Source: Candidatus Limnocylindria bacterium | GTDB taxonomy: Bacteria > Chloroflexota > Limnocylindria > P2-11E | Length of the DNA stretch: 64,000 bases | Direction of reading: 5' to 3' | NCBI GenBank assembly: GCA_038207785.1 | Contig: JBBQZK010000004.1 | Coordinates: 3,095 to 67,094, forward strand | Part shown: piece by piece, positions 1 to 64,000 of the stretch | Layout: each line of letters opens with the position of its first letter | Numbering within the stretch: position 1 is the first letter of the stretch | Program-made: the position numbers and the translations under genes | Notes under the pieces: model-generated | Told to the model about the DNA's origin: nothing | Databases searched by the model: none | What the model saw: only the letters and a program-made list of their open reading frames with translations

Positions 1-687
1 CAGCACGAGGGCGGCGACGATCTGCTGGCTCAGGTTCATCGCGATGACCGGCACCAGGTGCGGTAGCTGGTGACGCCAGAGCAGCCGCCATCGCGTCACT
101 CCGATCGCCTGGGCGCCTTCTGCAAACGGCGCCCGAGCGAGCCGATCGAGCTCCGCGCGGATGACCCGGTACGGACCAGCCCATCCCATGAGCAGCAGCG
201 CGCCGATCAGCACCAGGACGCTGGTGTCGGTCTTCACGAAGGCCCTGATCAGGACGAGCGCGACCAGCGTCGCCGGGACCGCCGTAACCAGCTCCGCCAC
301 CGTTTCCGTGACGAGACCGAGCGGCCGCCAGAGGCTACCGGCGGCCGCGATGAGGACGCCGGCAAGCACCCGGGCAAGGCCAGCGAGCAGGACGATCGTC
401 AGCGTCGCCTGGGCGCCGGCAAGCACGAGGCTGAACAGGTCGCGGCCGAGCGGGTCGGATCCGAACGGAAATACCACGCCCGGGTCGTACGGACGTGGAT
501 CGCTGCCGTGCTCCACCAGAAAGTAGATCGGTTCGTAGGGCGCGACGCGACCGCCGAACAGCGCCACGCCGACCAGGGCGATGAGCGCCACGAGCGCGAT
601 CACGGTTCCGGCATCGGGCTGCGGGTGCCAGCGCTGACGAGCGGCGTCAGGCGTCCACGGCCTCTCGATCGTGTGGCCGGCGTTCAT
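1..687 (-). CDS. ABC transporter permease, OppC/DppC family (partial; C-terminus lies beyond the window start)
   Basis: Reverse-complement translation from the ATG at 687 gives MNAGHTIERPW... with hydrophobic segments and the DppC/OppC N-terminal signature GSDPLGRDLFSLVLAGAQATL. The frame stays open to position 1. It is absent from the ORF track because there is no stop inside the window. The 70..1035 plus-strand ORF is antisense to it. Confidence 0.7.
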   Translation of the reverse strand, partial: MNAGHTIERPWTPDAARQRWHPQPDAGTVIALVALIALVGVALFGGRVAPYEPIYFLVEHGSDPRPYDPGVVFPFGSDPLGRDLFSLVLAGAQATLTIVLLAGLARVLAGVLIAAAGSLWRPLGLVTETVAELVTAVPATLVALVLIRAFVKTDTSVLVLIGALLLMGWAGPYRVIRAELDRLARAPFAEGAQAIGVTRWRLLWRHQLPHLVPVIAMNLSQQIVAALVL

Positions 688-938
688 ACCGTCACCAGGC
701 GCATCGAACGTCTAGGCATCGATGAGACGGGTACCCACAGCACAGGCTCAGTGTTCATCGAAAACGCTGGGTACGAACAAAGCCCCAGTGGGGAATGCCG
801 GGTTCGGGAGTCCGGACCGCTCGCCGCTGTATGCCTGCCGTCCAAAGCGAACTCGGTGCGCTTTGCAGTGGGTGTTGGTCCTGCGTCGGCGGCGCCGGCT
901 TCGCCCGCCGTGTTCCGGAACGTCATCGACCGGCGGGG

Positions 939-1247
939 TCAGGTCGCGCCGAGGAGCTCCTCGCACGCGAGGCGCACCGCTTCAGGCGATGCCTCGAGCC
1001 TGCCGATCACCATCGTCATGCAGTCGAACAGATGATCCTCGCCTGGGCGCGGGAGCGCGCCGTCATCGCGGCGGAAGGACTCGCGGGCGTCGTCGAAGGC
1101 GTGCGTCGCCGCCTCCCGGTAGTTGTACTGACGCTCGTCGTTGAGCCGCAGGATGTGCGCGGCGAAGGCGCGCGCGACGGCTTCGCGCGACGGCTCCAGC
1201 GGTTCGTCGGCCATCTCGTTCTGTTGATCCGCGAAGGGCGACGGCAT
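939..1247 (-). CDS. Hypothetical small protein (102 aa)
   Basis: C-terminal 102 codons of listed ORF 939..1436, starting at the internal ATG (MPSPFADQQNEMADEP...), which is preceded by GGAGGTG. The composition looks protein-like and non-repetitive. Divergent from the glycosyltransferase gene. Confidence 0.4.
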   Translation of the reverse strand: MPSPFADQQNEMADEPLEPSREAVARAFAAHILRLNDERQYNYREAATHAFDDARESFRRDDGALPRPGEDHLFDCMTMVIGRLEASPEAVRLACEELLGAT

Positions 1248-1281
1248 CACACCTCCATGGGCTGCCCTATCGGCACTTCCC

Positions 1282-3048
1282 TTGCAACCTGCAAGCCGGA
1301 TGCTGTTCCCGACCGCGCTCCAACGCGGCGTCGCCATGCCCGCCAGGCTCGGATTACGAGGGGTCACGGTGCCTCGATGGGCCCTTCTCGTCCTCGGCAT
1401 CGGGGTATTGGCCGCCATCCCGCACGCCATCAACATGTGGGCCTACCCGGCCTTCACGATCGCGGACGACGAAGGTATCTACGCCAGCCAGGCGGTCGAA
1501 TGGCTGCGCACCGGGGCCCTCGCTCCGTACACGTACACATATGACCACGCGCCGGCCGGCTGGATCCAGATCGCGCTGTTCTACGTCCTCACGGGTGGCG
1601 CCGCGACCTTCGGTACGCCCGTCGATGGCGCTCGAGTGCTGATGCTGCTGTTCCACATTGGCAGCGCGCTGCTCCTGTACCGCCTCGCCCGCCGCCTGGG
1701 TGGATCGGCGCTCGCCGCGGTCCTCGCGGTGGTCCTGTTCAGCGTGTCGCCGCTCGCGGTCTTCTATCAGCGGATGGTGCTGCTCGACAACATCATGATG
1801 TTCTGGCTCCTGCTCAGTCTCGTGCTCACGCTCGATGCGCGGTCACGGGCCTGGCTCGCCGCGAGCGGACTCGCGTTCGGTGTGGCCCTGCTGTCCAAGG
1901 AGTTCGCCGCGCTGCTCGCGCCGATCCTGCTCGTCCTCGCGTGGCGGCGAGGCGGCTGGCGCGGCCTGCTCGCGTGGACGGGCGCCGTCGTGCTCGTGGT
2001 GCTGCCCTACCCGCTGTACGCCCTGTCGCGCGGCGAGCTGTTCCCGGTGACCGATCCGTACCTGCCGTACGTGGTGGACAACGACTCCGCGGCCCGGCCG
2101 TCGCTCATCAGCACCTTGCTGTGGCAGCTGACGCGCTCCGGTGGTGGTCCGTTCTCGCTGACGAACAATTTCTTCTGGTATCTCCGCAACGACTGGCTGT
2201 GGCGCGACGCGGTGCTGCTCGTCATCGGCTTGGCCGCGATCTTCGTGAATACGTGGCGGGCGCGCCGGCGGCCGGGGCTGCGCATCGCCGCCGCGATCGG
2301 CCTGATCACGTGCCTGTATCTCGCGCGTGGCGGCATCGTGTTCGGCTTCTACATCGTGTTCGCGGTCCCGTTCCTCGCGTTGAATGTCGCGCTCGTCCTC
2401 GACCCGGTGTTCGCGCGCATCGGTCCGCGGCGCGCGATGCGGCTCAGTGGATCGCTGCTCGTCCTGCTCCTCGGCACGTACTGGTGGAGTGGGACGCTGC
2501 AGCCGCTCTACACCCAGCGGCCCGACGGACCCGGCCGCGAGGCCGCGTCGTGGATCAAGACGTATGTGCCGCCGACCGCGACCATTGTCGGGCGTGACGA
2601 CCTGCTCGCGTATCTGCGCGAGCCGATCGACGGTCCGGCGTTCGACGGATTCCAGGTCCACTGGAAGGTGGCGCACGATCCGAGCGTTCGCCGCGAGCTC
2701 GGCTACGACTGGTCGCGGATCGATTACCTCGTGATCGATCCGCACGAGCTCGACGACCTCGCCGGCACGGACAACAGGCTCGCCCTTGCGGCGCTGGCGC
2801 ATGCCCACGTGGTCGCGGAGTGGACGTTCGTGAACCCGGGCATCGGCAATCTGCACTGGGACCAGCGGATCCAGATCTGGGAGGCCGACCGGCTGCGGGA
2901 TCCGAACCTCGCGGCGTTCAGCGCATGGAGCTTCCACGGGCGCGATCAGGTCTGCGGGCCGCGCGTCGCCTCATGCGATGAGATCGTGATCGCGCGCCAG
3001 CCCTACGCGACGGCGGCCGCCCGGCCTGGAGCGATCGTCGAGCGCTGA
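1282..3048 (+). CDS. Glycosyltransferase family 39 (PMT/ArnT-like, phospholipid-carrier-dependent) integral membrane protein
   Basis: 588-aa ORF with about 10 predicted TM helices and N-terminal GT39-type motifs (YPAFTIADDEGIYASQAVEWL, LSKEFAAL). The listed start is TTG; the ATG at 1336 (MPARLGLRG...) is an alternative. Confidence 0.7.
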   Translation: MQPASRMLFPTALQRGVAMPARLGLRGVTVPRWALLVLGIGVLAAIPHAINMWAYPAFTIADDEGIYASQAVEWLRTGALAPYTYTYDHAPAGWIQIALFYVLTGGAATFGTPVDGARVLMLLFHIGSALLLYRLARRLGGSALAAVLAVVLFSVSPLAVFYQRMVLLDNIMMFWLLLSLVLTLDARSRAWLAASGLAFGVALLSKEFAALLAPILLVLAWRRGGWRGLLAWTGAVVLVVLPYPLYALSRGELFPVTDPYLPYVVDNDSAARPSLISTLLWQLTRSGGGPFSLTNNFFWYLRNDWLWRDAVLLVIGLAAIFVNTWRARRRPGLRIAAAIGLITCLYLARGGIVFGFYIVFAVPFLALNVALVLDPVFARIGPRRAMRLSGSLLVLLLGTYWWSGTLQPLYTQRPDGPGREAASWIKTYVPPTATIVGRDDLLAYLREPIDGPAFDGFQVHWKVAHDPSVRRELGYDWSRIDYLVIDPHELDDLAGTDNRLALAALAHAHVVAEWTFVNPGIGNLHWDQRIQIWEADRLRDPNLAAFSAWSFHGRDQVCGPRVASCDEIVIARQPYATAAARPGAIVER

Positions 3049-3084
3049 GCCCCGGTCAGTACTGGTCAGGCCTCAGCACCCGCG

Positions 3085-4275
3085 TCACCCGAGCGCGCCC
3101 TGGGCCGCGGTCGCGGCCGAGCGCAACCGCTGCATATCGGCGGGGCTGAGCCGGACGGCGTTCCGATAGAAGAGCGCGAGCACGCCGACGGGCGTGCCTG
3201 CCGAGAGGATCGGGACGAATGCCGCGGAGCGCGCGCCGGCCACCAGGTCACCGCCGGCGTCGACGGTCACGATGCCCGTGCCCCGCACCGCGCGTGCAAC
3301 GGCGGGCACCCCGAGGAACGGGCGGTCCGCAGTCTGGTCCGCGGTCCCGGCCGTGCCGGCGATCCGCAGCCGTCCGGCACCCGAGAGCCCGAACAGCATC
3401 ACCCCGTCAGCCGCCAGCGCAGGGCGCATCCGTCGTGCGAAGTCATCTCCGACCGCGTGCGCACGGACGGTGTCCCGGAGGAGCGCATCGGCTCGCCGGT
3501 CACGCACGATCGGTGCGCGAAGGAAGCCTGCAACGACGCCGACGAGCACGAGCACCGCCGCTGCAACGGCATTCCCTCCGGTGCGCAGCTCCGTCGCGTC
3601 CACCGGATGCCCGGTGATCGTCCAGAGCGCCAACGTGATCGCGCCCACCAGGGCCGCGGCGACGGCCCCGAGCGCCGGACCGAGCAGGAACCCCGCGGCA
3701 CCGACGCTCGCGATGCCCAGCGCCGCAGCGCCCGCGGCGATGCGCGGCTCCCCGACCAGATATGCGACCACGTACGAGACCACCGCTGCGAGCAGCAAAG
3801 CGATATCGCGGGCGGGTATCGCCCGGGACCGACCCTGCAGCCGCGCGAAGCTGGAAAGATGCACGGTCGTGGACGTCTGACCGCGGCGCAGCTCGCGCAG
3901 CGTGTCGAGCAGCCGCGCCTGGCTCCCGTCCTTGCTCACGACCGCGGTTGCCCCGAGTCGATAGGCCTCCTCGGAGATCGACGGCGACATCGAGAACACG
4001 ACGACGATCGTGTCCGGAAGCGCGGATCGGAGCACGGGCAGCACCTCGAGCCCTCGGCGGCCGGGCATCTCGTTGTCCAGCAGGATGAGATCGGGTCGCA
4101 ACGCCAACGCGAGATGCACTCCCTCGTAGGCGGTCGCGGCCTCGCCGACGGTACGCAGGCTCGCGTCGGTCTCGACGAGCGTGCGAAGCCCGTCGCGCAC
4201 CGCGCTGCTGTCGTCGATGATCAGCACGGAGCTCGCGACCGCCGCCGCTGCTCCATCGCGTTCATCCGCCATCAT
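3085..4275 (-). CDS. Response-regulator receiver domain protein with membrane segments and a C-terminal GAF-like domain
   Basis: Internal start MMADERDG at 4275, found by residue count in ORF 3085..4944. Receiver motifs are present (VLIIDDSSAVRDGL...LILLDNEMPGRRGLEVL...VVVFSMS), followed by hydrophobic helices and a GAF-like C-terminus. The upstream 5' part of the listed ORF is Arg/Asp-rich GC-artefact sequence. Confidence 0.6.
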   Translation of the reverse strand: MMADERDGAAAAVASSVLIIDDSSAVRDGLRTLVETDASLRTVGEAATAYEGVHLALALRPDLILLDNEMPGRRGLEVLPVLRSALPDTIVVVFSMSPSISEEAYRLGATAVVSKDGSQARLLDTLRELRRGQTSTTVHLSSFARLQGRSRAIPARDIALLLAAVVSYVVAYLVGEPRIAAGAAALGIASVGAAGFLLGPALGAVAAALVGAITLALWTITGHPVDATELRTGGNAVAAAVLVLVGVVAGFLRAPIVRDRRADALLRDTVRAHAVGDDFARRMRPALAADGVMLFGLSGAGRLRIAGTAGTADQTADRPFLGVPAVARAVRGTGIVTVDAGGDLVAGARSAAFVPILSAGTPVGVLALFYRNAVRLSPADMQRLRSAATAAQGALG

Positions 4276-4278
4276 CAG

Positions 4279-5553
4279 ATGATGGCATCGTCCGGCGCAT
4301 CTGCGGGCTGGGACCGTGACTTCGTGAAGCTCTGGTCGGGCTTCACGATCGCGGTCGTCGGCAGCCAGGTCACCGTCCTCGCGCTCCCACTGACCGCGGT
4401 GCTCGTGCTGGGCGCCGGGGCGACCGAGACCGGACTGCTGGTGGCGTTCCGGATGGCGCCCGCGCTCGTCATCGGCCTGTTCATCGGTGCGTGGGTCGAC
4501 CGGCTGCCGAGAAAGCCCATTCTTGTCGCATCGGATATCGGCAGCGCGATCGCGATCGGGTCGATCCCGATCGCCGCCGCGGCCGGGGGCCTGGGCATGA
4601 CCCAGCTGTACATCGTCGCGTTCCTCGCCGGATCGTTCGCGGTGGCGACGGAGCTCGCGCGCTCGGCGCTCGTTCCGACACTGGTCGGACGGGCTCGGCT
4701 CATTTCTGCCAACAGCCGGCTGCAGGCCTCGAGCGCCGTCGCGCAGGTCGCCGGCCCTTCTCTTGGCGGGATCCTCGTGCAGCTGCTCAGCGCGCCGACG
4801 GCGATGGCCTTCGATGCGGTGAGCTTCCTTGTCTCCGCGACCCTGCTCGCGCGGATCCGAGCCACCGAGATCGTCCCTCCGCGCGCGCCCGACCAGCGGA
4901 TCTGGCACGAGATCGTCGAAGGCGCGCGGTGGATGCGCGACCACGAGATCGTCTTCCGCTGCGTGATCGCGATCGCGCTCGCGAACGTCGAATGGTTCGC
5001 GGTGCAGGCCATCCTCGTCGTGTACGCGACCCGCGAGCTCGGTCTGTCCCCCGCGCTCCTCGGGCTCTCCCTCGCGGCCATCGGTCCGTTGAGCCTCGTG
5101 GGGGCCGCGATGGCCGGACCGCTCACTCGCCGCTGGGGCCTCGGCCCCGTGATGATCGCGGCGCTCCTGCTCGAGACGGCCAGCCGGCTGGTCCTCCCGT
5201 TCGCGGCAGGCCCGCCACTCGAGGCCGCGGCCGTCGTCATGGCATCACAGGCCCTCCTCGGTCTCACCGTGCCGTTGTGGACGGTGAGCTCGAACAGTCT
5301 GCAGCAGGCCGTCACGCCCGAGCGCCTCCTCGGGCGGGTGACTGCGGCGACGCGGTTCATCTCGTTCGGCGTGGCTCCGCCCGCGGCGTTCGGCGCGGGC
5401 GTGCTGGCCGATCACATCGGTCTGCGTCCGACCCTGTTCCTCTCCGCGCTGATCGCCGCCCTCGCGTTCCTCTATCTGTTCGCCTCGCCCGTACGGCGGT
5501 TCCGCCAGGTCGGACCGCACGCTGGTCAGGCGGTGCCACGCGCGGCAAGGTGA
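4279..5553 (+). CDS. MFS transporter
   Basis: 3' part of ORF 3457..5553 starting MMASSGASAGWDRDFVKLWSGF, with 12 predicted TM helices and MFS-like loop motifs. It is divergent from the receiver gene with only about 3 nt between the candidate starts, so one of the two starts may lie further in (for example the GTG at about 4324). Confidence 0.7.
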   Translation: MMASSGASAGWDRDFVKLWSGFTIAVVGSQVTVLALPLTAVLVLGAGATETGLLVAFRMAPALVIGLFIGAWVDRLPRKPILVASDIGSAIAIGSIPIAAAAGGLGMTQLYIVAFLAGSFAVATELARSALVPTLVGRARLISANSRLQASSAVAQVAGPSLGGILVQLLSAPTAMAFDAVSFLVSATLLARIRATEIVPPRAPDQRIWHEIVEGARWMRDHEIVFRCVIAIALANVEWFAVQAILVVYATRELGLSPALLGLSLAAIGPLSLVGAAMAGPLTRRWGLGPVMIAALLLETASRLVLPFAAGPPLEAAAVVMASQALLGLTVPLWTVSSNSLQQAVTPERLLGRVTAATRFISFGVAPPAAFGAGVLADHIGLRPTLFLSALIAALAFLYLFASPVRRFRQVGPHAGQAVPRAAR

Positions 5554-6656
5554 AGCCCGCCGAGCACGAGGGCGAGAGCCGAGAGGCACGGCCCGAGCGC
5601 AGCGACGCCGCTCGATTGCATGACCACGCCGATCGCAGCCGGCAGCACCGCACCGCCGACCATGCCCGCCGCGACCTGATAGCCGATCGCCCGCGGCGCG
5701 GCGGCGCGGCCGACGCGACCCGGCGTGAGATACAGGAGGAGCGGCACGAACACGGACAGCGAGATGCCGATGGCGGGGAGCGCGACCAGCGCTGCGACCG
5801 GTGGCGGCAGGAGCCAGAACGCGACCGCGCTCACGAGCGCCCCGCCGACGCTGACATCGAACAGACGCGTCGCACCCGCGCGCTCGCCGAACAGCGCGAG
5901 CCCGATGCGGCCGGCCGCGAGCGCCGACCAGTACAAGAACACCGCGAGGCCGGCGATCGCGTCGGTGAGCGCGCCATCCACGGTCAGCCGCGTGAAGCTC
6001 CATTGCCCGGCACCAAGCTCGATCCCGACATACACGAACAGCAGTGCGGCGCCCGTGACGATGGTGCGCCCGGCGCTCCCTATCGCCGTCGGCGCGTCGT
6101 CGCGTTCAGGCGCGGACCCGAGCTCGGCTCGCGTCATATAGGTGGCTACGGCGAGCACGACAAATGCACCGGCGGCCACGGCGTACCCGACGCGCCAGGA
6201 CCCCGTGGCGACGAGCACGGTGCCGATGAGCACCGGGCCGAGCGTCGCGCCCAGCGCCCACGATGCGTGCAGTGCGCCCATGAATCGCACGCCGCGTTTC
6301 AGCGCCGCCTCCATGTTGACGGCGGCGTCGAGGAGACCGAGACCCGCGCCGAGGATCGCGGCCGCCGCGATCATCACGGGCCACGTGGCCGCGAGCGCGA
6401 ACAGCGCAAGGCCGCCCGCCGCGATGACGGTGGGAACGAGAAGGAGCGCGGTGGTTCCGAACCGCTCGCGCATCAGCCCCGACAGGCCGCTCGAGCCGAA
6501 CTGGGTCACAGTCATCGCAGCGAGCAGAACACCGAGCCCGGCGAGCGGGGCATCGAGCGCGGCCCGCATCGACGGCCACGCGATCCCGAGCATGCCGGTC
6601 GGCAGCCCGAGCACGATGAACCCGCTGAACGCGACCGCAGCGGTGCGCATGCGCAT
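5526..6656 (-). CDS. MFS transporter
   Basis: 376-aa ORF with 12 TM helices and typical MFS glycine-rich helices. Convergent with the preceding gene, with a 28-nt overlap. Confidence 0.75.
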   Translation of the reverse strand: MRMRTAAVAFSGFIVLGLPTGMLGIAWPSMRAALDAPLAGLGVLLAAMTVTQFGSSGLSGLMRERFGTTALLLVPTVIAAGGLALFALAATWPVMIAAAAILGAGLGLLDAAVNMEAALKRGVRFMGALHASWALGATLGPVLIGTVLVATGSWRVGYAVAAGAFVVLAVATYMTRAELGSAPERDDAPTAIGSAGRTIVTGAALLFVYVGIELGAGQWSFTRLTVDGALTDAIAGLAVFLYWSALAAGRIGLALFGERAGATRLFDVSVGGALVSAVAFWLLPPPVAALVALPAIGISLSVFVPLLLYLTPGRVGRAAAPRAIGYQVAAGMVGGAVLPAAIGVVMQSSGVAALGPCLSALALVLGGLHLAARGTA

Positions 6657-6750
6657 ATGACGCGAGGGTAGGCTCGTTCGGCGATCGAGCGACCGAGGGC
6701 TGGATGACTAGAGGCGTGTCGGAACGCGACGTGCGAGCGTTAGAACCTGC

Positions 6751-7665
6751 ATGCCCCCAGTGATGCGTGCTCTGTCCGTCTCACTCGTCGCGGCGCTGAT
6801 GGTCGCGTGCGTGCCGGAAGCCGTCACGCGCGCCGAAACGCCGAGTGCGACCATCCGGTACACGCCGGTCCCGACGCTGAGCCGCTCGCCGGCCCCGACG
6901 GCGACGCCGGCCCCGACGCCCAACTGGAGCGAGCCGCCGGTCATCGCGAATGACGCGACGTCGCTCGCCGCGCAGCTGGTGATGGTCGAAGCGCTGATCC
7001 ACGATCCGAACGCGACGGCCGCGCAGATCGCGTGGGCCGGCCACGCGGAACAGCTCGACATCGCTCGCCTGGCCGACTACCCCGAATGGACGGATCAGGT
7101 CCTTGCCGCGCTGCCTCCGACGCCGAAGGCCACCATCTCCGGGGCGATCGAGGCCGGCAAGCAGCTCCGGCAGCTGCACGCGGGACCCATCCCCAAGAAC
7201 CTGCCCGACTGGCACATCGTGCAGCCGCCTCCGATCGAGGAGCTGATGTCCTATTACAAGGAAGCGGAAGCGACCTTCGGGGTGCCGTGGTACTTCCTCG
7301 CGTCGATCAACCTCATCGAGACCCGCATGGGGCGGATCCGCGGCGATTCATCCGCCGGTGCGCAGGGTCCGATGCAGTTCATCCCCTCGACCTGGGCCGC
7401 GTACGGCGCGGGCGGTGACGTGAACAGCTACCACGATTCGATCCTCGCGGCGGCGCGGTACCTCAAGGCCGCGGGTGCGCCCGGCGACATGGATAGAGCG
7501 ATCTTCGCCTACAACCACTCGGCGTTCTACGTGAACGCGGTCAAGGGCTACGGCGAGGCGATGCACGCGGATCCGCTCGCGTACCGCGGCTTCTACGGCT
7601 GGCAGGTGTACTACCCCACACCGGATGGGCCCATCCTCATGCCGCCGGGCTGGACGAAGCCTTAG
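6751..7665 (+). CDS. Secreted lytic transglycosylase domain protein
   Basis: N-terminal signal peptide (MPPVMRALSVSLVAALMVACVPEAV) and a Pro/Thr-rich linker. The C-terminal SLT-like catalytic region reads VPWYFLASINLIETRMGRIRGDSSAGAQGPMQFIPSTWAAYG. Confidence 0.7.
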   Translation: MPPVMRALSVSLVAALMVACVPEAVTRAETPSATIRYTPVPTLSRSPAPTATPAPTPNWSEPPVIANDATSLAAQLVMVEALIHDPNATAAQIAWAGHAEQLDIARLADYPEWTDQVLAALPPTPKATISGAIEAGKQLRQLHAGPIPKNLPDWHIVQPPPIEELMSYYKEAEATFGVPWYFLASINLIETRMGRIRGDSSAGAQGPMQFIPSTWAAYGAGGDVNSYHDSILAAARYLKAAGAPGDMDRAIFAYNHSAFYVNAVKGYGEAMHADPLAYRGFYGWQVYYPTPDGPILMPPGWTKP

Positions 7666-7701
7666 TCGGAACCGGACCGGTCGATCGAGCGTTAGTTCCG
7701 T

Positions 7702-8091
7702 ATGCGACATGCCGCCGCCATCCTCGCGGTCGCCCTCTGCGTGTCGTGCGGGAGCGCCGGCGGATCGCCGTCCTCGTTGCCCACACCGATCCCTGGCGCG
7801 CTCGTGATCACGCGCGCGAGCGATCATGTCACGGTCCACGCGAGGGTCGGGGACACGATCCAGGTCGGGCTCGGCGGGGACTACGACTGGCACCTCGACC
7901 CACCGGATGGCGTCGTGCTCGTGCAGGGCGTGCAGCGGTACCTCCTGGTGCGGGGCACGCAGGCGATCTGGACGGCCGCCGCCCCCGGCACCTCCACGGT
8001 CACCGCGACCGGATCGGTCATCTGCGCGAGCGGCCAGGCCTGCATCCTCCTGGCCCTCCTGTTCACGACGACGGTGGTCGTCGCGCCCTAG
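7702..8091 (+). CDS. Hypothetical secreted/lipo-protein (129 aa)
   Basis: Signal peptide with Cys residues (MRHAAAILAVALCVSCGSAGG), followed by a beta-rich domain. No recognisable family. Confidence 0.45.
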   Translation: MRHAAAILAVALCVSCGSAGGSPSSLPTPIPGALVITRASDHVTVHARVGDTIQVGLGGDYDWHLDPPDGVVLVQGVQRYLLVRGTQAIWTAAAPGTSTVTATGSVICASGQACILLALLFTTTVVVAP

Positions 8092-8126
8092 CCCGTCGGC
8101 GTCGACTCGCCCTCTATCGTCGGCCC

Positions 8127-8690
8127 GTGGCCGAACGCTGCGACTGGGCCGATTCGAGCCCGGCGATGCGCGCCTATCACGACCGCGAGTGGGGCCGGAT
8201 GGTGCGGGGCGACGCGGCGCTGTTCGAGCGCATCACGCTCGAGGGCGCGCAGGCCGGGCTGTCATGGGCGACGATCCTCGCAAAGCGCGGCGCGTATCGG
8301 AAGGCCTTCGCCGGCTTCCGGCCGGAGCGGGTCGCGCGGTTCACCTCGCGCGATGAGCGCCGGCTGCTCGCTGACGCCGGGATCGTTCGCAACCGGGCCA
8401 AGATCCGGTCGGCGATCGCGAACGCGCGGGCCTATCTCGATCTTCGCGATGATGTCGGCAGCGTGACGAATTGGCTCGTCACGTTCGACGACCCGGCGCG
8501 GCTGGCGAAGGAGCTGCGGGCGCGTGGCTTCGCGTTCATCGGCCCGACCATCGCCGAGTCGATCCTGCATGCGACCGGCGTGATCAATGGGCATGTGCCC
8601 GGCTGCGCGCTGGCTAGTCCGCCTCGGCGGCGACTGGTGCGGACGCTGCCCGGGGATGCGGCGCGCGCAAGGCGATCAGGATCGCGCTGA
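8127..8690 (+). CDS. tag: DNA-3-methyladenine glycosylase I
   Basis: GTG start at 8127 gives VAERCDWADSSPAMRAYHDREWG..., the conserved Tag N-terminus (RCxW, YHD.EWG). The whole core is conserved through GPTIAESILHATGVINGHVPGC. The listed ORF 7746..8690 carries an artefactual 5' extension. Confidence 0.8.
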   Translation: MAERCDWADSSPAMRAYHDREWGRMVRGDAALFERITLEGAQAGLSWATILAKRGAYRKAFAGFRPERVARFTSRDERRLLADAGIVRNRAKIRSAIANARAYLDLRDDVGSVTNWLVTFDDPARLAKELRARGFAFIGPTIAESILHATGVINGHVPGCALASPPRRRLVRTLPGDAARARRSGSR

Positions 8691-9504
8691 TCACGATCGC
8701 CGCGCCGGCGTAGGTCAGCGCCGCCGGCTGTTCGCCTTTCACGAGCCCGCCAAGGATCACGGCGATGATCGGGACGGTCACTCCGAGCAGGCTCGCGTTC
8801 GAGACGGACCAGTGGGTCACCAGCCAGGTGAACAGCACGAAGGCGCCCAACGATCCGGCGACCGTCAGGTAGAGGATCGGGATCCACGCCGCCGTGGTCT
8901 GCGGGATCGCGTGCGATTCGCCCAACCCGAGGCTGATGACGAGGCAGACGACCGCACCGGCGGTCGTGCCGATCGCGTTCAGCGGAATGACCTGCTGCTT
9001 CGGCGCCCGCTTGAGCAGCACGTTCGCGAGCGCCGCCGCGCTCGCCGCGCCGAAGACCGTCAGCAACCCCGCGAACGGGACGGACACGCCGAGCTCCCCC
9101 GCGAAGATCACGGCGACGCCGGCGATCGCGATGACCGCCGCGATGAGCTTCCGCGCGACGAGCGGCTCGACACCGAAGGCCGCCGCGAGGAATGCGGTCG
9201 TGAGCGGCACGGTCGCGAAGAGCACCGCTGCGATCCCGCTCGGAACGGTCATCTCGCCGATGTAGAGGAGCGACAGGTTGACGCCAAGGTTGAACACGCC
9301 CCACAGCGCCGCACCGCGGAGGGCCTGACCGCGCGGGAGCGGCATCCGGAACGCGGCGGCGATGCCGAACAGGAGCACCGAGGCGATGGCCAGGCGGATG
9401 GTCGCCGCCCAGACCGGCGGCGTGGCCTCGTTGCCGAAGCGGATCGCCAGGAATGTGCTTCCCCAGATGAGGGCGCAGGCCACGAACGTGATCGCGATGC
9501 GCAT
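8614..9504 (-). CDS. EamA/DMT-family transporter
   Basis: Start at MRIAITFVACALIWGSTFLAIRF (residue 22 of the listed ORF). Ten TM helices and two EamA-like repeats. Its 3' end overlaps tag by 77 nt in convergent orientation. Confidence 0.75.
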   Translation of the reverse strand: MRIAITFVACALIWGSTFLAIRFGNEATPPVWAATIRLAIASVLLFGIAAAFRMPLPRGQALRGAALWGVFNLGVNLSLLYIGEMTVPSGIAAVLFATVPLTTAFLAAAFGVEPLVARKLIAAVIAIAGVAVIFAGELGVSVPFAGLLTVFGAASAAALANVLLKRAPKQQVIPLNAIGTTAGAVVCLVISLGLGESHAIPQTTAAWIPILYLTVAGSLGAFVLFTWLVTHWSVSNASLLGVTVPIIAVILGGLVKGEQPAALTYAGAAIVISAILIALRAPHPRAASAPVAAEAD

Positions 9505-9643
9505 CTTGCTCACGACCCTAGAACGGCCGGGCGTCCCAGGGCGTGAGATGCGACGAACTGTCGCCAACGATGCGAAACGAGGGTGGCGCGGGCCGTTCGG
9601 CTCCCGTATATTTCAGCGACCGAATTATCCGGAAAGGTTACTA
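9505..9643. promoter_or_regulatory. Divergent promoter/operator region between the EamA exporter and the marR-MFS operon
   Basis: 139-nt intergenic spacer containing the only AT-rich stretch nearby (cccgtatatttcagcgaccgaattatccggaaaggttactaATG) and a GGAAAGG RBS for marR. Confidence 0.4.
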
Positions 9644-10132
9644 ATGTCTCCCACGGCGCCCCCAAAAGCCGCCTCGCAGACCGACCTCCGCGCGGCCCGG
9701 CAGCTCCTGGCCCTGTTCCCGGTCATGGGCCAGGTCTGGGCCACGGCCGTCCGCGAGGGCGGCGGCGGATCGCTCGGCCGGTTCAAGACCCTGGGCATCC
9801 TCAGCACCCGCGGCCCGATCCGGGCCGGCGAGCTCGCCTCCCTGTGCGGCACCACACCGTCGGCGATGACCGACGTGATCGAGGGCCTCGTGGCCGACGG
9901 GCACGTGCGGCGCATCGATGACCCGAGCGACCGCCGCGCGGTCGTCGTCGAGCTGACCGACAAAGGTCACGCCGAGCGCGAGCGCGTCGGTGAGCTCATG
10001 ACCGCGGCGATGGTCCGGGTCTTCGACGGCGTGGGCGCCGAGCAGAAGACCCGGCTGCGCGCGGCGATCGCGGACTTGAACGAGATCCTCGTGTCCCCAA
10101 CCGCGTCAAAGGAGACTCGCATTGTCAGGTGA
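9644..10132 (+). CDS. MarR-family transcriptional regulator
   Basis: 163-aa product with a winged-helix region (ILSTRGPIRAGELASLCGTTPSAMTDVIEGLVADGHVRRIDDPSDRRAVVVELTDKG). ATG at 9644 by residue count. Its stop overlaps the downstream MFS start. Confidence 0.8.
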   Translation: MSPTAPPKAASQTDLRAARQLLALFPVMGQVWATAVREGGGGSLGRFKTLGILSTRGPIRAGELASLCGTTPSAMTDVIEGLVADGHVRRIDDPSDRRAVVVELTDKGHAERERVGELMTAAMVRVFDGVGAEQKTRLRAAIADLNEILVSPTASKETRIVR

Positions 10133-11681
10133 GCTGCACGGCCGCCGACTCGTCCTGGTGACGGTCGGGATCATGCTCGCGCTCTTCCTCGCCGCGCTCG
10201 ATCAGACCATCGTCGGCACGGCGCTGCCGCGGATCGTGGCGGAGCTCAACGGCCTCGAGTACTACGCGTGGGTCCTCACCGCGTATCTCGTGACGTCGAC
10301 CATCATGACGCCCATCTCCGGGAAGCTCGGTGACCTCTTCGGCCGCAAGCCGCTGCTGCTCATCGGGATGATCGGGTTCATCCTCGCCTCGGCCCTCTGC
10401 GGCCAGGCGCGGGACATGATGCAGCTGGTCGCGTTCCGCGGCATTCAGGGCCTGTTCGCCGGCGTGCTCTTCTCCAGCGTCTTCGCCTCGATCGCCGACG
10501 TCTTCACGATCGAGCGTCGGACCCGGATCCAGGGCCTCTTCGGGGGGATCTTCGGCATCGCCTCGGTGGTCGGCCCGACGATCGGTGGCTACCTGACCGA
10601 CAACGTCGGCTGGCGCTGGGTGTTCTACGTGAACGTCCCGGTCGGCATCGCCGCCGTGCTGTTCGTCTTCTTCACCATGCCCCGCACCGCGCACAACGCG
10701 ACGTGGCGGGACATCGACTTCATCGGGGCTGGCGCGCTCGCGGCGGGCCTCGCTCCGATCCTCATCGCCTTCTCGATCACGCGAGACCACACCTGGGGCT
10801 CTCCTCAAGTGCTCGGGCTGCTCGTAGCGGGCGTCGCGATCCTCGTCGGCTTCTACTTCCTCGAGCGGCGGACCGATCACCCGATCGTGCCGTTCGAGCT
10901 GTTCAAGAACCGCACCTTCGCGGTCTCGGTGCTCGTCGGCTTTCTCGTTGCGGTCGGGATGTTCGGCGCGATCGTGTATGTGCCGCTCGTCTACCAGGGC
11001 GTCCTTGGGATCGCCGCGACCAACTCTGGCCTGCTGGTGACGCCGATGATGGTGGGCCTCATCGCCGGCAGTGTGATGACCGGGCAGATCATGCTGCGGA
11101 TCAAGCGGTACCGGTACCTCGGCACTCTGGGGACCGGACTCGTCGCGATCGGGACGTTCCTCATGTCCACGATCTCCCCCGCCACACAGTCGGTCGAGGT
11201 CGTCCGCGATCTCGTCATCGTCGGCTTCGGCGTCGGCATCACCTTCCCGCTGTACCTCAACGCTGTGCAGTCGGCCGTCGAGCCGCGCTACATCGGCGTG
11301 GTCACGAGCCAGATCCAGTTCTTCCGGAACGTCGGGGCGACGATCGGGACCGCGATCCTGGGCGCGTTCCTCTCCCAGCGTCTGCCGGTCAACATCCAAG
11401 CGAAGATCAGGGCGCTCGACCTGCCGCCCCAGCAGCTCCAGGGCCTCGGCTCCGGCAACGCGCAGCAGCTCTTCGATCCGTCGGCGCACATCCCTGAGCC
11501 GATCCTCAACGCCATTCGCGGCGCACTCGCGGTAACGCTGCAGGATGTCTTCCTCGCCGCATCCGTCGCCGCGATCATCGCGATGGTCGCATCGGTCTTC
11601 CTGGCGGACGTTCCGATCCGCCGGCAGCAGCGCGGAGCGCAACCGCGCGAAGCGGAGGCCGCTCCCGCGTTCGGCGGTTAG
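10122..11681 (+). CDS. MFS transporter, DHA2 (EmrB/QacA) family drug-efflux pump
   Basis: 519 aa with 14 TM helices and DHA2 motifs (LDQTIVGTALPRI, GKLGDLFGRKP, GPTIGGYLTD). TTG start preceded by AAGGAGA. Translationally coupled to marR. Confidence 0.85.
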   Translation: MSGELHGRRLVLVTVGIMLALFLAALDQTIVGTALPRIVAELNGLEYYAWVLTAYLVTSTIMTPISGKLGDLFGRKPLLLIGMIGFILASALCGQARDMMQLVAFRGIQGLFAGVLFSSVFASIADVFTIERRTRIQGLFGGIFGIASVVGPTIGGYLTDNVGWRWVFYVNVPVGIAAVLFVFFTMPRTAHNATWRDIDFIGAGALAAGLAPILIAFSITRDHTWGSPQVLGLLVAGVAILVGFYFLERRTDHPIVPFELFKNRTFAVSVLVGFLVAVGMFGAIVYVPLVYQGVLGIAATNSGLLVTPMMVGLIAGSVMTGQIMLRIKRYRYLGTLGTGLVAIGTFLMSTISPATQSVEVVRDLVIVGFGVGITFPLYLNAVQSAVEPRYIGVVTSQIQFFRNVGATIGTAILGAFLSQRLPVNIQAKIRALDLPPQQLQGLGSGNAQQLFDPSAHIPEPILNAIRGALAVTLQDVFLAASVAAIIAMVASVFLADVPIRRQQRGAQPREAEAAPAFGG

Positions 11682-12247
11682 CTCCCGTCCCGGCCTGGTC
11701 CGCGGCCCACCCGGCGCTTGATGGCAGCTTCCATCTCGCGCCGGGTCTCGCGTTCCTTGATGGTCTGGCGCTTGTCGTAGCGGCGCTTGCCTTTCGCGAG
11801 CCCAAGCTCCACCTTCGCGACACCGTTCTTGATGTACAGGCGCAGCGGCACGAGGGTGTATCCCTGCTGGGCCACCGCGCCGAGGAGCCCCGCGATCTCC
11901 TCGCGGTGCAGCAGGAGCTTGCGTGGCCGGGTCGGGTCGTGCTCCTCGAACCCGACCGCGTTCTGCCACGGTGCGATGTGCACGTTCCGCAGCCAGGCCT
12001 CGCCCCTGTCGATGCGGGCGTAGCCGTCGGAGAGGTTCGTCCGGCCGGCCCGCACGGACTTGATCTCGGTCCCGGTCAGCGCGAGCCCCGCCTCGAGCTT
12101 GCGGTCGATGGCGTAGTTGAAGCGGGCCTTGCGGTTGTCGGCGAGCACGAGCACGCCTGGACCCTCGTCCTCCGCCGGCGCCTTGGGCGCGTGCTGGCGG
12201 TCAGAGCGCGAGCGGCCGCTCGGTTTGGTCGGTCGATAGGTGGCCAT
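11678..12247 (-). CDS. smpB: SsrA-binding protein SmpB
   Basis: Core reads LVLADNRKARFNYAIDRKLEAGLALTGTEIKSVRAG...NVHIAPW. The listed ATG gives a non-conserved extension of about 30 aa with no SD. The GTG at about 12154, preceded by GAGGACGAGGG, would give a canonical 158-aa SmpB. Confidence 0.9.
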   Translation of the reverse strand: MATYRPTKPSGRSRSDRQHAPKAPAEDEGPGVLVLADNRKARFNYAIDRKLEAGLALTGTEIKSVRAGRTNLSDGYARIDRGEAWLRNVHIAPWQNAVGFEEHDPTRPRKLLLHREEIAGLLGAVAQQGYTLVPLRLYIKNGVAKVELGLAKGKRRYDKRQTIKERETRREMEAAIKRRVGRGPGRDGS

Positions 12248-12272
12248 GACGTGAGTGAGCGTAAGGACAATG

Positions 12273-12308
12273 AAAAAGGCGGCGGCATTTCTGCCGCCGC
12301 CCTTTCGT
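12273..12308 (-). terminator. Rho-independent terminator (bidirectional hairpin) immediately upstream of smpB
   Basis: Perfect 11-bp GC stem (aaagGGCGGCGGCAtttcTGCCGCCGCCcttt). The minus-strand sense reads gggcggcggcagaaatgccgccgcc followed by TTTTT. Confidence 0.6.
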
Positions 12309-12599
12309 TGGGTCTCGCGAAGACTCGCTAGACCGCGATCACCTCAGTTGGATGCATATCCGGAAGCCTGAAGTGAGCAGCACGGGTCTTCGGATTCCCA
12401 GAGCTATAGCCCACTCCACATCACCTCCTTTCTTTCGCCGAAATCGTAGCAAACCATCGACGGCGCGATAAGACGGCCCAAAAAGGACGACCAAAGGGCG
12501 ACCGAGGAGCGGCTTCGCCGCGACGAGGGAGACCACCAGCCCTGAGCCCGTGTCGAGGCCGCAGCTGACCCGCAGGTCAGCGCAGGCCGAGATGCTTGA

Positions 12600-13865
12600 T
12601 CAGGGCAGATACGGGAGCGGGTCGACGGCGCGGCCGTTGAGGATCGTCATGAAGTGCAGGTGCGGGCCTGTCGTCCAGCCGGTCATGCCCTCGTATGCGA
12701 TGACCTGGCCCGCCGCAACGTACTGGCCGGCCTGGACGATCGGCGGGTGTACTCGGTCGTCGAGGTGGCCGTAGAGCGTCGAGAAGTTGTTGCCGTGGGC
12801 GATGATCACGACGGTCGCCGTATCGCCCGACGCGAGGTACGGCTTGCCGACCGTGGTCACGCGCCCCGCGGAGGCGGCGACGATCGGTGAGTAGATCGGG
12901 GCCGCGATGTCGAGGCCGTTGTGGAATCCGCCCCACCGTGCGCCGAACGGCGACGCGAGCGCGCCACGAAGCGGCCAGGTCTGCACCTTGCCGCCGGCGT
13001 AGACGCCAAGGCCGGAGCGCGCGGCCGCGAGCGCAGCGAGCTGCGTGTACTGCGCTTCCGCGTCCTGCAGCAGCTTGTTGAGGCTCGTGGTCTCCTGGGT
13101 CTGCTTCGCGGCCGCGCCCAGCTGGGCCGCCGCAAGGGCCGCCGCCTGGTCGCGCTGCACGGCGGTCTGGCCGATCGCCGCCTGCGCCTCCTTGAGGAGC
13201 TTGTCGTAGCGGGCCTTCTGCTCCGCGAGGCCGGCGCGCTGCTTTGTGATCTGCTCCTGCAGCCCGACCATCTCGGCCGCCTTCTCGGTGGTGAGGCTCA
13301 CGTTCGTCGACGCCTCGTCGCGCAGCGAGCGGATCTCGTTGGCGAGCTGCACGTCCTGGCGGTTGATGATGACCATCGCCTGGATCCGTCCGGCGAACTC
13401 GGAGAGCGAGCTCGACGACAGGAGCATCTCGAGCGGGCTGATCTGGGCCTGGCGGTACGTCGTGCGCAGGTGCTTCGCGTAGAGCTCCTCGCGCTGCACC
13501 AGCTGCTTGTTCTCCGCGTCCACTCGCGCCTTCAACGACGACACGAGCGCGTTGGTCTCATCGAGCTGGAAGCTCACGAGCTGGAGCTGCTCCTCGGTGA
13601 TCTGGATCTCGTAGCCCAGCTGCTCCGCCTGCGACTGCGCAGCATCGGCCTTTGCCTGCAGCCCTTCGATCACGGAATTCGAGTTTGCGACCGCGACCTG
13701 GAACTGATTCGCGGCCTGCTTGTATCGCTCGGTGTTCGCGCGTGAGACGGCGACGGCGCGCTCCAGCTCCTGCTTGCGACGCAGCGCGTCGACGAGCGGG
13801 TCGTCGGCCGAGGCTGGAATGACCTGCCCAAGGAAGAGGGCGAGCCCGGTCAGCACGACGATCAT
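12600..13865 (-). CDS. Coiled-coil M23-family peptidoglycan endopeptidase (EnvC/PcsB/RipC-like, FtsEX-associated)
   Basis: Start at internal ATG 13865 (MIVVLTGLALFLG signal/TM). A long Q/A/E-rich coiled coil is followed by a C-terminal LytM domain (HNGLDIAAPIYSPIVAASAGRV...TLYGHLDD...GPHLHF). The gene follows ftsX. Confidence 0.8.
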   Translation of the reverse strand: MIVVLTGLALFLGQVIPASADDPLVDALRRKQELERAVAVSRANTERYKQAANQFQVAVANSNSVIEGLQAKADAAQSQAEQLGYEIQITEEQLQLVSFQLDETNALVSSLKARVDAENKQLVQREELYAKHLRTTYRQAQISPLEMLLSSSSLSEFAGRIQAMVIINRQDVQLANEIRSLRDEASTNVSLTTEKAAEMVGLQEQITKQRAGLAEQKARYDKLLKEAQAAIGQTAVQRDQAAALAAAQLGAAAKQTQETTSLNKLLQDAEAQYTQLAALAAARSGLGVYAGGKVQTWPLRGALASPFGARWGGFHNGLDIAAPIYSPIVAASAGRVTTVGKPYLASGDTATVVIIAHGNNFSTLYGHLDDRVHPPIVQAGQYVAAGQVIAYEGMTGWTTGPHLHFMTILNGRAVDPLPYLP

Positions 13866-13960
13866 CGTGCGAAGGCCCGTATTCCTCTTGTTCCCACCTC
13901 CCCGGCGTGTCCGGGGAGCTCCCATACCTGCCGGATGGTCGCAGTTCGAGTGGTGTGCGG

Positions 13961-14863
13961 TCAAGCCCGGGCTCCCTTGGAGAGCTGAGACCGGACCGAG
14001 AACGAGGCCCCGAAGCCACCGACCAGGAGCGCGAACCCAAGGACGCCGGCGGCCAGCTCGAGCACGAAGCTCGTCCCGAGCGACACCGGGAGGATGTCCA
14101 GGAAGCCGACCATCGCGCTCGTGACGGGCTGCGCGGCTGCGGCGAGGACCGCGAGCGCGACGATCGCGCCGAGGACCCCGACGAGCATCCCTTCGACGAT
14201 GAACGGCCAGCTCACGAACCAGTCGGTGGCGCCGACGAGCTGCATGATCTCGATCTCATCACGTCGGGCATGCACGGCGATGCGGATCGTGTTCACGATG
14301 ACGAACAGCGCGACGAACAGCATCATCGCCAGGACCGCGAGCCCGCCGATCGAGAGCACCCGCGTGATGGTGAGCAGCTTCTCGACGACGGTCGGGTTGT
14401 CGATGACGTCGGTCACGACGCCGCGACCGAGCTCCTCGCGCAGCGATGCGGCCAAGCGGCCGGTCGCCTGGGCGTTCGCCAGCTTGACCTCGAGCGACGC
14501 GGGCAGCGGGTTCGTGCCGATGTCGGCCAGGGTGAAGTCCTCTTTGCGCTGAGCGAGCTCCCGTAGCCGCTCGAGCGCCTGCTGCTTGGTGACGTACTCG
14601 ACCCGGGCCACTGCCGGGTCCTTCTCGATCCGCGCCTTGAGGGCGAGCGTGTCGGACGGCTTCGCGCCCTCGTCGATGTACAGGACGAGCTCGACCTTGG
14701 ACTCGAGCGCGACCACCGCGGCTTGGAGCCCGCGGTCGGTCACGATGAAGAACGCGAACAGCAGCAGCATGAGTGACACCGTCAGCGTCGCGGCCACGCT
14801 CATGACGGGGTTGCGCCAGAAGCCCTGCCACGCGGCAACGAAGACGTAGCCGATGCGCCTCAT
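13961..14863 (-). CDS. ftsX: Cell-division permease FtsX
   Basis: 300 aa with 4 TM helices, an FtsX extracellular domain and the C-terminal permease motif ([25 protein letters not shown]). Overlaps ftsE by 4 nt. Confidence 0.9.
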
Positions 14864-15540
14864 GCCGCGTACAGCCCTTCGCGCTCGTCCCGCACGACGG
14901 ATCCCTTGTCGAGATGGATGACCCGGCGGCGGAGCGCGTTCACGATCTCGGCGTTGTGGGTGGCCATGACGAGGGTCGTGCCGAGCTCCTGCACGTGCGT
15001 GAGGAGCTTGATGATCTCCCAGCTCGTGACCGGGTCGAGGTTGCCGGTGGGCTCGTCGGCGATGAGGACTCGCGGCCGGTTCACGAGGGCGCGTGCGATG
15101 GCGACGCGCTGCTGCTCTCCGCCGGAGAGCTCGCGCGGGAAGTGGCTGCGACGGTGTGAAAGACCGACGACCTGCAATGCGCGCTCGGTCTCCTCACGGA
15201 CCACGCGGCCCGTGTGTCCGGTGACGACGAGCGCGAACGCGACGTTCTCGGTGACGGTCTTGGTCGGGAGCAGCTTGAAGTCCTGGAACACGACGCCGAC
15301 CAGCCGTCGAAGGTGCGGTACCTGCGACCGGCGCATACGGGCGACGTCCTTGCCGTTCACGACGACCCGGCCGGTGGTCGGGAGCTCCTCCCGGATGAGG
15401 AGCCGGATGAGGGTCGACTTCCCCGCTCCCGATGAGCCGACGAGGAAGGCGAATTCGCCCGCGCCGATGGTGAGGTCGACGTCCTGCAAAGCCGCGGTCC
15501 CGTTCGGGTAACGCTTGCTGACGTCCTCGAGACGGATCAA
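14860..15540 (-). CDS. ftsE: Cell-division ATP-binding protein FtsE
   Basis: Walker A (GSSGAGKST), ABC signature ([15 protein letters not shown]) and Walker B ([11 protein letters not shown]). The TTG start at 15540 ([11 protein letters not shown]) has a GGGAAGAGGAAA RBS. The listed ORF start lies 30 codons upstream. Confidence 0.9.
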
Positions 15541-15715
15541 ATCCGGTCGGTTTCCTCTTCCCTCAGCGTCCGGAGCGCACGTTTTCGTGCTCCTGGCACG
15601 AAGGTAACGGGGCACCGTGGCGCAACGCAACGGCTTTTGGTAGCGATTTCGTACTGTCCAGGTGTGCGTGTCGCAGGAACGTACGCGCGGCGGACAAGCC
15701 CGGTAACGGGCGCCG

Positions 15716-18700
15716 CTAGCTGTTCGGGAGACCGAGACCCGGCTGCGACGGGCGCAGCGTCGCGAATGTCGCGATCGATGCGATCTTCGCTTCGCCGGTC
15801 GCCATGACCTTCACGCCCTGCGTCGCGCGGCCGAGTACCCGGATCTGGTCCATCGGAACGCGGATGACCACGCCGTTCGTCGAGATGAGCAGCACCTCGT
15901 CGCTCTTCTCATCGATGACCTGGATCGCCGCGACGTTGCCGGTCTTCGCCGTGACCGACGCGAGGATGACGCCCTGGCCGCCGCGGTTGTGCGTCGGGAA
16001 GTCCTCGACCTTGGTCCGCTTGCCGTAGCCGTTCTCGGTGACCGAGAGGACCTCCATCCGCGCATTCACGACGCCCATGCCGATGACCTCGTCGCCCTTC
16101 GAGAGCCGGATGCCGGTGACACCCTGGGTCTGGCGGCCCATGGGCCGCGTGTCGGTGGCCTGGAAGGTGATGGCCTTGCCCTTCTTGGTGGCGATGACGA
16201 TGCGATCCTTGTCGCCGGCCGCGGCGACCCAGGCGAGGCGGTCGTCCTTGCGCAGGAGGATCGCAATGAGGCCGGCCCGGCGCACGTTGCCGTACTCGGC
16301 GAGCGGGGTCTTCTTCACGAAGCCCTTCCGGGTGGCCATGACCAGGTGCGGGATCGAGCCGCCCTCGCGGATCGCGATGAGCGCGGAGACCCGCTCGCCG
16401 GACTGCATGGCCTCGAGGATGTTCTGGATCGGCGTGCCCTTCGCGGTCCGGCTCGCGTCCGGGAGCTCGAACGCCTTGAGCGCGAACACCCGGCCGCGGT
16501 CCGTGAACACGTACAGGCGGTCGTGGTTGCGAGCGACGACCAGATGCTCGACATCGTCCTCGTCGCGGGTGGCCATGCCGATGACGCCTCGCCCGCCGCG
16601 GTGCTGGGCCTTGTACGTCGACAGAGGCATCCGCTTCACGTAGTTGCGGGTCGAGACGGTGATGACGACGTCCTCGTCGGCGACCAGATCCTGGTCGGTG
16701 AGCTCGCGGTTGAGGTCATCGAGGATCTTCGTGCGGCGGTCGTCTCCGTACTTCGCGACGAGCTCGTCCATGTCCTGCTTGATCAGGAACAGGATCTTGC
16801 GCGCGTTTCCGAGGATCGACTCGAGCTCGGCGATGAGCTTGATGGTCTCGCGGTACTCGTCCTCGACCCGCTGGCGCTCGAGGCCGGTCAGGCGGCGGAG
16901 CTGCATGTCCAGGATCGCGCGGGCCTGGATCTCCGAAAGCTCGAACTTCTCGCGGAGATTGGCAAGCGCTGACTCCGGGCTCTTGCTCGCACGGATGGTC
17001 TTCACGATCTCGTCGATGTGGTCGAGCGCGATCTTGAAGCCCTCGAGGATATGCGCGCGCTCCTTGGCTTTCCCGAGATCGAACTCCGTGCGCCGCTTGA
17101 TGACCTGCTTGCGGTAGTCGATGTGGTGCTGCAGAACGTCCTTCAGCGACAGCGTCTTCGGTGACGAATCGACGAGCGCGAGCATGTTCAGGTTGAACGC
17201 CGACTGCATCGCCGTGTGCTTGTACAGGTTGTTGAGGACGCGCTCGGCGTTGTCGTCGCGCTTGATCTCGACGACGACCCGCATGCCCTCGCGGTCGCTC
17301 TCGTCGCGGATGTCGGAGATGCCGGCGAGTCGCTTGCCCTGCACGAGGTCGGCGATCTTCTCGATCAGGGTCGCCTTGTTCACCGCGTACGGCAGTTCGG
17401 TGACCACGATGGACTGCCGCCCGCCCTTCCCGTCCTCCACGTGGGCCTTGGCCCGCATGAGGATCCGGCCGCGGCCGTTCGCGTACGCGCGGCGGATCGC
17501 GTCCACGCGCTCCGCCGCGCCGGTCTCGATGTTCTTCTGCTCCTCGAACCGGTAGATGACCCCGCCACCCGGGAAGTCCGGACCGAGCACCGTCTCGCAG
17601 AGGTCGTCGTTGGTGAGCTCCGGATCGTCGACCAGCCGTTTGGTGGCCTCAGCGACCTCGCGGAGGTTGTGCGGCGGGATGTTGCTCGCCATGCCGACCG
17701 CGATGCCGGTCGATCCGTTGATGAGCAGGCTCGGTACGCGCGCCGGGAGCACCGTGGGCTGCATGTGCCTGCTGTCGTAGTTCGGGTACCAGTCGACGGT
17801 CTCCTTCTCGATGTCCGCGAGCAGCTCCGCCGCGATGGCCGCCGGACGCGCTTCCGTGTTGTGGCTGACGAAGCCGTTCGTGATGAAGCTGTGGTCGTCC
17901 GTGTCGACGCGCAGCGAGTACACCGGCTGCATGCCGGCGTCCTCGACCGCGTCAACGGTCGCGTAGTAGTACGTGCCGTCCACCAGCGGCTCGACGACGC
18001 GGCGTACCTCGTCGTTCGTCAGGTGCGCGAGGATCTCCTCGCGGTCGCGCTCCCATCGTTCGATGCGATCGACGTTGTGCTTCTGGAGCCACTCTCGGTC
18101 CGTCCAGCGGGCCATGCGCTCGCTGCGGATGTATTCGGCGACGAACGGCACCGCGTCCGCGCTCATCGCGGTGCTCACGAGCGGGATCTGCGCGAGCTCG
18201 CTCTCGAGCTTCTTTTGCTTCGCGCCGTGGAAGCCGACGGTCGCCGCGAACCGTCGCGCGTCGCGGCGATTGGTCAGCACGACCTTGATCTCGCCGTTGT
18301 CGTAATGGCACTGCTTGGACACGACGCCGAACTCCAGAAGGAGCAGCTGCACTTCGGTCGCGAGGCGCTGGCTGCGCGTCGAGTAGCTGACCTGGATCGC
18401 GTTCCCGCCCTGGGTACGGAGGACGGAGGACGAGCCATCACCCTCGAAGAGCGCACGCAGGAATGCCGCTTTGAAGGCAGCCGAGCCGGCCCAGACGAAC
18501 GCCGGCACGTGCTTGTCCGCGCTGCGGAGGCCGACCATCTCCGCCAAAGGGCTCGCCTTGAGAGCGGTCATGTTGTGGACGTCGAGCTCGTGCAGACGAT
18601 TCTCGGATCTGATGATCCTGGAATAGGCGTAGCGCGGGCCACCGACGATGTCGCCGTATGCGCTCGTGACCGCGTCGAAGTAGTCCGGGTCGAGGTTGTT

Positions 18701-19975
18701 GAAGCCGGCGCGACGCTCTGAGGCCCAACCCTCCGACACCATCCCACCCGCCAGCGTTGCCAACGCGAGTTCCCGTGGCGTGAGCTCGCCGATCGGGGCG
18801 CCGGACGCAGGACGACGCAGCATCGCGACCCGATCCCCGGGCGCGATCTCCTCCAGCAGCTTCCACACGAGCATCGGCACGCCTGCGAGGGGCTGGAGCG
18901 TCAACACGGGGTGGTTGGTGGTGCCGGTCAGCTCGTAGCCCTCGCGGGTGCGCATGCGCAGGGTCGGATGTGTTCCGGAGTGGAACAGCGTGTTCACGTG
19001 AACGGGCATACCGCGCCGATCGAGCACCGTGAGATCGACGGCGTTGTCGGACTCGGCCTCGGCGCCTGCGACGATGTCCGCGATCCGGACGGTCCGATCC
19101 GCCGTTCGCACGAGCGTGTCTCCTGTCGTGCAGTACCTCATATGGGCTGGTGGGTCATCATCGATCGAGTTGTGCACGAAGACGCCGGCGGCGAGCGCGA
19201 AGTTCTGCGTCACGTCGACGGTGAGGTCGTACACGTCCGTCTTCCCGGCGGGTACGACCGACGCGACGACCTGCGACAGGCTCGCGGGCACCGGGAACGC
19301 CCCCGTTCGATGGAGACGCTCGGGGATGGCCGTGCGCGCGAACGGCATGAGCTGGTCCTTCGCCTTGAGCGTGCTCGCCTCGTGATAGGTCCCGTCGCGC
19401 ATCATGAATCGGTGGTCCGGCGTGCAGACGATCTCCGCGCCGGACACGAGGGTCACCTTCACTACGGTGTCGTTGCGCTTCACCAGCCGCGGCGCGCGCA
19501 GCGGCTTGATGCGGACGTTGCGATGCGCATCGAGCGTGAACACCTCCGCGCGGACGCCGCGGTGGACCATCTCGACGAGCTCGATGAACGTGCGCTGCTC
19601 GCCGTTCACGAGCTCGACCTTCGTGTCGCCGGAGAAGCAGCCGAAGTTGCCCTGGCCCTGGATCGGCGGGTAGCGCATCGTGAAGTCCTGCGCGAAGCGC
19701 GCGAGGGCGTCGTAGATCGGCACATCACCGTGCGGGTGGTACTTCCCCATCACGTCGCCGACGATGGCCGCTGATTTCCGGAACGGCCGGTCGCTGCGAA
19801 GGCCCATCTCGTGCATCGTCCAGAGGATCCGGCGCTGCACGGGCTTCAGCCCATCGCGCACATCAGGCAGCGCGCGCGCGACGATGACGGTCATCGCGTA
19901 GTCGAGGTAGGCCTTCCGCATCTCGGTCTCGAGCTCGACGCCCACCTCGCGCTGGTCGTCCGGTCGTTCGATCAC
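15716..19975 (-). CDS. gyrA: DNA gyrase subunit A precursor containing two inteins (837-aa extein)
   Basis: N-terminus matches GyrA ([35 protein letters not shown]). The catalytic-Tyr region reads GQGNFG|intein|[12 protein letters not shown]|intein|TEARP. A GyrA-box (QHRGGRGV) and a C-terminal beta-pinwheel are present. At 1419 aa it is far longer than the usual 800-900 aa. Confidence 0.9.
17858..19132 (-). mobile_element. Intein 2 in GyrA (425 aa) with a LAGLIDADG homing-endonuclease domain, inserted after the catalytic Tyr (MRY/TEAR site)
   Basis: Strong similarity to the Mycobacterium GyrA inteins ([10 protein letters not shown]...VRIADIV...[10 protein letters not shown]...[23 protein letters not shown]). 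Internal LAGLIDADG-like blocks ([13 protein letters not shown] and [12 protein letters not shown]) are present. Confidence 0.85.
19169..19639 (-). mobile_element. Mini-intein 1 in GyrA (157 aa, no endonuclease domain), inserted between Gly112 and Ser of the GNFG/S motif
   Basis: Begins [10 protein letters not shown] (block A), has TPDH (block B), ends [23 protein letters not shown], and is followed by a Ser nucleophile. Removing it restores the conserved GQGNFGSIDGD-type motif. Coordinates come from a residue count in the ORF and were verified at both ends. Confidence 0.75.
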
Positions 19976-20496
19976 GTTCTGGCGTGCTCCTTGTGCTGTG
20001 CTTCGGCTTCGACCGCCGCGCGTACGCGCGCAAAGGCCTCGTCGGTCCGCGAGTAGCGCCGCTCGAGCTCGGCGCGGCGCTCATCGGGCATGCGCAGGAA
20101 CAGCGCTGTCGCCTCGGCGAGCACCTCGCCGTCGTCGGCGCGGGCCACGGTGCCGCTGGTCTCGATGCCGCGGCCGCGGTCCCGGAGGACCGTTCCGGTG
20201 ACGACGAGCTCCTCGCCAACGGGCACGGGCCGCTTGAAGGTGACGTTGATCTTCGCGGTCACGCCCCACACACCCTGATGGAAGATCGCCCAGCCCATCG
20301 TCTCATCGAGCAACGCCGTGACGACGCCACCGTGCAGCGTGCCGTCGTAGCCCTGGTGGCGCCGGTCGGCGGTGTACCGGGCCGTCGCGCGATCCGTGGA
20401 GACGTCGAAGTCCAGCTGCAGGCCGGTCGGATTGAGGCGGCCGCAGGCGAAGCACCAGTGCTCGAAGTCGACGCCCAGATCCAGCAGTCGCGCCAC
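19972..20496 (-). CDS. PaaI-family hotdog-fold acyl-CoA thioesterase
   Basis: 174 aa with an N-terminal HWCFACGRLNPTGLQL motif and a hotdog core (GTLHGGVVTALLDETMGWA). Its stop overlaps the gyrA start and its start abuts the gyrB stop. Confidence 0.7.
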   Translation of the reverse strand: MARLLDLGVDFEHWCFACGRLNPTGLQLDFDVSTDRATARYTADRRHQGYDGTLHGGVVTALLDETMGWAIFHQGVWGVTAKINVTFKRPVPVGEELVVTGTVLRDRGRGIETSGTVARADDGEVLAEATALFLRMPDERRAELERRYSRTDEAFARVRAAVEAEAQHKEHART

Positions 20497-23493
<2,997 letters not shown>

Positions 23494-23494
<1 letters not shown>

Positions 23495-24288
23495 TACGCC
23501 CCCACTCCGCCGAGGGCGATCGGGACCCGCGAGGCCAGGCGCATCGAGATCTCCTGGGCCAGATCGCCGTAGGCCTGCGCGGCGCGCGACCCGGGGTCGT
23601 AGACGTTGATCGGCTGACCGTGACTGGGCGCCTCGGCGAGACGCACGGCCCGCGGAATTCGCACGCGCGCGACGAGCTGCGGGAAGTGGCGGATGACCTC
23701 CTCGGTCACCTGCATCGAGAGCCGGTTCCGGCGGTCCTCCATCGTCAGGACGATCGCGAGCACCTCGAGCTTGGCGTTCAGGCGGATTCGGACAGCATCG
23801 ATCGTCGACAAGAGCTGCGCGAGGCCTTCGAGCGCGTAGTACTCGCATTGGACGGGCACGAGCACCGCGTCCGCGGCAGCGAGCGCATTGACGGTCAAGA
23901 GCCCAAGCGACGGTGGACAGTCAATGAGGACGGTGTCGTAGCTCGCGCCCTCGCGGCCCAGCGCCTCGCGGAGGCGGAATTCACGGGCCATCAATGGCAC
24001 GAGCTCGACCTCGGCCCCAGCCATCTCCGGAGACGACGGCAGTAGATCGAAGCCTGCCATCGCGGTCGGCTGGACCGCCTCGCCAAGCGGCTCATCCCGA
24101 ACCAGGACGCCATAAATGGAGTGCGGCTGATCCTTGCTGACGCCCAGGCCGCTGGTCGCGTTGCCCTGCGGATCCAAGTCTATCAACAGGACGCGCGAGC
24201 CCTTTTCGACGAGCGCGGCAGCCAGGCTGATGGCAGTCGTCGTCTTCCCCACTCCACCTTTTTGGTTACTGATTGCGAGCACATTCAT
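23494..24288 (-). CDS. parA: Chromosome partitioning ATPase ParA (Soj)
   Basis: 264 aa starting MNVLAISNQKGGVGKTTTAISLAAAL with a deviant Walker A, plus LIDLDPQGNAT and the other conserved blocks. It forms the 3' end of listed ORF 23494..24948. Confidence 0.9.
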
Positions 24289-24290
24289 GG

Positions 24291-24306
24291 CGTGACAAAC
24301 GTGAAA
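24291..24306. promoter_or_regulatory. Degenerate parS-like site immediately upstream of parA
   Basis: tgacaaACGTGAAACA matches the parS consensus TGTTTCACGTGAAACA at 12 of 16 positions, with a perfect right half-site. The coordinates carry a ±2-nt uncertainty. Confidence 0.3.
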
Positions 24307-24414
24307 CATTGGATGCAGGGGCGACCCGAGGATGTCGTGTTGTGCCCCACTGGAGACGTTTATTGTACCCGAAGTGGTGCGCAAACCGAAGTCACGACTG
24401 GCTGCGTAAGAGCA

Positions 24415-25020
24415 TTGGCGTTGACTCTCGCTGCGTTGGCTGCATTGGCGAGCTACCTGGTCGGGAGCATCCCGAGCGCGCTCATCGCCGCTCGATTGGC
24501 CGGTCGACCGGACCCCCGGACCGTCGGAACGCGGAACGCCGGATCTACGAACGTGGCCCTGACGGTCGGTCCCCGTGCCGGCATCGCCGTGCTCGTCGCG
24601 GACCTGCTGAAGGGGGTGATGTGTGGATTGGCCGGGCTCATCATCGGCGGAGATCTCCTCGGCGATACCTGCGCACTGCTCGCGATCATCGGCCAGATCG
24701 CGCCGGTCTTCGCGGGCTTTCGGGGTGGGAAAGGAGCTGCGACGACGCTCGGTGGCTACATCGGCGTCGCGCCGGCGCTTGCAGTCATCGGTCTGGTGAC
24801 CTGGGGCTTCGGCCTGCTGCTCATCCGGCGCGCGGTGCTGAGCACGGTGACCGCGATCCTGGCGCTTGGCGTCGTGACGGTGCTGCTCCAGCAGCACCTG
24901 GCCTTCGGCATCGGCGCGGGCCTCCTCACGCTCGTCGCCCATCGGCACGACCTCGCGGCGTGGCGGCGCGGCGAAATGCCGAACATTCGCCAGGCCCTGC
25001 GGGATAATCGACGCGAGTGA
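24415..25020 (+). CDS. plsY: Glycerol-3-phosphate acyltransferase PlsY
   Basis: Only the 3' 201 codons of ORF 24121..25020 are credible because the 5' part is antisense to parA. TTG start at 24415. PlsY motifs include ASYLVGSIPSALIAARL, RTVGTRNAGSTNV and FAGFRGGKGAATTLG. Confidence 0.75.
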   Translation: MALTLAALAALASYLVGSIPSALIAARLAGRPDPRTVGTRNAGSTNVALTVGPRAGIAVLVADLLKGVMCGLAGLIIGGDLLGDTCALLAIIGQIAPVFAGFRGGKGAATTLGGYIGVAPALAVIGLVTWGFGLLLIRRAVLSTVTAILALGVVTVLLQQHLAFGIGAGLLTLVAHRHDLAAWRRGEMPNIRQALRDNRRE

Positions 25021-26180
25021 TGGCCATGCACACCCCGCGCTGGAGCCCCACGACGAAACGGATGGTCGTCGTGCTGCTGTTCGTCGCGGCGATCTTCCTG
25101 ATCTTCCGCGCCGGCGACATCGTGCGCCCGTTCCTGTGGGCCGCGATCCTCGGCTACATCCTGTTGCCGGTCGTGCGCGCGATGGAGCGGCGCGTCACGA
25201 ACCACCGCGGATTCGCGGCCGCCATCGTGTTCGTCGCGGTGCTGCTCGTCATCGCGGGCGGGGTCCGGTTTCTCGCGCCGCTCGCCGTCGAGCAGGCCCA
25301 GACCTTCCAGCGCACGCTGCCAACGTTGATCGCGAACGCGCAGAACACCCTCGCCGAGACGCTCGATCAGATGGGCGCCGAGGATCTCGTGCCCATCGTC
25401 TTCGGCCCGGTCGCCACCGCGCCGCTCGAAGTGAGCCGGGGCGTGGCCAACCTGGCGGTGCCGTTCATCGTCGGGTTCTCCCACTTTTTGCTCGAATTCC
25501 TGGTCTTCCTGATCGGAACGTTCTTCTTCCTCCGCGATTGGCCGCGGCTCATCAACTGGGTGAAGGGCCAGATCCCGCCTGCGTCCCGCCACGAGCTCCT
25601 GCCGCTCGGGGACCAGGTGAGCATCCTGCTCAGCCGGTACGTCCGCGGACAGCTCCTCCTGGTCATCATCATGTCCGCCGCAACCACAATTGGTCTCACC
25701 TTCTTTGGTGTGCCGTTCAGCCTGCTGCTCGGCCTCGTCACCGGCGTCCTCGAGGTGATCCCGATCATCGGCCCGATCACGGCCGGTGCGATCGCGTGCC
25801 TCGTGGCCCTCGGCCACCCGAACCCATTCGGCATGTCACAGCTGGTCTACGTCGGCGCGATCGCGATCATGTACACGGTCCTGCGGCACGCCGAGGACTA
25901 CTTCGTCATCCCGCTCGTCATCGGTCGGATCGTGAAGCTGCACCCGGCCCTCGTCATCTTCTCGCTGCTGTCGGGCGGCGCGGTCTTCGGGCTCATCGGC
26001 GTCGTCCTGGCGGTGCCCGTCGCCGCGACATTGCGCCTCGTCCTCATCTACGTGAGCGCAAAGCTCCGCGACGCCGATCCGTTCCCGCGCCTCGAGGAGG
26101 AGCTGGCCGAGGAGGGGGAGCGACCTCCGGCCATCGAGCCCGCTCCGGTCCGAACGCTCGATTTCCGGCCGCGCTCGTAG
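25017..26180 (+). CDS. AI-2E family transporter (PerM/YhhT/UPF0118)
   Basis: 387 aa with 8 TM helices and characteristic loops (FLRDWPRLINWVKG, EVIPIIGPITAG). Overlaps the plsY stop. Confidence 0.8.
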   Translation: MMAMHTPRWSPTTKRMVVVLLFVAAIFLIFRAGDIVRPFLWAAILGYILLPVVRAMERRVTNHRGFAAAIVFVAVLLVIAGGVRFLAPLAVEQAQTFQRTLPTLIANAQNTLAETLDQMGAEDLVPIVFGPVATAPLEVSRGVANLAVPFIVGFSHFLLEFLVFLIGTFFFLRDWPRLINWVKGQIPPASRHELLPLGDQVSILLSRYVRGQLLLVIIMSAATTIGLTFFGVPFSLLLGLVTGVLEVIPIIGPITAGAIACLVALGHPNPFGMSQLVYVGAIAIMYTVLRHAEDYFVIPLVIGRIVKLHPALVIFSLLSGGAVFGLIGVVLAVPVAATLRLVLIYVSAKLRDADPFPRLEEELAEEGERPPAIEPAPVRTLDFRPRS

Positions 26181-26222
26181 GGGCCGCGCGAGCGGCGCGC
26201 GCCTCGCCATGAGGGGGGCCCC

Positions 26223-26723
26223 GTGCGCATCGCGCTCGCGATAGCCATCCCGCTGGCGGCGGCCCTGCTCCAAAGCGCGGTCGTCCCGTTCATCTCCGTC
26301 GGTGGCGCCCGGCCGAATCTGCCGTTCCTCGCCGCCGGATCCTGGTCGCTGGCCGCCGGAGCGGGTGAGGGCGTGTGGTGGGCGTTCATCGGCGGGCTCG
26401 CGGCCGATCTCCTCTCGGGTGGGCCGCTCGGCGCGTTCGCCGTGGCGGCACTCCCGCCGGTCGCGGTCATCGGGCTCGGTGAGCGCCCCGCGGCGCGGCC
26501 GATCCCGGTGATCCTGGGCGCATCGTTCGTGACCGCTGCTGCGTTCGTATCCGGGGTGCTCTACATGGTCGCGCTCGCCATCTCCGGGACCGCGGTGCCC
26601 GAGGTCGGCGCCCTCGCCGTCCAGATCGGCGGCGGGGCGATCTTCACCGGCGCGCTGTCGATCGCTACCTATCCGCTCGCGCGTTGGATCGTTCGCCACA
26701 CCGAGAAGCAGGCATCCTTTTGA
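26223..26723 (+). CDS. mreD: Rod-shape-determining protein MreD
   Basis: 166-aa polytopic membrane protein directly upstream of, and overlapping (TGATG), the PBP2 gene. Glycine-rich helices typical of MreD. Confidence 0.65.
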   Translation: MRIALAIAIPLAAALLQSAVVPFISVGGARPNLPFLAAGSWSLAAGAGEGVWWAFIGGLAADLLSGGPLGAFAVAALPPVAVIGLGERPAARPIPVILGASFVTAAAFVSGVLYMVALAISGTAVPEVGALAVQIGGGAIFTGALSIATYPLARWIVRHTEKQASF

Positions 26724-28630
26724 TGGTGAAGACCCAAGCCAAGCCGCGCGCCTTCGTGCGCCCGTACCGGTTCATCGCGGTCGGTGTCGTCGTGGCGTTC
26801 CTCATCTCGGTCCTGACGGTGCGGTTATGGGACCTCCAGGTCGTCCAGGGCGCCCATTACCGGAGCCTGGCCGAGGAGAACCGGCTGTTGCGCCTGCCGG
26901 TGCCCGCCGACCGCGGCATCATCGTCGACCGCAACGGCAAGATCCTCGTCCGGAACATCCCCGGCTTCGCGGTGAGCGTCGTCCCGGTGGACCTGCCGAA
27001 GGCCCGCCAGGCCGCCGTCGTGCTGCGGATCGCGCAGCTCGTCGGCCGCGACGGCGCCGAGGCGATGCAGGCCGTCGCCGATCAGCGGGCCCGCAACCCG
27101 TACGAGCCGGTGAAGATCTCGACGAAGCCGGTATCGCGGGACGTCGCGCTGCTCCTCACGGAGCGCGCCGACGCATACCCGGGGATGCGCATCGACGCGG
27201 AGTCGATCCGGCAGTACGTGGAAGGGCCGTTGTACTCGCCGATCATCGGGTACACCGGGCCGATCACCGGGGACGAGCTCACGGACCTGCGGGCCCAGGG
27301 GTACCTGCCGACGGATCAGATCGGGCGCACCGGCCTCGAGTGGGAGTACGAGCAGTACCTGCGTGGCACGTACGGGTGGCGCGAGATCGAGCGCGACGCC
27401 TCGCAACGGGAGATCAAGACGCTCGCGCAAACGCCGCCCCAGCCCGGCGGCAACGTGGTCCTCACGATCGACGATCGGCTGCAGCACATCCTCGCGACCG
27501 AGCTCGAGGCCGGCGTGGCCACCGACAAGTTCACGCAGGGCGTCGCCGTCGCCATGAACCCCCAGAACGGCGACGTGCTCGCGATGGTCTCGACGCCCGC
27601 GTACGACAACAACATGTTCGTCCGCGGGATCACCCAGGCCGAGCTCGACAAGCTCAACAATGACGACCGCCATCCGCTCGTGAACAAGGCGGTGGGGGAG
27701 ATCTACCCACCCGGCTCGACCTTCAAGATGGTGACCGGCCTGTCGGCCCTGACCGCGGGGACCGCGACGCGCAACACGATCGTCAACGTCACGTCCAATG
27801 TGATCAGCGTGTCGGGCTTCAACTTCTACGACTGGCGCGCGCACGGCACGCTCGACTTCGTCAACGGGTTCGCGCACTCGAGCGACATCTACTTCTACTC
27901 GCTGGCCGGTGGATCGGGCATGAGCAGCGTCCAGGGCGTCGGCCCCGAGGCGATCGCCAAGTACGGCCGGATGCTCGGCTTCGGCGCACCCACCGGTATC
28001 GACCTTCCGGGCGAGGCGGCCGGGATCATGCCCGATCCCGAATGGAAGCAGCGCACCTTCGACGAGCCGTGGACGATCGGCAACACGTATCACGAGTCGA
28101 TCGGTCAGGGCTACGTGGCGGTCACCCCGCTCCAGCTCCTGAACGCATACGCCTCGGTCGCGAACGGCGGCACGGTGTTCGCCCCGCACCTCCTGAAGGA
28201 GGTCGATGACGCCCAGGGCAAGCCGACCTTCGTGAAGACACCGCAGGTCGTCCGCAAGCTCGAAATGAAGCCCGACGACCTCCGGCTCATCCGCGAGTCT
28301 GCGCGTCGGGTCGTCACGATCGGGCACGCCTACATGCCCGGCCTGAAGCTCCCGATCGCGGGGAAGACCGGCACGGCCGAGTTCGGCTCGTCCACCGGGA
28401 AGGACAGCGCCGGGCGCAACCTGCTCGGCTTCCACAACTGGTTCGTGTCGTTCATGCCGAAGCAGGACAACACCGACCCGACGGCCGAGATCGCGATGGT
28501 CATCTTCACCTTCAACTCGAGCAAGAGCGTGTGTGACTCGTGCATCAACCCGGCGGTGACGATGACCCAGAAGGTGTACGAGAGCTACTTCGGCAAGGAC
28601 CCCGCGAACAAGGCGGTGACGACGCCGTGA
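26723..28630 (+). CDS. mrdA: Penicillin-binding protein 2 (elongasome transpeptidase)
   Basis: ATG at 26723 (MVKTQAKPRAF) with a TM anchor, a PBP dimerisation domain and a transpeptidase domain carrying STFK, SSD(I) and KTG motifs (PPGSTFKMV, HSSDIYF, IAGKTGTAE). Confidence 0.9.
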   Translation: MVKTQAKPRAFVRPYRFIAVGVVVAFLISVLTVRLWDLQVVQGAHYRSLAEENRLLRLPVPADRGIIVDRNGKILVRNIPGFAVSVVPVDLPKARQAAVVLRIAQLVGRDGAEAMQAVADQRARNPYEPVKISTKPVSRDVALLLTERADAYPGMRIDAESIRQYVEGPLYSPIIGYTGPITGDELTDLRAQGYLPTDQIGRTGLEWEYEQYLRGTYGWREIERDASQREIKTLAQTPPQPGGNVVLTIDDRLQHILATELEAGVATDKFTQGVAVAMNPQNGDVLAMVSTPAYDNNMFVRGITQAELDKLNNDDRHPLVNKAVGEIYPPGSTFKMVTGLSALTAGTATRNTIVNVTSNVISVSGFNFYDWRAHGTLDFVNGFAHSSDIYFYSLAGGSGMSSVQGVGPEAIAKYGRMLGFGAPTGIDLPGEAAGIMPDPEWKQRTFDEPWTIGNTYHESIGQGYVAVTPLQLLNAYASVANGGTVFAPHLLKEVDDAQGKPTFVKTPQVVRKLEMKPDDLRLIRESARRVVTIGHAYMPGLKLPIAGKTGTAEFGSSTGKDSAGRNLLGFHNWFVSFMPKQDNTDPTAEIAMVIFTFNSSKSVCDSCINPAVTMTQKVYESYFGKDPANKAVTTP

Positions 28631-29787
28631 GCGTCGGCTCGCTCCAGCTGTCGCGCGCCGCGTCGCCGCTGCACGACAAGCCGACCTTCCGGCGACTGGA
28701 CCTGGTGGACCCGTACCTGCTCATCGCCACGCTGCTGCTGATGGCCTACGGCCTGGTGATCACGTACTCGACGTCGTTCGAGGATGTCGCGGCCGGCGAT
28801 CCGATGCAGTTCGTACTGCGTGGCGCGATCTTCACCGTGCTCGGGATCGTGATGATGGTCGCCGTGGCGTACCTCGACTACGCGTGGTTCGGGACGTTCG
28901 CGCCGCTGCTGTACCTGCTCACGCTCGGGCTGCTCGTGCTCGTGCTCGTCATCGGGCACAGCGTCCTGGGCGGGCAGCGCTGGATCACGATCGCCGGGCA
29001 GAAATTCCAGGTGAGCGAGTTCGCGAAGATCCTGATGATCGTCGTGCTCGCCAAATACTTCGCGGACCGTCACGACCGGATGGGCTCGCCCCTCGTCGTG
29101 GGCGGCGCGCTCCTCCTCCTTGGGCCGGCCTTCGCACTCGTCTATCGCCAGCCCGACCTCGGCACGAGCCTGGTCTTCGTCGGGATCTTCTTCGGGATGG
29201 CGTACCTCGCGGGCGCGCGGCCCTGGCAGCTCGCGTCGCTCGTCGCCGTCGCGATCGCCGCGTTCCCGCTCATCTGGGGATTCCTGCAGGGGTACCAGAA
29301 GTCCCGGCTCACGGCGTTCCTCGATCCGTATGCCGATCCGCAGGGCGCCGGCTGGAACATCATCCAATCGCTCATCGCCATCGGCTCCGGCCAGGCGACA
29401 GGCAAGGGCCTCACCGCGGGCACCCAATCCCCGCTCGGCTATCTGCCCATCGCCGAATCGGACTTCGTGTTCGCCGGACTGGCCGAGGACCTCGGCTTCC
29501 TCGGCGCCGTGATCCTGTTCGCGCTGTATGTGCTGCTGCTGGTGGCCACGCTTCGCATCGGCTTCCGCGCGCGCGATCCGTTCGGGACGTTCATCGCCGC
29601 GGGCGTGTTCTCGATGCTCTCGTTCCAGCTCGTGGTGAACGTTGGCATGGCGATGAGCCTCATGCCCGTCACCGGGATCCCGCTGCCGTTCATCTCGCAC
29701 GGCGGGTCGTCGCTGCTGTCGGTCTGTATGGCGCTCGGCATGCTGCAGTCGATCTCGATGCGTCGAGATGCGAGCCGCCTCCGCTGA
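28627..29787 (+). CDS. rodA: Peptidoglycan glycosyltransferase RodA (SEDS family)
   Basis: GTG start overlaps the mrdA stop (GTGA). Ten TM helices and SEDS motifs (QPDLGTSLVF, NIIQSLIAIGSGQATGKG, IAESDFVFA, PLPFISHGGSS). Confidence 0.9.
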   Translation: MSVGSLQLSRAASPLHDKPTFRRLDLVDPYLLIATLLLMAYGLVITYSTSFEDVAAGDPMQFVLRGAIFTVLGIVMMVAVAYLDYAWFGTFAPLLYLLTLGLLVLVLVIGHSVLGGQRWITIAGQKFQVSEFAKILMIVVLAKYFADRHDRMGSPLVVGGALLLLGPAFALVYRQPDLGTSLVFVGIFFGMAYLAGARPWQLASLVAVAIAAFPLIWGFLQGYQKSRLTAFLDPYADPQGAGWNIIQSLIAIGSGQATGKGLTAGTQSPLGYLPIAESDFVFAGLAEDLGFLGAVILFALYVLLLVATLRIGFRARDPFGTFIAAGVFSMLSFQLVVNVGMAMSLMPVTGIPLPFISHGGSSLLSVCMALGMLQSISMRRDASRLR

Positions 29788-29999
29788 CGGGCTCGAGCCG
29801 CATATACTTGGCCCTTCAACGGCTACGAACGGGAGCAGTAACCGCGTGACCATCGCCAAGCGAGCCGGCGGCTGGTGCGAGCCGGTGCGATGGGGGCGGC
29901 GAACTCGCCCGGGAGCCGCGATCGTGAAGCCGCTCTGACGACGGGCGCTAGCGATCGCCGGGGTCACGACCCGTTATCACCGTGCTCGAGCGGAGACTC

Positions 30000-30073
<74 letters not shown>

Positions 30074-30116
30074 GCACCCGGAATACGAGTCTCAACTGAG
30101 GTGGTACCGCGGAATG

Positions 30117-30155
30117 GCCTTCCGTCCTCTTCCAGGACGAGGGCCGTTTGATTTT
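30117..30155 (+). terminator. Rho-independent terminator after tRNA-Ala
   Basis: Hairpin GGCCttcCGTCCTcttccAGGACGaggGCC followed by GTTTGATTTT. It lies upstream of the leuS RBS. Confidence 0.5.
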
Positions 30156-30173
30156 CCGGAAGGAGGTGCCGCG

Positions 30174-32639
30174 GTGACCAGCGGAACGAGCGGGACGAGC
30201 AAGACCGAGCGCTACACGCCCTCGGCCATCGAGCCGAAGTGGCAGGCGCAGTGGGCATCGACGGGCCTCCACGACACGCCGGACGAAAGCGACAGGCCGA
30301 ACTTCTACTTCCTGACCGCGTTCCCGTACCCGTCGGGCGATGTGCACGTCGGTCACTGGTACGCCTACGCCCCGGCGGACTGCGCGGCGCGGTTCATCCG
30401 GATGCGTGGCCGGAACGTCCTGTTCCCGATGGGCTTCGACGCGTTCGGGATCAACGCCGAGAACGCCGCCATCGACCGCAACATGCATCCCGCGGCGTGG
30501 ACCGAGCAGAACATGGCCCAGATGCGCGACCAGTTCGTGCGGATGGGCGCGATGATCGATTGGCGCCGCGAGGTCATCACCTGTTACCCCGAGTACTACC
30601 GCTGGAACCAGTGGATGTTCCTGAAGTTCCTCGAGAAGGGCCTGGCGTACCGCGCGACGGCGCCGGTGAACTGGTGCCCGCGGGACGAGACCGTGCTCGC
30701 GAACGAGCAGGTCATCAACGGCCGCTGCGAGCGGTGCGAGACCCTCGTCGTGAAGAAGGACCTGACGCAGTGGTTCTACAAGATCACCGACTACGCCGAC
30801 GAGCTGCTGCGGTTCGACGGCCTGGACTGGCCGGAGCGGGTCCGTGTCATGCAGCAGAACTGGATCGGCCGCTCGGAAGGCGCGGAGATCCAGTTCCCGG
30901 TGGAGGGGCAGCGCGACGCGGCGGTGCGGTTCTTCACCACGCGCCCGGACACGATCTACGGCGCGACGTTCATGGTCCTGGCGCCGGAGCATCCGCTCGT
31001 CGCCACGATCACGACGCCGGCGCAGAAGGTCGCGGTCGAGGCGTATGTGGCGAACGCGAAGAACGAGTCGGAGATCGATCGCACGAGCGCGGAGCGGCCG
31101 AAGACCGGCGTCGAGACCGGCGCCTTCGCGATGAACGTGTTCTCCGGCCAGCGCATCCCGATCTGGATCGCCGACTACGTGCTCGCGACCTACGGCACCG
31201 GCGCGATCATGGCCGTGCCGGCGCACGACGAGCGTGACTTCGCCTTCGCGAAGCAGTACGGGCTGCCGATCAAGGAGGTGATCTCCGCCGACGCGGGGGC
31301 CGGGGCCCCCGGGAGCGAAGCGACCGAGCACGGACCCCTGGAGTCCGCGTTCACCGGCGACGGGATCATGGTGCGGAGCGGTCCGTATAACGGCACGCGG
31401 AGCGACGTCGGCAAGCGGACCATCGCCGCCGAGGCGAAGAAGACCGGCATCGGGAAGCCGAGCGTCACGTACCGGCTGCGGGACTGGCTGGTCTCGCGCC
31501 AGCGCTATTGGGGCACCCCGATCCCGGTCGTCTACTGCGACGCCGACGGCATCGTGCCGGTGCCCGAGTCGCAGCTGCCGGTCGTGCTGCCGCGCGACGC
31601 CCAGTTCACCGGTCGAGGCGGCTCCCCACTGGCGAAGCTGCCGTCCTTCGTCGACACGACATGCCCGACGTGCGGCAAGCCCGCGAAGCGCGAGACGGAC
31701 ACCATGGACACGTTCGTCGACTCGTCCTGGTACATGTACCGCTACCTCGACACGAAGATCGATACGCATTTCATGAACGTCGACGTCGGCAAGCGGTGGC
31801 TGCCCGTCGATCGCTACACGATCGGCATCGAGCACGCGATCCTGCACCTGCTCTACTGCCGCTTCGTCTGCAAGGCGCTGCGCGATCTGGGCTACCTGTG
31901 GTTCGACGAGCCGATCAGGCACCTGCGCAACCAGGGGACGATCGTGTTCAAGGGCCGGAAGATGTCGAAGTCGCGCGGCAACGTGCAGGCGCCGGACGAG
32001 TACGTGGCGCGCTACGGAGCCGACACCGTCCGCCTGTTCGTGATGTTCATGGGGCCCTGGACCGAGGGGAACGACTGGGACGCCGCGGGCATCGAAGGGA
32101 CCGCACGCTTCCTGCACCGGGTGTGGACGCTGGGGCTGTCCGCGCCGTCGGGCGGCGGCGCGCGGGACGCGGAGCTCGACCGCGCCGTCCAGCGGACGAT
32201 CAAGAAGGTGACCGAGGACCTCGAGGGGTATCACTTCAACACCGCGGTCGCCGCGATGATGGAGCTTTCGACCGCCGCGTTCCACGCCAGCGGTCCGAGC
32301 CGCGATGCCGCGATCGACGCGCTCGTCCTGCTGCTCGCGCCGTTCGCGCCGCATATCACCGAGGAGCTGTGGCAGCGCCGGGGCGGACAGGGGTCCGTGC
32401 ATCGGCAGACGTGGCCGGCGTTCGATCCGGCCGTGGCACGCGACGTCGCGGTGACCATCGTCGCGCAGGTGAACGGCAAGGTCCGCGACCGGCTGGAGCT
32501 GGCCGCCGGGCTGAGCGAGGACGCGCTGAAGCAGGCCGCGCTCGCGAGCCCGAAGGTCGCGCAGGCCATCGCCGGCCTGCGCGTCGAGCGGGTCATCGTG
32601 GTCGCCGATAGGCTCGTGAACGTGGTGACCACTTCGTGA
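30174..32639 (+). CDS. leuS: Leucine--tRNA ligase
   Basis: GTG at 30174 preceded by GGAAGGAGG (7-nt spacer). Motifs include YPSGDVHVGHWYAY (HIGH-class), MGFDAFG, RQRYWGTPIP and KMSKSRGN. The listed ORF start at 30036 lies inside the tRNA. Confidence 0.9.
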   Translation: MTSGTSGTSKTERYTPSAIEPKWQAQWASTGLHDTPDESDRPNFYFLTAFPYPSGDVHVGHWYAYAPADCAARFIRMRGRNVLFPMGFDAFGINAENAAIDRNMHPAAWTEQNMAQMRDQFVRMGAMIDWRREVITCYPEYYRWNQWMFLKFLEKGLAYRATAPVNWCPRDETVLANEQVINGRCERCETLVVKKDLTQWFYKITDYADELLRFDGLDWPERVRVMQQNWIGRSEGAEIQFPVEGQRDAAVRFFTTRPDTIYGATFMVLAPEHPLVATITTPAQKVAVEAYVANAKNESEIDRTSAERPKTGVETGAFAMNVFSGQRIPIWIADYVLATYGTGAIMAVPAHDERDFAFAKQYGLPIKEVISADAGAGAPGSEATEHGPLESAFTGDGIMVRSGPYNGTRSDVGKRTIAAEAKKTGIGKPSVTYRLRDWLVSRQRYWGTPIPVVYCDADGIVPVPESQLPVVLPRDAQFTGRGGSPLAKLPSFVDTTCPTCGKPAKRETDTMDTFVDSSWYMYRYLDTKIDTHFMNVDVGKRWLPVDRYTIGIEHAILHLLYCRFVCKALRDLGYLWFDEPIRHLRNQGTIVFKGRKMSKSRGNVQAPDEYVARYGADTVRLFVMFMGPWTEGNDWDAAGIEGTARFLHRVWTLGLSAPSGGGARDAELDRAVQRTIKKVTEDLEGYHFNTAVAAMMELSTAAFHASGPSRDAAIDALVLLLAPFAPHITEELWQRRGGQGSVHRQTWPAFDPAVARDVAVTIVAQVNGKVRDRLELAAGLSEDALKQAALASPKVAQAIAGLRVERVIVVADRLVNVVTTS

Positions 32640-33046
32640 CGCCCCCGGAGATCCGGCTCGCGGCGCTCTGCGACCACGCGCTCGTCGGGCAGGACGGCAA
32701 GGTGAGCATCCTTGGGGTCTTCCGCAATATCAGCGTGACCGGGCTGCCGGCCCAGCATCCACGCATGTTCCTTGTCGCCATCCTCAGCCTCGACGCCGGC
32801 ACGCATGCCGTCGTGGTCCGCCTCCGCAAGCCCGACGGCGGACAGGCGATGCCGAACGCCCCGGAGATCTCGGTGAACGCCCTTGCGGGCCAGGACGTGA
32901 ACGTCATCGTGGAGCTCAACAACCTGAGCTTCGCGACCTACGGCACCCATCGCTTCGACCTCGAGGTCGATGGCGAGGCGGCCGGCACGCTGCCCGTATC
33001 CATCGTCCAGATGGCGCCCTCGCAACAGGGGCGGCGCGCGAACTAG
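32636..33046 (+). CDS. Hypothetical protein (136 aa)
   Basis: GTG overlaps the leuS stop (GTGA). The product is non-repetitive and globular-looking (ALCDHALVGQDGKVSILGVFRNI...FDLEVDGEAAGTLPVSIV). No recognisable family. Confidence 0.5.
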   Translation: MTPPEIRLAALCDHALVGQDGKVSILGVFRNISVTGLPAQHPRMFLVAILSLDAGTHAVVVRLRKPDGGQAMPNAPEISVNALAGQDVNVIVELNNLSFATYGTHRFDLEVDGEAAGTLPVSIVQMAPSQQGRRAN

Positions 33047-33144
33047 GTCGCGCGGCCGCTGACCCCGTGTGGGTCACGGTGGACCTGTGCCGGGGCCGAA
33101 CGGCCATCTGGTCGCGGACGGGCTGACCTGCGCACCGTGGCCCC

Positions 33145-33693
33145 ATGCGCCGCTGGCTTGTGCTCCTTGTGCCGGTGGCCGCGCTCTGCGCCGGTGCGGT
33201 CGCGGTCGCCGCGCGCGGCCACGACGAGGTGCCCGCCGTCGAGCTCGCCCCGCTGCCGAGCGCCGTGCCGACACCGCAGCTCATCGTCGTCGACGTCGCG
33301 GGGGCCGTCGCACATCCCGGAGTGATCCGCCTGCCGGCCGGCGCGCGCGTCATCGATGCGCTCCTCGCCGTTGGCGGCATGACGGGTGACGCCGACCTCT
33401 CCGCACTGAACAAGGCCGCGCCGCTCCGCGACGGGACCCGCATCTACGTGCCGCGTCCGGGCGAGGCGGTGCCAGCGGGTGCGCTGGGCGGGATCGTCGA
33501 CGCGAAGGTCGACGTGAACACGGCGACGGCCAATGACCTGGATGGCCTTCCCGGCATCGGCCCCGCGACCGCCGCGGCGATCATCCGGTCGCGGAGCGCG
33601 AAGCCCTTTTCCGCGATCGAGGAGCTGCAGACGAGAGGGCTCATCTCACCAAGGGTGTTCGCGGACCTGCGCGATCAGATCAGCGTGCGATGA
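33145..33693 (+). CDS. comEA: Competence protein ComEA (SLBB + tandem helix-hairpin-helix DNA-binding domains)
   Basis: Signal/TM anchor, an SLBB-like segment (PQLIVVDVAGAVAHPGVIRLPAGARVIDAL) and a C-terminal HhH pair (VDVNTATANDLDGLPGIGPATAAAIIRSR). Confidence 0.8.
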   Translation: MRRWLVLLVPVAALCAGAVAVAARGHDEVPAVELAPLPSAVPTPQLIVVDVAGAVAHPGVIRLPAGARVIDALLAVGGMTGDADLSALNKAAPLRDGTRIYVPRPGEAVPAGALGGIVDAKVDVNTATANDLDGLPGIGPATAAAIIRSRSAKPFSAIEELQTRGLISPRVFADLRDQISVR

Positions 33694-35723
33694 CCCGATT
33701 CCCGTTGCTGCCGGCAGCGGTCACCGCGACGCTGCTGTCGCTCCTCGGGACCGCGGCGCCGGCGATCGTGCCGTTCGCCGGCATCCCCGTCGCGCTCTGC
33801 TGTTGCGGCCTGGCCCAGGCGAGCGCGGACCGCATGCGACGGCTCGCCTGGATCGCCTGCGCGCTCATCGCCGGCGCCTGTGCGCTGCGCGTCGCGTTCC
33901 CGCTCGCACCGGCCGCGGGCCTCGGCGCCTTCGCCGACCTGCGGGCCGCGTTGGGCGAGCCGTTGCGGCGCCTCGTGCCCGAGCCGGAGAGCGGGATCCT
34001 GTTGGGCATCGCGCTCGGCGATCGCGCGAGCATCAGCGCCGATCTCGCGTACGCGTTCTCACGCAGCGGCACCAGCCATCTCCTTGCGATCTCGGGCTTC
34101 AACATGACGCTGGTGGCGTCCGCCGTCGGCGCGTGCCTCCGCGGGCGCTGCGGTCCGCGCGCGCGGGCCGTGGCGACGATCGTCGCGGTCGTCCTGTACA
34201 GCCTGCTCGTGGGCTTGGGCGCGAGCGTCGTGCGCAGCGCGGTCATGGCCGCGATCACGTCTCTCGGCCTCGCGCTCGGACGCCGCGCGGCCGCGGCGAA
34301 CGGCCTGTGCGCCGCGATCGCGACGATGCAGGCGCTCGATCCGGCGACCATCGGCGATGCTGGATTCCTGTTGAGCGCGGGTGCCACCGGGGGCCTCCTC
34401 GCGTTCCAGGCGCCGATCGCCGCACGGCTGCGGTGGCTGCCATCGCTGATCGGGGACGGGCTCGCGGCGACCGTGGCCGCGACGCTGCCGACGCTGCCGA
34501 TCGTCGCGGGCATCTTCGGCCGCGTATCGCTCGTGTCGCCGATCGCGAATGTCATCGCGGTGCCGCTGTTCCCGGCGCTCATGGCCACGAGCGTCGCCAC
34601 GGTGGCGGTCGGGACCGCGTCCGTCGATCTCGCATGGCCGTTCGCGCTCGCGGCGTACGCGACGGCGTTCGGGCTGCGCGTCGTCGTCGAGACCGCGGCG
34701 GCCCTGCCACTGGCGGCGGTCGAGGTGCCGCGGGGACCCATCACCGCGGCGGTGCTCTTCGCGCTGTGCGCCGCGGCCGTCGTTGCCGCCCGGCGGGTCC
34801 GCGTGCGGCTTCCAGCGATCGCGAGGCCGGAGCTGCCCCGCCCGCCATCGCGCCGCGCGATCGCCATCGCCACCGGTGTGGTGCTCGTGCTCGTGATCGC
34901 GGTGGGCGGCGCCGCGGTGACGGGCGGCCCCGCCTTCCGCGTCCGCGCGCTCGACATCGGGCAGGGCGACGCGTTCCTGGTCGAGGCCGGCGGCAAGCTG
35001 GCCCTCATCGACGGCGGCCCCGATCCGGCCCGCCTGCTGGCCGAGCTGGGCGCGAGCCTGCCGGCCTGGCGTCGCCGCATCGATCTCGTCGTCCTGACGC
35101 ACGCGCATCTCGATCATGGCGCCGGCCTCCTCGCGGTGCTTGACCGCTACGACGTCGGGCTCGCGCTTGCGCCGCGCGGCCTCACTGCCGGGCCGCTGGC
35201 CGACGCGTGGAACGGCCGGATCGCGGCGCGCCACATCACGCGTGCGGACCTCGAGGCCGGGTCCATCGTCAAGCTCGGCGCTGCGCGGATCCGGGTCCTC
35301 GCGCCGAACGGCGATCCGCTGGTCGACATCCCGTCGCTGGTCCTGCGGGTCGAGCTCGGCGCGAGCTCGGTCCTGTTCAGCGGTGACGCGACGGAGGCTG
35401 CGCAGGCCGACCTGCTGCTGGCACCGGAGCTCCTGCGGTCCCGCATCTACGTTCCGCCGCACCACGGCGCCGCGACCCCGTACGCGAGCGCCCTCGTCGG
35501 CGCCGTCCGTCCCGAGGTCGCGCTCATCTCGGCGGGCCTGGACAACCGCTACGGCCACCCGACCGCGGAGACCCTCGCCGCGCTCACGAACGTACCGACG
35601 TACCGCACCGATCGCGACGGGACGGTGGAGGTCATCGCGGACGGCGCGCGGCTCATCGTCCACTCCCACGCGAATGGGCTGCCCCCGCCGCGGGCGCAGG
35701 GGATCCCGCACCTCGCCCGCTAG
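33690..35723 (+). CDS. comEC: DNA internalisation competence protein ComEC/Rec2 with C-terminal metallo-beta-lactamase domain
   Basis: 677 aa with a polytopic competence domain (SHLLAISGFNMTLV) and an MBL motif (VLTHAHLDHGAGL). Overlaps comEA. Confidence 0.85.
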   Translation: MTRFPLLPAAVTATLLSLLGTAAPAIVPFAGIPVALCCCGLAQASADRMRRLAWIACALIAGACALRVAFPLAPAAGLGAFADLRAALGEPLRRLVPEPESGILLGIALGDRASISADLAYAFSRSGTSHLLAISGFNMTLVASAVGACLRGRCGPRARAVATIVAVVLYSLLVGLGASVVRSAVMAAITSLGLALGRRAAAANGLCAAIATMQALDPATIGDAGFLLSAGATGGLLAFQAPIAARLRWLPSLIGDGLAATVAATLPTLPIVAGIFGRVSLVSPIANVIAVPLFPALMATSVATVAVGTASVDLAWPFALAAYATAFGLRVVVETAAALPLAAVEVPRGPITAAVLFALCAAAVVAARRVRVRLPAIARPELPRPPSRRAIAIATGVVLVLVIAVGGAAVTGGPAFRVRALDIGQGDAFLVEAGGKLALIDGGPDPARLLAELGASLPAWRRRIDLVVLTHAHLDHGAGLLAVLDRYDVGLALAPRGLTAGPLADAWNGRIAARHITRADLEAGSIVKLGAARIRVLAPNGDPLVDIPSLVLRVELGASSVLFSGDATEAAQADLLLAPELLRSRIYVPPHHGAATPYASALVGAVRPEVALISAGLDNRYGHPTAETLAALTNVPTYRTDRDGTVEVIADGARLIVHSHANGLPPPRAQGIPHLAR

Positions 35724-35733
35724 GCTCGGTCGC

Positions 35734-36840
35734 GTGTCACAGGCTCGCCGCGGACGCGCCCTCTATCTCATCCACGGCGAGGATCCCTACCGCGCACGGC
35801 TCCGTGCCGCGGAGCTCGTGGCCACGCTGATGAGCGGCGACACCCGGCCGTCCGATCTGCGGACGCAGCGCACCGCGGATCTCGGGTCGCCGCTCGGGCT
35901 CAGCCGCCACGACGCCCGCAGCGGCGACGCGGTCGCCCTCATCGAGCTCTCCGGCCGCTCGCAGGGCCTGTTCGACGCGGTCGACGAGCAGCGCGTCGTG
36001 GTCGTCGAGCACGCCGAGGCGCTGAAGGACACCGACGTCATCGCCCGGTTCCCCGTGGAGGCCGCGCTCGTGCTCGTCAGCGAGTCGAAGATCCAGGCCC
36101 GCGGGCGCCGGCCGGCCAAACCGAAGGCGTCTGCGAAGGCCGCTCCGGAGCCGGCGGCGGATCTCGCGACGGCGGTGGAGGCGGCCGGGGGCGCCATCGA
36201 GCACGTTGCCCGCCTCGGCCCGGGCGAGCTCGGCGGGTGGGTCGCCGCGAGGGCGACGCTGCTGGCCGTCGATCTCGCGCCCGACGCGATCACCGATCTG
36301 TCCGTCGCGGTGGGGCCGGACAGCGAACGGATCGACCAGGAGCTCGCGAAGCTCGGCGCGTTCTCGGCCGGCGCGCGAGTCACTGGCGCGGATGTGCGCG
36401 CGCTCGTGAGCGGGGCGATCGAGACGGACGTCTTCGAGCTCACCCAGGCCGTCGTGCGGCATGACTCCAAGACCGCTATCGGACGCTTGGACGCGCTGCT
36501 CGCCGAGGGCCAGGTCCCGCAGCAGATCCTCGCCCTCCTGCTCTGGCAATTCCGGGTGCTGCTGTTCGCGTCGGCGATGCGCTCGAGCGCCGACGCGGAG
36601 AAGAGCGCGAAGGCCATCCGCAGCTCCGCCTATGCCATCGGGAAGTGGCAAGCCTTCGCGCGGACCGTCTCGCGAAAGGACGTCATCCGCGCATACGAGG
36701 TGCTCTACGCGACGGATCTCGCGATCAAGACCGGACGCGTCGAGGAAAAGCTCGCGATGACCTTGTGCGTGCTGGACCTCTGCGGCATCCACGCCGCCGA
36801 TCCGCGGGAGCTCGTGGTCGGCGAGCCGCCGCGTCGCTAG
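35734..36840 (+). CDS. holA: DNA polymerase III subunit delta
   Basis: GTG at 35734 (VSQARRGRALYLIHGEDPYRA), residue 207 of listed ORF 35116..36840, with the HolA C-terminal helical domain. The conserved comEA-comEC-holA order supports the call. Confidence 0.75.
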   Translation: MSQARRGRALYLIHGEDPYRARLRAAELVATLMSGDTRPSDLRTQRTADLGSPLGLSRHDARSGDAVALIELSGRSQGLFDAVDEQRVVVVEHAEALKDTDVIARFPVEAALVLVSESKIQARGRRPAKPKASAKAAPEPAADLATAVEAAGGAIEHVARLGPGELGGWVAARATLLAVDLAPDAITDLSVAVGPDSERIDQELAKLGAFSAGARVTGADVRALVSGAIETDVFELTQAVVRHDSKTAIGRLDALLAEGQVPQQILALLLWQFRVLLFASAMRSSADAEKSAKAIRSSAYAIGKWQAFARTVSRKDVIRAYEVLYATDLAIKTGRVEEKLAMTLCVLDLCGIHAADPRELVVGEPPRR

Positions 36841-36844
36841 ACCG

Positions 36845-40294
<3,450 letters not shown>

Positions 40295-40331
40295 CGTTCG
40301 AGTATGCGGCCCGCGCTTGTCTACGCCGTGA

Positions 40332-41222
40332 CTACGAGGCCTTCTTGCGAGCGGTCTTGCCCGTATCGGTCTTCTTCGCGGACTTGCCGTGGACGAGCGA
40401 CTCGTGACCGCCGCGCGCGGAGCGGCCGCCCTTCTTCTCGTCCTCCTTGGCCTTCGCGACGGAGGCCTTCAACGCGGACATGAGGTCGATGACGGTCGTC
40501 TCGGCTTCCGGCTCGGCGGCCTCCACCAGGTCCTCGCGGCCTTCGACCTTGGCCTCGACGACCTTCTCGAGCGCCTTCTTGTATTCGTCGTGGAACTCGG
40601 AGGGATCGAACTCCATGGCCATCATCCCGACCAGGTTCTCGGCCATCTTCAGCTCCGCCGGCGAGACCTTGATGTCGCTGGGCAGGTCGAGATCCTCGGT
40701 GTTCCGGATCTCGTCCGGCCAGTGCAGGGTGTTCATGACCATGGCGCCGTCGAGCGAGCGCACGGACACGAGGCGCTCGCGGTCGCGGAGCGCGAACTTC
40801 GCGATCGCGATCTGGCCGGTCCGCTCGAGGGTCTTCTTCATCAACGCGTACGGCTTCTGCGCGGACTTTTCGGGCTCCAGGTAGTACGCGCTCTGGTAGT
40901 ACAGAGAGCCGGGGAGCTCTTCGTCCTTGATGAACCCCGTGATGTCGATGGCCTTGCTGGATTCGAGCGGCAGCTTCTCGAGATCGTCATCGGTCATGAT
41001 CACGTAGCTGCCCTTCTCGTACTCGTAGCCCCGAACGACGTCGCCCCACGCGACCTCGTGATCGCCCTCCGGGCACCAGCGCTTGTTCTTGATACGCGAC
41101 TTGTGGTCGGGGCACAGGAGGTGGAAGGACACCTTCGACGAGCTCTCCGTCGCGAGGTACAGCCGCACCGGGATGTTCACCATCCCGAACTGCAGCGAGC
41201 CCTTCCAGATCGACCGTGGCAT
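40332..41222 (-). CDS. ku: Non-homologous end-joining protein Ku
   Basis: MPRSIWKGSLQFGMVNIPVRLY N-terminus, a Ku core and a Lys-rich C-terminal tail. 296 aa. Confidence 0.9.
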   Translation of the reverse strand: MPRSIWKGSLQFGMVNIPVRLYLATESSSKVSFHLLCPDHKSRIKNKRWCPEGDHEVAWGDVVRGYEYEKGSYVIMTDDDLEKLPLESSKAIDITGFIKDEELPGSLYYQSAYYLEPEKSAQKPYALMKKTLERTGQIAIAKFALRDRERLVSVRSLDGAMVMNTLHWPDEIRNTEDLDLPSDIKVSPAELKMAENLVGMMAMEFDPSEFHDEYKKALEKVVEAKVEGREDLVEAAEPEAETTVIDLMSALKASVAKAKEDEKKGGRSARGGHESLVHGKSAKKTDTGKTARKKAS

Positions 41223-41325
41223 CCGACACCTCCGCTTGCCCGCTTGTCGCGCGGCCAGCCGCGCGCAGCGGACACCTGCGCGTCAAGACCTCGCACGACC
41301 TGTGCCGTGCGACCGACCGATCGCG

Positions 41326-41712
41326 CTACGCGCGCGCGAGCCAGAGGATCCGGCGGAGCGTCGCCGGATCGCCGGGCCAGTGCTCGGCCACGATCTCCGC
41401 CGATGACGAGCGGATCACGAACCGGAGCGCGAACGCCGCGATGATCGCGTCGTCGAGCGCCCCCGCGATGGGCACGAAGTCGGGCACCAGGTCGATGGGG
41501 AAGGCGAGGTACGCCGCCGTGGCCCCGAGCACGATCTTCGCGCGGAGCGGCACGCGCGGATCGCGCAGCAGGCCCGCGAAGAGGCGAGTCAGGTTCGGAA
41601 CGAGGGTCGCGAGCTCGCGCGCGAGCGCGCGCCGGCCGAGGAGCACGAGCGCGAGGACGAGCAGGGTCCAGATGAGGACGATGACCGCGATGACGGTGAG
41701 GACGCGTTCCAC
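41326..41712 (-). CDS. DUF1232 (YkvA-like) membrane protein
   Basis: 128 aa with two TM helices and a conserved PIDLVPDFVPIAGALDD motif. Confidence 0.6.
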   Translation of the reverse strand: MERVLTVIAVIVLIWTLLVLALVLLGRRALARELATLVPNLTRLFAGLLRDPRVPLRAKIVLGATAAYLAFPIDLVPDFVPIAGALDDAIIAAFALRFVIRSSSAEIVAEHWPGDPATLRRILWLARA

Positions 41713-41713
41713 C

Positions 41714-43339
41714 TCAGCCCGCGAGCGCCCGCGCCGCCAGGCTCGTGGGCATCGCCCCGCTCGAGGTCAGCCGGTCGTGGAACTCGCGGAGGGCCGGCAC
41801 GTCTGCCGCACCTCGTTTCGCGAGCCAGCGGGTCCGCAGGTCGACGATCTCGAGCATGCCGGTGAGATATGCCGAGGCCTGCGTCGGCCACGAGCAGTAG
41901 CGGCCGACCTCGGCCCGCGCGTTCGGCAGGCTGAGGTTGCCCTTCTCCACCATGAACGTCACCGCTTCGTCGAACGTCATCTCGCCCATGTGCAGGCTCG
42001 TGTCGACGACGATCCGCGCCGCCCGGAAGATCGTGGCCTCGTACTGGTAGAGCAGGTGCTTCGGATCGGTGAAGAACCCCTGCTCGCGCATGACCCGCTC
42101 GGCGTAGAGGGCCCAGCCTTCCGAGAAGTAGGGCGTGTTGAAGATCTGCCGCAGCTTCGACGGGTTGAAGTGCGCCATCACCAGATGCCAGTGATGTCCG
42201 GGATAGGCCTCGTGCACCGCGGTCGTGGGGATGCCGGCGCTGCAGTTCCCCTCGAGCCGCTTCTGGACCTCCTCCGGAGCGGTGTTGTCAGGGGGGTACG
42301 GCACGAAGAAGTGCCCGGCCAGTGAATCGCTGAACGCCGGCGGGCGGTTGTACGAGGCCACCGCGAGGATCGGGCGCTGGAACGGGGGCGATGGCTCGAC
42401 CGTGCAGCGCTCGCCCGGCGGAAGCGTGACGAGACCGGTGTCGCGCAGGAACGACCGCGCCCGTTCCGTCCACTCCTCATATTCAGCGCGCATGCCGTCG
42501 GGCGTTGGGGCGTGGATCTTGTTCAGCTTCTCGAGGAGGCCGGCCCAGTCCTCGCTGCCGGAGATGTCCTTGGCGATGCGGCGGGCCTCGGCGGCGAGCA
42601 GGTCGTACTGCTCGCGGCCGCGCTCACGGAGCGCGCGGGCGTCGTACGGCAACAGCTCCTTCTCTTTCAGCAGCGCGCTGTACAGCGCTTCGCCGGCCGC
42701 GTAGTCGCCGGTGGCCTTGTCCTTCTTCTCCTGCAGGAACGCGGCGAACGCGTCGAACGCGTCGCCCGCCTCGGAGCCCGCGGCGGCGAGCTTCTCCCGC
42801 GCCTTCGGGTCGCTCACCTCTTGGGGCACGAGATCGCGGGCGTACGTCGCCGCCGCGCGGGCCTGGCCGATCGCGCGATCGACGTAGATCTTCGGAACGA
42901 TCGTGAAGTCAAGGTTGTCGATCCCCTGACGCAGGGCCCGGGGGACCTGGGAGAGGCGAGCCCGAGCGGCGTCGGCGAGGTCGTTCTCCGGACGCAGCTT
43001 GTGCAGGAAGAGCGAGAACACGCCCTGCAGGCCGGGATTCAGATACGTCGCGGGCTGCTTCTGCCACGAGCGCTGCGGGGCATTCAGCTCGCGCCCGCGG
43101 AGGATCGAGCACCCGAAGTCGCGATCGATCCGCTCGGCCGGGGTCAGCTCGTCATCGGGGAGGGCCCGGAAGCGCTTGAGCCACGCGCTCGAGCGCTCCT
43201 CGTGGCGCCGGAAGGCGTCTGCCGAGAGATCATCGAGCCGCTCGTCGTACTCCGTGAGCCCCAGGCTGCTCGCCTGCACGGGTGACTCGGCGAACTCCTC
43301 TTTCAGGAACGTGTCGGTAAGGTCGGCGAACGACGGCAC
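41714..43339 (-). CDS. DUF885-family protein with HExxH-type motif
   Basis: 541 aa with a GTG start preceded by GGGAGG. It carries the conserved DUF885 region ...TAVHEAYPGHHWH.... Confidence 0.7.
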   Translation of the reverse strand: MPSFADLTDTFLKEEFAESPVQASSLGLTEYDERLDDLSADAFRRHEERSSAWLKRFRALPDDELTPAERIDRDFGCSILRGRELNAPQRSWQKQPATYLNPGLQGVFSLFLHKLRPENDLADAARARLSQVPRALRQGIDNLDFTIVPKIYVDRAIGQARAAATYARDLVPQEVSDPKAREKLAAAGSEAGDAFDAFAAFLQEKKDKATGDYAAGEALYSALLKEKELLPYDARALRERGREQYDLLAAEARRIAKDISGSEDWAGLLEKLNKIHAPTPDGMRAEYEEWTERARSFLRDTGLVTLPPGERCTVEPSPPFQRPILAVASYNRPPAFSDSLAGHFFVPYPPDNTAPEEVQKRLEGNCSAGIPTTAVHEAYPGHHWHLVMAHFNPSKLRQIFNTPYFSEGWALYAERVMREQGFFTDPKHLLYQYEATIFRAARIVVDTSLHMGEMTFDEAVTFMVEKGNLSLPNARAEVGRYCSWPTQASAYLTGMLEIVDLRTRWLAKRGAADVPALREFHDRLTSSGAMPTSLAARALAG

Positions 43340-43365
43340 GGCGTCCTCCCCACAATGCGTAGGCC

Positions 43366-45891
43366 GTGAGTCTTACCGAATACCAGCGAAAGCGTGATTT
43401 CAAGAAGACCCCCGAGCCGAAGGGCACGCTGCAGGACGCTCCGCCGAAGCCGCGGTACGTCGTCCACCGGCACCACGCGACCCGGCTCCACTGGGACGTG
43501 CGCCTCGAGATGCGCGGGGTCCTCGCGTCGTTCGCGGTCCCGCAGGGGCCGCCGCTCGTGGCCGGCAAACGGCGACTCGCGGTCCATACCGAGGACCACC
43601 CCATCGAATACCTCACTTTCCACGGCGTCATCCCCGACGGATACGGCGCCGGCAGCATGACGATCTGGGACCAGGGAACGTACGACCTGCTCCTCGAGAA
43701 GCCGTCCAAGGGTAACAAGGGCGGCGAGCTCAAGATCCAGTTCCACGGCACCCGGCTCACCGGCGAGTACGTGATCGTGCAGACCACGGCCCACGAGGGC
43801 CGCGACTGGCTGATGATCATGCACGGCACGCCGCCCAAGGACGATCCGATGCAGGGCCCGATCGCGCCCATGCTCGCGATCACCGCGGACGAGCCGTTCG
43901 ACTCGCCGCAGTTCACGTATGAACCAAAGTGGGACGGCGTGCGCACGATCGCGTTCGTCGACGGCGGCGAGGTGCGGCTGCAGACCCGGAACCTCCTCGA
44001 TTGCACCAAGCAATACCCGGAGGCCCACGGTGCCGCCGAAGCGCTGACCGGCGGCTACCAGGCGATCCTCGATGGGGAAGTCGTCGCCTTCGACGAGAAG
44101 GGCGTGCCGTCATTTCAGCGGCTCCAGCCACGCATGCATCAGCAGGACGAGAGCGCCGTGAGCCGTCTGCGCAAGAGCGTGCCGGTCGTCTACGAGGTCT
44201 TCGATCTCCTCTATCTGGACGGGGAGGACCTCACGCGCCAGCCGCTCCGCGAGCGCCGCCGCCGCCTCGAGGCGGCCCTCGAGCCGATGGGCGCCATCCG
44301 GCTCTCCGAGGGCTTCCCCGGATCGGGCATCGCGCTGTTCAACGCGGCGCGCGACCAGGGGCTCGAGGGCATCGTGGCGAAGCGGCTCGATGCGCCGTAC
44401 GCCAGCGGCCGCTCGGCGGCGTGGGTGAAGATCAAAGCGTTCAAGGCCATGGACTGCGTCATCGGCGGCTGGACCGCGGGCCAGGGCGGCCGCCACTCCA
44501 CGCTCGGCGCGCTGATCGTGGGCATCTACCGCGACGGGAAGCTCATCCCCGTCGGGCATGTCGGGACGGGCTTCGACGATCGGACCCTGCGCGACCTCCT
44601 CGTCACCCTGAAGGAGCACCAGTCGCCAAGCTCGCCATTCGCGCTGGCGCCCAAGGTGAACCAGCCGGCGACCTGGTGCTTCCCGGATCTCGTCTGCGAG
44701 GTCCGTTACGCCGAGATGACGCGCGACGGGACGCTCCGCCACCCGGCGTACCTCGGCCTGCGCTCGGACGTTGACCCGGCGGAGTGCACTGGCCAGGAGA
44801 TTGCCGCGTCGGCGAAAGAGGCGCAGCGGAACGCCGCACGAGCGTCAAAAGAAGTGGAGCGCACACCGGACGTGGTTGCGACGCGCACGGCACGTACGCC
44901 GGCGGTCCTGGAGATCGACGGGCACCAGCTCAAGCTCACGAACCTCGAGAAGGTGCTGTTCCCGGAGGACGGCTACACGAAGGCCGACCTCATCAAGTAC
45001 TACACCCTGGTCTCGCCGTATCTCGTGCCCGTGATCACGGACCGGCCGCTCACGCTGAAGCCGTTCCCCGACGGCATCAGCGGGATGAGCTTCTACCAGA
45101 AGGACAAGCCCGAGTTCACGCCCAAGTGGATCAAGAGCTGGACCGACCGCGCGGCCGACCGCGAAGGCGGCATCGACTACATCCTCGGCAACGACATCGC
45201 GACCATCGTCTGGATGGCCAACTACACGGCGATCGAGATCCATCCGTGGCTTTCGCGCGTCGACAAGCCCGACAACCCCGACATCGCGATCATCGATCTC
45301 GACCCGTCCGCCGGCGCGACGTGGTCCGACGTGAAGGAGACCGCGCTCCTCGTGCGGGGCATCCTGGACGACCTCGATCTGCAGGGATTCCCGAAGACGA
45401 CCGGGTCGCGCGGCATCCACGTGCTCGTCCCGATCGCGCGGCGGTACTCCTTCGACGAGTCGCGCGGGTTCGTCGAGCAGGTCGGCAAGATGGCGCGTGA
45501 GAAGGCGCCGAAGCTCGTGACCCTGACGTTCGCCAAGAAGGAGCGACGGGGGGTGTACGTCGACTACCTGCAGAACGTCCGCGGCAAGACGACCGCCGGC
45601 CCGTACAGCGTGCGCCCGATCCGCCGCGCGCCGGTGAGCGCGCCGCTGCGGTGGGACGAGATCGAGGCCCTCGGCCGGCCGGACGCGTTCACGATCGCCA
45701 ATCTGCCCGCGCGTCTTGCGACGGTGGGGGACCTGCTCGCCCCGGCCCTCGACCTCGCGCAGAAGCTGCCGAAGACGGTGTTCAGGGCCGGCACGCCGGC
45801 GCCGCCGAAGGCCGCGATCGGCAGCGCTGCGCCGAAGCAGCCGGTCGGGAAGAACGCGGTCGTGAAGAAAGCGGTCGCGAAGAAGCATTGA
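43366..45891 (+). CDS. ligD: Multidomain NHEJ DNA ligase LigD (phosphoesterase-ligase-polymerase/primase order)
   Basis: N-terminal 3'-phosphoesterase motif (HRHHATRLHWDVRLE), ligase motif I (EPKWDGVR) and a C-terminal LigD polymerase/primase domain. 841 aa. Confidence 0.9.
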   Translation: MSLTEYQRKRDFKKTPEPKGTLQDAPPKPRYVVHRHHATRLHWDVRLEMRGVLASFAVPQGPPLVAGKRRLAVHTEDHPIEYLTFHGVIPDGYGAGSMTIWDQGTYDLLLEKPSKGNKGGELKIQFHGTRLTGEYVIVQTTAHEGRDWLMIMHGTPPKDDPMQGPIAPMLAITADEPFDSPQFTYEPKWDGVRTIAFVDGGEVRLQTRNLLDCTKQYPEAHGAAEALTGGYQAILDGEVVAFDEKGVPSFQRLQPRMHQQDESAVSRLRKSVPVVYEVFDLLYLDGEDLTRQPLRERRRRLEAALEPMGAIRLSEGFPGSGIALFNAARDQGLEGIVAKRLDAPYASGRSAAWVKIKAFKAMDCVIGGWTAGQGGRHSTLGALIVGIYRDGKLIPVGHVGTGFDDRTLRDLLVTLKEHQSPSSPFALAPKVNQPATWCFPDLVCEVRYAEMTRDGTLRHPAYLGLRSDVDPAECTGQEIAASAKEAQRNAARASKEVERTPDVVATRTARTPAVLEIDGHQLKLTNLEKVLFPEDGYTKADLIKYYTLVSPYLVPVITDRPLTLKPFPDGISGMSFYQKDKPEFTPKWIKSWTDRAADREGGIDYILGNDIATIVWMANYTAIEIHPWLSRVDKPDNPDIAIIDLDPSAGATWSDVKETALLVRGILDDLDLQGFPKTTGSRGIHVLVPIARRYSFDESRGFVEQVGKMAREKAPKLVTLTFAKKERRGVYVDYLQNVRGKTTAGPYSVRPIRRAPVSAPLRWDEIEALGRPDAFTIANLPARLATVGDLLAPALDLAQKLPKTVFRAGTPAPPKAAIGSAAPKQPVGKNAVVKKAVAKKH

Positions 45892-46427
45892 GCGTCGCGG
45901 TCCTGGCTCCCGGCTACGGCGGTACCGCCGAGCAGCCGCTGCTCCGGAGGCTCGCGGCCCGCCTCGAGGCTGACGGCATCGCCACCGCCCGCATCACGTT
46001 CTCGGTGAAACGTCCGAGCCGCGGCTACGTGACCGAGAAGGCGGACCTCCGTGCCGCACGCGACGCGCTCGTGGCCCGGGCCGGAGGGCCCGTTGCGCTG
46101 GTGGGGCGGTCGTTCGGCGGGCGGATGTGCGCGTTCCTTGCCGCGGAAGAGCCGCCCGACGCGCTCGTGATCCTCGGCCATCCGATCTCGCCGCCCGATC
46201 GGCCGCGGCCTGCGGACGAAGCCGCACTGCTCGGGATGACCTGCCCGACGCTCGTCGTGCAAGGAGATCGCGACGAGCTCGGCCCACTCGCGGTGCTCGA
46301 GCGGATCGCCGGACAGAATCCGCGGATCGACCTCGTCATCCTGCATGGGTCGGCCCACGAGTACGGGACCCATGAGGCCGAGGCCATCGATGCCGCCGCC
46401 CGCTGGCTCGCGGCGATCCTGCGTTGA
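45888..46427 (+). CDS. Alpha/beta-fold hydrolase (small, dienelactone-hydrolase-like)
   Basis: TTG start overlapping the ligD stop (residue 80 of listed ORF 45651..46427). A GRSFGG nucleophile elbow and downstream Asp/His are present. 179 aa. Confidence 0.55.
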   Translation: MSVAVLAPGYGGTAEQPLLRRLAARLEADGIATARITFSVKRPSRGYVTEKADLRAARDALVARAGGPVALVGRSFGGRMCAFLAAEEPPDALVILGHPISPPDRPRPADEAALLGMTCPTLVVQGDRDELGPLAVLERIAGQNPRIDLVILHGSAHEYGTHEAEAIDAAARWLAAILR

Positions 46428-46526
46428 CCCGCGCTAGGCGGCGCGTGGATCGGTTGCTGTGTTGCGAATGGCGTCTGCACGACCGGGCGGGGTCGCTGCG
46501 TGCAACCGACCTGATCCACGTCGTGG

Positions 46527-46973
46527 CTACCCAGGCGCTTGGTCACCACGCGCGCCGAGCGCGTTCAATTCAGCCTGCCAGAGTGTGATGAACTGCGGGT
46601 CGGTCAGCGGCAGCCGGTTCCCGCGGCGGATCATCGCCACGTACACGATGTCGCGCCCGTCCAGGTGGATCGGGAGCAGGTACCGAATGCCGATGCCCTT
46701 GACCGTGACGAGGCGCGCCTCGACTCCGGGCAGTGGCACGGCGGGCGCGTTTGGGTCGGGGTGCCCGGTCTGCGGGAACTGGCGCAGTTGGCTCAGGCGC
46801 TTGTCGATCGCCGCGAGGACGGACGCAGCGTTCCGCGGGCTGTCGGCCGCGATGTAGGCCAGCAACTCGGTCAGCTCGGCCATCGCGCTGTCGGCGACGA
46901 GGACTCGGTAGCGTGCGGGGACTACCGCCCGGGGAACTGCGCCCGCAGACGAGCGGCGGACGCCTCGTCCCAT
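46527..46973 (-). CDS. Type II toxin, ParE/RelE family
   Basis: ParE-like order: YRVLVADSAMAELTELLAYIAADSPRNAASVLAAIDKRL...VTVKGIGIRYLLPIH...RDIVYVAMIRRGNR. The start is uncertain because it overlaps the antitoxin gene by 40-52 nt. Confidence 0.7.
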   Translation of the reverse strand: MGRGVRRSSAGAVPRAVVPARYRVLVADSAMAELTELLAYIAADSPRNAASVLAAIDKRLSQLRQFPQTGHPDPNAPAVPLPGVEARLVTVKGIGIRYLLPIHLDGRDIVYVAMIRRGNRLPLTDPQFITLWQAELNALGARGDQAPG

Positions 46974-47212
46974 ACGGTCACCCGTCCTTCGGCGAGGTCC
47001 TTGAGACCACGCTGGATCGCGAGCTGCCAGAGCGCGCGCTCGGCCGCGTCTTCCAGCTCCAGGGCGTGGCGGTGCGCTTCCGGTGAGACGAGGTAGGCCA
47101 CGGTCTGGTTGTAGCGGCGCAGCTCCACCGGATGCCGCTTGACCTCGGCGAGGATGTCCGGACCTTTGGACTGCAGCTCGCTGACCTGCCTGATCGCCGC
47201 GTCGTCCGCCAC
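46922..47212 (-). CDS. Type II antitoxin, Phd/YefM family
   Basis: 96 aa (ILAEVKRHPVELRRYNQTVAYLVSPEAH...). It lies upstream of, and overlaps, the toxin gene. Confidence 0.7.
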   Translation of the reverse strand: MADDAAIRQVSELQSKGPDILAEVKRHPVELRRYNQTVAYLVSPEAHRHALELEDAAERALWQLAIQRGLKDLAEGRVTVWDEASAARLRAQFPGR

Positions 47213-47282
47213 GTCTGCCTCCTGCCGATCTCTTATGTAAGATGTTACCTAATCGTGGCCGGCGACCCGATTCAAGGTGCTG
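47213..47282 (-). promoter_or_regulatory. Probable toxin-antitoxin promoter/operator
   Basis: The only AT-rich segment nearby (tcttATGTAAgatgTTACctaatcg) lies directly upstream of the antitoxin start and has imperfect inverted symmetry. Confidence 0.3.
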
Positions 47283-48782
47283 CTAGCCGGATGCGCTCTG
47301 GTCGTCCATCTGGGCGCGCTGGAGCTTTCCGGAGAAGTCGACATAGATGGACTTCCACTCGGCGTATACGTCGAGTGCGGCGCGACCGGCCTCGCGGTGA
47401 CCGTTGCCCGTCGCCTTCGTCCCGCCGAACGGCAGCTGGATCTCCGCCCCGATCGTGCCCGCGTTGACGTACACGAGGCCGGTCTCCGCATCGCGCATGA
47501 ATCGGAACGCGTTGTTGATGTTCTTGGTGAAGATCGAGCACGAGAGGCCGTATTTCGTCGAGTTCACGACGCGGATGGCCTCGTCGATGTCCTTCACCTC
47601 GATGACCGCGGTGACCGGACCGAAGATCTCTTCTTGGGCGACACGCATGTTGGGTTTCACATCGACGAGGACCGTCGGCTCGTGGAAGAATCCCTTGCCG
47701 AGCGCGCCGTCCGTCGGGATGCGGCCGCCGGCGGCGACGGTCGCGCCCTCCTTCTCGGCGATCGGGATGTAGCTGTGGACCTTCTGCTGCGCGTCGAACG
47801 ACACGACCGGCCCGAGATCGGTGCCCGCGTCGAGCCCGTGACCCATCTTCATCTTCTTGGCCCGGCCGACGAGCCGGTCGATGAGCTCGTTCGCGACCGC
47901 GCGGTCGGTGATCACCCGCGACGCGGCCGTGCAGCGCTGGCCCGACGTACCGAAGGCCGACCAGACGATGCCCTCGAGGGCGAGGTCGAGATCGGCGTCC
48001 TCCATGACCACGATCGCGTTCTTGCCGCCCAGCTCGGCTGATACGCGCTTCAGCTGCTTGCCCGCGATCTCGCTGATGTGCGCGCCGACGTCGCTCGATC
48101 CGGTGAACGAGATGAGATCCACGCCGGCATGGGTGACGAGGGCGTCACCGAGCGCGCCGCCTGGTCCGAGCACGAGGTTGAGGACGCCCTTTGGCAGTCC
48201 GGCCTCCTCGAGCAGCTCGACGAGCCGGACCGCGAGCATCGGCGTGTACGACGCGGGCTTGAAGACGATCGTGTTGCCGAGCACGAGCGCGGGCATGATC
48301 TTCCAGGTCGGGATCGCGAACGGGAAATTCCACGGGGTGATCGCCGCGACGACGCCGAGCGGGACGCGCGTCGACATGGCCCACTTGTTCGGGAGCTCCG
48401 CCGGCACGACGTCCCCGAACTGGCGGCGGCCCTCGCCGGCCGTGTAGTAGGTCATGTCGATGCCCTCTTGGACATCGCCGCGGGCCTCCGCGAGGACCTT
48501 GCCCATCTCGGAGGTCATCTCGCGGGCGAGCTGGTCCTTGCGCTGGAGCATGAGCTCGCCGGCCTTGTAGAGGATCTCGCCGCGCTTCGGCGCGGGCACC
48601 AGGCGCCAGGACTCGAATGCCCGGCGCGCCGCGTCGACCGCGCGGTCGACATCGGCCTTGGTGGACTTCGTCGCTGTCGCGATGATCTGACCGGTGGCCG
48701 GATCGAGGTCCTCGAACGCCTCGCCGCTCGGCGAATCCGTCCAGCGGCCGTCGATGTAGTTCTGCAGATGCGGCGTGGCCAT
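47283..48782 (-). CDS. NAD(P)-dependent aldehyde dehydrogenase
   Basis: 499 aa with ALDH motifs (ITPWNFPF, FTGSSDVG, ELGGKNA, catalytic Cys in GQRCTAASR). Confidence 0.9.
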   Translation of the reverse strand: MATPHLQNYIDGRWTDSPSGEAFEDLDPATGQIIATATKSTKADVDRAVDAARRAFESWRLVPAPKRGEILYKAGELMLQRKDQLAREMTSEMGKVLAEARGDVQEGIDMTYYTAGEGRRQFGDVVPAELPNKWAMSTRVPLGVVAAITPWNFPFAIPTWKIMPALVLGNTIVFKPASYTPMLAVRLVELLEEAGLPKGVLNLVLGPGGALGDALVTHAGVDLISFTGSSDVGAHISEIAGKQLKRVSAELGGKNAIVVMEDADLDLALEGIVWSAFGTSGQRCTAASRVITDRAVANELIDRLVGRAKKMKMGHGLDAGTDLGPVVSFDAQQKVHSYIPIAEKEGATVAAGGRIPTDGALGKGFFHEPTVLVDVKPNMRVAQEEIFGPVTAVIEVKDIDEAIRVVNSTKYGLSCSIFTKNINNAFRFMRDAETGLVYVNAGTIGAEIQLPFGGTKATGNGHREAGRAALDVYAEWKSIYVDFSGKLQRAQMDDQSASG

Positions 48783-48952
48783 TCGTCCTCCCGTGGTCGC
48801 GACGCTGCGGCCCTAGTGCGCTCCATAGAAGAGCCAGATCGTGAGCCCACCGACGAAGATGATGCCGAGCACGATGAGCGCGAACGCGATGTTCGCCTGC
48901 CGCTCGGGATCGCTGCTGAAGTCCCTCATCGAGTGAGGCGCCTGGGGCGTGT

Positions 48953-49025
48953 GGAGCTGCGGGGATTCGAACCCCGGACCTCTTGAGTGCGATTCAAGCG
49001 CTCTACCAACTGAGCTACAGCCCCC
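48953..49025 (-). tRNA. tRNA-Ala (anticodon CGC)
   Basis: The reverse complement folds as GGGGCTG-TA-GCTC-AGTTGGTA-GAGC-G-CTTGA-ATCGCAC-TCAAG-AGGTC-CGGGG-TTCGAAT-CCCCG-CAGCTCC-A. It has G3:U70, a perfect 5-bp anticodon stem and anticodon CGC. The coordinates carry a ±1-nt uncertainty. Confidence 0.85.
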
Positions 49026-49096
49026 GGCGGGGGTGACGATGCGACAAATACGCCCGAAATCCGCTCACCGAGAGTCCCAGTGTATCGGGTCGGCCG

Positions 49097-50290
49097 TCAA
49101 GGATCCGGGACCGTGAAGGTGAAGACGCTTCCCTTGCCCGACTCGCTCTCGACCGACATCCTGCCGCCGTGCAGCTCGACGAACCTGCGGCTCAAGGTGA
49201 GGCCTAGGCCGGTGCCGATCTCGCGGCTCGTGATCTCGACCTGCGCGATCGCCGTCGCCAGCAGGCGACGCTGCCGCAGTGACGCTTTAGCGATCCGGGC
49301 GAACGCGAAGCTCCCCAGCAATAGGACCGCCACGAGCGCGAGCCGCAACGCGCGCTGCTGCCCGAGCGCGCCCGCCGTCTCGCTCTCGACGCCGCCAGCG
49401 GTCTGGACCGCGCTCACGGACCACCCCGGCTTCCCGTTGACGACGACCGGTGCCGAGGTGAGTAGTGCGACCGCTCCGCTCACCGGATCCCGCAGCTCAC
49501 CGGCGACTCTCGTGCCGGCCAGGATCTGTTCGATCGCCGGCGCGTCGCTCAGGTCGATCGGCTCCGTCGGCCGCTGCGCCGCTCGACCGATCAGATGGCC
49601 TGCGTCGTCCACGATGTAGAGGTCGTCGAACGGTCCGAGCTGCGACCGCAGGTGACCCGCCAGATCGTCGCCGCTCAGCTCGCCGAGGAGCACACCGATG
49701 GTCGACGGACGGTTCTGCTCGCCGATGGGTGCGGCGATGACTACGGGATGATCCAGGTACAACCGCTGCGCCGACGGCCTGAACGCGAGCGACGAGCCGG
49801 CGCGTGCCTGGAGGAAGTACGTCCGGTCCGCGACACTGGCCACCGCCGGTGCTGCCGTTCCGCCGGTGAAACCCGATACCGGTGTGACTGTCGCCAAAAC
49901 GGTGCCGGTGGGATCGACGACATCGATGGCGACGATGTCGGTGAACGCGGCCGCGTAATCGGGCGCAGTCAACGCGATCTTTATCTCGATCGTGTCCCCT
50001 GTGCGGACGCCGGAGATCAGCTGCGGGCGGTTGCAGCTACCGAGGCACGACCCAATGTTCTGGAGCTGTTGGATGGCGAGCGAAAGCTGCGTTTCGATCG
50101 CCTCGGCGCCACGCTCAGCCGCTTGCGCTCCGAGCGCGAGGCGCTCCGCCCGAAGCCTGTGCTGTGTGTCCGAAGCGGAGACCTCGCCCAGGATGAGGAT
50201 GGGAATGACGACGATCAGGCCGACCAGACCGACGAGCGCCCACGGTCTCGCAACGAGCCCATCCGCAGCGCGCTCGACGCTCCGACGCAC
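49097..50290 (-). CDS. Membrane sensor protein with extracytoplasmic (Cache-like) domain and a vestigial histidine-kinase C-terminus
   Basis: TM1, an extracytoplasmic domain of about 270 aa, TM2, then only about 55 aa ending in the HATPase_c G2-box region ([37 protein letters not shown]). HAMP, the HisKA H-box and the N/G1/F boxes are absent. Confidence 0.6.
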
Positions 50291-50428
50291 GGGGAAACCC
50301 TACTCGGCCGCCCTCGGCATGCCGGGTGCATCCAGGCCGCCGATGGCCCGCTCGCGCGCGCTCTCCCGCATCCCGCTCCTCGGCCGGCGCACGCGCCGGC
50401 CGGAACGCTCGTCAACGTCATCCTGCGC

Positions 50429-50974
50429 GTGGCGATCCTCGCGATGACGGTCGATGCGCTCATCAACGGGAACGACGACCGGTATTCAGGCAAGTCCCTC
50501 GGGCCCCGCGACGTCCTGATCAGCTTCGGCTTCGCGATGGTGTTCCCGCTGTTCTGGAAGCTGCGCTATCAGAAGAAGGACTGGAGCGCGTACCCGTGGT
50601 GGTACGACGACCTCTACCTCTCGATCTTCTTCGTCGACATGCTGGGCAATTCGCTGAACCTCTACAACACCTGGGAGCACTGGGATCACATCCCGCACTT
50701 CCACGGTCCCGGCGCGCTCGCCCTCGTGATCGCGGGCGCGTTCGGCGAGCCGATCGTCTCGGCGATCGGCATCTCGACGCTGCTCCATGTGATCCTCGAG
50801 ATCCAGGAGTTCTACGGCGACGTCATCCTGCACACCCACAACGTGCGCGACACCCAGGACTCGATGAACGACCTGCTCTTCGGTGTGCTCGGAGTGCTCG
50901 TGTATGGCGCCATCTGGTACCGCGCGAGCTGGCTGCAGCGACGCGCCAAGCCGATGAAGCGGCCGAAGGCTTGA
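50429..50974 (+). CDS. Hypothetical integral membrane protein (about 180 aa)
   Basis: 3' part of ORF 49595..50974 starting at GTG 50429 or ATG 50444; the 5' part is antisense to the sensor gene. There are 4-5 TM helices, an aromatic-rich loop (WYDDLYLSIFFVDMLGNSLNLYNTWEHWDHIPHFHGP) and a basic C-terminal tail. Confidence 0.5.
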   Translation: MAILAMTVDALINGNDDRYSGKSLGPRDVLISFGFAMVFPLFWKLRYQKKDWSAYPWWYDDLYLSIFFVDMLGNSLNLYNTWEHWDHIPHFHGPGALALVIAGAFGEPIVSAIGISTLLHVILEIQEFYGDVILHTHNVRDTQDSMNDLLFGVLGVLVYGAIWYRASWLQRRAKPMKRPKA

Positions 50975-50977
50975 AGG

Positions 50978-51382
50978 CTACTCGATCTTCAGGACGATCG
51001 GCGCGTCGCCCCACAGACGCTCGAGCTTGTAGAGGTCGCGCTCTTCGGGAACGAACGCGTGGACCACGACGTCGCCAAGGTCGATGAGCACCCAGCGTCC
51101 CGAGCTATAGCCCTCGATGCCGACGGGCTGCTGACCCGCGGCCTTGGCCCGCTCCACGATGCCGTCGGCGATGCCCTGTACCTGCCGCTCGCCCCGGCCG
51201 CTGCACAGGACGAAGAAGTCCGCGATCGACGTGACCTCGGAGACGTTCATGACGAGGATGTCTTCGGCCTTCTTGTCGGTCGCCGCCTCGACGACGAGAT
51301 CGGCGAGCGCCCGCGGGCTCAGGTCGTTCGCGACGTCGGTCCCTCCGCGCGGTACAGGCCGCGCGCCTCGATGTGCTTCCAC
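50978..51382 (-). CDS. rsfS: Ribosomal silencing factor RsfS (Iojap)
   Basis: LADLVVEAATDKKAEDILVMNVSEVTSIADFFVLCSGRGERQVQGIADGI...VLIDLGDVVVHAF. The start may be internal. Confidence 0.8.
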   Translation of the reverse strand: MEAHRGARPVPRGGTDVANDLSPRALADLVVEAATDKKAEDILVMNVSEVTSIADFFVLCSGRGERQVQGIADGIVERAKAAGQQPVGIEGYSSGRWVLIDLGDVVVHAFVPEERDLYKLERLWGDAPIVLKIE

Positions 51383-51903
51383 GCGGGGTCAGGGACAAGG
51401 TACCGCAGGGATAGACCCCGGGCCGCTCGCGCCCGCAGCTCGCGCGAGCTGATGTCCAGGCGGGGAGCGTCGAATGTGACGATCGGCGCGTTCCCGATGC
51501 GCTCGGGCGCGCCAGGGCGGTCGGCGACGACGAGCGTCGCGAGCTCCGCGATGCGCTCGGGATCCTTCCACCGCGGCAGGTCGGCGATCGCGTCGCTCCC
51601 GAGGATGAGGAACAGCTGATCCGCGCCGGCGAGCGCGGCGAGCGTGTCGACCGTGTACGAGGGCCCCTCGCGGTCGAGCTCCGCGCGCGACACCGCGAAC
51701 CGGGGCTCGCCGGCGACCGCCAGCTCGAGCATCGTGAGACGGTCCGTTTCGCTGGCCACGGGCCCGCGATCCTTCAGTGGCGACCGCCGGGCCGGCACGA
51801 AGAGCACGCGGTCGAGCGGGACGGATCCGAGCGCAGCGTGCGCGATGGCGAGGTGGCCCACGTGCACCGGGTCGAACGTGCCGCCGAACACCCCGACCCT
51901 CAC
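51319..51903 (-). CDS. nadD: Nicotinate-nucleotide adenylyltransferase
   Basis: GTG at 51903 (residue 100 of the listed ORF) gives VRVGVFGGTFDPVHVGHL with the (H/T)xGH motif. It overlaps the obgE stop (GTGA). The 5' 99 codons of the listed ORF are artefact. Confidence 0.85.
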   Translation of the reverse strand: MRVGVFGGTFDPVHVGHLAIAHAALGSVPLDRVLFVPARRSPLKDRGPVASETDRLTMLELAVAGEPRFAVSRAELDREGPSYTVDTLAALAGADQLFLILGSDAIADLPRWKDPERIAELATLVVADRPGAPERIGNAPIVTFDAPRLDISSRELRARAARGLSLRYLVPDPAWKHIEARGLYRAEGPTSRTT

Positions 51904-53162
51904 TGCGGCCCGCCCTCCGTCCACTCGAGGTCCTTCACGCCGATCCGCACGGTGTCGCCGTTGTGCACGCCAAGACGTCGCAGCTCCTTCTCGACCCCGT
52001 TCTTCTGCAGCAGCTGCTGGAAGTACGCGGCTGCGTCCGGGCTCTCCCAGTCGATGCCCGCAGCCAGCCGTTCGACGCGGTCCCCTTGCACGCGGAATCC
52101 GTCCTTCTCCTTCTTGACGGTCCAATCGCGACCGCCGCGGCTGAACGCGATACGCCGTTCCGCTGGGGCAAAGTGCGAAGCGACCGCACGCGGTGCACAC
52201 GCCGCGAAGATCCGCTTGAGGAGATCGGGCACGTGCTCGCCGGTCGCCGCCGACATCGCGAGCGCGGTCGGTCCGAGCTGCTTCGCGACCGCGGCGGCGC
52301 GTTCGCGCGCCTCGAAGAGGTCGAGCTTGTTGAGGGCGAAGATCCGGGGCCGCTCCATCAGGCCGCGGCCATACGCGCCAAGCTCGTGGTCCACCACCGC
52401 GATGTCGGCGATGGGGTCGGCCAGCGCGAGATCGACGACGTGCACGATCAGGCGCGTCCGTTCGATGTGGCGGAGGAACTCCTCCCCGAGCCCCGCACCG
52501 GTGTGCGCGCCCTCGATCAGTCCCGGAATATCGGCGACGACGAGCTCGCGATCATCGAGGCGCGCGACCCCGAGGTTCGGCGTCAGGGTGGTGAACGGGT
52601 AGTTGGCGATCTTCGGTGTCGCGCGGGTCAACGCGGCGAGCAGCGAGGACTTGCCGGCGTTCGGGAGTCCCACGAGACCAACATCCGCGATGAGCTTCAG
52701 CTCGAGGTCCAGCTCGTGCGAATCGCCCGGTGACCCGTCCTCCGCGATGCGCGGCACGCGGCGCGTGCTCGACACGAACCGCGCGTTGCCCTTCCCGCCC
52801 TGCCCGCCGCGGGCCACGACGATCTCCTCATCGGGCGTCATGAGATCGGCCACGCGTTCGCCCGTCGCGCGATCGACGACGATCGTGCCCTCCGGGACCC
52901 GCACGACCAGGTCGGAGCCCGCCTTGCCGCTCTTGTTCTTTCCCCCGCCCGCCGCGCCGCTCTCGGCCTCGAGCGTCTTCCGGAACCGGAACTCGGAGAG
53001 CGTCGTCATGCCGCTGTCGACGCGGAGGATCACGCTGCCGCCGCGCCCGCCATCCCCGCCGTCCGGACCGCCGCGCGGCACATGGGCTTCGCGGCGGAAT
53101 GAGATGACGCCGCGGCCGCCATCCCCGCCCTTCACGACCAAGTGCGCGCGATCGAGGAACAC
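51900..53162 (-). CDS. obgE: GTPase ObgE/CgtA
   Basis: 3' 422 codons of listed ORF 51900..54155. GTG at 53162 gives (M)FLDRAHLVVKGGDGGRGVISFRRE, followed by the Obg fold, G1-G4 motifs (GLPNAGKSSLL, DIPGLIEGA, NKLD) and a C-terminal OCT domain. Confidence 0.9.
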   Translation of the reverse strand: MFLDRAHLVVKGGDGGRGVISFRREAHVPRGGPDGGDGGRGGSVILRVDSGMTTLSEFRFRKTLEAESGAAGGGKNKSGKAGSDLVVRVPEGTIVVDRATGERVADLMTPDEEIVVARGGQGGKGNARFVSSTRRVPRIAEDGSPGDSHELDLELKLIADVGLVGLPNAGKSSLLAALTRATPKIANYPFTTLTPNLGVARLDDRELVVADIPGLIEGAHTGAGLGEEFLRHIERTRLIVHVVDLALADPIADIAVVDHELGAYGRGLMERPRIFALNKLDLFEARERAAAVAKQLGPTALAMSAATGEHVPDLLKRIFAACAPRAVASHFAPAERRIAFSRGGRDWTVKKEKDGFRVQGDRVERLAAGIDWESPDAAAYFQQLLQKNGVEKELRRLGVHNGDTVRIGVKDLEWTEGGPQ

Positions 53163-53164
53163 GT

Positions 53165-54358
53165 TTACGCGGCCAGCCGTACGTGCGCGGCATCGGAGCG
53201 GAGCCGATCGAGCATTGCCGCGACGCCGATGGTCCCGGCGGCGGGGATGCGTGCGAGCAGCGCGTATGGATCGGCCGCCAGATCCGTGAGCCGCACGTCG
53301 GTACCTGGGGGCAGCTCGCCGAGCAACGCCACCATCGCGCGGATCTCGGTCTCCCGATCGGTCAGTCCGGGCAGCGACAGCAGCTCGATCGTGATCGCCA
53401 CCTGACGCGCCGCCGCCGCACGGACGGCCGCCCGGACGTCGTTCCAGCGGAAGCCAGCCGGACGATGGACGCTTTCGTACATCGGCCCGTCGGCGGAGGC
53501 GATCCGCACGACGACCCGATCGACGCCGGCCTCGACCGCCCGCCCGAGCGCCACCGCCGATGCCGCGCTCGTCCGGATCGCGATCTCGCCCGTCGCGTTC
53601 GCCGAGCGGATCCGCGCCGTGACGTCGACGACGGCCCGCACGATCAGAAGCGGCTCGCCCTCGCAGGCGTGCCCGAACGACACACTCGCGCCGCCCGCGC
53701 CGAAGTGCGCGATCGCGACCGCGGCCGCGTCGGCTGCGGGCGACCGGAAGGCCACCGGGTCGAGCGGCGCCCGCTCCTCGCGCCGGCGCAGCGCCACGAC
53801 CGGCGCCGCGTCGTCGTTGCGCGGCGCCCCGAGGGGAAGCGCGCAGTCGCCGGTGCCCAGGAACGCGTTGCGCGCGGCCTGGCACCGGTACTCGCGGGCG
53901 CAGCGGGCCAGCTGGCGCAGCAGCATGTTGGAGGGCTCCGCGCGCAGCCGGCGGGTGATCGCGGGGCCCACGTCGTCGAGCGCGCGCGGCGCGATCTCGG
54001 TCACCCGGATGCCTGCCAGCACGAGCTCCCCGCCGGCGTCCGCCGCCACCGCGGTGTAGGGCAGGGCGTCCAGCGGGGCCGGATCGCTGGCCGCGTCGAT
54101 CGACGGCACGTGCGTGCGCAGATACCCGGGCTGCGGGATCGCGGCGACCGCCCAACGCGCCGGCCCGAGCGATCGGGGCAGCGACCGCCGGTCAAGGCCC
54201 ATCGCGGCGCGATCGGCGAGGGGCACCAGCTGCGTCCCGGCCGGCAGCGGGATCGCCCGATCGAGTGCAGCCGGCCCGCCGCCGTCCTGCGCCGTGGCGC
54301 CGTAGTCGGCGGCGACGAAGACGCGCCCGGAGCGATCGGTATGGACAGCTTGGTACAC
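53165..54358 (-). CDS. Hypothetical protein with Cys cluster (possible non-canonical radical-SAM-like enzyme)
   Basis: 397 aa with a C-x5-C-x12-C cluster (CAREYRCQAARNAFLGTGDC) and a glycine-rich GGE-like segment (FGHACEGEPLL). The TAA stop lies 3 nt before the obgE start. The family assignment is inference only. Confidence 0.45.
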   Translation of the reverse strand: MYQAVHTDRSGRVFVAADYGATAQDGGGPAALDRAIPLPAGTQLVPLADRAAMGLDRRSLPRSLGPARWAVAAIPQPGYLRTHVPSIDAASDPAPLDALPYTAVAADAGGELVLAGIRVTEIAPRALDDVGPAITRRLRAEPSNMLLRQLARCAREYRCQAARNAFLGTGDCALPLGAPRNDDAAPVVALRRREERAPLDPVAFRSPAADAAAVAIAHFGAGGASVSFGHACEGEPLLIVRAVVDVTARIRSANATGEIAIRTSAASAVALGRAVEAGVDRVVVRIASADGPMYESVHRPAGFRWNDVRAAVRAAAARQVAITIELLSLPGLTDRETEIRAMVALLGELPPGTDVRLTDLAADPYALLARIPAAGTIGVAAMLDRLRSDAAHVRLAA

Positions 54359-54410
54359 CGGCCAAGTATGAGAAGCGGCGCGGGGACGCGGAGCCGGGCG
54401 CGGGAGTCGG

Positions 54411-55511
54411 TTAGGGCTGGACGGTCAGCGGGTTCACGAAGCGGCCTGCGATCCGGGTCTCCCAGTGGACGTGGGGACCCGTGGTCACGCCGCTGAGCCC
54501 GATCGCGCCGATCACCTGCCCGACGGTCACCTCTGTGCCGACGGGATAGAGCGCGGCGCTCATGTGGTAGAAGCACTCATCGAGATTGCCGCTCTTCACG
54601 CAGATGTGCAGGCCGCCGACGGCGACCCAGCCGTTCTCGCTGATCACGCCATTGAGGCCGGATGCGAGGCCGCTGCCAAAAGGCGCGGCGATGTCCACGC
54701 CGGTGTGTCCGGCCCACATGTACTGGCTGAGGTAGCCCGCGACCGGCCAGGCGAGGTATCCGGCGGCGCCCGCTGTCGGCGCGGTCCCGGAGGGGCGCGT
54801 GATAACGCTTGCCGCGGCCGCGGCCGCCGCGCTCGCCGCCGCCGCCGGCGGCGGCAGGCTCGGGAGCGTCGCGTTGGGGACGAAGATGGACTGGCCCGGA
54901 GCGAAGTTGCTCTCCTCGAAGTAGAGGCGGTTGTACGTCTTGATCTCGCCCGCGTCCACCTTGAAGCGGGCCGCGACGGAGTCGACGGTGTCACCGTTCG
55001 CGACCGTGTAGAGCGCGCCCTGGCTCGGCGGGATCACGATGCGGCGCCCGAGGTCCAGGTGATAGGGGTCGGTGATCCCGTTGGCGAACGCGATGGTCTC
55101 GGCCGAGAGGCCGTAGTAGTTCGCGATCGTCCAGAGCGTGTCGCTCGCCGAGAGCGTGTACTCGCTCGTCGCGGGCGCCGCCTGAGACTGCACCGTGAGC
55201 GGATTGCGTGCGGCACTGATGGTGGTGCCTCGAGCCTGCGGCGCCGCACGACTGAGCAAGGGGCCGCCCTCCACCGGCGCGAGGCTGGTCGATCCGGTCG
55301 GCGCGCTGAACTGCGATGCCTGTGTCGGTCGCGCGGCGGCGCTCGCCATGAACGGGAGGGCCATCACGATCGTCGCGACCATGAGATTCACGACGACGAA
55401 CAGGGCGCGCCGGCCGAGCTGCCGGGAGCTGATCGTTGAGAGGCGCTCGATCGTGTCGCCGGCCGCGCGGACGAGCACCCCGAAGGGCATCGTGATCCGT
55501 CCCGCCGTCAT
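54411..55511 (-). CDS. LysM-domain M23-family peptidase
   Basis: Start at MTAGR (residue 54) or MPFGV. A TM anchor is followed by two LysM repeats (YTLSASDTLWTIANYYG, YTVANGDTVDSVAARF) and a C-terminal LytM catalytic domain (HTGVDIAAPFGS...GPHVHWE). Confidence 0.8.
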   Translation of the reverse strand: MTAGRITMPFGVLVRAAGDTIERLSTISSRQLGRRALFVVVNLMVATIVMALPFMASAAARPTQASQFSAPTGSTSLAPVEGGPLLSRAAPQARGTTISAARNPLTVQSQAAPATSEYTLSASDTLWTIANYYGLSAETIAFANGITDPYHLDLGRRIVIPPSQGALYTVANGDTVDSVAARFKVDAGEIKTYNRLYFEESNFAPGQSIFVPNATLPSLPPPAAAASAAAAAAASVITRPSGTAPTAGAAGYLAWPVAGYLSQYMWAGHTGVDIAAPFGSGLASGLNGVISENGWVAVGGLHICVKSGNLDECFYHMSAALYPVGTEVTVGQVIGAIGLSGVTTGPHVHWETRIAGRFVNPLTVQP

Positions 55512-55792
55512 GACCGTCGGCCGCTTGAGCGTCGCCCTCAATACCTGACCCTCCCCGCGTACGCGAATGCCGCTGTGCGCGCCGGCGTTGATGGCACCGG
55601 ATCCCAATGAAAGGCGTGTACGCATTGCGTACTCGTCGATCGGGGATGGTCGCACCGTACCAAGGCACATCGCGATGTGTCAACCGCGCAACGGGGGGGT
55701 GTCGTTATGGCAACTGGGACTTTTGGGTAGGCGTGCCCCGCCGAATGGGCGCGGTTTGCGGCGATCTGAGGGCGTTCGTACGCTACGACCGC

Positions 55793-56158
55793 ATGCCCGA
55801 CTACAACCTGTCGTATTTCTATGTCTTCGCGTTCTTCATCGTCGGCGCGGGCTTCGTCACCGTATTGCTCGGCATCTCACGTCTTGTCGCTCCGCGGAAA
55901 CCGTCCCTCGAGAAGTCCCGGACGTACGAATCCGGCGAAGAGCCGGTCGGCCAAGCATGGGGCCGATACCCCAGCCACTTCTACATCTTCGCGCTGCTCT
56001 TCGTCGTCTTCGACGTCGAGGTGATCTTCCTGTTCCCGTGGGCGGTGCTGTTCAGATCGCTCGGCTGGAACGGCCTCATCGAGATGTTCGTGTTCATCCT
56101 CATCCTCGTGGTCGGCCTCTTCTACGCGTGGCGCAAACAGGTCCTGCGGTGGTACTGA
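55793..56158 (+). CDS. nuoA: NADH-quinone oxidoreductase subunit A
   Basis: 121 aa ([22 protein letters not shown]...[34 protein letters not shown]). ATG is at residue 63 of listed ORF 55607. Confidence 0.85.
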
Positions 56159-56163
56159 CCCCG

Positions 56164-56637
56164 GTGCGGCCGAGTCCGGAGCTCGCGCGCCTCGCGTCGT
56201 CGCTTCGCGCGAAGCTCGGGGAGCGCGCCCGCGTCTCGACCCTGCACGACATGATCGTCATCGACGTCGATCGAGATCGGCTCGTGGAGGTCGCGACCCT
56301 CGTGCGCGACGACGAGCTGACGAAGTGCGATCTCTATTCGACGAATGCCGGGGTCGACACGGGCGCGGAGCTGCGGTCGGTCACGTTCGTGCGCGGCACG
56401 ACGACGCACGCGTTCGTGATGCTGCGCAGCATGTGCCCGGAGATGGACCCGCGGATCCCCACGCTCTCGACCGTGTGGCCCGGTGCGAACTGGTGCGAGC
56501 GTGAGACGTACGACATGTTCGGCATCACCTTCGATGGCCATCCCGATCTGCGGCGCATTTTCCTCGAAGAGTCGTTCCCCGGACACCCGCTGCGGAAGAG
56601 CTTCCTGCCACCGCGCAGCGACGCGCGCGGAGGCTGA
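56164..56637 (+). CDS. nuoC: NADH-quinone oxidoreductase subunit C (30-kDa subunit, short form)
   Basis: GTG 5 nt after the nuoA stop. NuoC signature [41 protein letters not shown]. No nuoB ORF lies between nuoA and nuoC. Confidence 0.75.
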
Positions 56638-56640
56638 GCG

Positions 56641-57792
56641 ATGCCCGTCGGACCGTTCGGGATCGATCCGGTCGTCTGGGCCGTGCTGCGCCTCGTCATC
56701 GCGGTCGGCCTGGCCGTCTTCCTCGTCCTCAACGGGGCCCTCGCGCAGATCTTCCTCGAGCGCAAGATCCAGGCGGTCATGCAGGACCGCGTCGGCCCGT
56801 ACCACACGGGGCCGTTCGGACTCCTGCAAACGTTTGCCGACGCCATCAAATTGCTCGCAAAAGAGGACATCCGCGCGAAGCTGACGGACGCGCCGTTCTT
56901 TCTCGCGGCGCCGGCCATCGTCTTCAGCCCGATGCTCGCTTCGTTCGTGGTGCTGCCGTTCGGGCCCGACTTCGTCGGCGCGAACCTCAACGTCGGCCTC
57001 CTCTATCTGACGACGCTCGGCTCGATGACGGTGCTGGGCATCGTGATCGCGGGGTGGGCCTCGAACAACAAGTACTCGCTCATGGGTGGCCTTCGTTCGG
57101 CAGGCCAGCTCATCTCCTATGAGGTGCCGCAGATCCTCGCCCTGGTCACCGTGGTCCTCTACGTGGGGTCGCTATCGATGGTCGACATCACCAATTCGCA
57201 GCCCGGCGCGCTCGTGAACGTGCTCATCCTGCCGATGGCGTTCGTGACGTACCTCATCGCCGCTCTCGCCGAGACCAACCGCAACCCCTTCGACCTCCCC
57301 GAGGCGGAGTCCGAGCTGGTCGCCGGGTTCCTCACCGAGTACTCCGGCATGCGCTGGGGCATCTTCTTCCTCGCCGAGTACGGCGAGGTCACGGTCGTCT
57401 CGGCGATCATGGCCACGCTCTGGTTCGGCGGATGGCATGGCCCCGGCGTCGACGCGATCCCGATCCTCGGGGTCCTCTGGTTCACCCTCAAGACATATGG
57501 GTTCGTGGTCCTGTTCATGTGGATCCGCGCGACGCTGCCGCGCCTCCGCATCGATCAGCTCATGGGCTTCTGCTGGAAGGTGCTCATCCCGCTCGCGCTG
57601 GTCAACATCATGGCATCGGCTGTGATCATCCTGGCCTTCGCCGATCCGCGTCTCCCGCTCGCCGTCGTCAACTGGCTGCTCGTCGGCCTGCTGGTCATCG
57701 GCCTGCCGTTCACGCAGCGCCGCCGGCTGCTGCGGTTCCGGTCGCGAACGCGCGAGAACGTCGCCATGCGCGACGTGCGTCTCTCGCCGTAG
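56641..57792 (+). CDS. nuoH: NADH-quinone oxidoreductase subunit H
   Basis: 383 aa with 8 TM helices and ND1 motifs (RVGPYHTGPFGLLQTFADAIKLL, EYSGMRWGIFFLAEY). Confidence 0.9.
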   Translation: MPVGPFGIDPVVWAVLRLVIAVGLAVFLVLNGALAQIFLERKIQAVMQDRVGPYHTGPFGLLQTFADAIKLLAKEDIRAKLTDAPFFLAAPAIVFSPMLASFVVLPFGPDFVGANLNVGLLYLTTLGSMTVLGIVIAGWASNNKYSLMGGLRSAGQLISYEVPQILALVTVVLYVGSLSMVDITNSQPGALVNVLILPMAFVTYLIAALAETNRNPFDLPEAESELVAGFLTEYSGMRWGIFFLAEYGEVTVVSAIMATLWFGGWHGPGVDAIPILGVLWFTLKTYGFVVLFMWIRATLPRLRIDQLMGFCWKVLIPLALVNIMASAVIILAFADPRLPLAVVNWLLVGLLVIGLPFTQRRRLLRFRSRTRENVAMRDVRLSP

Positions 57793-57794
57793 TC

Positions 57795-58292
57795 GTGGAC
57801 TTCCTCGAGCCCGTCTTTTTCGCGCTGTTCGCCCTGGGGATCATCGGGGCGGGTCTGTGCGTCGTCGTGCTGCGCCGGATCACGGCGCAGGCCTTGCTCA
57901 TGGCCCTGACGTTCGCGTGCATGGCCGGCATGTTCCTGCTGCTCGGCGCGGAGACGATCGCGCTCTTCCAGGTGCTCATCTACGTCGGTGCGATCACGAT
58001 CCTCATCCTGTTCGGTGTGATGTTCACCAAGCAGGAGGAGCGCGCCTACGGGCTCTTCTTCCAGGAGCAGACCCGCTGGGCCGCTGCGTTCGTCCTGCTC
58101 ATCGGCCTGCCGGTCGCATACCTCGCGTTGTCATTCGCGGATCCGCTCACGCCATCGGCGAAAGGCGGCGACCTCATCCCGCTCGCGGCGAGCCTGTTCA
58201 CCGACTACGCCTTTCCCTTCGAGGTCGCGTCGGTCCTCCTGCTCGCGGCGCTGGTCGGCGCGATCGTCCTCGTGAAGCGGGACGAGCAGTGA
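57795..58292 (+). CDS. nuoJ: NADH-quinone oxidoreductase subunit J
   Basis: GTG 3 nt after the nuoH stop. It is ND6-like with a pi-bulge helix region (FLLLGAETIALFQVLIYVGAITILILFGVM). No nuoI lies between nuoH and nuoJ. Confidence 0.85.
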   Translation: MDFLEPVFFALFALGIIGAGLCVVVLRRITAQALLMALTFACMAGMFLLLGAETIALFQVLIYVGAITILILFGVMFTKQEERAYGLFFQEQTRWAAAFVLLIGLPVAYLALSFADPLTPSAKGGDLIPLAASLFTDYAFPFEVASVLLLAALVGAIVLVKRDEQ

Positions 58293-58618
58293 CCGTCCCG
58301 CTCGGCGCGTTCATCGCCGTCTCGGCGGCGCTGTTCTTCATCGGGACCGCGGGCGTCCTCGTGCGCCGGAACGCTGTCGTCATCCTCATGTGCGTCGAGC
58401 TCATGCTGAACGCGAGCAACCTCGCGCTCGTCGCCTTCTCCCGGCGGGCCGGGCAGCTCGGCGCGGGCAATCCACTGGATCAGCGCGGCAGCGTCTTCGT
58501 GGTGTTCGTCTTCGTCATTGCCGCGGCCGAGGTCGCGGTCGGACTCGCGATCATCCTCGCGTCGTATCGCAATCGCCCGACCGTGAACGTCGATGATCTC
58601 CACGAGATGAAGGGATGA
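58289..58618 (+). CDS. nuoK: NADH-quinone oxidoreductase subunit K
   Basis: 109 aa, ND4L-like (VLMCVELMLNASNLALVAF). GTGA overlap with nuoJ. Confidence 0.85.
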   Translation: MTVPLGAFIAVSAALFFIGTAGVLVRRNAVVILMCVELMLNASNLALVAFSRRAGQLGAGNPLDQRGSVFVVFVFVIAAAEVAVGLAIILASYRNRPTVNVDDLHEMKG

Positions 58619-60534
58619 TCCAGAACGTCTGGCTGATCCCGGCCTTCCCGCTGGCGGCGTTCCTCGTGAACGCGCTGTTCGGGAGGCGCTGGCTCGGCCG
58701 GTGGACCGGCCCGCTCGCCTCCGCCGCGATCGCGGCGTCCGCGCTCATGTCGATCGCGGTGTTCCTGGAGGTACGCGCGGGAGCCGAGCGAACGATCGTC
58801 CCGCTCTACACGTTCATCAGCGTCGGCGACTTCCACGTCGACGTCGCGGCGCAGGTCGACCCGCTGTCGTCGGCCATGCTTCTGGTGGTCACGATCGTGT
58901 CGCTCCTCGTCCACGTGTATTCGATCGGCTACATGGCCCACGACCACGGGTTCTGGCGGTTCTTCACGTGGCTGCCGCTCTTCGTGTTCGCGATGCTCAT
59001 CCTCGTCCTCGGCGACAACTACCTCGTCATGTTCGTCGGGTGGGAGGGCGTCGGAGTCTGCAGCTACCTGCTCATCGGCTTCTGGTTCGAGCGCCCCGAG
59101 CCGGCCGGCGCCGCGAAGAAGGCCTTCGTGATGAACCGGATCGGGGACTGGGGCTTCATGATCGGCATGATCACGACGTTCCTCGTCTTCGGCTCGATGA
59201 ATTTCGTCGACGTCTTCGAGCGCGTCGCGAAGGATCCGCCCGCGCAGGGGGTCCTGGCGCTCATCGGCCTCGCGTTCTTCCTCGGCGCGACCGGCAAGTC
59301 GGCCCAGCTCCCGCTGTACTCGTGGCTCCCCGACGCGATGGAGGGTCCGACCCCCGTGTCCGCCCTCATCCATGCGGCGACCATGGTGACCGCCGGCGTG
59401 TACCTCGTCGCACGGTCGACGCCGTTGTTCGCGGCCGCCGGCCCCGTGCTCGCCGTCGTCGGCGCAGTCGGTGCGCTCACCGCGATCTTCGCCGCGACCA
59501 TCGCGCTCGTCCAGTTCGACATCAAGCGGGTCATGGCGTACTCGACGGTGTCGCAGCTCGGATACATGTTCCTGGCCCTCGGCGTGGGCGCGCCGATCGC
59601 CGCCATGTTCCACCTCATCACGCACGCGTTCTTCAAGGCGCTGCTCTTCCTTGGCTCGGGCTCCGTCATCCACGGCGTCGGCAACGTGCAGGACATGCGT
59701 CAGATGGGCGGCCTCCGATCGAAGATGCCGCTGACGTACTGGACGATGGTCATCGCGGGCGGCGCGCTCGCGGCGCTGCCGCCGCTCGCCGGGTTCTGGT
59801 CGAAGGACGAGATCCTCGGCTCGGCGTTCAAGAACGGGTACCCGATCCTCTGGGTCGTCGGCGTCTTCACCGGCGGGCTGACGGCCTTCTACGTGACCCG
59901 CGCGATCTGGCTCACCTTTCACGGCCAGCCACGCGACCGTCACCTGTTCGAGCATGCGCACGAGTCGCCGCGGGTCATGACCGTGCCGCTCCTGGCGCTG
60001 GCCGCGGGAAGCGTGCTGGTCGGCTTCATCGGCTTCCCCCCGGACAACGGCCTGATCCACGCGTTCCTCGGCCCGGTCGTCGAGTCCGCGAAGGACGACC
60101 AGATCCGGCCGATCCTCGCGGGTACGAACTGGGCCGAGTTCCTCCTGCTCGCGGCGATCTCGACGGCCGTCGGCATCGGCGGGATCCTCATCGGCCTGTC
60201 CATGTACTCGCGCGGCCGGCCCGAACCGGCTGCGGTATCGCGCGCCGCCGGCCCGTACTACGACGTGCTCGTGAACAAGTACTACGTCGACGAGCTGTAC
60301 GACCGCCGGCTCGTCGATGTGGGGAAGGCGTTCGCCGGCGCGGCGTGGGCCTTCGACATCCACATCATCGACGGCCTCGTGAACCGGCTGGGCTGGGCCA
60401 TCAAGCTCGGCGGCGGCGGCCTGCGCCGTGCGCAGACGGGCGTCGTCGGGAACTACGCCCTCTCGATCGTCGCCGGCCTGCTCGTGATCATGGTCGTGTA
60501 CGGCGGCTACGCGACGGGCTGGCTGCACCGCTGA
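58615..60534 (+). CDS. nuoL: NADH-quinone oxidoreductase subunit L
   Basis: 639 aa antiporter-like subunit with a long C-terminal horizontal helix. ND5 motifs are present (GWEGVGVCSYLLIGFWF, SALIHAATMVTAGVYLV). Confidence 0.9.
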   Translation: MIQNVWLIPAFPLAAFLVNALFGRRWLGRWTGPLASAAIAASALMSIAVFLEVRAGAERTIVPLYTFISVGDFHVDVAAQVDPLSSAMLLVVTIVSLLVHVYSIGYMAHDHGFWRFFTWLPLFVFAMLILVLGDNYLVMFVGWEGVGVCSYLLIGFWFERPEPAGAAKKAFVMNRIGDWGFMIGMITTFLVFGSMNFVDVFERVAKDPPAQGVLALIGLAFFLGATGKSAQLPLYSWLPDAMEGPTPVSALIHAATMVTAGVYLVARSTPLFAAAGPVLAVVGAVGALTAIFAATIALVQFDIKRVMAYSTVSQLGYMFLALGVGAPIAAMFHLITHAFFKALLFLGSGSVIHGVGNVQDMRQMGGLRSKMPLTYWTMVIAGGALAALPPLAGFWSKDEILGSAFKNGYPILWVVGVFTGGLTAFYVTRAIWLTFHGQPRDRHLFEHAHESPRVMTVPLLALAAGSVLVGFIGFPPDNGLIHAFLGPVVESAKDDQIRPILAGTNWAEFLLLAAISTAVGIGGILIGLSMYSRGRPEPAAVSRAAGPYYDVLVNKYYVDELYDRRLVDVGKAFAGAAWAFDIHIIDGLVNRLGWAIKLGGGGLRRAQTGVVGNYALSIVAGLLVIMVVYGGYATGWLHR

Positions 60535-62054
60535 TGGACACGCTCCTGACCCTGCTCATCGTCATCCCGATCGCCGGGATCGTCCCGCTCATCGTGTTCT
60601 TCCGCGATCAGCGTGCGGTGAAGCAGGTCGCGGTCGTCACCACGTTCATCGAGCTCCTCGTGTCACTCGTGATGCTCGCGCAGTTCCACGTCGGCGAGGC
60701 CGGGTTCCAGATGACCGAGTCGCACGCCTGGCTGCCGAGCTTCGGCATCCGCTACGAGCTCGGCGTGGATGGCATCTCCGTGCTGCTCATCCCGATGACG
60801 ACGCTGCTCACGTTCATCTCGGTGCTGTATTCGACCGGCGGGGCCATCAAGCAGCGCATCGGCGAATTCATGATCGTGTTCCTGCTCCTCGAGGTCGGCA
60901 TGGTCGGTGTGTTCATGGCCCTCGATCTGTTCCTGTTCTACGTGTTCTTCGAGCTGATGCTCGTGCCGATGTATCTGATCATCGGCATCTGGGGCGGCCC
61001 GCGGCGGGTGTACGCGACGCTCAAGTTCGTCCTCTTCACGCTCGCCGGGTCGCTCCTCATGCTCGTTGGCATCATCGCCGTGTATCTGCAGAGCGGCCCT
61101 CCGGGCAACCGCACCCTTTCGCTGCCCGACCTCCTCGACCGGTCCGGGCGCTTTCCACCGGAGTTCCAGTTCTGGGTCTTCCTCGCGTTCGCGCTCGCGT
61201 TCGCGATCAAGATGCCGATGGTCCCCTTCCACACCTGGCTGCCGGACGCCCATGTGGAGGCCCCGACGGCGGGTTCGATCGTGCTCGCGGGTGTGCTGCT
61301 GAAGGCCGGCGGGTACGGCTTCCTGCGCTTCGCGGTGCCGCTGTTCCCCGTCGGGACGCAGGCCTGGCTGCCGATCCTCATCCTGTTGTCGGTCGTCGCG
61401 ATCCTGTACGGGGCGATCGTCTCGGTCGTCCAGAAGGACCTGAAGAAGCTCGTGGCGTATTCATCGGTGGCCCACATGGGGTTCGTCACGCTCGGCATCT
61501 TCGTGCTCAACCAGCAGGGCGGCGTCGGCGCCGTGCTGCAGATGCTCAACCACGGCTTCGTCACGGGCGCGCTATTCCTCTTCGTCGGCATCCAGTACGA
61601 AAAGACCCATCGCCGCCAGATCGCGGACCTCGGTGGCCTCGCGAACACCTGGCCGTTGTTCACCGCGTTCTTCGGTGTCTTCACGCTCGCTTCGCTCGGG
61701 CTGCCCGGGCTCAGCGGCTTCGTCGGCGAGTTCCTCGTCCTGCTCGGCACGTTCAAGTTCAACCCGCCCGGCGGACCGGGCGGTCTGTTCTGGGGACCGC
61801 TCGCGGCGATCGGTGTGATCCTCGCCGCGGTCTACCTGCTCTGGATGTTCCAGCGCGTGATGTACGGCACGCTGCGCGAGGCCTACCGGGCCTTGCCTGA
61901 CCTCTCGCCGATCGAGGTCGTCTGCGCCGTGCCGCTGCTCCTGCTCACCGTCCTGCTCGGCGTCTTCCCGCAGCCGGCCATCGCGATCATCGAGCCGTCG
62001 GTGCAGCGTATCCTGGCCATCGCGGCCGGAGCGTCGCAGGTCGTCCTCAAGTGA
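60534..62054 (+). CDS. nuoM: NADH-quinone oxidoreductase subunit M
   Basis: ATG at 60534 overlaps the nuoL stop. 506 aa, ND4-like (HTWLPDAHVEAPTAGSIVLAGVLLK). Listed ORF 58701..62054 has an artefactual 5' extension. Confidence 0.9.
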   Translation: MDTLLTLLIVIPIAGIVPLIVFFRDQRAVKQVAVVTTFIELLVSLVMLAQFHVGEAGFQMTESHAWLPSFGIRYELGVDGISVLLIPMTTLLTFISVLYSTGGAIKQRIGEFMIVFLLLEVGMVGVFMALDLFLFYVFFELMLVPMYLIIGIWGGPRRVYATLKFVLFTLAGSLLMLVGIIAVYLQSGPPGNRTLSLPDLLDRSGRFPPEFQFWVFLAFALAFAIKMPMVPFHTWLPDAHVEAPTAGSIVLAGVLLKAGGYGFLRFAVPLFPVGTQAWLPILILLSVVAILYGAIVSVVQKDLKKLVAYSSVAHMGFVTLGIFVLNQQGGVGAVLQMLNHGFVTGALFLFVGIQYEKTHRRQIADLGGLANTWPLFTAFFGVFTLASLGLPGLSGFVGEFLVLLGTFKFNPPGGPGGLFWGPLAAIGVILAAVYLLWMFQRVMYGTLREAYRALPDLSPIEVVCAVPLLLLTVLLGVFPQPAIAIIEPSVQRILAIAAGASQVVLK

Positions 62055-63502
62055 CCATCGCCGACGTCGTGGCCGTCCTGCCAGAGGTCGCGGTGACCAC
62101 GACGGCGCTGCTCGTGCTCCTTGCGGATGCGGTCGTCGGCCGCAGGGCTGCCCGCACGTGGCTCCCTGTCCTCACGATCCTCGGCCTCGTCGTGGCGATC
62201 TTCGCGGGCCCGCGCACGGTCGCGAGCCACACGGCGTTCGGCGGCTTCGTCGTCATCGATACGTTCGCGACGTTCTTCCGGATCCTCTTCTGCATCCTCG
62301 CGATCTTCGCGACCGTGGTCGCGCCCGAGTACCTCGAGCGCCGCGCGATCCCGGCCGCCGAGTTCTACGCCACCGTGCTGTTCTCGACCGTCGGCGCGAT
62401 GACGATCGCCCTCTCGTCCGACCTCATCACGGTGTTCGTCGGCCTCGAGCTCATGACCATCCCGATCTACGTGCTCGCGGCCATGGCGCGTCGCGATCGC
62501 TACAGCAATGAGGCGGGGCTCAAGTACTTCCTGCTCGGCGCGTTCAGCTCCGCGATGCTGCTGTACGGCTTCGCCTGGCTCTACGGGCTCTCGGGCACGA
62601 CCACCTTCGCGGGCATCGCCAAGGCCATCAGCGCGGGCGGACTGACCAACGGTCCGACCCTCGTCGCGCTCGCGCTCGTGACGGTGGGGCTCGCGTTCAA
62701 GGCCGCGGTGGTGCCGTTCCATCAATGGACGCCCGATGCGTACGACGGCGCGCCGACGCCGGCCACCGCGTTCATGAGCGTGGCGCCCAAGGCCGCGGCC
62801 TTCGCCGCGATCCTCCGGATCATGCTCGGCACGCTCGGGCCGCTCGCGCTCGATTGGAGCGCGGTGTTCGCGGTGCTCGCCGCCATCACGATGACCGGCG
62901 GCAATGTCGTGGCGCTCGTGCAGGGGAACGTGAAGCGGATGCTGGCGTACTCGAGCATCGCGCACACCGGCTACATCCTCGCCGGCGTCGCCGCATATCA
63001 GGCCGGTACGTCGGCCTCCGCCGCGGTCCTCTTCTACGTGTTCGCGTACGGCGTCATGAATCTCGGCGCCTTCGCGTGCCTCATCTACCTCGACCTCGAG
63101 GGGACGCGCGGCGCGACGCTCGACGAGCTGAACGGCTTCGCCCGCCGGCAGCCGATCGGCGCCGTGGCCTTCGCGGTGTTCCTCATCTCGCTCACCGGGA
63201 TCCCGCCGACGATCGGCTTCGTCGCCAAGGTGTTCATCCTGCAGCCCGTCCTCGACGCGGGCCTCGTGTGGCTCGCGGTCGTGATCGCCCTGAACGCCGT
63301 CCTCGCGGCGTTCTATTACCTCCGGGTCGTGGTCCACATGTACATGTACGACGTCGATGCGAACGCGCCCCGGCTGCTGCACCCCAACCTGCTGTCCGCG
63401 GGCCTCGGCATCGCGGGGATCGCCGTCGTCTTCCTCGGGATCGTTCCCGACTTCCTGTACCGCTGGGCCCTGCAGGCCGCCGCGCCCTTCGTCCTCCGCT
63501 AG
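62051..63502 (+). CDS. nuoN: NADH-quinone oxidoreductase subunit N
   Basis: 483 aa, ND2-like (HQWTPDAYDGAPTPATAFMSVAPKAAAFA). GTGA overlap with nuoM. Confidence 0.9.
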   Translation: MTIADVVAVLPEVAVTTTALLVLLADAVVGRRAARTWLPVLTILGLVVAIFAGPRTVASHTAFGGFVVIDTFATFFRILFCILAIFATVVAPEYLERRAIPAAEFYATVLFSTVGAMTIALSSDLITVFVGLELMTIPIYVLAAMARRDRYSNEAGLKYFLLGAFSSAMLLYGFAWLYGLSGTTTFAGIAKAISAGGLTNGPTLVALALVTVGLAFKAAVVPFHQWTPDAYDGAPTPATAFMSVAPKAAAFAAILRIMLGTLGPLALDWSAVFAVLAAITMTGGNVVALVQGNVKRMLAYSSIAHTGYILAGVAAYQAGTSASAAVLFYVFAYGVMNLGAFACLIYLDLEGTRGATLDELNGFARRQPIGAVAFAVFLISLTGIPPTIGFVAKVFILQPVLDAGLVWLAVVIALNAVLAAFYYLRVVVHMYMYDVDANAPRLLHPNLLSAGLGIAGIAVVFLGIVPDFLYRWALQAAAPFVLR

Positions 63503-63510
63503 CCCCAGGA

Positions 63511-63891
63511 CTAGCCCCGGGACGGGAGCAGCCGCTCGCCGACCAGACCACCGATCGCGCCCAGTCCCGCGGCGATCGCCAGCGGCACGAGGATGGCGGG
63601 GAGCTCGAGCACGAGCAGGCTCCCGAAGCGTGACACCGGCTCGAAGGCCGGCGTGAACGCCTGGTGCATCTGGGTCGCGAGGATGCTGCCGAGGAACAGC
63701 GAGAACAACAGTGCGCACGGCGCCGCGACGGCGCCGAGGCGTCCGGCGATGACCCCCGCGCAGAGCAGGATCCCGACGCTGACGCCGAGGAGGATCACCG
63801 GCGGGACCGCCAGCGGCTCGGTGAGTCCCCACCAGAACGCGAGACCGATCGTCGTGGCGAGGACCGAGGCGAGCGTCCGGGCCATCGTCAT
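63511..63891 (-). CDS. Hypothetical small integral membrane protein (126 aa, 4 TM)
   Basis: Hydrophobic ORF convergent with nuoN. Its start overlaps (ATGA) the stop of a further upstream membrane-protein gene. Confidence 0.5.
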   Translation of the reverse strand: MTMARTLASVLATTIGLAFWWGLTEPLAVPPVILLGVSVGILLCAGVIAGRLGAVAAPCALLFSLFLGSILATQMHQAFTPAFEPVSRFGSLLVLELPAILVPLAIAAGLGAIGGLVGERLLPSRG

Positions 63892-64000
63892 GCGCGCGCC
63901 CGCACGAGCCGCGCACGGGCGAGGCCGCCGAGCTGACCCGCGATCGCCCCTCCGATCACGTACGGAACCATCGCGAACACGAGCTGCAGCTCGAAGCCCA
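63888..64000 (-). CDS. Hypothetical membrane protein (partial; N-terminus beyond window end)
   Basis: Open frame to the window end with a hydrophobic C-terminus (...GFELQLVFAMVPYVIGGAIAGQLGGLARARLVRARA*). Translationally coupled to the downstream 126-aa membrane protein. Confidence 0.35.
   Translation of the reverse strand, partial: GFELQLVFAMVPYVIGGAIAGQLGGLARARLVRARA

Follow-up and report, generated by a model that had tools for sequence, protein, structure and literature searches.

Cells cannot do without DNA gyrase, which is also a drug target, and any intein lodged in its active site has to splice if the cell is to survive. The gyrA gene of a Candidatus Limnocylindria bacterium, located in a window of 64,000 nucleotides (the whole stretch of DNA that was analysed, with positions counted from its first letter), raises the question of whether two insertions bracketing the catalytic tyrosine are inteins that can be removed from the precursor, and what maintains each of them. 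The preferred answer, to which a probability of about 85% is given, is a real double intein: a fixed mini-intein and a patchily distributed homing intein, both of which would be spliced out of the GyrA active-site loop. Both inteins are of already known kinds, and their pairing is seen in other public genomes too.

The gyrA precursor and its re-joined exteins

All features described below lie on the minus strand. The gyrA reading frame (15716-19975) starts with GTG, ends with the stop codon at 15716-15718 and encodes 1419 aa, which corresponds to 157.5 kDa in the unspliced form. It clears the cut-offs of two NCBIfam gyrA equivalogs (NF004043, 1064.7 bits, cut-off 902; TIGR01063, 1019.1 bits, cut-off 877). 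The whole precursor scores 1482.6 bits against NF038098, the model of the "intein-containing DNA gyrase subunit A"; this is under the cut-off of 1850, because the model describes a single-intein GyrA and both the extra intein and the phylum distance lower the score. Upstream of gyrA are found a 4HBT thioesterase ORF of 174 aa (19972-20496), whose stop overlaps the gyrA start, and gyrB (20497-22614). The 705 aa of GyrB contain gyrase domains only, in line with the initial annotation, which had described gyrB as intein-free, and when both inteins were used as phmmer queries, no further intein was detected among the ORF segments of at least 150 aa in the 64-kb window.

The precursor is composed of three extein segments interrupted by two insertions. 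The N-extein (aa 1-112; 19640-19975) aligns to solved GyrA and ends with GQGNFG, and the C-extein (aa 707-1419; 15719-17857) begins with TEARPAAIA; Pfam detects DNA_topoisoIV in it, for the remainder of the topoisomerase core, and six DNA_gyraseA_C repeats, for the beta-propeller C-terminal domain. Between the inteins, a spacer extein of 12 codons is left (aa 270-281; 19133-19168). The catalytic tyrosine is the last residue of this spacer, directly before intein 2 (precursor aa 281, mature aa 124; codon 19133-19135). The two insertions, intein 1 of 157 aa (aa 113-269; 19169-19639) and intein 2 of 425 aa (aa 282-706; 17858-19132), occupy exactly the positions given by the initial annotation, which had also noted canonical splicing junctions at their ends. 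These junctions read G/C...HN/S and Y/C...HN/T, respectively (the slash marks the insertion point here and below).

When both insertions are removed, the computed extein has 837 aa and 93.1 kDa, and the computed masses of the inteins are 17.4 kDa for intein 1 and 47.1 kDa for intein 2. The first 231 aa of the spliced protein align to solved gyrases with E=1.5e-86 (query 12-225, chain 427-640) and with no gap over either junction; the equivalent of the spacer in these structures reads GNFGSvDGDnAAaMRYTE and matches without gaps. The flanks thus re-join into the conserved active-site segment GQGNFGS..xMRYTEAR, as had been expected. The low GC3 of the 36-nt spacer (0.58, compared with about 0.93 elsewhere) was considered as a sign of foreign DNA or of a homing site and was dropped: it is the noise of 12 codons, because 70 other loci have ordinary GC-rich codons at this place.

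Anatomy of the two inteins and the proposed splicing pathway

The identity of both insertions as inteins, claimed earlier from the translation, is borne out by profile and homology searches. Pfam Intein_splicing matches both inserts (1.5e-14 and 1.4e-09), as do the NCBIfam models intein_Nterm and intein_Cterm, the latter with 23 bits for intein 1 (cut-off 15.6). The landmarks of intein 1 are Cys1 at aa 113, block B with TPDH at aa 185-188, block F with DVYDLTVD at aa 247-254, and block G with VHN ending in Asn269, followed by Ser270. The Cys1 nucleophile, the TxxH of block B, the His268-Asn269/Ser270 junction and the in-frame, removable character of the insertion are those of a class-1 intein. 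The AF2 model of intein 1 (pLDDT 88.8, pTM 0.83) was compared with the PDB by Foldseek, where the best 50 matches are all inteins or BIL domains, with TM values up to 0.85 (Mtu RecA, Npu DnaE, Ssp DnaB). A HINT fold of intein 1 is therefore predicted with confidence.

In intein 1, searches of Pfam and NCBIfam gave splicing-domain matches only, and a homing endonuclease is missing from the stretch that leads from block B to block F. Instead, intein residues 103-118 form a 16-residue linker at the position where relatives have an insert of 200-370 aa. This linker includes a 12-residue loop (intein residues 105-116; 19292-19327), the amino acids of which are invariant in 69 distinct sequences, with 2-4 synonymous codons per position. 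A derivation of the loop from the central domain that larger inteins have at this site was considered, but the alignment is ambiguous and this reading was dropped. Besides Cys1, intein 1 has a near-invariant cysteine, Cys72, which adjoins block B.

Intein 2 has Cys1 at aa 282, block B with TTNH in GTTNHP at aa 351-356, block F with VYSLRVD at aa 685-691, and block G with SHN ending in Asn706, followed by Thr707. It matches the intein part of NF038098 (GyrA_w_intein) with 558.7 bits (3e-167) and the Mxe GyrA intein 1AM2 with E=4.8e-51. Its middle part, about aa 390-652 (18020-18808), is a LAGLIDADG homing-endonuclease domain (Pfam LAGLIDADG_3, 1.2e-16), which was the profile to be sought according to the initial annotation. 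Motif 1 (aa 408-417; 18725-18754) contains LAGGMVSEG with the acidic Glu, and motif 2 (aa 506-515; 18431-18460) contains LFEGDGS with the acidic Asp; both acidic residues are kept in all site-2 inteins aligned. Together with the dN/dS of 0.133 over this domain, which indicates purifying selection, this points to an apparently intact endonuclease. Inteins 1 and 2 were also considered as duplicates of each other. This idea was rejected, since BLASTP finds no similarity between them and the inteins at the two sites belong to separate families.

Both insertions are accordingly classified by their motifs as class-1 inteins, and we infer that both splice. In the proposed pathway, gyrA would be translated as the 157.5-kDa precursor with its active-site loop interrupted by two unrelated class-1 inteins, each of which would fold as its own HINT module and splice autonomously. 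Such independence is consistent with the AF2 model computed for the segment with both inteins: the HINT module of intein 2 is modelled confidently and that of intein 1 mostly confidently, while pLDDT falls below 50 at model residues 161-167 and 195-199 within intein 1 and at 211-217 in the spacer (precursor aa 270-276). For each intein, Cys1 (C113 or C282) would form a thioester, which would be attacked by the +1 nucleophile (Ser270 or Thr707). The cyclisation of the terminal Asn (N269 or N706), aided by the penultimate His, would then free the intein, and an O-to-N shift would restore the normal peptide bond. The expected products are the 93-kDa GyrA and free inteins of 17 and 47 kDa.

Distribution in Limnocylindria and the alternative readings

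The distribution of the inteins was followed in 69 related loci, with one genome per species. Of these, 68 carry intein 1, and the only exception is the basal locus L066, which has an intein-free allele at this site. The length of intein 1 is 157 aa every time, and C1, T73, H76, D135, H156, N157 and S+1 are invariant in 69/69 distinct sequences. The dN/dS of intein 1 (0.074) is similar to that of the exteins (0.05-0.07), its dS is the same as that of the host gene, and invariant columns make up 38% of intein 1 versus 28% of the adjacent N-extein. As judged from these loci, intein 1 is fixed in the class Limnocylindria. The endonuclease-less intein would have become fixed in an ancestor of the class and would now be inherited vertically, being kept functional because gyrase is essential.

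The distribution of intein 2 is patchy. It occurs in 13 of the 69 loci (L001-L012 and L063), which are scattered on the host tree; the neighbour-joining tree is too crude for counting gains and losses. Alleles lacking intein 2 (L059, L014) are nested in an intein-2-bearing clade, and the intein appears also on separate branches, in L011 and in L009, the latter beside L070, which is without it. The DNA of empty sites in close relatives is almost equal to the flanks of occupied sites. One metagenome bin holds both an intein-2-plus and an intein-2-minus allele, with 93% identical DNA, and the alignment stops exactly at the insertion point.

Such a pattern suggests that intein 2 is probably a homing intein which is still mobile. 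It would be spreading, or would have spread recently, within Limnocylindria by cutting empty MRY/TEAR sites and being copied in at repair, and its patchiness would follow from homing spread and renewed loss. The 36-bp spacer is probably long enough for this, as the LAGLIDADG target of about 20 bp would stay undisturbed by intein 1. Alternatively, the intein entered once in an ancestor, has been inherited vertically since then and is no longer mobile, its endonuclease being inactive or having another role, and the gaps in its distribution are repeated precise deletions. The identity of intein-2 copies falls in step with that of their hosts (80% at 94% host identity, 73% at 86%, 69% at 79%), a trend that is also compatible with an old intein passed on vertically and precisely lost several times, and Limnocylindria copies are 67-90% identical to each other versus at most 57% to copies from outside. 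Yet precise in-frame loss would be needed in many lineages, as about 55 of the 69 loci are without the intein, including the two within the bearing clade, which is less parsimonious than homing. The purifying selection on an endonuclease with intact catalytic residues also speaks against immobility, and so does the dS of intein 2 (0.66-0.83): it is higher than in the neighbouring parts of the host gene (0.33-0.50), in agreement with a history of the intein that is partly separate from that of the host. The single ancestral entry is possible, though doubtful. Also in favour of the preferred reading, intein 2 is 56-57% identical to a Rubrobacteraceae GyrA intein, while the exteins reach just 48%.

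The remaining readings question the splicing, the assembly or the role of intein 1. In one of them, one or both insertions fail to splice, which would make gyrA either a pseudogene or the gene of a gyrase that keeps its insertions for good, and the function would be provided by another gyrA copy. This is very improbable, considering that the ORF is intact in a conserved gyrB-gyrA operon, the exteins are under the strong constraint given above, all splicing residues are invariant, and the insertions split the catalytic-Tyr loop, where solved gyrases have none. Even less credit can be given to an artefact of assembly or binning, in which an intein-bearing fragment of another organism was joined to gyrA. 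Some related contigs (L024, L017, L051, L063) do break in or near the intein region and some are binned under implausible taxa, but the same in-frame two-intein architecture is present in 13 independent assemblies, the GC and GC3 of the inteins are like those of the host gene (GC3 0.94 and 0.88 versus 0.92-0.94), and the divergence of the inteins scales with that of the hosts. Unlikely, but of more weight than these two, is the retention of intein 1 as a domesticated post-translational switch that gates the active site of gyrase throughout the class. The splicing of intein 1 might be conditional on redox (through Cys1 and Cys72), temperature, DNA or GyrB, with the invariant loop possibly contacting GyrA, GyrB or DNA, and the active-site loop would be completed only when conditions permit; together with intein 2, the 12-residue tether might impose order or interdependence on both reactions. 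The catalytic-Tyr peptide would then be assembled in a controlled way where both inteins are present. The fixation, the constant length, the host-like conservation, the invariant loop outside the splicing blocks and the second cysteine by block B are in favour of such a role, and conditional splicing of inteins in replication proteins is documented for M. smegmatis DnaB and P. horikoshii RadA (PMC6195587 and PMC5790916). However, most of the conservation is already accounted for by the strong purifying selection for efficient splicing that acts on any intein in an essential active site, and the loop could be purely structural.

With the double intein as the preferred reading, the loci of this class form a natural series of otherwise near-identical host genes with no intein (L066), with the mini-intein only (about 55 species) and with both inteins (13 species and the window). 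The series can be used to test the independent splicing of inteins 12 residues apart and the gain of a regulatory role by a fixed mini-intein, and to study the invasion of a homing intein 36 bp from another intein. Both inteins are possible candidates for protein engineering, intein 1 being a compact Cys1/Ser+1 mini-intein long kept functional by its lineage.

Relatives at the two sites and beyond

By sequence comparison, intein 2 is a mycobacterial-type GyrA-a intein at the same site. Its insertion point is identical to that of the mycobacterial GyrA-a inteins such as the Mxe GyrA mini-intein (PDB 1AM2/4OZ6), AMRY/C...SHN/TEAR, and its junction is the same as in a Mycobacterium sp. sequence. 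Tyr-1, Cys1, His-Asn and Thr+1 are shared, and the LAGLIDADG endonuclease is similarly placed. Over its full length or nearly so, intein 2 is 45-66% identical to GyrA inteins of many Actinomycetota; the comparison with mycobacterial relatives gives 52-58% identity to Mycobacterium sp.-labelled sequences and as much as 63% to other Actinomycetota. The differences are the host, as Limnocylindria is a class of Chloroflexota and not of Actinomycetota, and the presence of a second intein 12 residues upstream. The GyrA-a family is thereby extended from Actinomycetota to Chloroflexota. Full-length relatives of the Mxe mini-intein occur in other mycobacteria and many Actinomycetota.

The family of intein 1, as recognised by alignment, also occupies GNFG/S in GyrA of unrelated organisms, which documents a second GyrA insertion site. 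The other inteins found there are uncharacterised database sequences (P0232, 353 aa; P0284, 522 aa; P0301, 189 aa; P0304, 141 aa; P0303, 394 aa) and have the insertion point of intein 1, G/C...VFVHN/S. Their identity to intein 1 is 34-48% over the N-terminal part or the full length and reaches 60-69% in blocks F and G. The three longest (353-522 aa) are enlarged by a big central insert where an endonuclease is usually located, in contrast to the 16-residue linker of intein 1. This insert, which Pfam does not recognise, contains RVRHHxDFNxxNNxPxN, which is HNH-like by eye only; an HNH domain is not claimed, since Pfam gives no match to one in these inteins even at E<=0.1.

The arrangement is less singular than it looks in this one gene, since both the GNFG/S site and the pair recur in unrelated lineages in public data. 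Tandem GyrA inteins at the same two sites are present in P0304 (1556 aa, marine metagenomes, locus GC 35%) and in the partial P0303 (1059 aa), where the site-1 intein has a large central domain. In both, a 12-residue spacer (SIDGDNAAAMRY and SVDGDSAAAMRY, respectively) separates the site-1 intein from a LAGLIDADG intein downstream at site 2. The exteins of P0304 are about 46% identical to Limnocylindria GyrA, and the site-2 inteins of both proteins are 28-29% identical to intein 2. On the basis of these deduced proteins, the 12-aa-spaced tandem is shared by two or more unrelated lineages of low GC. A junction-peptide search for double-intein proteins returned 7 partial matches only, a count limited by the word prefilter.

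Several inteins in one essential gene of DNA metabolism, placed at functional motifs, have been described before, and their variable occupancy suggests independent gain and loss (PMC10643990, PMC8966425, PMC4760082, PMC6195587). Comparators are the haloarchaeal MCM-a/MCM-d pair and M. smegmatis DnaB with two inteins (PMC6195587). No exact figure for the distance between MCM-a and MCM-d was found in the text of PMC10643990. For MCM, interference between two homing endonucleases has been reported; Limnocylindria should be free of it, because intein 1 has no endonuclease. In P. abyssi CDC21, two mini-inteins are 48 aa apart and in T. kodakaraensis Pol two inteins are 85 aa apart (PMC8966425); the 12 aa of Limnocylindria GyrA are shorter than both, and the shortest known spacing is not claimed. 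No description of the GNFG/S site of GyrA or of the tandem was found in the literature searched; the supplementary tables of Novikova et al. (PMC4760082), with 50 bacterial GyrA inteins, some of them from Chloroflexi, may catalogue the site.

Intein 1 belongs to a broad "CF(S/T)GDT...CTPDHRF...GVFVHN" family with 3616 representatives (E<=1e-3). Members in other hosts, including RtcB, a T4-type portal protein and topoisomerase subunits with the intein at the Toprim site (EGDSAGG/C), are 35-54% identical to intein 1. They occupy other host sites, and the hosts often carry multiple inteins or versions of the intein with HNH.

The gyrA precursor and its two inteins

The gyrA gene is the longest open reading frame over the interval flagged in the initial annotation (15716–19975, minus strand) and encodes a precursor of 1419 aa. 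Cut at the boundaries proposed there, the translation consists of an N-extein of 112 aa ending in GQGNFG (aa 1–112, 19640–19975), intein 1 of 157 aa, running from CFSGDT to GVFVHN (aa 113–269, 19169–19639), a spacer of 12 aa (aa 270–281, 19133–19168), intein 2 of 425 aa, running from CTTGDT to NGFVSHN (aa 282–706, 17858–19132), and a C-extein of 713 aa starting with TEARP (aa 707–1419, 15719–17857), all on the minus strand. These coordinates and segment numbers were reproduced exactly on re-translation. The predicted spliced GyrA has 837 aa and 93.1 kDa, and the predicted free inteins have 17.4 and 47.1 kDa. The claimed re-joining of the flanks into the active-site segment is borne out, as an alignment of spliced residues 1–231 with solved GyrA chains runs through both junctions without a gap (E=1.5e-86). 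The gyrB gene (20497–22614) contains gyrase domains only, in agreement with the claim that it lacks an intein.

The identification of both segments as inteins is confirmed by several matches. Pfam detects Intein_splicing in both and a LAGLIDADG_3 domain within intein 2, and the NCBIfam models of the N- and C-terminal splicing regions match both inteins. Intein 2, inserted at MRY/T directly after the catalytic Tyr (the slash marks the insertion point), scores 558.7 bits against the intein part of the NCBIfam model "intein-containing DNA gyrase subunit A". In a search of solved structures, both halves of its splicing domain match the Mycobacterium xenopi GyrA intein (E=4.8e-51). It belongs to the GyrA-a family, which is known from mycobacteria; the sole test of this family on which the window GyrA falls short is the score cut-off for the whole protein in the NCBIfam exception model, a model of GyrA with one intein. 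Intein 1, inserted at GNFG/S, has only weak sequence matches to mini-inteins, e.g., NrdJ-1, Npu DnaE and Pho RadA. Its AlphaFold2 model is confident (pLDDT 88.8, pTM 0.83), and a Foldseek search of the PDB with this model gave only inteins and bacterial intein-like domains among the best 50 matches (TM-scores up to 0.85). Both the observation and the interpretation of the initial annotation stand.

The splicing of class-1 inteins follows an established chemistry, which we infer for both inteins of the window gyrA. Cys1 of each intein would undergo an N-S acyl shift, followed by trans-esterification onto the +1 Ser or Thr, cyclisation of the Asn with the assistance of the penultimate His, and an O-N shift forming a normal peptide bond. 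The 12-residue peptide with the catalytic Tyr (Tyr281 of the precursor, Tyr124 of the mature protein) would thereby be ligated at both ends. In the AlphaFold2 model of precursor residues 60–760, intein 2 is a confident module, with means of 10-residue blocks mostly at 85–98, intein 1 is mostly confident with local dips, and the first seven spacer residues have a pLDDT below 50. As regards folding, though not kinetics, the model agrees with two HINT domains that fold independently and are joined by a flexible tether.

Interference between two neighbouring homing endonucleases has been described for haloarchaeal MCM (PMC10643990). Such interference should not apply to the window gyrA, because intein 1 carries no endonuclease. 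The typical LAGLIDADG target is about 20 bp long, and a target of this size would fit in the 36-bp spacer together with the C-extein.

Genes with multiple inteins are common, especially in archaea (PMC10643990), and GyrA is among the top bacterial intein hosts, Chloroflexi included (PMC4760082). Neighbouring inteins are 48 aa apart in Pab CDC21 and 85 aa apart in Tko Pol (PMC8966425); compared with these, the spacing of 12 residues in the window GyrA is notably close, and no record status is claimed for it. The literature search, which had the supplementary tables of PMC4760082 outside its scope, returned no paper on the GNFG/S site, on inteins in Limnocylindria or on a tandem GyrA pair. The finding of a double intein in the window GyrA is correct and well formed, and it stays within established intein biology throughout. 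The locus is a good natural system for the study of neighbouring inteins, one that includes a fixed mini-intein (intein 1) with an unexplained invariant loop.

A 174-aa open reading frame of the 4HBT thioesterase family (19972–20496, minus strand) is located between gyrB and gyrA, adjoining the gyrB stop and overlapping with its own stop the GTG start of gyrA; such a gene is unusual in a gyrBA operon. By eye, ftsE and ftsX-like genes are located downstream of gyrA (13961–15630, minus strand) and parB and parA-like genes upstream of gyrB (22619–24948, minus strand). This gene set around gyrBA is typical of the chromosomal origin-proximal region.

Distribution of the inteins and probable homing of intein 2

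The scan of one genome per species gave 79 related gyrA loci (L numbers), nearly all labelled Candidatus Limnocylindria or Chloroflexota, and the active-site region was parsed in the 71 that cover it. Both inteins are present in 13 Limnocylindria-type loci (L001–L012 and L063, whose contig stops within intein 2), intein 1 only in 55, and neither in one, L066, the deepest branch. An intein at the MRY/T site only occurs in two outsiders, L039 from Rubrobacteraceae and L078 from Archaeoglobaceae. The double arrangement recurs in 13 further loci and is therefore not an artefact of assembly, nor is it restricted to the window. Several typical Limnocylindria gyrA genes with 73–94% identity to the window (L010/L077, L018, L045, L053) were deposited under Saccharimonadales, Bathyarchaeia and Acidiferrales MAGs, and these labels look like binning errors.

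In the neighbour-joining tree of the exteins, which leaves off the intein-2-bearing L008, intein 2 is found in one shallow clade that includes the intein-2-free L059 and L014, and on two or three separate branches (L011; L009 beside the intein-2-free L070). On the whole, intein 2 behaves like a homing element. A caveat is that its identity broadly follows that of the host within the class, so that much of the pattern may instead reflect vertical descent with repeated loss. At the empty sites of close relatives, the DNA is almost identical to that flanking occupied sites, reading …CATATGAGATAT/ACGGAAGCT… in L059/L014. The acidic residues of the LAGLIDADG motifs LAGGMVSEG and LFEGDGS are kept in every site-2 intein compared, and the endonuclease domain, as judged by its dN/dS of 0.133, is under purifying selection. 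The dS of intein 2 (0.66–0.83) is higher than that of the gene around it (0.33–0.50), which agrees with an intein history in part separate from that of its host. Across phyla, between Rubrobacteraceae and Limnocylindria, the identity of intein 2 (56–57%) exceeds that of the host protein (48%). The database search found full-length or near-full-length relatives of intein 2, with 45–66% identity, in the GyrA of numerous Actinomycetota, Mycobacterium among them, and among the sequences inspected the site is always …MRY/C…HN/TE…. Such similarity suggests a past transfer of intein 2 between Actinomycetota and Limnocylindria.

Alleles with and without intein 2 are found within a single MAG, SOY_30_metabat_212. 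The overlap of L063, with intein 2 (nt 2817–3197), and L024, without it (nt 1–381), has 93% DNA identity, and the alignment ends exactly at the insertion point of intein 2. One community therefore harbours both allele types. Other MAG contigs (L017, L051) also begin inside intein 1, and the gyrA intein region seems to break assemblies.

Two further features concern the sequence in front of the intein-2 site. The Arg codon two positions before the site (window 19136–19141) is often AGG or AGA (ATG AGR TAY), in both intein-2-bearing and intein-2-free alleles (L004, L007, L059, L016, L076, L061, L021, L022, L052, L065). AGG and AGA are seldom used in a genome of about 93% GC3, and here they may mark a footprint of co-conversion or a variant of the target site. 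The residue at −3 is Met in all intein-2-bearing Limnocylindria alleles (xMRY/TEARP), and in many intein-free lineages it is Gln, Glu, Ser, Pro, Asp or Ala, with L020 and L054 as examples of Gln, Glu or Pro; such non-Met sites could be endonuclease-resistant.

Conservation of intein 1 and its relatives

Intein 1 is exactly 157 aa long in all 69 sequences (68 loci and the window), each of them distinct. No variation occurs at Cys1, at the Thr and His of block B, at the Asp of block F, at the terminal His-Asn or at the +1 Ser. For the nine closest genomes, dN/dS and dS of intein 1 are 0.074 and 0.50, next to 0.05–0.07 and 0.33–0.50 for the exteins, and invariant columns make up 38% of intein 1 versus 28% of the adjoining N-extein. 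In its conservation, intein 1 resembles a host protein, as would an element that is inherited vertically and has to stay functional, and it probably splices efficiently.

The longest invariant run consists of 12 residues (intein residues 105–116, GyrA aa 217–228, 19292–19327, minus strand). It is kept across the 69 distinct Limnocylindria sequences despite synonymous codon variation, so the constraint acts on the protein. The run is not a splicing block, is longer than any of them, and is positioned where the relatives of intein 1 have a large central domain or insert.

In P0189, a 284-aa metagenome protein that represents a Limnocylindria-type GyrA fragment, intein 1 breaks off behind block B and continues in frame into the C-extein (…CTPDHRVMLRDGTPNYDNRH…), and the catalytic Tyr is missing. 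Either the protein stems from a deletion allele or pseudogene, or the assembly is chimeric.

The HMMER scan with intein 1 over 1.84 billion representatives returned 3616 relatives at E<=1e-3 (P numbers). They are inteins with 35–54% identity, and their many hosts include RtcB, a T4-type portal protein and Toprim-site topoisomerase subunits. The best 150 of the 3616 include homologous inteins situated exactly at GNFG/S in the GyrA of unrelated organisms, with 353 aa in P0232, 522 aa in P0284 and 189 aa in P0301. At least two lineages are occupied at both GyrA sites with a spacer of 12 residues. In P0304, a complete GyrA of 1556 aa found in marine metagenomes (locus GC 35%), a mini-intein of 141 aa is followed by the spacer SIDGDNAAAMRY and a LAGLIDADG intein of 433 aa; the corresponding parts of P0303 are a site-1 intein of 394 aa, SVDGDSAAAMRY and a LAGLIDADG intein of 437 aa. 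The site-1 inteins are mutually homologous, as are the site-2 inteins, with no detectable similarity between the two families.

The central insert of the large site-1 inteins has no Pfam match. In P0232, P0284 and P0303, the inserts are 200–370 aa long, with a motif RVRHHxDFNxxNNxPxN, HNH-like by eye only, and repeated W-x-D/E-P/x-x-Y/F-R units; they may represent an endonuclease or a DNA-binding module of an uncharacterised kind. The closest full-length relative of intein 1 outside GyrA (37% identity) is P0034, a free-standing HINT-like open reading frame of 184 aa (L080/L081, 4001–4555, plus strand). It has no recognisable host protein around it and is located directly downstream of a small open reading frame with a weak TIR_2 match.

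Follow-up and report, generated by a model that had tools for sequence, protein, structure and literature searches.

Among the described systems closest to the one analysed here is the GyrA intein of Mycobacterium xenopi (198 aa, PDB 1AM2), whose site carries the label 'GyrA-a' (PMC5050341). Like intein 1, the element on which this analysis centers, it is a natural class-1 mini-intein without an endonuclease, it lies near the active-site tyrosine, and it has the same HINT fold (Foldseek rank 32, TMq 0.65). It differs in its site, MRY↓T (the arrow marks the point of insertion), which is 12 codons downstream, in having Thr rather than Ser as the +1 residue, and in sequence, with about 19% identity in the structural alignment. 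By 2015, a survey had counted 50 GyrA inteins in Actinobacteria, Aquificae, Chloroflexi and Proteobacteria (PMC4760082).

Other described systems share the arrangement or the architecture rather than the host protein. The mcm gene of T. kodakarensis and the dnaB gene of M. smegmatis (PMC10643990) likewise hold inteins with and without a homing endonuclease close together in an essential replication protein, although the host proteins are others. Set against these doubly occupied genes, the gyrA gene described below has the mini-intein as its fixed, older resident, and it is the endonuclease-bearing neighbor that varies among close relatives. In fold and catalytic blocks, intein 1 also resembles NpuDnaE, Mtu RecA (delta-HEN), Ssp DnaB and Ssp DnaE, which occupy other hosts and sites and are only 18-24% identical to it.

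The gene in question was found in a window of 64,000 nucleotides (by 'the window' we mean this whole stretch of DNA), and the closest proteins are labelled Candidatus Limnocylindria. The gyrA precursor, its parts and its neighbors are listed in Table 1. Very probably, intein 1 is a splicing-competent class-1 mini-intein without a homing endonuclease at a widely occupied GyrA site, fixed and vertically inherited within its subclade, and intein 2 is a separate element.

Table 1. Position of gyrA, its exteins and inteins, and the adjoining genes in the window
Feature	Position	Strand	Remarks
gyrA precursor ORF	15716..19975	(-)	1419 aa, GTG start, two inteins; matches Pfam and NCBIfam gyrA equivalog models
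N-extein of GyrA	19640..19975	(-)	112 aa; with inteins removed, gap-free alignment with solved GyrA structures
Intein 1, class-1 mini-intein without endonuclease domain	19169..19639	(-)	157 aa; family matches, AlphaFold2, Foldseek
Cys1 of intein 1, block A nucleophile	19637..19639	(-)	
Block B T-x-x-H of intein 1 (TPDH, residues 73-76)	19412..19423	(-)	
Blocks F and G of intein 1, ending in penultimate His and terminal Asn	19169..19237	(-)	
+1 Ser of C-extein, the native Ser of GNFGS; position 111 of chain 6rks_A	19166..19168	(-)	
12-codon exon island between the two inteins (TCGATCGATGATGACCCACCAGCCCATATGAGGTAC), ending at Tyr	19133..19168	(-)	
Intein 2, LAGLIDADG-bearing, at the MRY↓T site (mycobacterial GyrA-a position)	17858..19132	(-)	425 aa
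C-extein of GyrA to stop codon	15716..17857	(-)	
gyrB	20497-22614	(-)	
Small thioesterase-like ORF	19972-20496	(-)	Homologous ORF upstream of gyrA in a related contig has a 4HBT Pfam match

The insertion point of intein 1

The GyrA reading frame matches Pfam DNA_topoisoIV (4e-140) together with DNA_gyraseA_C, Intein_splicing and LAGLIDADG_3. If both inteins are spliced, the mature GyrA is predicted to have 837 residues (1419 minus 157 minus 425). When intein 1 was searched with phmmer against all six-frame ORFs of the window, there was no match beyond gyrA itself.

The two insertion points can be placed on known structures. With both inserts removed in silico, the N-terminal domain of GyrA aligns with solved gyrase structures without a gap over either junction; in the case of 6rks_A, residues 12-221 of the spliced query are aligned with residues 10-219. 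By this offset, the insertion point of intein 1 falls between Gly110 and Ser111, and that of intein 2 between Tyr122 and Thr123. We take 6rks to be the E. coli gyrase; in E. coli GyrA the catalytic tyrosine is Tyr122, and we assume that the Tyr of AAMRY has this role here. With the insert exactly removed, a contiguous and conserved GyrA is left.

Intein 1 separates the Gly and Ser of GQGNFG↓S, 12 residues before the Tyr of AAMRY. The GyrA-a junction, between the Tyr and Thr of AAMRY↓TE, is not where intein 1 sits; intein 2 occupies it (CTTGDTLV...GFVSHN↓TEAR, 425 aa, with Thr at +1). The original prediction was thus right to separate the site of intein 1, at the G↓S of GNFG↓S and 12 codons upstream, from that of the mycobacterial intein, and right to place it beside an endonuclease-bearing intein, as the second insert matches LAGLIDADG_3 and begins 36 bp away. 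It had given the distance between the two sites as 9 residues; the actual spacing is 12 codons (36 bp).

Sequence, catalytic residues and fold

Reverse-strand translation of the intein 1 segment gives 157 residues in frame, CFSGD...AAGVFVHN↓S, directly after GQGNFG, and agrees exactly with the sequence given in the original prediction. The segment is matched by Pfam Intein_splicing (E = 1.5e-14) and by the N-terminal and C-terminal intein models TIGR01445 (1.2e-11) and TIGR01443 (6.6e-5). No endonuclease family was detected in it with Pfam or NCBIfam, its matches being to splicing domains only, whereas the Pfam match to LAGLIDADG_3 is confined to the second insert of GyrA. All of the class-1 positions are there: Cys1, TPDH at 73-76, His156-Asn157 and the +1 Ser. 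Thr73 and His76 are nearly invariant in the homologue alignment A1. Both its length, within the range of about 130-200 residues usual for mini-inteins, and the absence of an endonuclease domain from the region separating blocks B and F mark intein 1 as a mini-intein.

An AlphaFold2 model of intein 1 was built from a 12-sequence alignment. The model has an all-beta HINT fold (mean pLDDT 90.6, pTM 0.85) in which the two halves are joined by a linker of about 36 residues; the model is weaker in a single stretch, residues ~101-120 of this linker (pLDDT of about 77), where an endonuclease would sit. When the model was compared with the PDB using Foldseek, ranks 1-29 were all inteins. The best matches are NpuDnaE, the Mtu RecA splicing domain, the Ssp DnaB mini-intein and Ssp DnaE, with E-values of 1e-9 to 1e-8 and TM scores of 0.72-0.83. 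Exact translation, splicing-domain models, AlphaFold model and Foldseek ranking all bear out the earlier identification of a 157-aa Hint-only mini-intein without an endonuclease, and the profile search of the segment returned Intein_splicing, TIGR01445 and TIGR01443 alike.

Base composition gives some indication of age. The GC content of intein 1 (0.677) and its GC3 (0.94) equal the values of the host gene, which is consistent with long residence.

Occupancy of the site in other genomes

To find other inteins at this codon, species-representative genomes were scanned for the pattern GGN CAN GGN AAY TTY GGN TGY, that is, G-(Q/H)-G-N-F-G-Cys, in which Cys is demanded at intein position 1. The scan gave at least 120 stretches. 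Among those listed, an intein occupies exactly this codon in 72 gyrA genes, which were recognized by the upstream YHPHGD context and a Cys-initiated insert after GNFG; the remainder (48 of the 120) are chance matches with no reading frame. For 60 of the at least 72 gyrA loci, the DNA examined contains the whole intein. These inteins range from 139 to 526 aa, and every one of the 60 ends in ...HN↓S, mostly as xG(V/I)FVHN, with S(I/V/M/L/Q)(D/E)xD...RY following in the host sequence. All of the inteins listed begin with Cys1, as the pattern demands, and in most of them F(S/T/A)xDT comes next.

The inteins listed at GNFG↓S come from at least 10 bacterial phyla and several archaeal lineages. Chloroflexota hosts include Anaerolineales, the cultured strain Oscillochloris trichoides DG6, Chloroflexaceae, Ktedonobacterales and Limnocylindria; Gammaproteobacteria are represented by Thiocystis and Competibacteraceae; and further bacterial hosts are Saccharibacteria, other Patescibacteria, Omnitrophota, Planctomycetes, Elusimicrobiota, Acetothermia, Acidobacteriota and Armatimonadota. 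The archaeal hosts are Woese-, Pace-, Nano- and Micrarchaeota, Diapherotrites, Methanoperedens, Methanosarcinales and Nitrosotalea.

The original prediction regarded this insertion point as rarely or never described. At least 72 gyrA genes of species-representative genomes, one of them from a cultured strain, hold an intein at this codon. The site is thus commonly occupied in public data, and the claim of rarity is not supported; on sequence data, this largely amounts to the refutation that the original prediction had set for itself. As for its description in print, a full-text literature search found, among the papers covered, none that names or describes the GNFG↓S GyrA site. Orthologous gyrA genes carry an insertion at the same codon both in Limnocylindria relatives and in the wider set of at least 72 loci.

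Mini forms of 139-199 aa are found at GNFG↓S in at least 17 loci, and the large forms are of about 391 and about 520 aa. Examples include inteins of 520 aa in Oscillochloris trichoides DG6, 153 aa in a Thiocystis violascens MAG, 145 aa in Candidatus Competibacteraceae, and about 391 aa in many Saccharibacteria, Patescibacteria, Omnitrophota and DPANN genomes. All have the same insertion codon and +1 Ser as intein 1. Most, however, are large, with a central HNH-like region and helical repeats where intein 1 has its linker. The Limnocylindria forms stand apart as a subgroup of 157 aa whose members share at least 72% identity.

In the large forms (L001, L003, L029, L043, L045 and L073; 391-526 aa), the HNH-like motif can be read by eye as RHHxDFNKLNNNPxNIxRMxWKEHW. 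The motif is followed by W-x-(D/N)-P-x-(Y/F)-R-x-x-M helical repeats, whose number varies and accounts for the size classes of 391, 466, 496 and ~525 aa. Pfam barely detects either feature, giving one weak HNH_3 match in the large same-site inteins, and it finds no LAGLIDADG in them. Intein 1 would be the endonuclease-less form at a site where the large forms carry an HNH-type motif, and the mini form may descend from an HNH-bearing ancestor at GNFG↓S.

The same part of GyrA holds further inteins. An intein at GNFG↓S is combined with one at MRY↓C in four other loci (L044, L052, L113 and L116). A third GyrA intein, ending in ...(I/M/V)(V/I/L)(S/A/V)HN before C(L/M)G(K/H/N)(Y/F)HPH, is present in L027, L031, L043, L055 and L120, about 35 codons upstream of GNFG. 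Thus, some gyrA genes carry as many as three inteins at a distance of no more than about 50 residues from the active site.

Relation to other inteins

Similarity to intein 1 extends well beyond GyrA. An exhaustive phmmer search of 1.84 billion representative proteins returned 3616 matches at E <= 1e-3 and 1472 at E <= 1e-10. The top 150 are mostly multi-intein proteins with a related intein at other sites, for example after KVDHPKTG, LDMRYNPL, VEGDSAGG or RYDKIILM. By pattern, a GNFG↓C junction is present in 7 of the 143 newly returned proteins of the top 150, a count that leaves a few earlier-numbered Limnocylindria fragments unscored; the junction in P0160 is GNFS↓C. Of the NCBIfam models, the one that best matches the N-terminal half of intein 1 is NF052663, which describes an intein-containing RtcB family (E = 7e-27). 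Since related inteins are found at many sites and in many hosts, intein 1 belongs to a large, promiscuous clade.

Compared with the other GNFG↓S inteins, intein 1 is 34-48% identical in the N-terminal part and 50-87% identical in the last ~25 residues. Inteins 35-50% identical in the splicing domain are also found at many other sites and in many other hosts. Identity of about 40% was considered as proof of a single GNFG↓S allele family and rejected, equally similar inteins being present at many other sites. A shared site and similarity are for that reason no proof of common descent.

Mini-inteins with the ending NFALAAG(V/P)(F/I)VHN↓S were also observed in other hosts (P0034, P0037, P0039, P0214 and P0273). 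The one in P0034 follows a TOPRIM-like ...ILEGGSAMG↓ junction, and those in P0214 and P0273 follow GyrB-like EGDSA(GG)↓ junctions. With both GyrB-like and GyrA junctions in evidence, the same intein clade occurs in both gyrase subunits, in different organisms.

History of intein 1 in Limnocylindria

Within Limnocylindria, the history of the mini-intein can be followed through relatives that are mostly metagenome-assembled genomes or fragments. A 157-aa intein at the same codon, with no change of length, is present in all eight genomes compared (the window, L116, L052, L032, L048, L077, L005 and L033). Among these eight, identity is 72-94% for the intein and 75-97% for the extein, and the two are correlated with r = 0.91 over 28 pairs that are not phylogenetically independent. 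The dN/dS of intein 1 (Nei-Gojobori) is 0.06-0.22 in pairs with at least 79% intein identity and 0.28-0.45 in pairs with L033, the most distant member, with similar values for the flanking extein throughout. These ratios are approximate, as a dS of 0.4-0.9 nears saturation in a genome with GC3 of about 93%.

A second set of relatives was obtained by querying a collection of 5.8 billion proteins with the spliced N-terminal 223 residues of GyrA and taking the best 120 matches. Intein 1 is present in the top two (P0040 and P0041) and in P0046, P0071 and P0107 among the best 120 listed. The best-scoring intein-free GyrA fragments among these 120 are at most 74% identical to the query, which is taken as the limit of the intein-bearing clade; some of them are labelled Limnocylindrales or Limnocylindria.

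Constant length, divergence in step with GyrA and low dN/dS indicate, at the level of sequence comparison, that intein 1 is an old, fixed and vertically inherited element under purifying selection in a Limnocylindria subclade. The simplest reading is that the intein was acquired once, long ago, then lost its endonuclease and became fixed in the subclade, and has since descended vertically under selection for splicing.

Some individual relatives deserve comment. L005 (DASPWX010000019.1) is titled Candidatus Bathyarchaeia archaeon, has a GyrA about 78% identical to that of the window and shares its 157-aa mini-intein; the contig appears to come from Limnocylindria and to have been binned with an archaeal MAG. 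P0042, a single read-derived GyrA fragment reading GHGNVG↓...↓SIDDD, has a mini-intein with residues ~5-130 deleted, through decay of the allele or else as an artefact of assembly. A candidate for a full-length, HNH-bearing Limnocylindria version (P0023, on ENA scaffold L121) was rejected, as it contains a run of N and a frame switch. The scaffold has Limnocylindria gyrA and the N-terminal half of the mini-intein, then a different intein-like sequence and, further on and in another frame, RtcB-like (GSGNHFIEV...HSGSRGVGN) and aminotransferase-like sequence. Probably, the assembly joined unrelated pieces by way of related intein sequences, so that the scaffold is a chimera.

The neighboring intein and the exon island

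Intein 2 has a different distribution. Its presence was scored in close relatives with a readable downstream junction. It is present in the window, L116, L052, P0003 and P0009, of which P0003 and P0009 form a more distant sub-branch that also has it. Intein 1 alone, with intein 2 absent, is found in L005, L032, L033, L048, L077, P0002, P0005, P0007, P0040, P0041, P0046, P0071 and P0107. Near-identical relatives are among those without intein 2 (P0041, P0002 and L032), and the exteins of P0041 are almost identical to those of the window, yet it has no intein 2. Among the matches listed, no close relative was seen with intein 2 and without intein 1. Its patchy presence, never alone among the matches listed, implies that intein 2 is younger or still mobile and entered alleles that already had the mini-intein. 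Such patchiness would be expected if the intein were still homing or in the course of being lost.

The 12-codon island between the inteins has the lowest GC3 in gyrA, 0.58 (7 of 12 codons ending in G or C), compared with 0.88-0.94, or about 0.93, in all other parts of the gene. Of the ten 12-codon segments of gyrA with GC3 of 7/12 or less, nine overlap the island. The low value is less marked in relatives, whether or not they have intein 2. It may reflect a co-conversion tract that came from the intein 2 donor, or else a constraint imposed by the target of the homing endonuclease.

If it were a co-conversion tract, the anomalous codon usage of this 36-bp exon would also fit a mini-intein that is itself still mobile, co-homing with the LAGLIDADG intein 36 bp away, and the spread of an endonuclease-less intein together with its neighbor has been discussed (PMC10643990). 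In close relatives with a readable junction, however, the mini-intein occurs by itself in more cases than beside intein 2, no close relative among the matches listed has intein 2 without it, and the divergence of the intein tracks that of the extein, which argues for vertical descent. We therefore hold co-homing to be very improbable and retain the view of intein 1 as a fixed, vertically inherited element.

Splicing and retention

The class-1 splicing pathway is the established basis for the steps proposed here. After translation, Cys1 of intein 1 would carry out an N-S acyl shift, the thioester would be attacked by the +1 Ser (transesterification), and cyclisation of Asn157 with the help of His156 would release the intein; an O-N shift would then leave the native GNFG-S peptide bond. 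With intein 2 splicing as well, full-length mature GyrA would result. That intein 1 splices is predicted from its motifs, its modelled fold and its conservation.

Absence of the homing endonuclease is also what one might see in a decayed HINT remnant that no longer splices and is tolerated as part of mature GyrA. Decay of this kind is hard to square with catalytic positions that are all intact and conserved over the Limnocylindria clade, or with an intein dN/dS as low as that of the extein. Such a remnant would moreover break the invariant GNFGS 12 residues from the presumed catalytic Tyr, in a segment that is gap-free in solved gyrases. As the insert splits GNFGS so near that Tyr, a permanent 157-aa insertion is very unlikely to be tolerated, and we consider a non-splicing remnant extremely improbable. 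An insert that failed to splice at this distance from the active-site Tyr of GyrA would, we infer, be lethal. A splicing mini-intein would thus be kept intact because failure would inactivate an essential enzyme.

A further question is whether splicing is conditional. Intein 1 is fixed and about as conserved as GyrA, and Cys72, beside block B, is nearly invariant in alignment A1; the mini-intein might then be kept as a redox- or metal-responsive switch, acting through Cys1 and Cys72 and tuning gyrase under stress. Sensor roles of this kind have been proposed for replisome inteins (PMC4760082; PMC7360933). Purifying selection is, however, equally expected from the need to splice, a Cys beside TxxH is common in this broad intein family, and no evidence specific to regulation was found; we think a conditional switch unlikely. 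It is compatible with the preferred reading of a splicing-competent mini-intein, to which it adds a function. That intein 1 has been co-opted as a gyrase splicing switch (for example, a redox or metal sensor with Cys1 and Cys72) and is more than a trapped parasite seems quite improbable.

Significance

The original prediction was right about the identity of intein 1 and wrong about its rarity: judged by its sequence, this is an ordinary and apparently functional mini-intein, and environmental bacteria and archaea widely have inteins at its site. Alone it matters little. It is a well-behaved instance of the life cycle that inteins usually follow: invasion, fixation, endonuclease loss and long vertical retention under selection for splicing. 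As a compact natural mini-intein of 157 aa with Ser at +1, it could be a modestly interesting part for protein engineering.

The site has wider implications. Annotation models derived from the mycobacterial GyrA intein fail to cover the GNFG↓S point: the alignment of NF038098 (GyrA_w_intein) with the gyrA precursor starts only at residue 232 and so misses intein 1. In GyrA, a region of about 50 residues around the active site holds at least three points of intein insertion, and the one at GNFG↓S is occupied in both prokaryotic domains.

Follow-up and report, generated by a model that had tools for sequence, protein, structure and literature searches.

A cluster of eight consecutive genes on the forward strand, in the order nuoA-C-H-J-K-L-M-N, occupies positions 55793-63502 of the window, the 64-kb stretch of DNA that was analyzed, which comes from Limnocylindria, a class of uncultured soil Chloroflexota. 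The genes were identified with Pfam and NCBIfam models. The cluster and the divergent gene that precedes it are composed as follows.

54411..55607, minus strand, LysM/Peptidase_M23 gene; the window ORF translation was aligned in position with the genes of relatives
55793..56158, plus strand, nuoA, 121 aa, first gene of the cluster; Pfam PF00507, E = 6.9e-38
56149 (or 56164)..56637, plus strand, nuoC; Pfam PF00329, E = 7.5e-35
56641..57792, plus strand, nuoH, 383 aa; Pfam PF00146, E = 4.8e-114
57795..58292, plus strand, nuoJ, 165 aa, GTG start; Pfam PF00499, E = 4e-32
58289..58618, plus strand, nuoK, 109 aa; Pfam PF00420 and NCBIfam NF004320
58615..60534, plus strand, nuoL, 639 aa; NCBIfam NF005141 and TIGR01974
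60534..62054, plus strand, nuoM, 506 aa; TIGR01972
62051..63502, plus strand, nuoN, 483 aa, last gene of the cluster; TIGR01770

Genes with LysM and Peptidase_M23 domains are also found upstream of nuoA in three related contigs (L001, L002 and L005); the divergent gene delimits the cluster on its 5' side and lies outside the complex. As read from the sequence, nuoC and nuoH are separated by 3 nt and nuoH and nuoJ by 2 nt, where the initial annotation had counted 3. The remaining junctions are overlaps, GTGA at J/K, ATGA at K/L, TGATG (1 nt) at L/M and GTGA at M/N, as first described. The nuoC gene encodes 162 aa from a GTG at 56149 or 157 aa from a GTG at 56164, and the 5-nt gap previously reported between nuoA and nuoC depends on the latter. 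The true start is probably the GTG at 56149, within nuoA, because most of the listed NuoC homologues are 162 aa long and because in L001 and L343 nuoC is called with a 10-nt overlap into nuoA. The cluster is a single translationally coupled operon, and both the family assignments and the junctions bear out the original description of eight tightly coupled nuo genes.

All eight proteins match Pfam families of complex I, with PF00361 (found three times) and PF00662 among them. The curated NCBIfam/TIGRFAM complex I cut-offs are exceeded by NuoH (NF004741, 351.8 bits, cut-off 305), NuoK (NF004320, 109 bits, cut-off 57), NuoL (NF005141, 736.9 bits, cut-off 556; TIGR01974, 722 bits), NuoM (TIGR01972, 587.7 bits, cut-off 263.8) and NuoN (TIGR01770, 427.5 bits, cut-off 332.6). 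NuoA and NuoJ exceed the Pfam cut-offs only and do not reach those of NCBIfam, and NuoC scores below both the NCBIfam equivalog cut-off and that of TIGR01961. The best PDB match of NuoH is the E. coli NuoH (262 bits). Among solved structures NuoC is closest to the M. smegmatis NuoC in 8e9g, followed by chain J of 6hum (E = 3e-22). NuoC is the cofactor-free 30-kDa scaffold subunit of the Q module, NuoH, in the membrane, builds the quinone entry and the E-channel and is the docking point of the Q module, and NuoL, NuoM and NuoN are the antiporter-like subunits, NuoL with a long C-terminal extension. The membrane core is represented in full by its seven subunits (NuoA, H, J, K, L, M and N), so the earlier reading of the locus as a complete membrane arm plus a short NuoC is upheld. 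By their family scores the window proteins classify as canonical complex I subunits.

Functional residues were checked in a MAFFT alignment with the E. coli, Tsukamurella and Bacillus thuringiensis subunits, using E. coli numbering. The 13 charged NuoH residues that line the quinone cavity and the E-channel, including the TM5-6 loop facing the quinone chamber, are all retained (E36, R37, D63, E71, R148, E157, R209, D213, E216, E218, E220, E228 and R293), and the loop itself, NPFDLPEAESELVAGF, aligns with HPFDQPEAEQELADGY of E. coli. The proton-channel set of the antiporter-like subunits (TM5 Glu, TM7 Lys, TM8 His/Lys and TM12 Lys/Glu) is present, with E144, D178, K229, H254, H334, H338, K342, K399 and D400 in NuoL, E144, K234, K265 and E407 in NuoM, and E133, K217, K247 and K395 in NuoN. 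NuoK retains E36 and E72, NuoA D79 and E81, and NuoJ Y59. Only NuoL D563 and NuoJ E80 differ among the positions queried, and neither is conserved in the references. Judged from the alignment, the membrane subunits retain every residue needed for coupling to a quinone-reducing Q module.

The same gene order was found in L001, L002-4, L005/6 and L343/344, and the eight-gene cluster recurs in every related contig inspected; these contigs are labeled Candidatus Limnocylindria or Chloroflexota, and their source assemblies (JGI, ENA, Logan and NCBI) are independent of one another. Gene order and start/stop overlaps recur, at 73-95% protein identity, in six or more independent sets of contigs that differ in sample and assembler. 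The NuoA protein is 95% identical to its L001 orthologue. The 120 relatives of NuoC among the matches listed form one graded series (70-94% identity), and their loci show the context of the window wherever inspected. The dN/dS ratios relative to L001 are 0.05-0.24 across the eight genes, with nuoC the least constrained (0.24) and the other seven at 0.05-0.14. By these ratios all eight genes, nuoC included, are under purifying selection.

None of nuoB, nuoD, nuoE, nuoF, nuoG and nuoI was found in the cluster or in the rest of the 64-kb window. The minimal enzyme has 11 core subunits; NuoE, NuoF and NuoG make up the N module of the 14-subunit form that oxidizes NADH. A tblastn search of the 64 kb with the Tsukamurella NuoB, D, E, F, G and I and the Bacillus thuringiensis NuoB, D and I gave no convincing match, the best (E = 0.002 over 57 residues) falling within an unrelated gene, and the 40 further candidate ORFs of the window that were submitted to Pfam showed no nuo-related domain. 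No space is left for a hidden gene, as had been argued from the gene spacing. The initial annotation had further noted the absence of every subunit with an Fe-S cluster, the NADH site or the quinone site; this holds for the locus only, and not demonstrably for the genome. Genes of the Q module, which comprises NuoB with cluster N2, NuoD with the quinone site and NuoI with two 4Fe-4S clusters, were likewise missing from the 55 kb upstream of the cluster in the window and from the flanks of the related contigs, including about 3 kb downstream, and in the related contigs inspected no candidate for an alternative electron-input module was conserved beside the cluster. Several targeted searches retrieved no nuoB, nuoD or nuoI on contigs tied to Limnocylindria, and none of 120 randomly returned high-GC metagenome stretches bearing nuoD could be assigned to the class. 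The sole genome contig labeled Limnocylindrales with a nuoD (L057) is of acidobacterial type and probably mis-binned.

A 2026 genome survey of the Limnocylindria reported complex I gene sets in all four families, and its Supplementary Note 1 lists 'complete gene sets', with Complex I as NuoA-NuoN, for P2-11E, QHBO01, CSP1-4 and Limnocylindraceae (PMC13212565). The statement gives neither copy number nor location. The pooled KO lists for CSP1-4 in the same survey contain K00331 (nuoB), K00333 (nuoD) and K00335 (nuoF) in addition to the eight genes of the window and lack K00334 (nuoE), K00336 (nuoG) and K00338 (nuoI), which contradicts the 'complete' statement; the lists pool many MAGs, and contamination is possible (PMC13212565).

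Canonical complex I, as encoded by E. coli nuoA-N, Thermus thermophilus nqo1-14 and Mycobacterium smegmatis nuoA-N, comprises the same eight subunit families and shares with the window the residues for proton pumping and the quinone chamber and the order H-J-K-L-M-N of the membrane block; identity between the window subunits and their Bacillus and Tsukamurella counterparts is 34-55%. The window operon differs in lacking nuoB, D, E, F, G and I, in placing nuoC between nuoA and nuoH, and in its short NuoC (162 aa). In cyanobacteria and plastids the NDH-1 genes are scattered (ndhC-K-J, ndhA-I-G-E, ndhH, ndhB and ndhD/F in Synechocystis and plastid genomes), and their NdhJ, the counterpart of NuoC and chain J of 6hum, is about 160-170 aa long. 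The enzyme resembles the one proposed here in being of complex I type and spread over several loci, with a short NuoC counterpart. In cyanobacteria, however, ndhJ stands with the nuoA and nuoB counterparts and the membrane-arm genes are scattered, whereas in the window the whole membrane arm forms one operon and nuoB is gone. The scores do not suggest a cyanobacterial-type Ndh, the Ndh models (for example NF005626, NF009212, NF002701 and NF009141) falling below both the Nuo models and their own cut-offs; no Ndh-specific genes were seen in the 64-kb window. Mrp antiporters and membrane-bound hydrogenases (Mbh, Hyf and Ech) also have antiporter-like (PF00361), NuoH-like and NuoC-like subunits, but in the window NuoA, NuoJ and NuoK are all present in their complex I form, and the complex I models give scores two to ten times those of the Mrp or hydrogenase models, and far above those of the Fpo models; NuoL, for example, reaches 737 bits with NF005141 against at most 290 with MrpA and at most 258 with HyfD/B models. 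An Mrp-type antiporter was rejected, as NuoH, NuoA and NuoJ are present, the MrpB, E, F and G families are missing and the Mrp models score far below Nuo.

In soil lineages elsewhere, splits of the nuo operon along module lines are common. The loci L337-L341, L251 and L234, from uncultured soil bacteria labeled 'Armatimonadota bacterium', 'bacterium' or 'Anaerolineales bacterium', carry a free-standing nuoB-D-I-C operon that has no membrane subunit within 10 kb. The boundary between Q module and membrane arm is the same as in the window, but nuoC accompanies nuoB, D and I in those loci and the membrane arm here. The loci come from another lineage, with a tetranucleotide correlation to the window of 0.84-0.88 versus 0.93-0.94 for true relatives and a NuoC only 35% identical. 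Acidobacteriota carry operons of the order nuoA-C-D-E-F-G-H-J-K-L-M(-N) (L057, L069, L071, L076, L079, L087 and L088), in which nuoC follows nuoA without nuoB and nuoJ directly follows nuoH without nuoI, two junctions shared with the window; between nuoC and nuoH the operons retain nuoD, E, F and G, which the window lacks. Five of these loci (L069, L071, L076, L079 and L087) show the A-C-D-E-F-G-H-J-K-L-M form without nuoB and nuoI, and others (L067, L078 and L084) a full 11-subunit-type operon. The acidobacterial NuoL and NuoM are among the best matches outside the Limnocylindria (45-49% identity). Their NuoH is only 37% identical, so common descent of the arrangement is not established. Further split forms were A-C-D-H-I-J-K-L-M-N without nuoB, A-B-C-D alone, and lone nuoD genes.

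The cluster most likely represents an ordinary enzyme with an uncommon gene arrangement and not a new machine. The initial annotation had offered two alternatives, a peripheral arm encoded at a second locus and a stripped-down module recruiting another electron input; the former is favored and the latter gained no positive support. With a probability of roughly 0.8, this is an ordinary complex I whose membrane arm and NuoC are encoded here and whose NuoB, NuoD and NuoI-type subunits are encoded at other loci of the same genome. A Q module at a second locus is favored because the coupling residues are kept and nuoC is under purifying selection, because K00331 and K00333 are reported for CSP1-4 (PMC13212565), and because module-wise splits are common elsewhere. 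The locus would supply the full proton-pumping arm (NuoA, H, J, K, L, M and N) and the scaffold NuoC; NuoB, NuoD and a NuoI-type ferredoxin subunit, expected to sit on NuoH, would come from one or more other loci, and a NuoF-containing input module may also be encoded elsewhere. Electrons would pass through the Fe-S clusters of NuoI and NuoB to quinone at the NuoD/NuoB/NuoH interface, and the E-channel of NuoH/A/J/K would carry the resulting charge changes on to the Lys/Glu chain of NuoN, M and L, which would pump protons. We infer both the presence of the partners in this genome and their assembly with the subunits of the cluster; we know of no role for NuoC apart from NuoD and NuoB.

The cluster could instead be an extra, partial paralogous set forming an isoenzyme, with NuoB, D and I lent by a complete 11- or 14-gene nuo operon elsewhere. 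Acidobacteriota genomes show operon types both with and without nuoB and nuoI, where comparable sharing might occur, and the silence of the 'complete' NuoA-N statement on number and place of copies would accommodate this (PMC13212565). It is nevertheless unlikely, given the single graded series and constant context of the 120 listed NuoC relatives and the lack of a second Limnocylindria-like nuoA/H/L/M/N set among 200 nuoD-anchored loci; one would expect a spare set to be patchier and under weaker constraint than the dN/dS of 0.05-0.14 in seven of the eight genes. The recurrence of the cluster in independent JGI, ENA, Logan and NCBI assemblies dismisses an assembly artefact. A chimeric contig or an assembly deletion that removed nuoB, D and I might be suspected in metagenome-derived sequences, one Limnocylindrales-labeled MAG contig (L057) being evidently mis-binned, but order and junctions are identical across the independent contig sets and the junctions are in-frame coupled overlaps, so that such an error is extremely improbable.

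More radical departures from complex I would be a pump without canonical NuoB, D and I, fed by a group-4 hydrogenase-like or other input module or translocating cations or protons independently of redox chemistry. The failure to find Q-module genes around the cluster or a nuoB/D/I locus in the lineage fits such a pump, as do the nuoI, nuoE and nuoG KOs missing from the CSP1-4 lists (PMC13212565) and the occurrence of NuoC-like subunits in membrane-bound hydrogenases, PDB 6cfw chain K being a weak match to the window NuoC. The intact quinone-chamber and E-channel residues of NuoH would be pointless without a NuoB/NuoD-type partner, and as far as is known all homologues of NuoH (Ech, Hyc, Mbh, Mbx, Fpo and NDH-1) work with homologues of NuoB and NuoD. 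With no alternative module conserved beside the cluster in the contigs inspected, and with K00331 and K00333 reported for CSP1-4 genomes (PMC13212565), a pump of this kind is highly unlikely. Only slightly less doubtful is a lineage that lacks canonical NuoI and NuoE/G, and possibly standard NuoB/D, and uses a separately encoded non-canonical redox head with NuoC as adaptor.

If the ordinary, split complex I is the correct reading, its relevance is mainly for annotation: pipelines that score complex I by operon completeness or by nuoF alone would mis-score this abundant soil class. Only a non-canonical Q module would give the finding much greater weight; with a non-canonical redox head, this would be a complex-I-like respiratory enzyme of a new kind, in an uncultured soil lineage that ranks among the most abundant. 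On the split reading, the layout would be a clean example of complex I genes partitioned along module boundaries and would agree with the view of a modular evolution of the enzyme (Moparthi and Hagerhall 2011, PMC3144371; Spero et al. 2015, PMC4453560). An odd detail is that nuoC is kept with the membrane arm, away from nuoB and nuoD, a hint that assembly may require NuoC stoichiometrically or co-translationally with NuoH/NuoA.

The nuo cluster of the window (G+C content about 69%) consists of eight genes, each assigned to a Pfam family.

Genes of the nuo cluster (coordinates, strand, gene, Pfam family)
55793-56158, +, nuoA, Oxidored_q4
56149/56164-56637, +, nuoC, Complex1_30kDa
56641-57792, +, nuoH, NADHdh
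57795-58292, +, nuoJ, Oxidored_q3
58289-58618, +, nuoK, Oxidored_q2
58615-60534, +, nuoL, Proton_antipo_N/M/C
60534-62054, +, nuoM, Proton_antipo_M
62051-63502, +, nuoN, Proton_antipo_M

NuoH, NuoK, NuoL, NuoM and NuoN exceed the cut-offs of the curated NCBIfam complex I models and score much higher on these than on the Mrp, Hyf/Hyc and Fpo models; NuoA, NuoC and NuoJ pass the Pfam cut-offs but not the NCBIfam ones. An Mrp-type or hydrogenase-type identity of the cluster was rejected from the family scores. Read from the sequence, the junctions are tight (a 3-nt gap at C/H, GTGA overlaps at J/K and M/N, an ATGA overlap at K/L and TGATG at L/M), in line with the initial annotation, except that the H/J gap is 2 nt and not 3. 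The start of nuoC is probably the GTG at 56149 and not position 56164, because most of the listed NuoC homologues are 162 aa long and nuoC, as called on related contigs, runs 10 nt into nuoA. No promoter or terminator signal above chance came out of scans around the cluster, and an exact-sequence look-up of the window NuoH in an assembly index returned no record.

The cluster had been described as lacking nuoB/D/I and nuoE/F/G, and this stands by Pfam annotation and by tblastn against the whole window. The tblastn queries came from two plasmids, one of Tsukamurella (all 14 Nuo proteins) and one of Bacillus thuringiensis (its 10 Nuo proteins); NuoA/C/H/J/K/L/M/N were recovered, and no credible match to NuoB/D/E/F/G/I was obtained anywhere in the 64 kb. 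Pfam annotation of 40 further candidate ORFs of the window found no nuo-related domain. The annotated ORFs are housekeeping genes, among them a sensor kinase, a ParE toxin, Ku and LigD, ABC and MFS transporters, smpB, ftsEX, mreD-PBP2-rodA, gyrB, gyrA with an intein, parB, holA, leuS, comEA/EC, transaldolase and pyrG. Four more ORFs correspond by position and length to the aldehyde dehydrogenase, rsfS, nadD and obg of the related contig L001.

The reading preferred here, with a probability of about 0.8, is that of an ordinary complex I with its genes split between loci: the cluster would supply the whole membrane arm plus NuoC, with nuoB and nuoD, and probably also a divergent nuoI and some input module, encoded elsewhere. 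In every related contig inspected, a divergent LysM/M23 peptidase gene precedes the genes in the order A-C-H-J-K-L-M-N; these contigs are the 229-kb JGI contig L001, three JGI soil contigs (L002-L004), one NCBI and one ENA contig (L005 and L006), and an NCBI MAG named Candidatus Limnocylindria bacterium together with a Logan contig (L343 and L344). None of them carries nuo genes in the 3 kb 3' of the cluster. The tetranucleotide signatures of the related loci correlate with that of the window at 0.93-0.94. Among the matches listed, the nearest relatives of the window NuoC share 70-94% identity with it, and the named ones are 'Candidatus Limnocylindria bacterium' or 'Chloroflexota bacterium'. 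The eight-gene layout is a lineage trait and not an artefact; an origin of the cluster in faulty assembly is hardly credible.

Aligned with the counterparts from E. coli, Tsukamurella and Bacillus, the window NuoL, NuoM and NuoN retain the catalytic residues that were checked, save NuoL D563, which differs in both references too. NuoK E36/E72, NuoA D79/E81 and NuoJ Y59 are kept, as are 13 of the 13 conserved charged residues checked in NuoH, including those of the TM1-2 and TM5-6 loops, which build the quinone chamber together with NuoB and NuoD. Against the L001 orthologues, dN/dS is 0.24 for nuoC and ranges from 0.05 to 0.14 among the seven membrane genes. Judged from these comparisons, the window Nuo proteins appear to be in full working order and made for coupling with a Q module (NuoB/C/D/I). 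In complex I structures NuoC is a cofactor-free scaffold bound to NuoD and NuoB; purifying selection on nuoC therefore suggests a NuoD-type partner, its retention being otherwise hard to explain. That the cluster, with no nuoB, nuoD or nuoI beside it and a NuoH intact at the quinone chamber, is a pump with a non-canonical head is considered very unlikely.

A 2026 comparative genomics study of 236 genomes from the families P2-11E, QHBO01, CSP1-4 and Limnocylindraceae describes Limnocylindria families with complete NuoA-NuoN sets in its Supplementary Note 1 (PMC13212565). The source data of its Fig. 2a,b pool KO identifiers over CSP1-4 genomes by habitat, and the freshwater and sediment lists both hold K00330-K00333, K00335, K00337 and K00339-K00343, corresponding to nuoA/B/C/D, nuoF, nuoH and nuoJ/K/L/M/N (PMC13212565). 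K00334 (nuoE), K00336 (nuoG) and K00338 (nuoI) are missing from both, so that the complete sets of the text stand against the study's own pooled CSP1-4 lists (PMC13212565). Since these lists contain K00331 and K00333, nuoB and nuoD are reported in the class, outside the cluster (PMC13212565). No description of the gene order of the Limnocylindria nuo cluster was found in the searchable literature. A rival reading, in which the cluster is an additional, partial paralogue and a complete operon elsewhere lends it a Q module, appears unlikely. The second nuo locus of Limnocylindria that the split reading predicts was not seen directly in genome, metagenome or representative searches.

Genome contigs were scanned with a two-sequence NuoD alignment, and among the 80 loci returned a single one was labelled Limnocylindrales (L057; DATJWH010000029.1, 'Candidatus Limnocylindrales bacterium SMAG_U15094'). 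This 281-kb MAG contig of 60% GC carries an acidobacterial-type A-C-D-EF-G operon, its NuoD relatives (85-89% identity) are named Acidoferrales, Verrucomicrobiae and Cybelea, and a protein identical to its NuoD sits on a 3.1-Mb contig. It was rejected as the Limnocylindria nuoD locus by GC, operon type and NuoD relatives, and is probably mis-binned or mislabelled. To scan metagenome contigs, the NuoD motif GPQHPSTHGV was written as a high-GC codon pattern, and gene orders were mapped in the 120 stretches returned; no Limnocylindria locus was found among their nuoD candidates without nuoC upstream. The tetranucleotide correlation of the nuoD candidates with the window is 0.91 or less, a measure that separated true relatives (0.93-0.94) from all else and is no proof of absence. 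Rejected candidates were a lone nuoD beside a WhiB gene (cluster named Actinomycetota), the nuoB-D-I(-C) loci (placed in another lineage by their labels and tetranucleotide signature), and the metagenome loci L299 and L311, of borderline signature (clusters named Deltaproteobacteria and Polarisedimenticolia). The more distant NuoD protein matches P0373, P0375, P0383 and P0387 lie in canonical or other contexts. Among 50%-identity representatives the best match to a NuoD query was only 52% identical, and the NuoD clusters are too broad to inform.

The nuoD-anchored loci show that soil bacteria frequently have the nuo operon split at module boundaries. An Acidobacteriota operon of the order A-C-D-E-F-G-H-J-K-L-M(-N), without nuoB and nuoI, has the A-C and H-J junctions found in the window (L057, L069, L071, L076, L079, L087 and L088); in L057, NuoE and NuoF are fused in one 604-aa protein. 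Other Acidobacteriota loci hold an 11-subunit-type operon with nuoI, plus nuoB where the upstream part is visible, and subunits may be shared between the two operon types. One further lineage has A-C-D-H-I-J-K-L-M-N without nuoB, another A-B-C-D alone, and in Planctomycetes nuoI has moved upstream or nuoD stands alone. In an uncultured lineage from soil, with the labels Armatimonadota, 'bacterium' or Anaerolineales, nuoB-nuoD-nuoI-nuoC form an operon of their own (L337-L341, L251 and L234), mostly directly 3' of a Rieske gene or of suf genes for Fe-S assembly and with no membrane-arm gene within 10 kb; the 'Armatimonadota'-labelled family thus keeps the whole Q module apart from any membrane subunit. 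An isolated nuoD with no other nuo gene nearby occurs in a high-GC lineage (L273, L230 and L214; 90% cluster named Actinomycetota), and in L273 it adjoins proS and lies about 4 kb from a WhiB gene, with about 750 codons of open frame upstream of nuoD. The window subunits are roughly equidistant from the other split-operon lineages, at about 29-58% identity. Scattered complex I genes are a known phenomenon, to which an abundant uncultured class adds a new example; the retention of nuoC with the membrane arm is a mildly unusual twist.

The window contains further features. The gyrA gene (15716-19975, -; 1419 aa) has, by Pfam, an intein in its N-terminal part with Intein_splicing and LAGLIDADG_3 (LAGLIDADG homing-endonuclease) domains; it is closely followed on its strand by gyrB and parB. 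ARAGORN calls a tRNA-Ser(GCT) of 95 nt (11623-11717, -) that shares sequence with the end of one gene, for an MFS transporter, and with the start of another, smpB; the call may be false, because Rfam at the gathering threshold does not report it. A T-box leader match (29816-30132, +) directly upstream of leuS (30174-32639) scores 94.1 bits in Rfam against a gathering score of 93. The match spans a predicted tRNA-Ala(GGC) at 30000-30073, and is either a riboswitch with an odd insert or a score inflated by the tRNA. A non-homologous end-joining set occupies 39218-45891.

Non-homologous end-joining genes (coordinates, strand, Pfam-based product)
39218-40294, -, second ATP-dependent ligase
40332-41222, -, Ku
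43366-45891, +, full LigD with phosphoesterase, ligase and primase-polymerase domains

A ParE-family toxin gene and a small upstream ORF lie at 46527-47212 (-); the small ORF (46922-47212) has no Pfam match and is presumably the antitoxin. All relatives inspected share with the window a conserved feature directly 3' of nuoN: one small gene, or two, of no Pfam family, encoded on the strand opposite to nuoN with products of about 120-136 aa (window 63511-63891, -; L001 17983-18737; L002 10361-11112). The window product looks hydrophobic, and in L001 an inserted TMEM175-type channel gene separates the small genes from nuoN.
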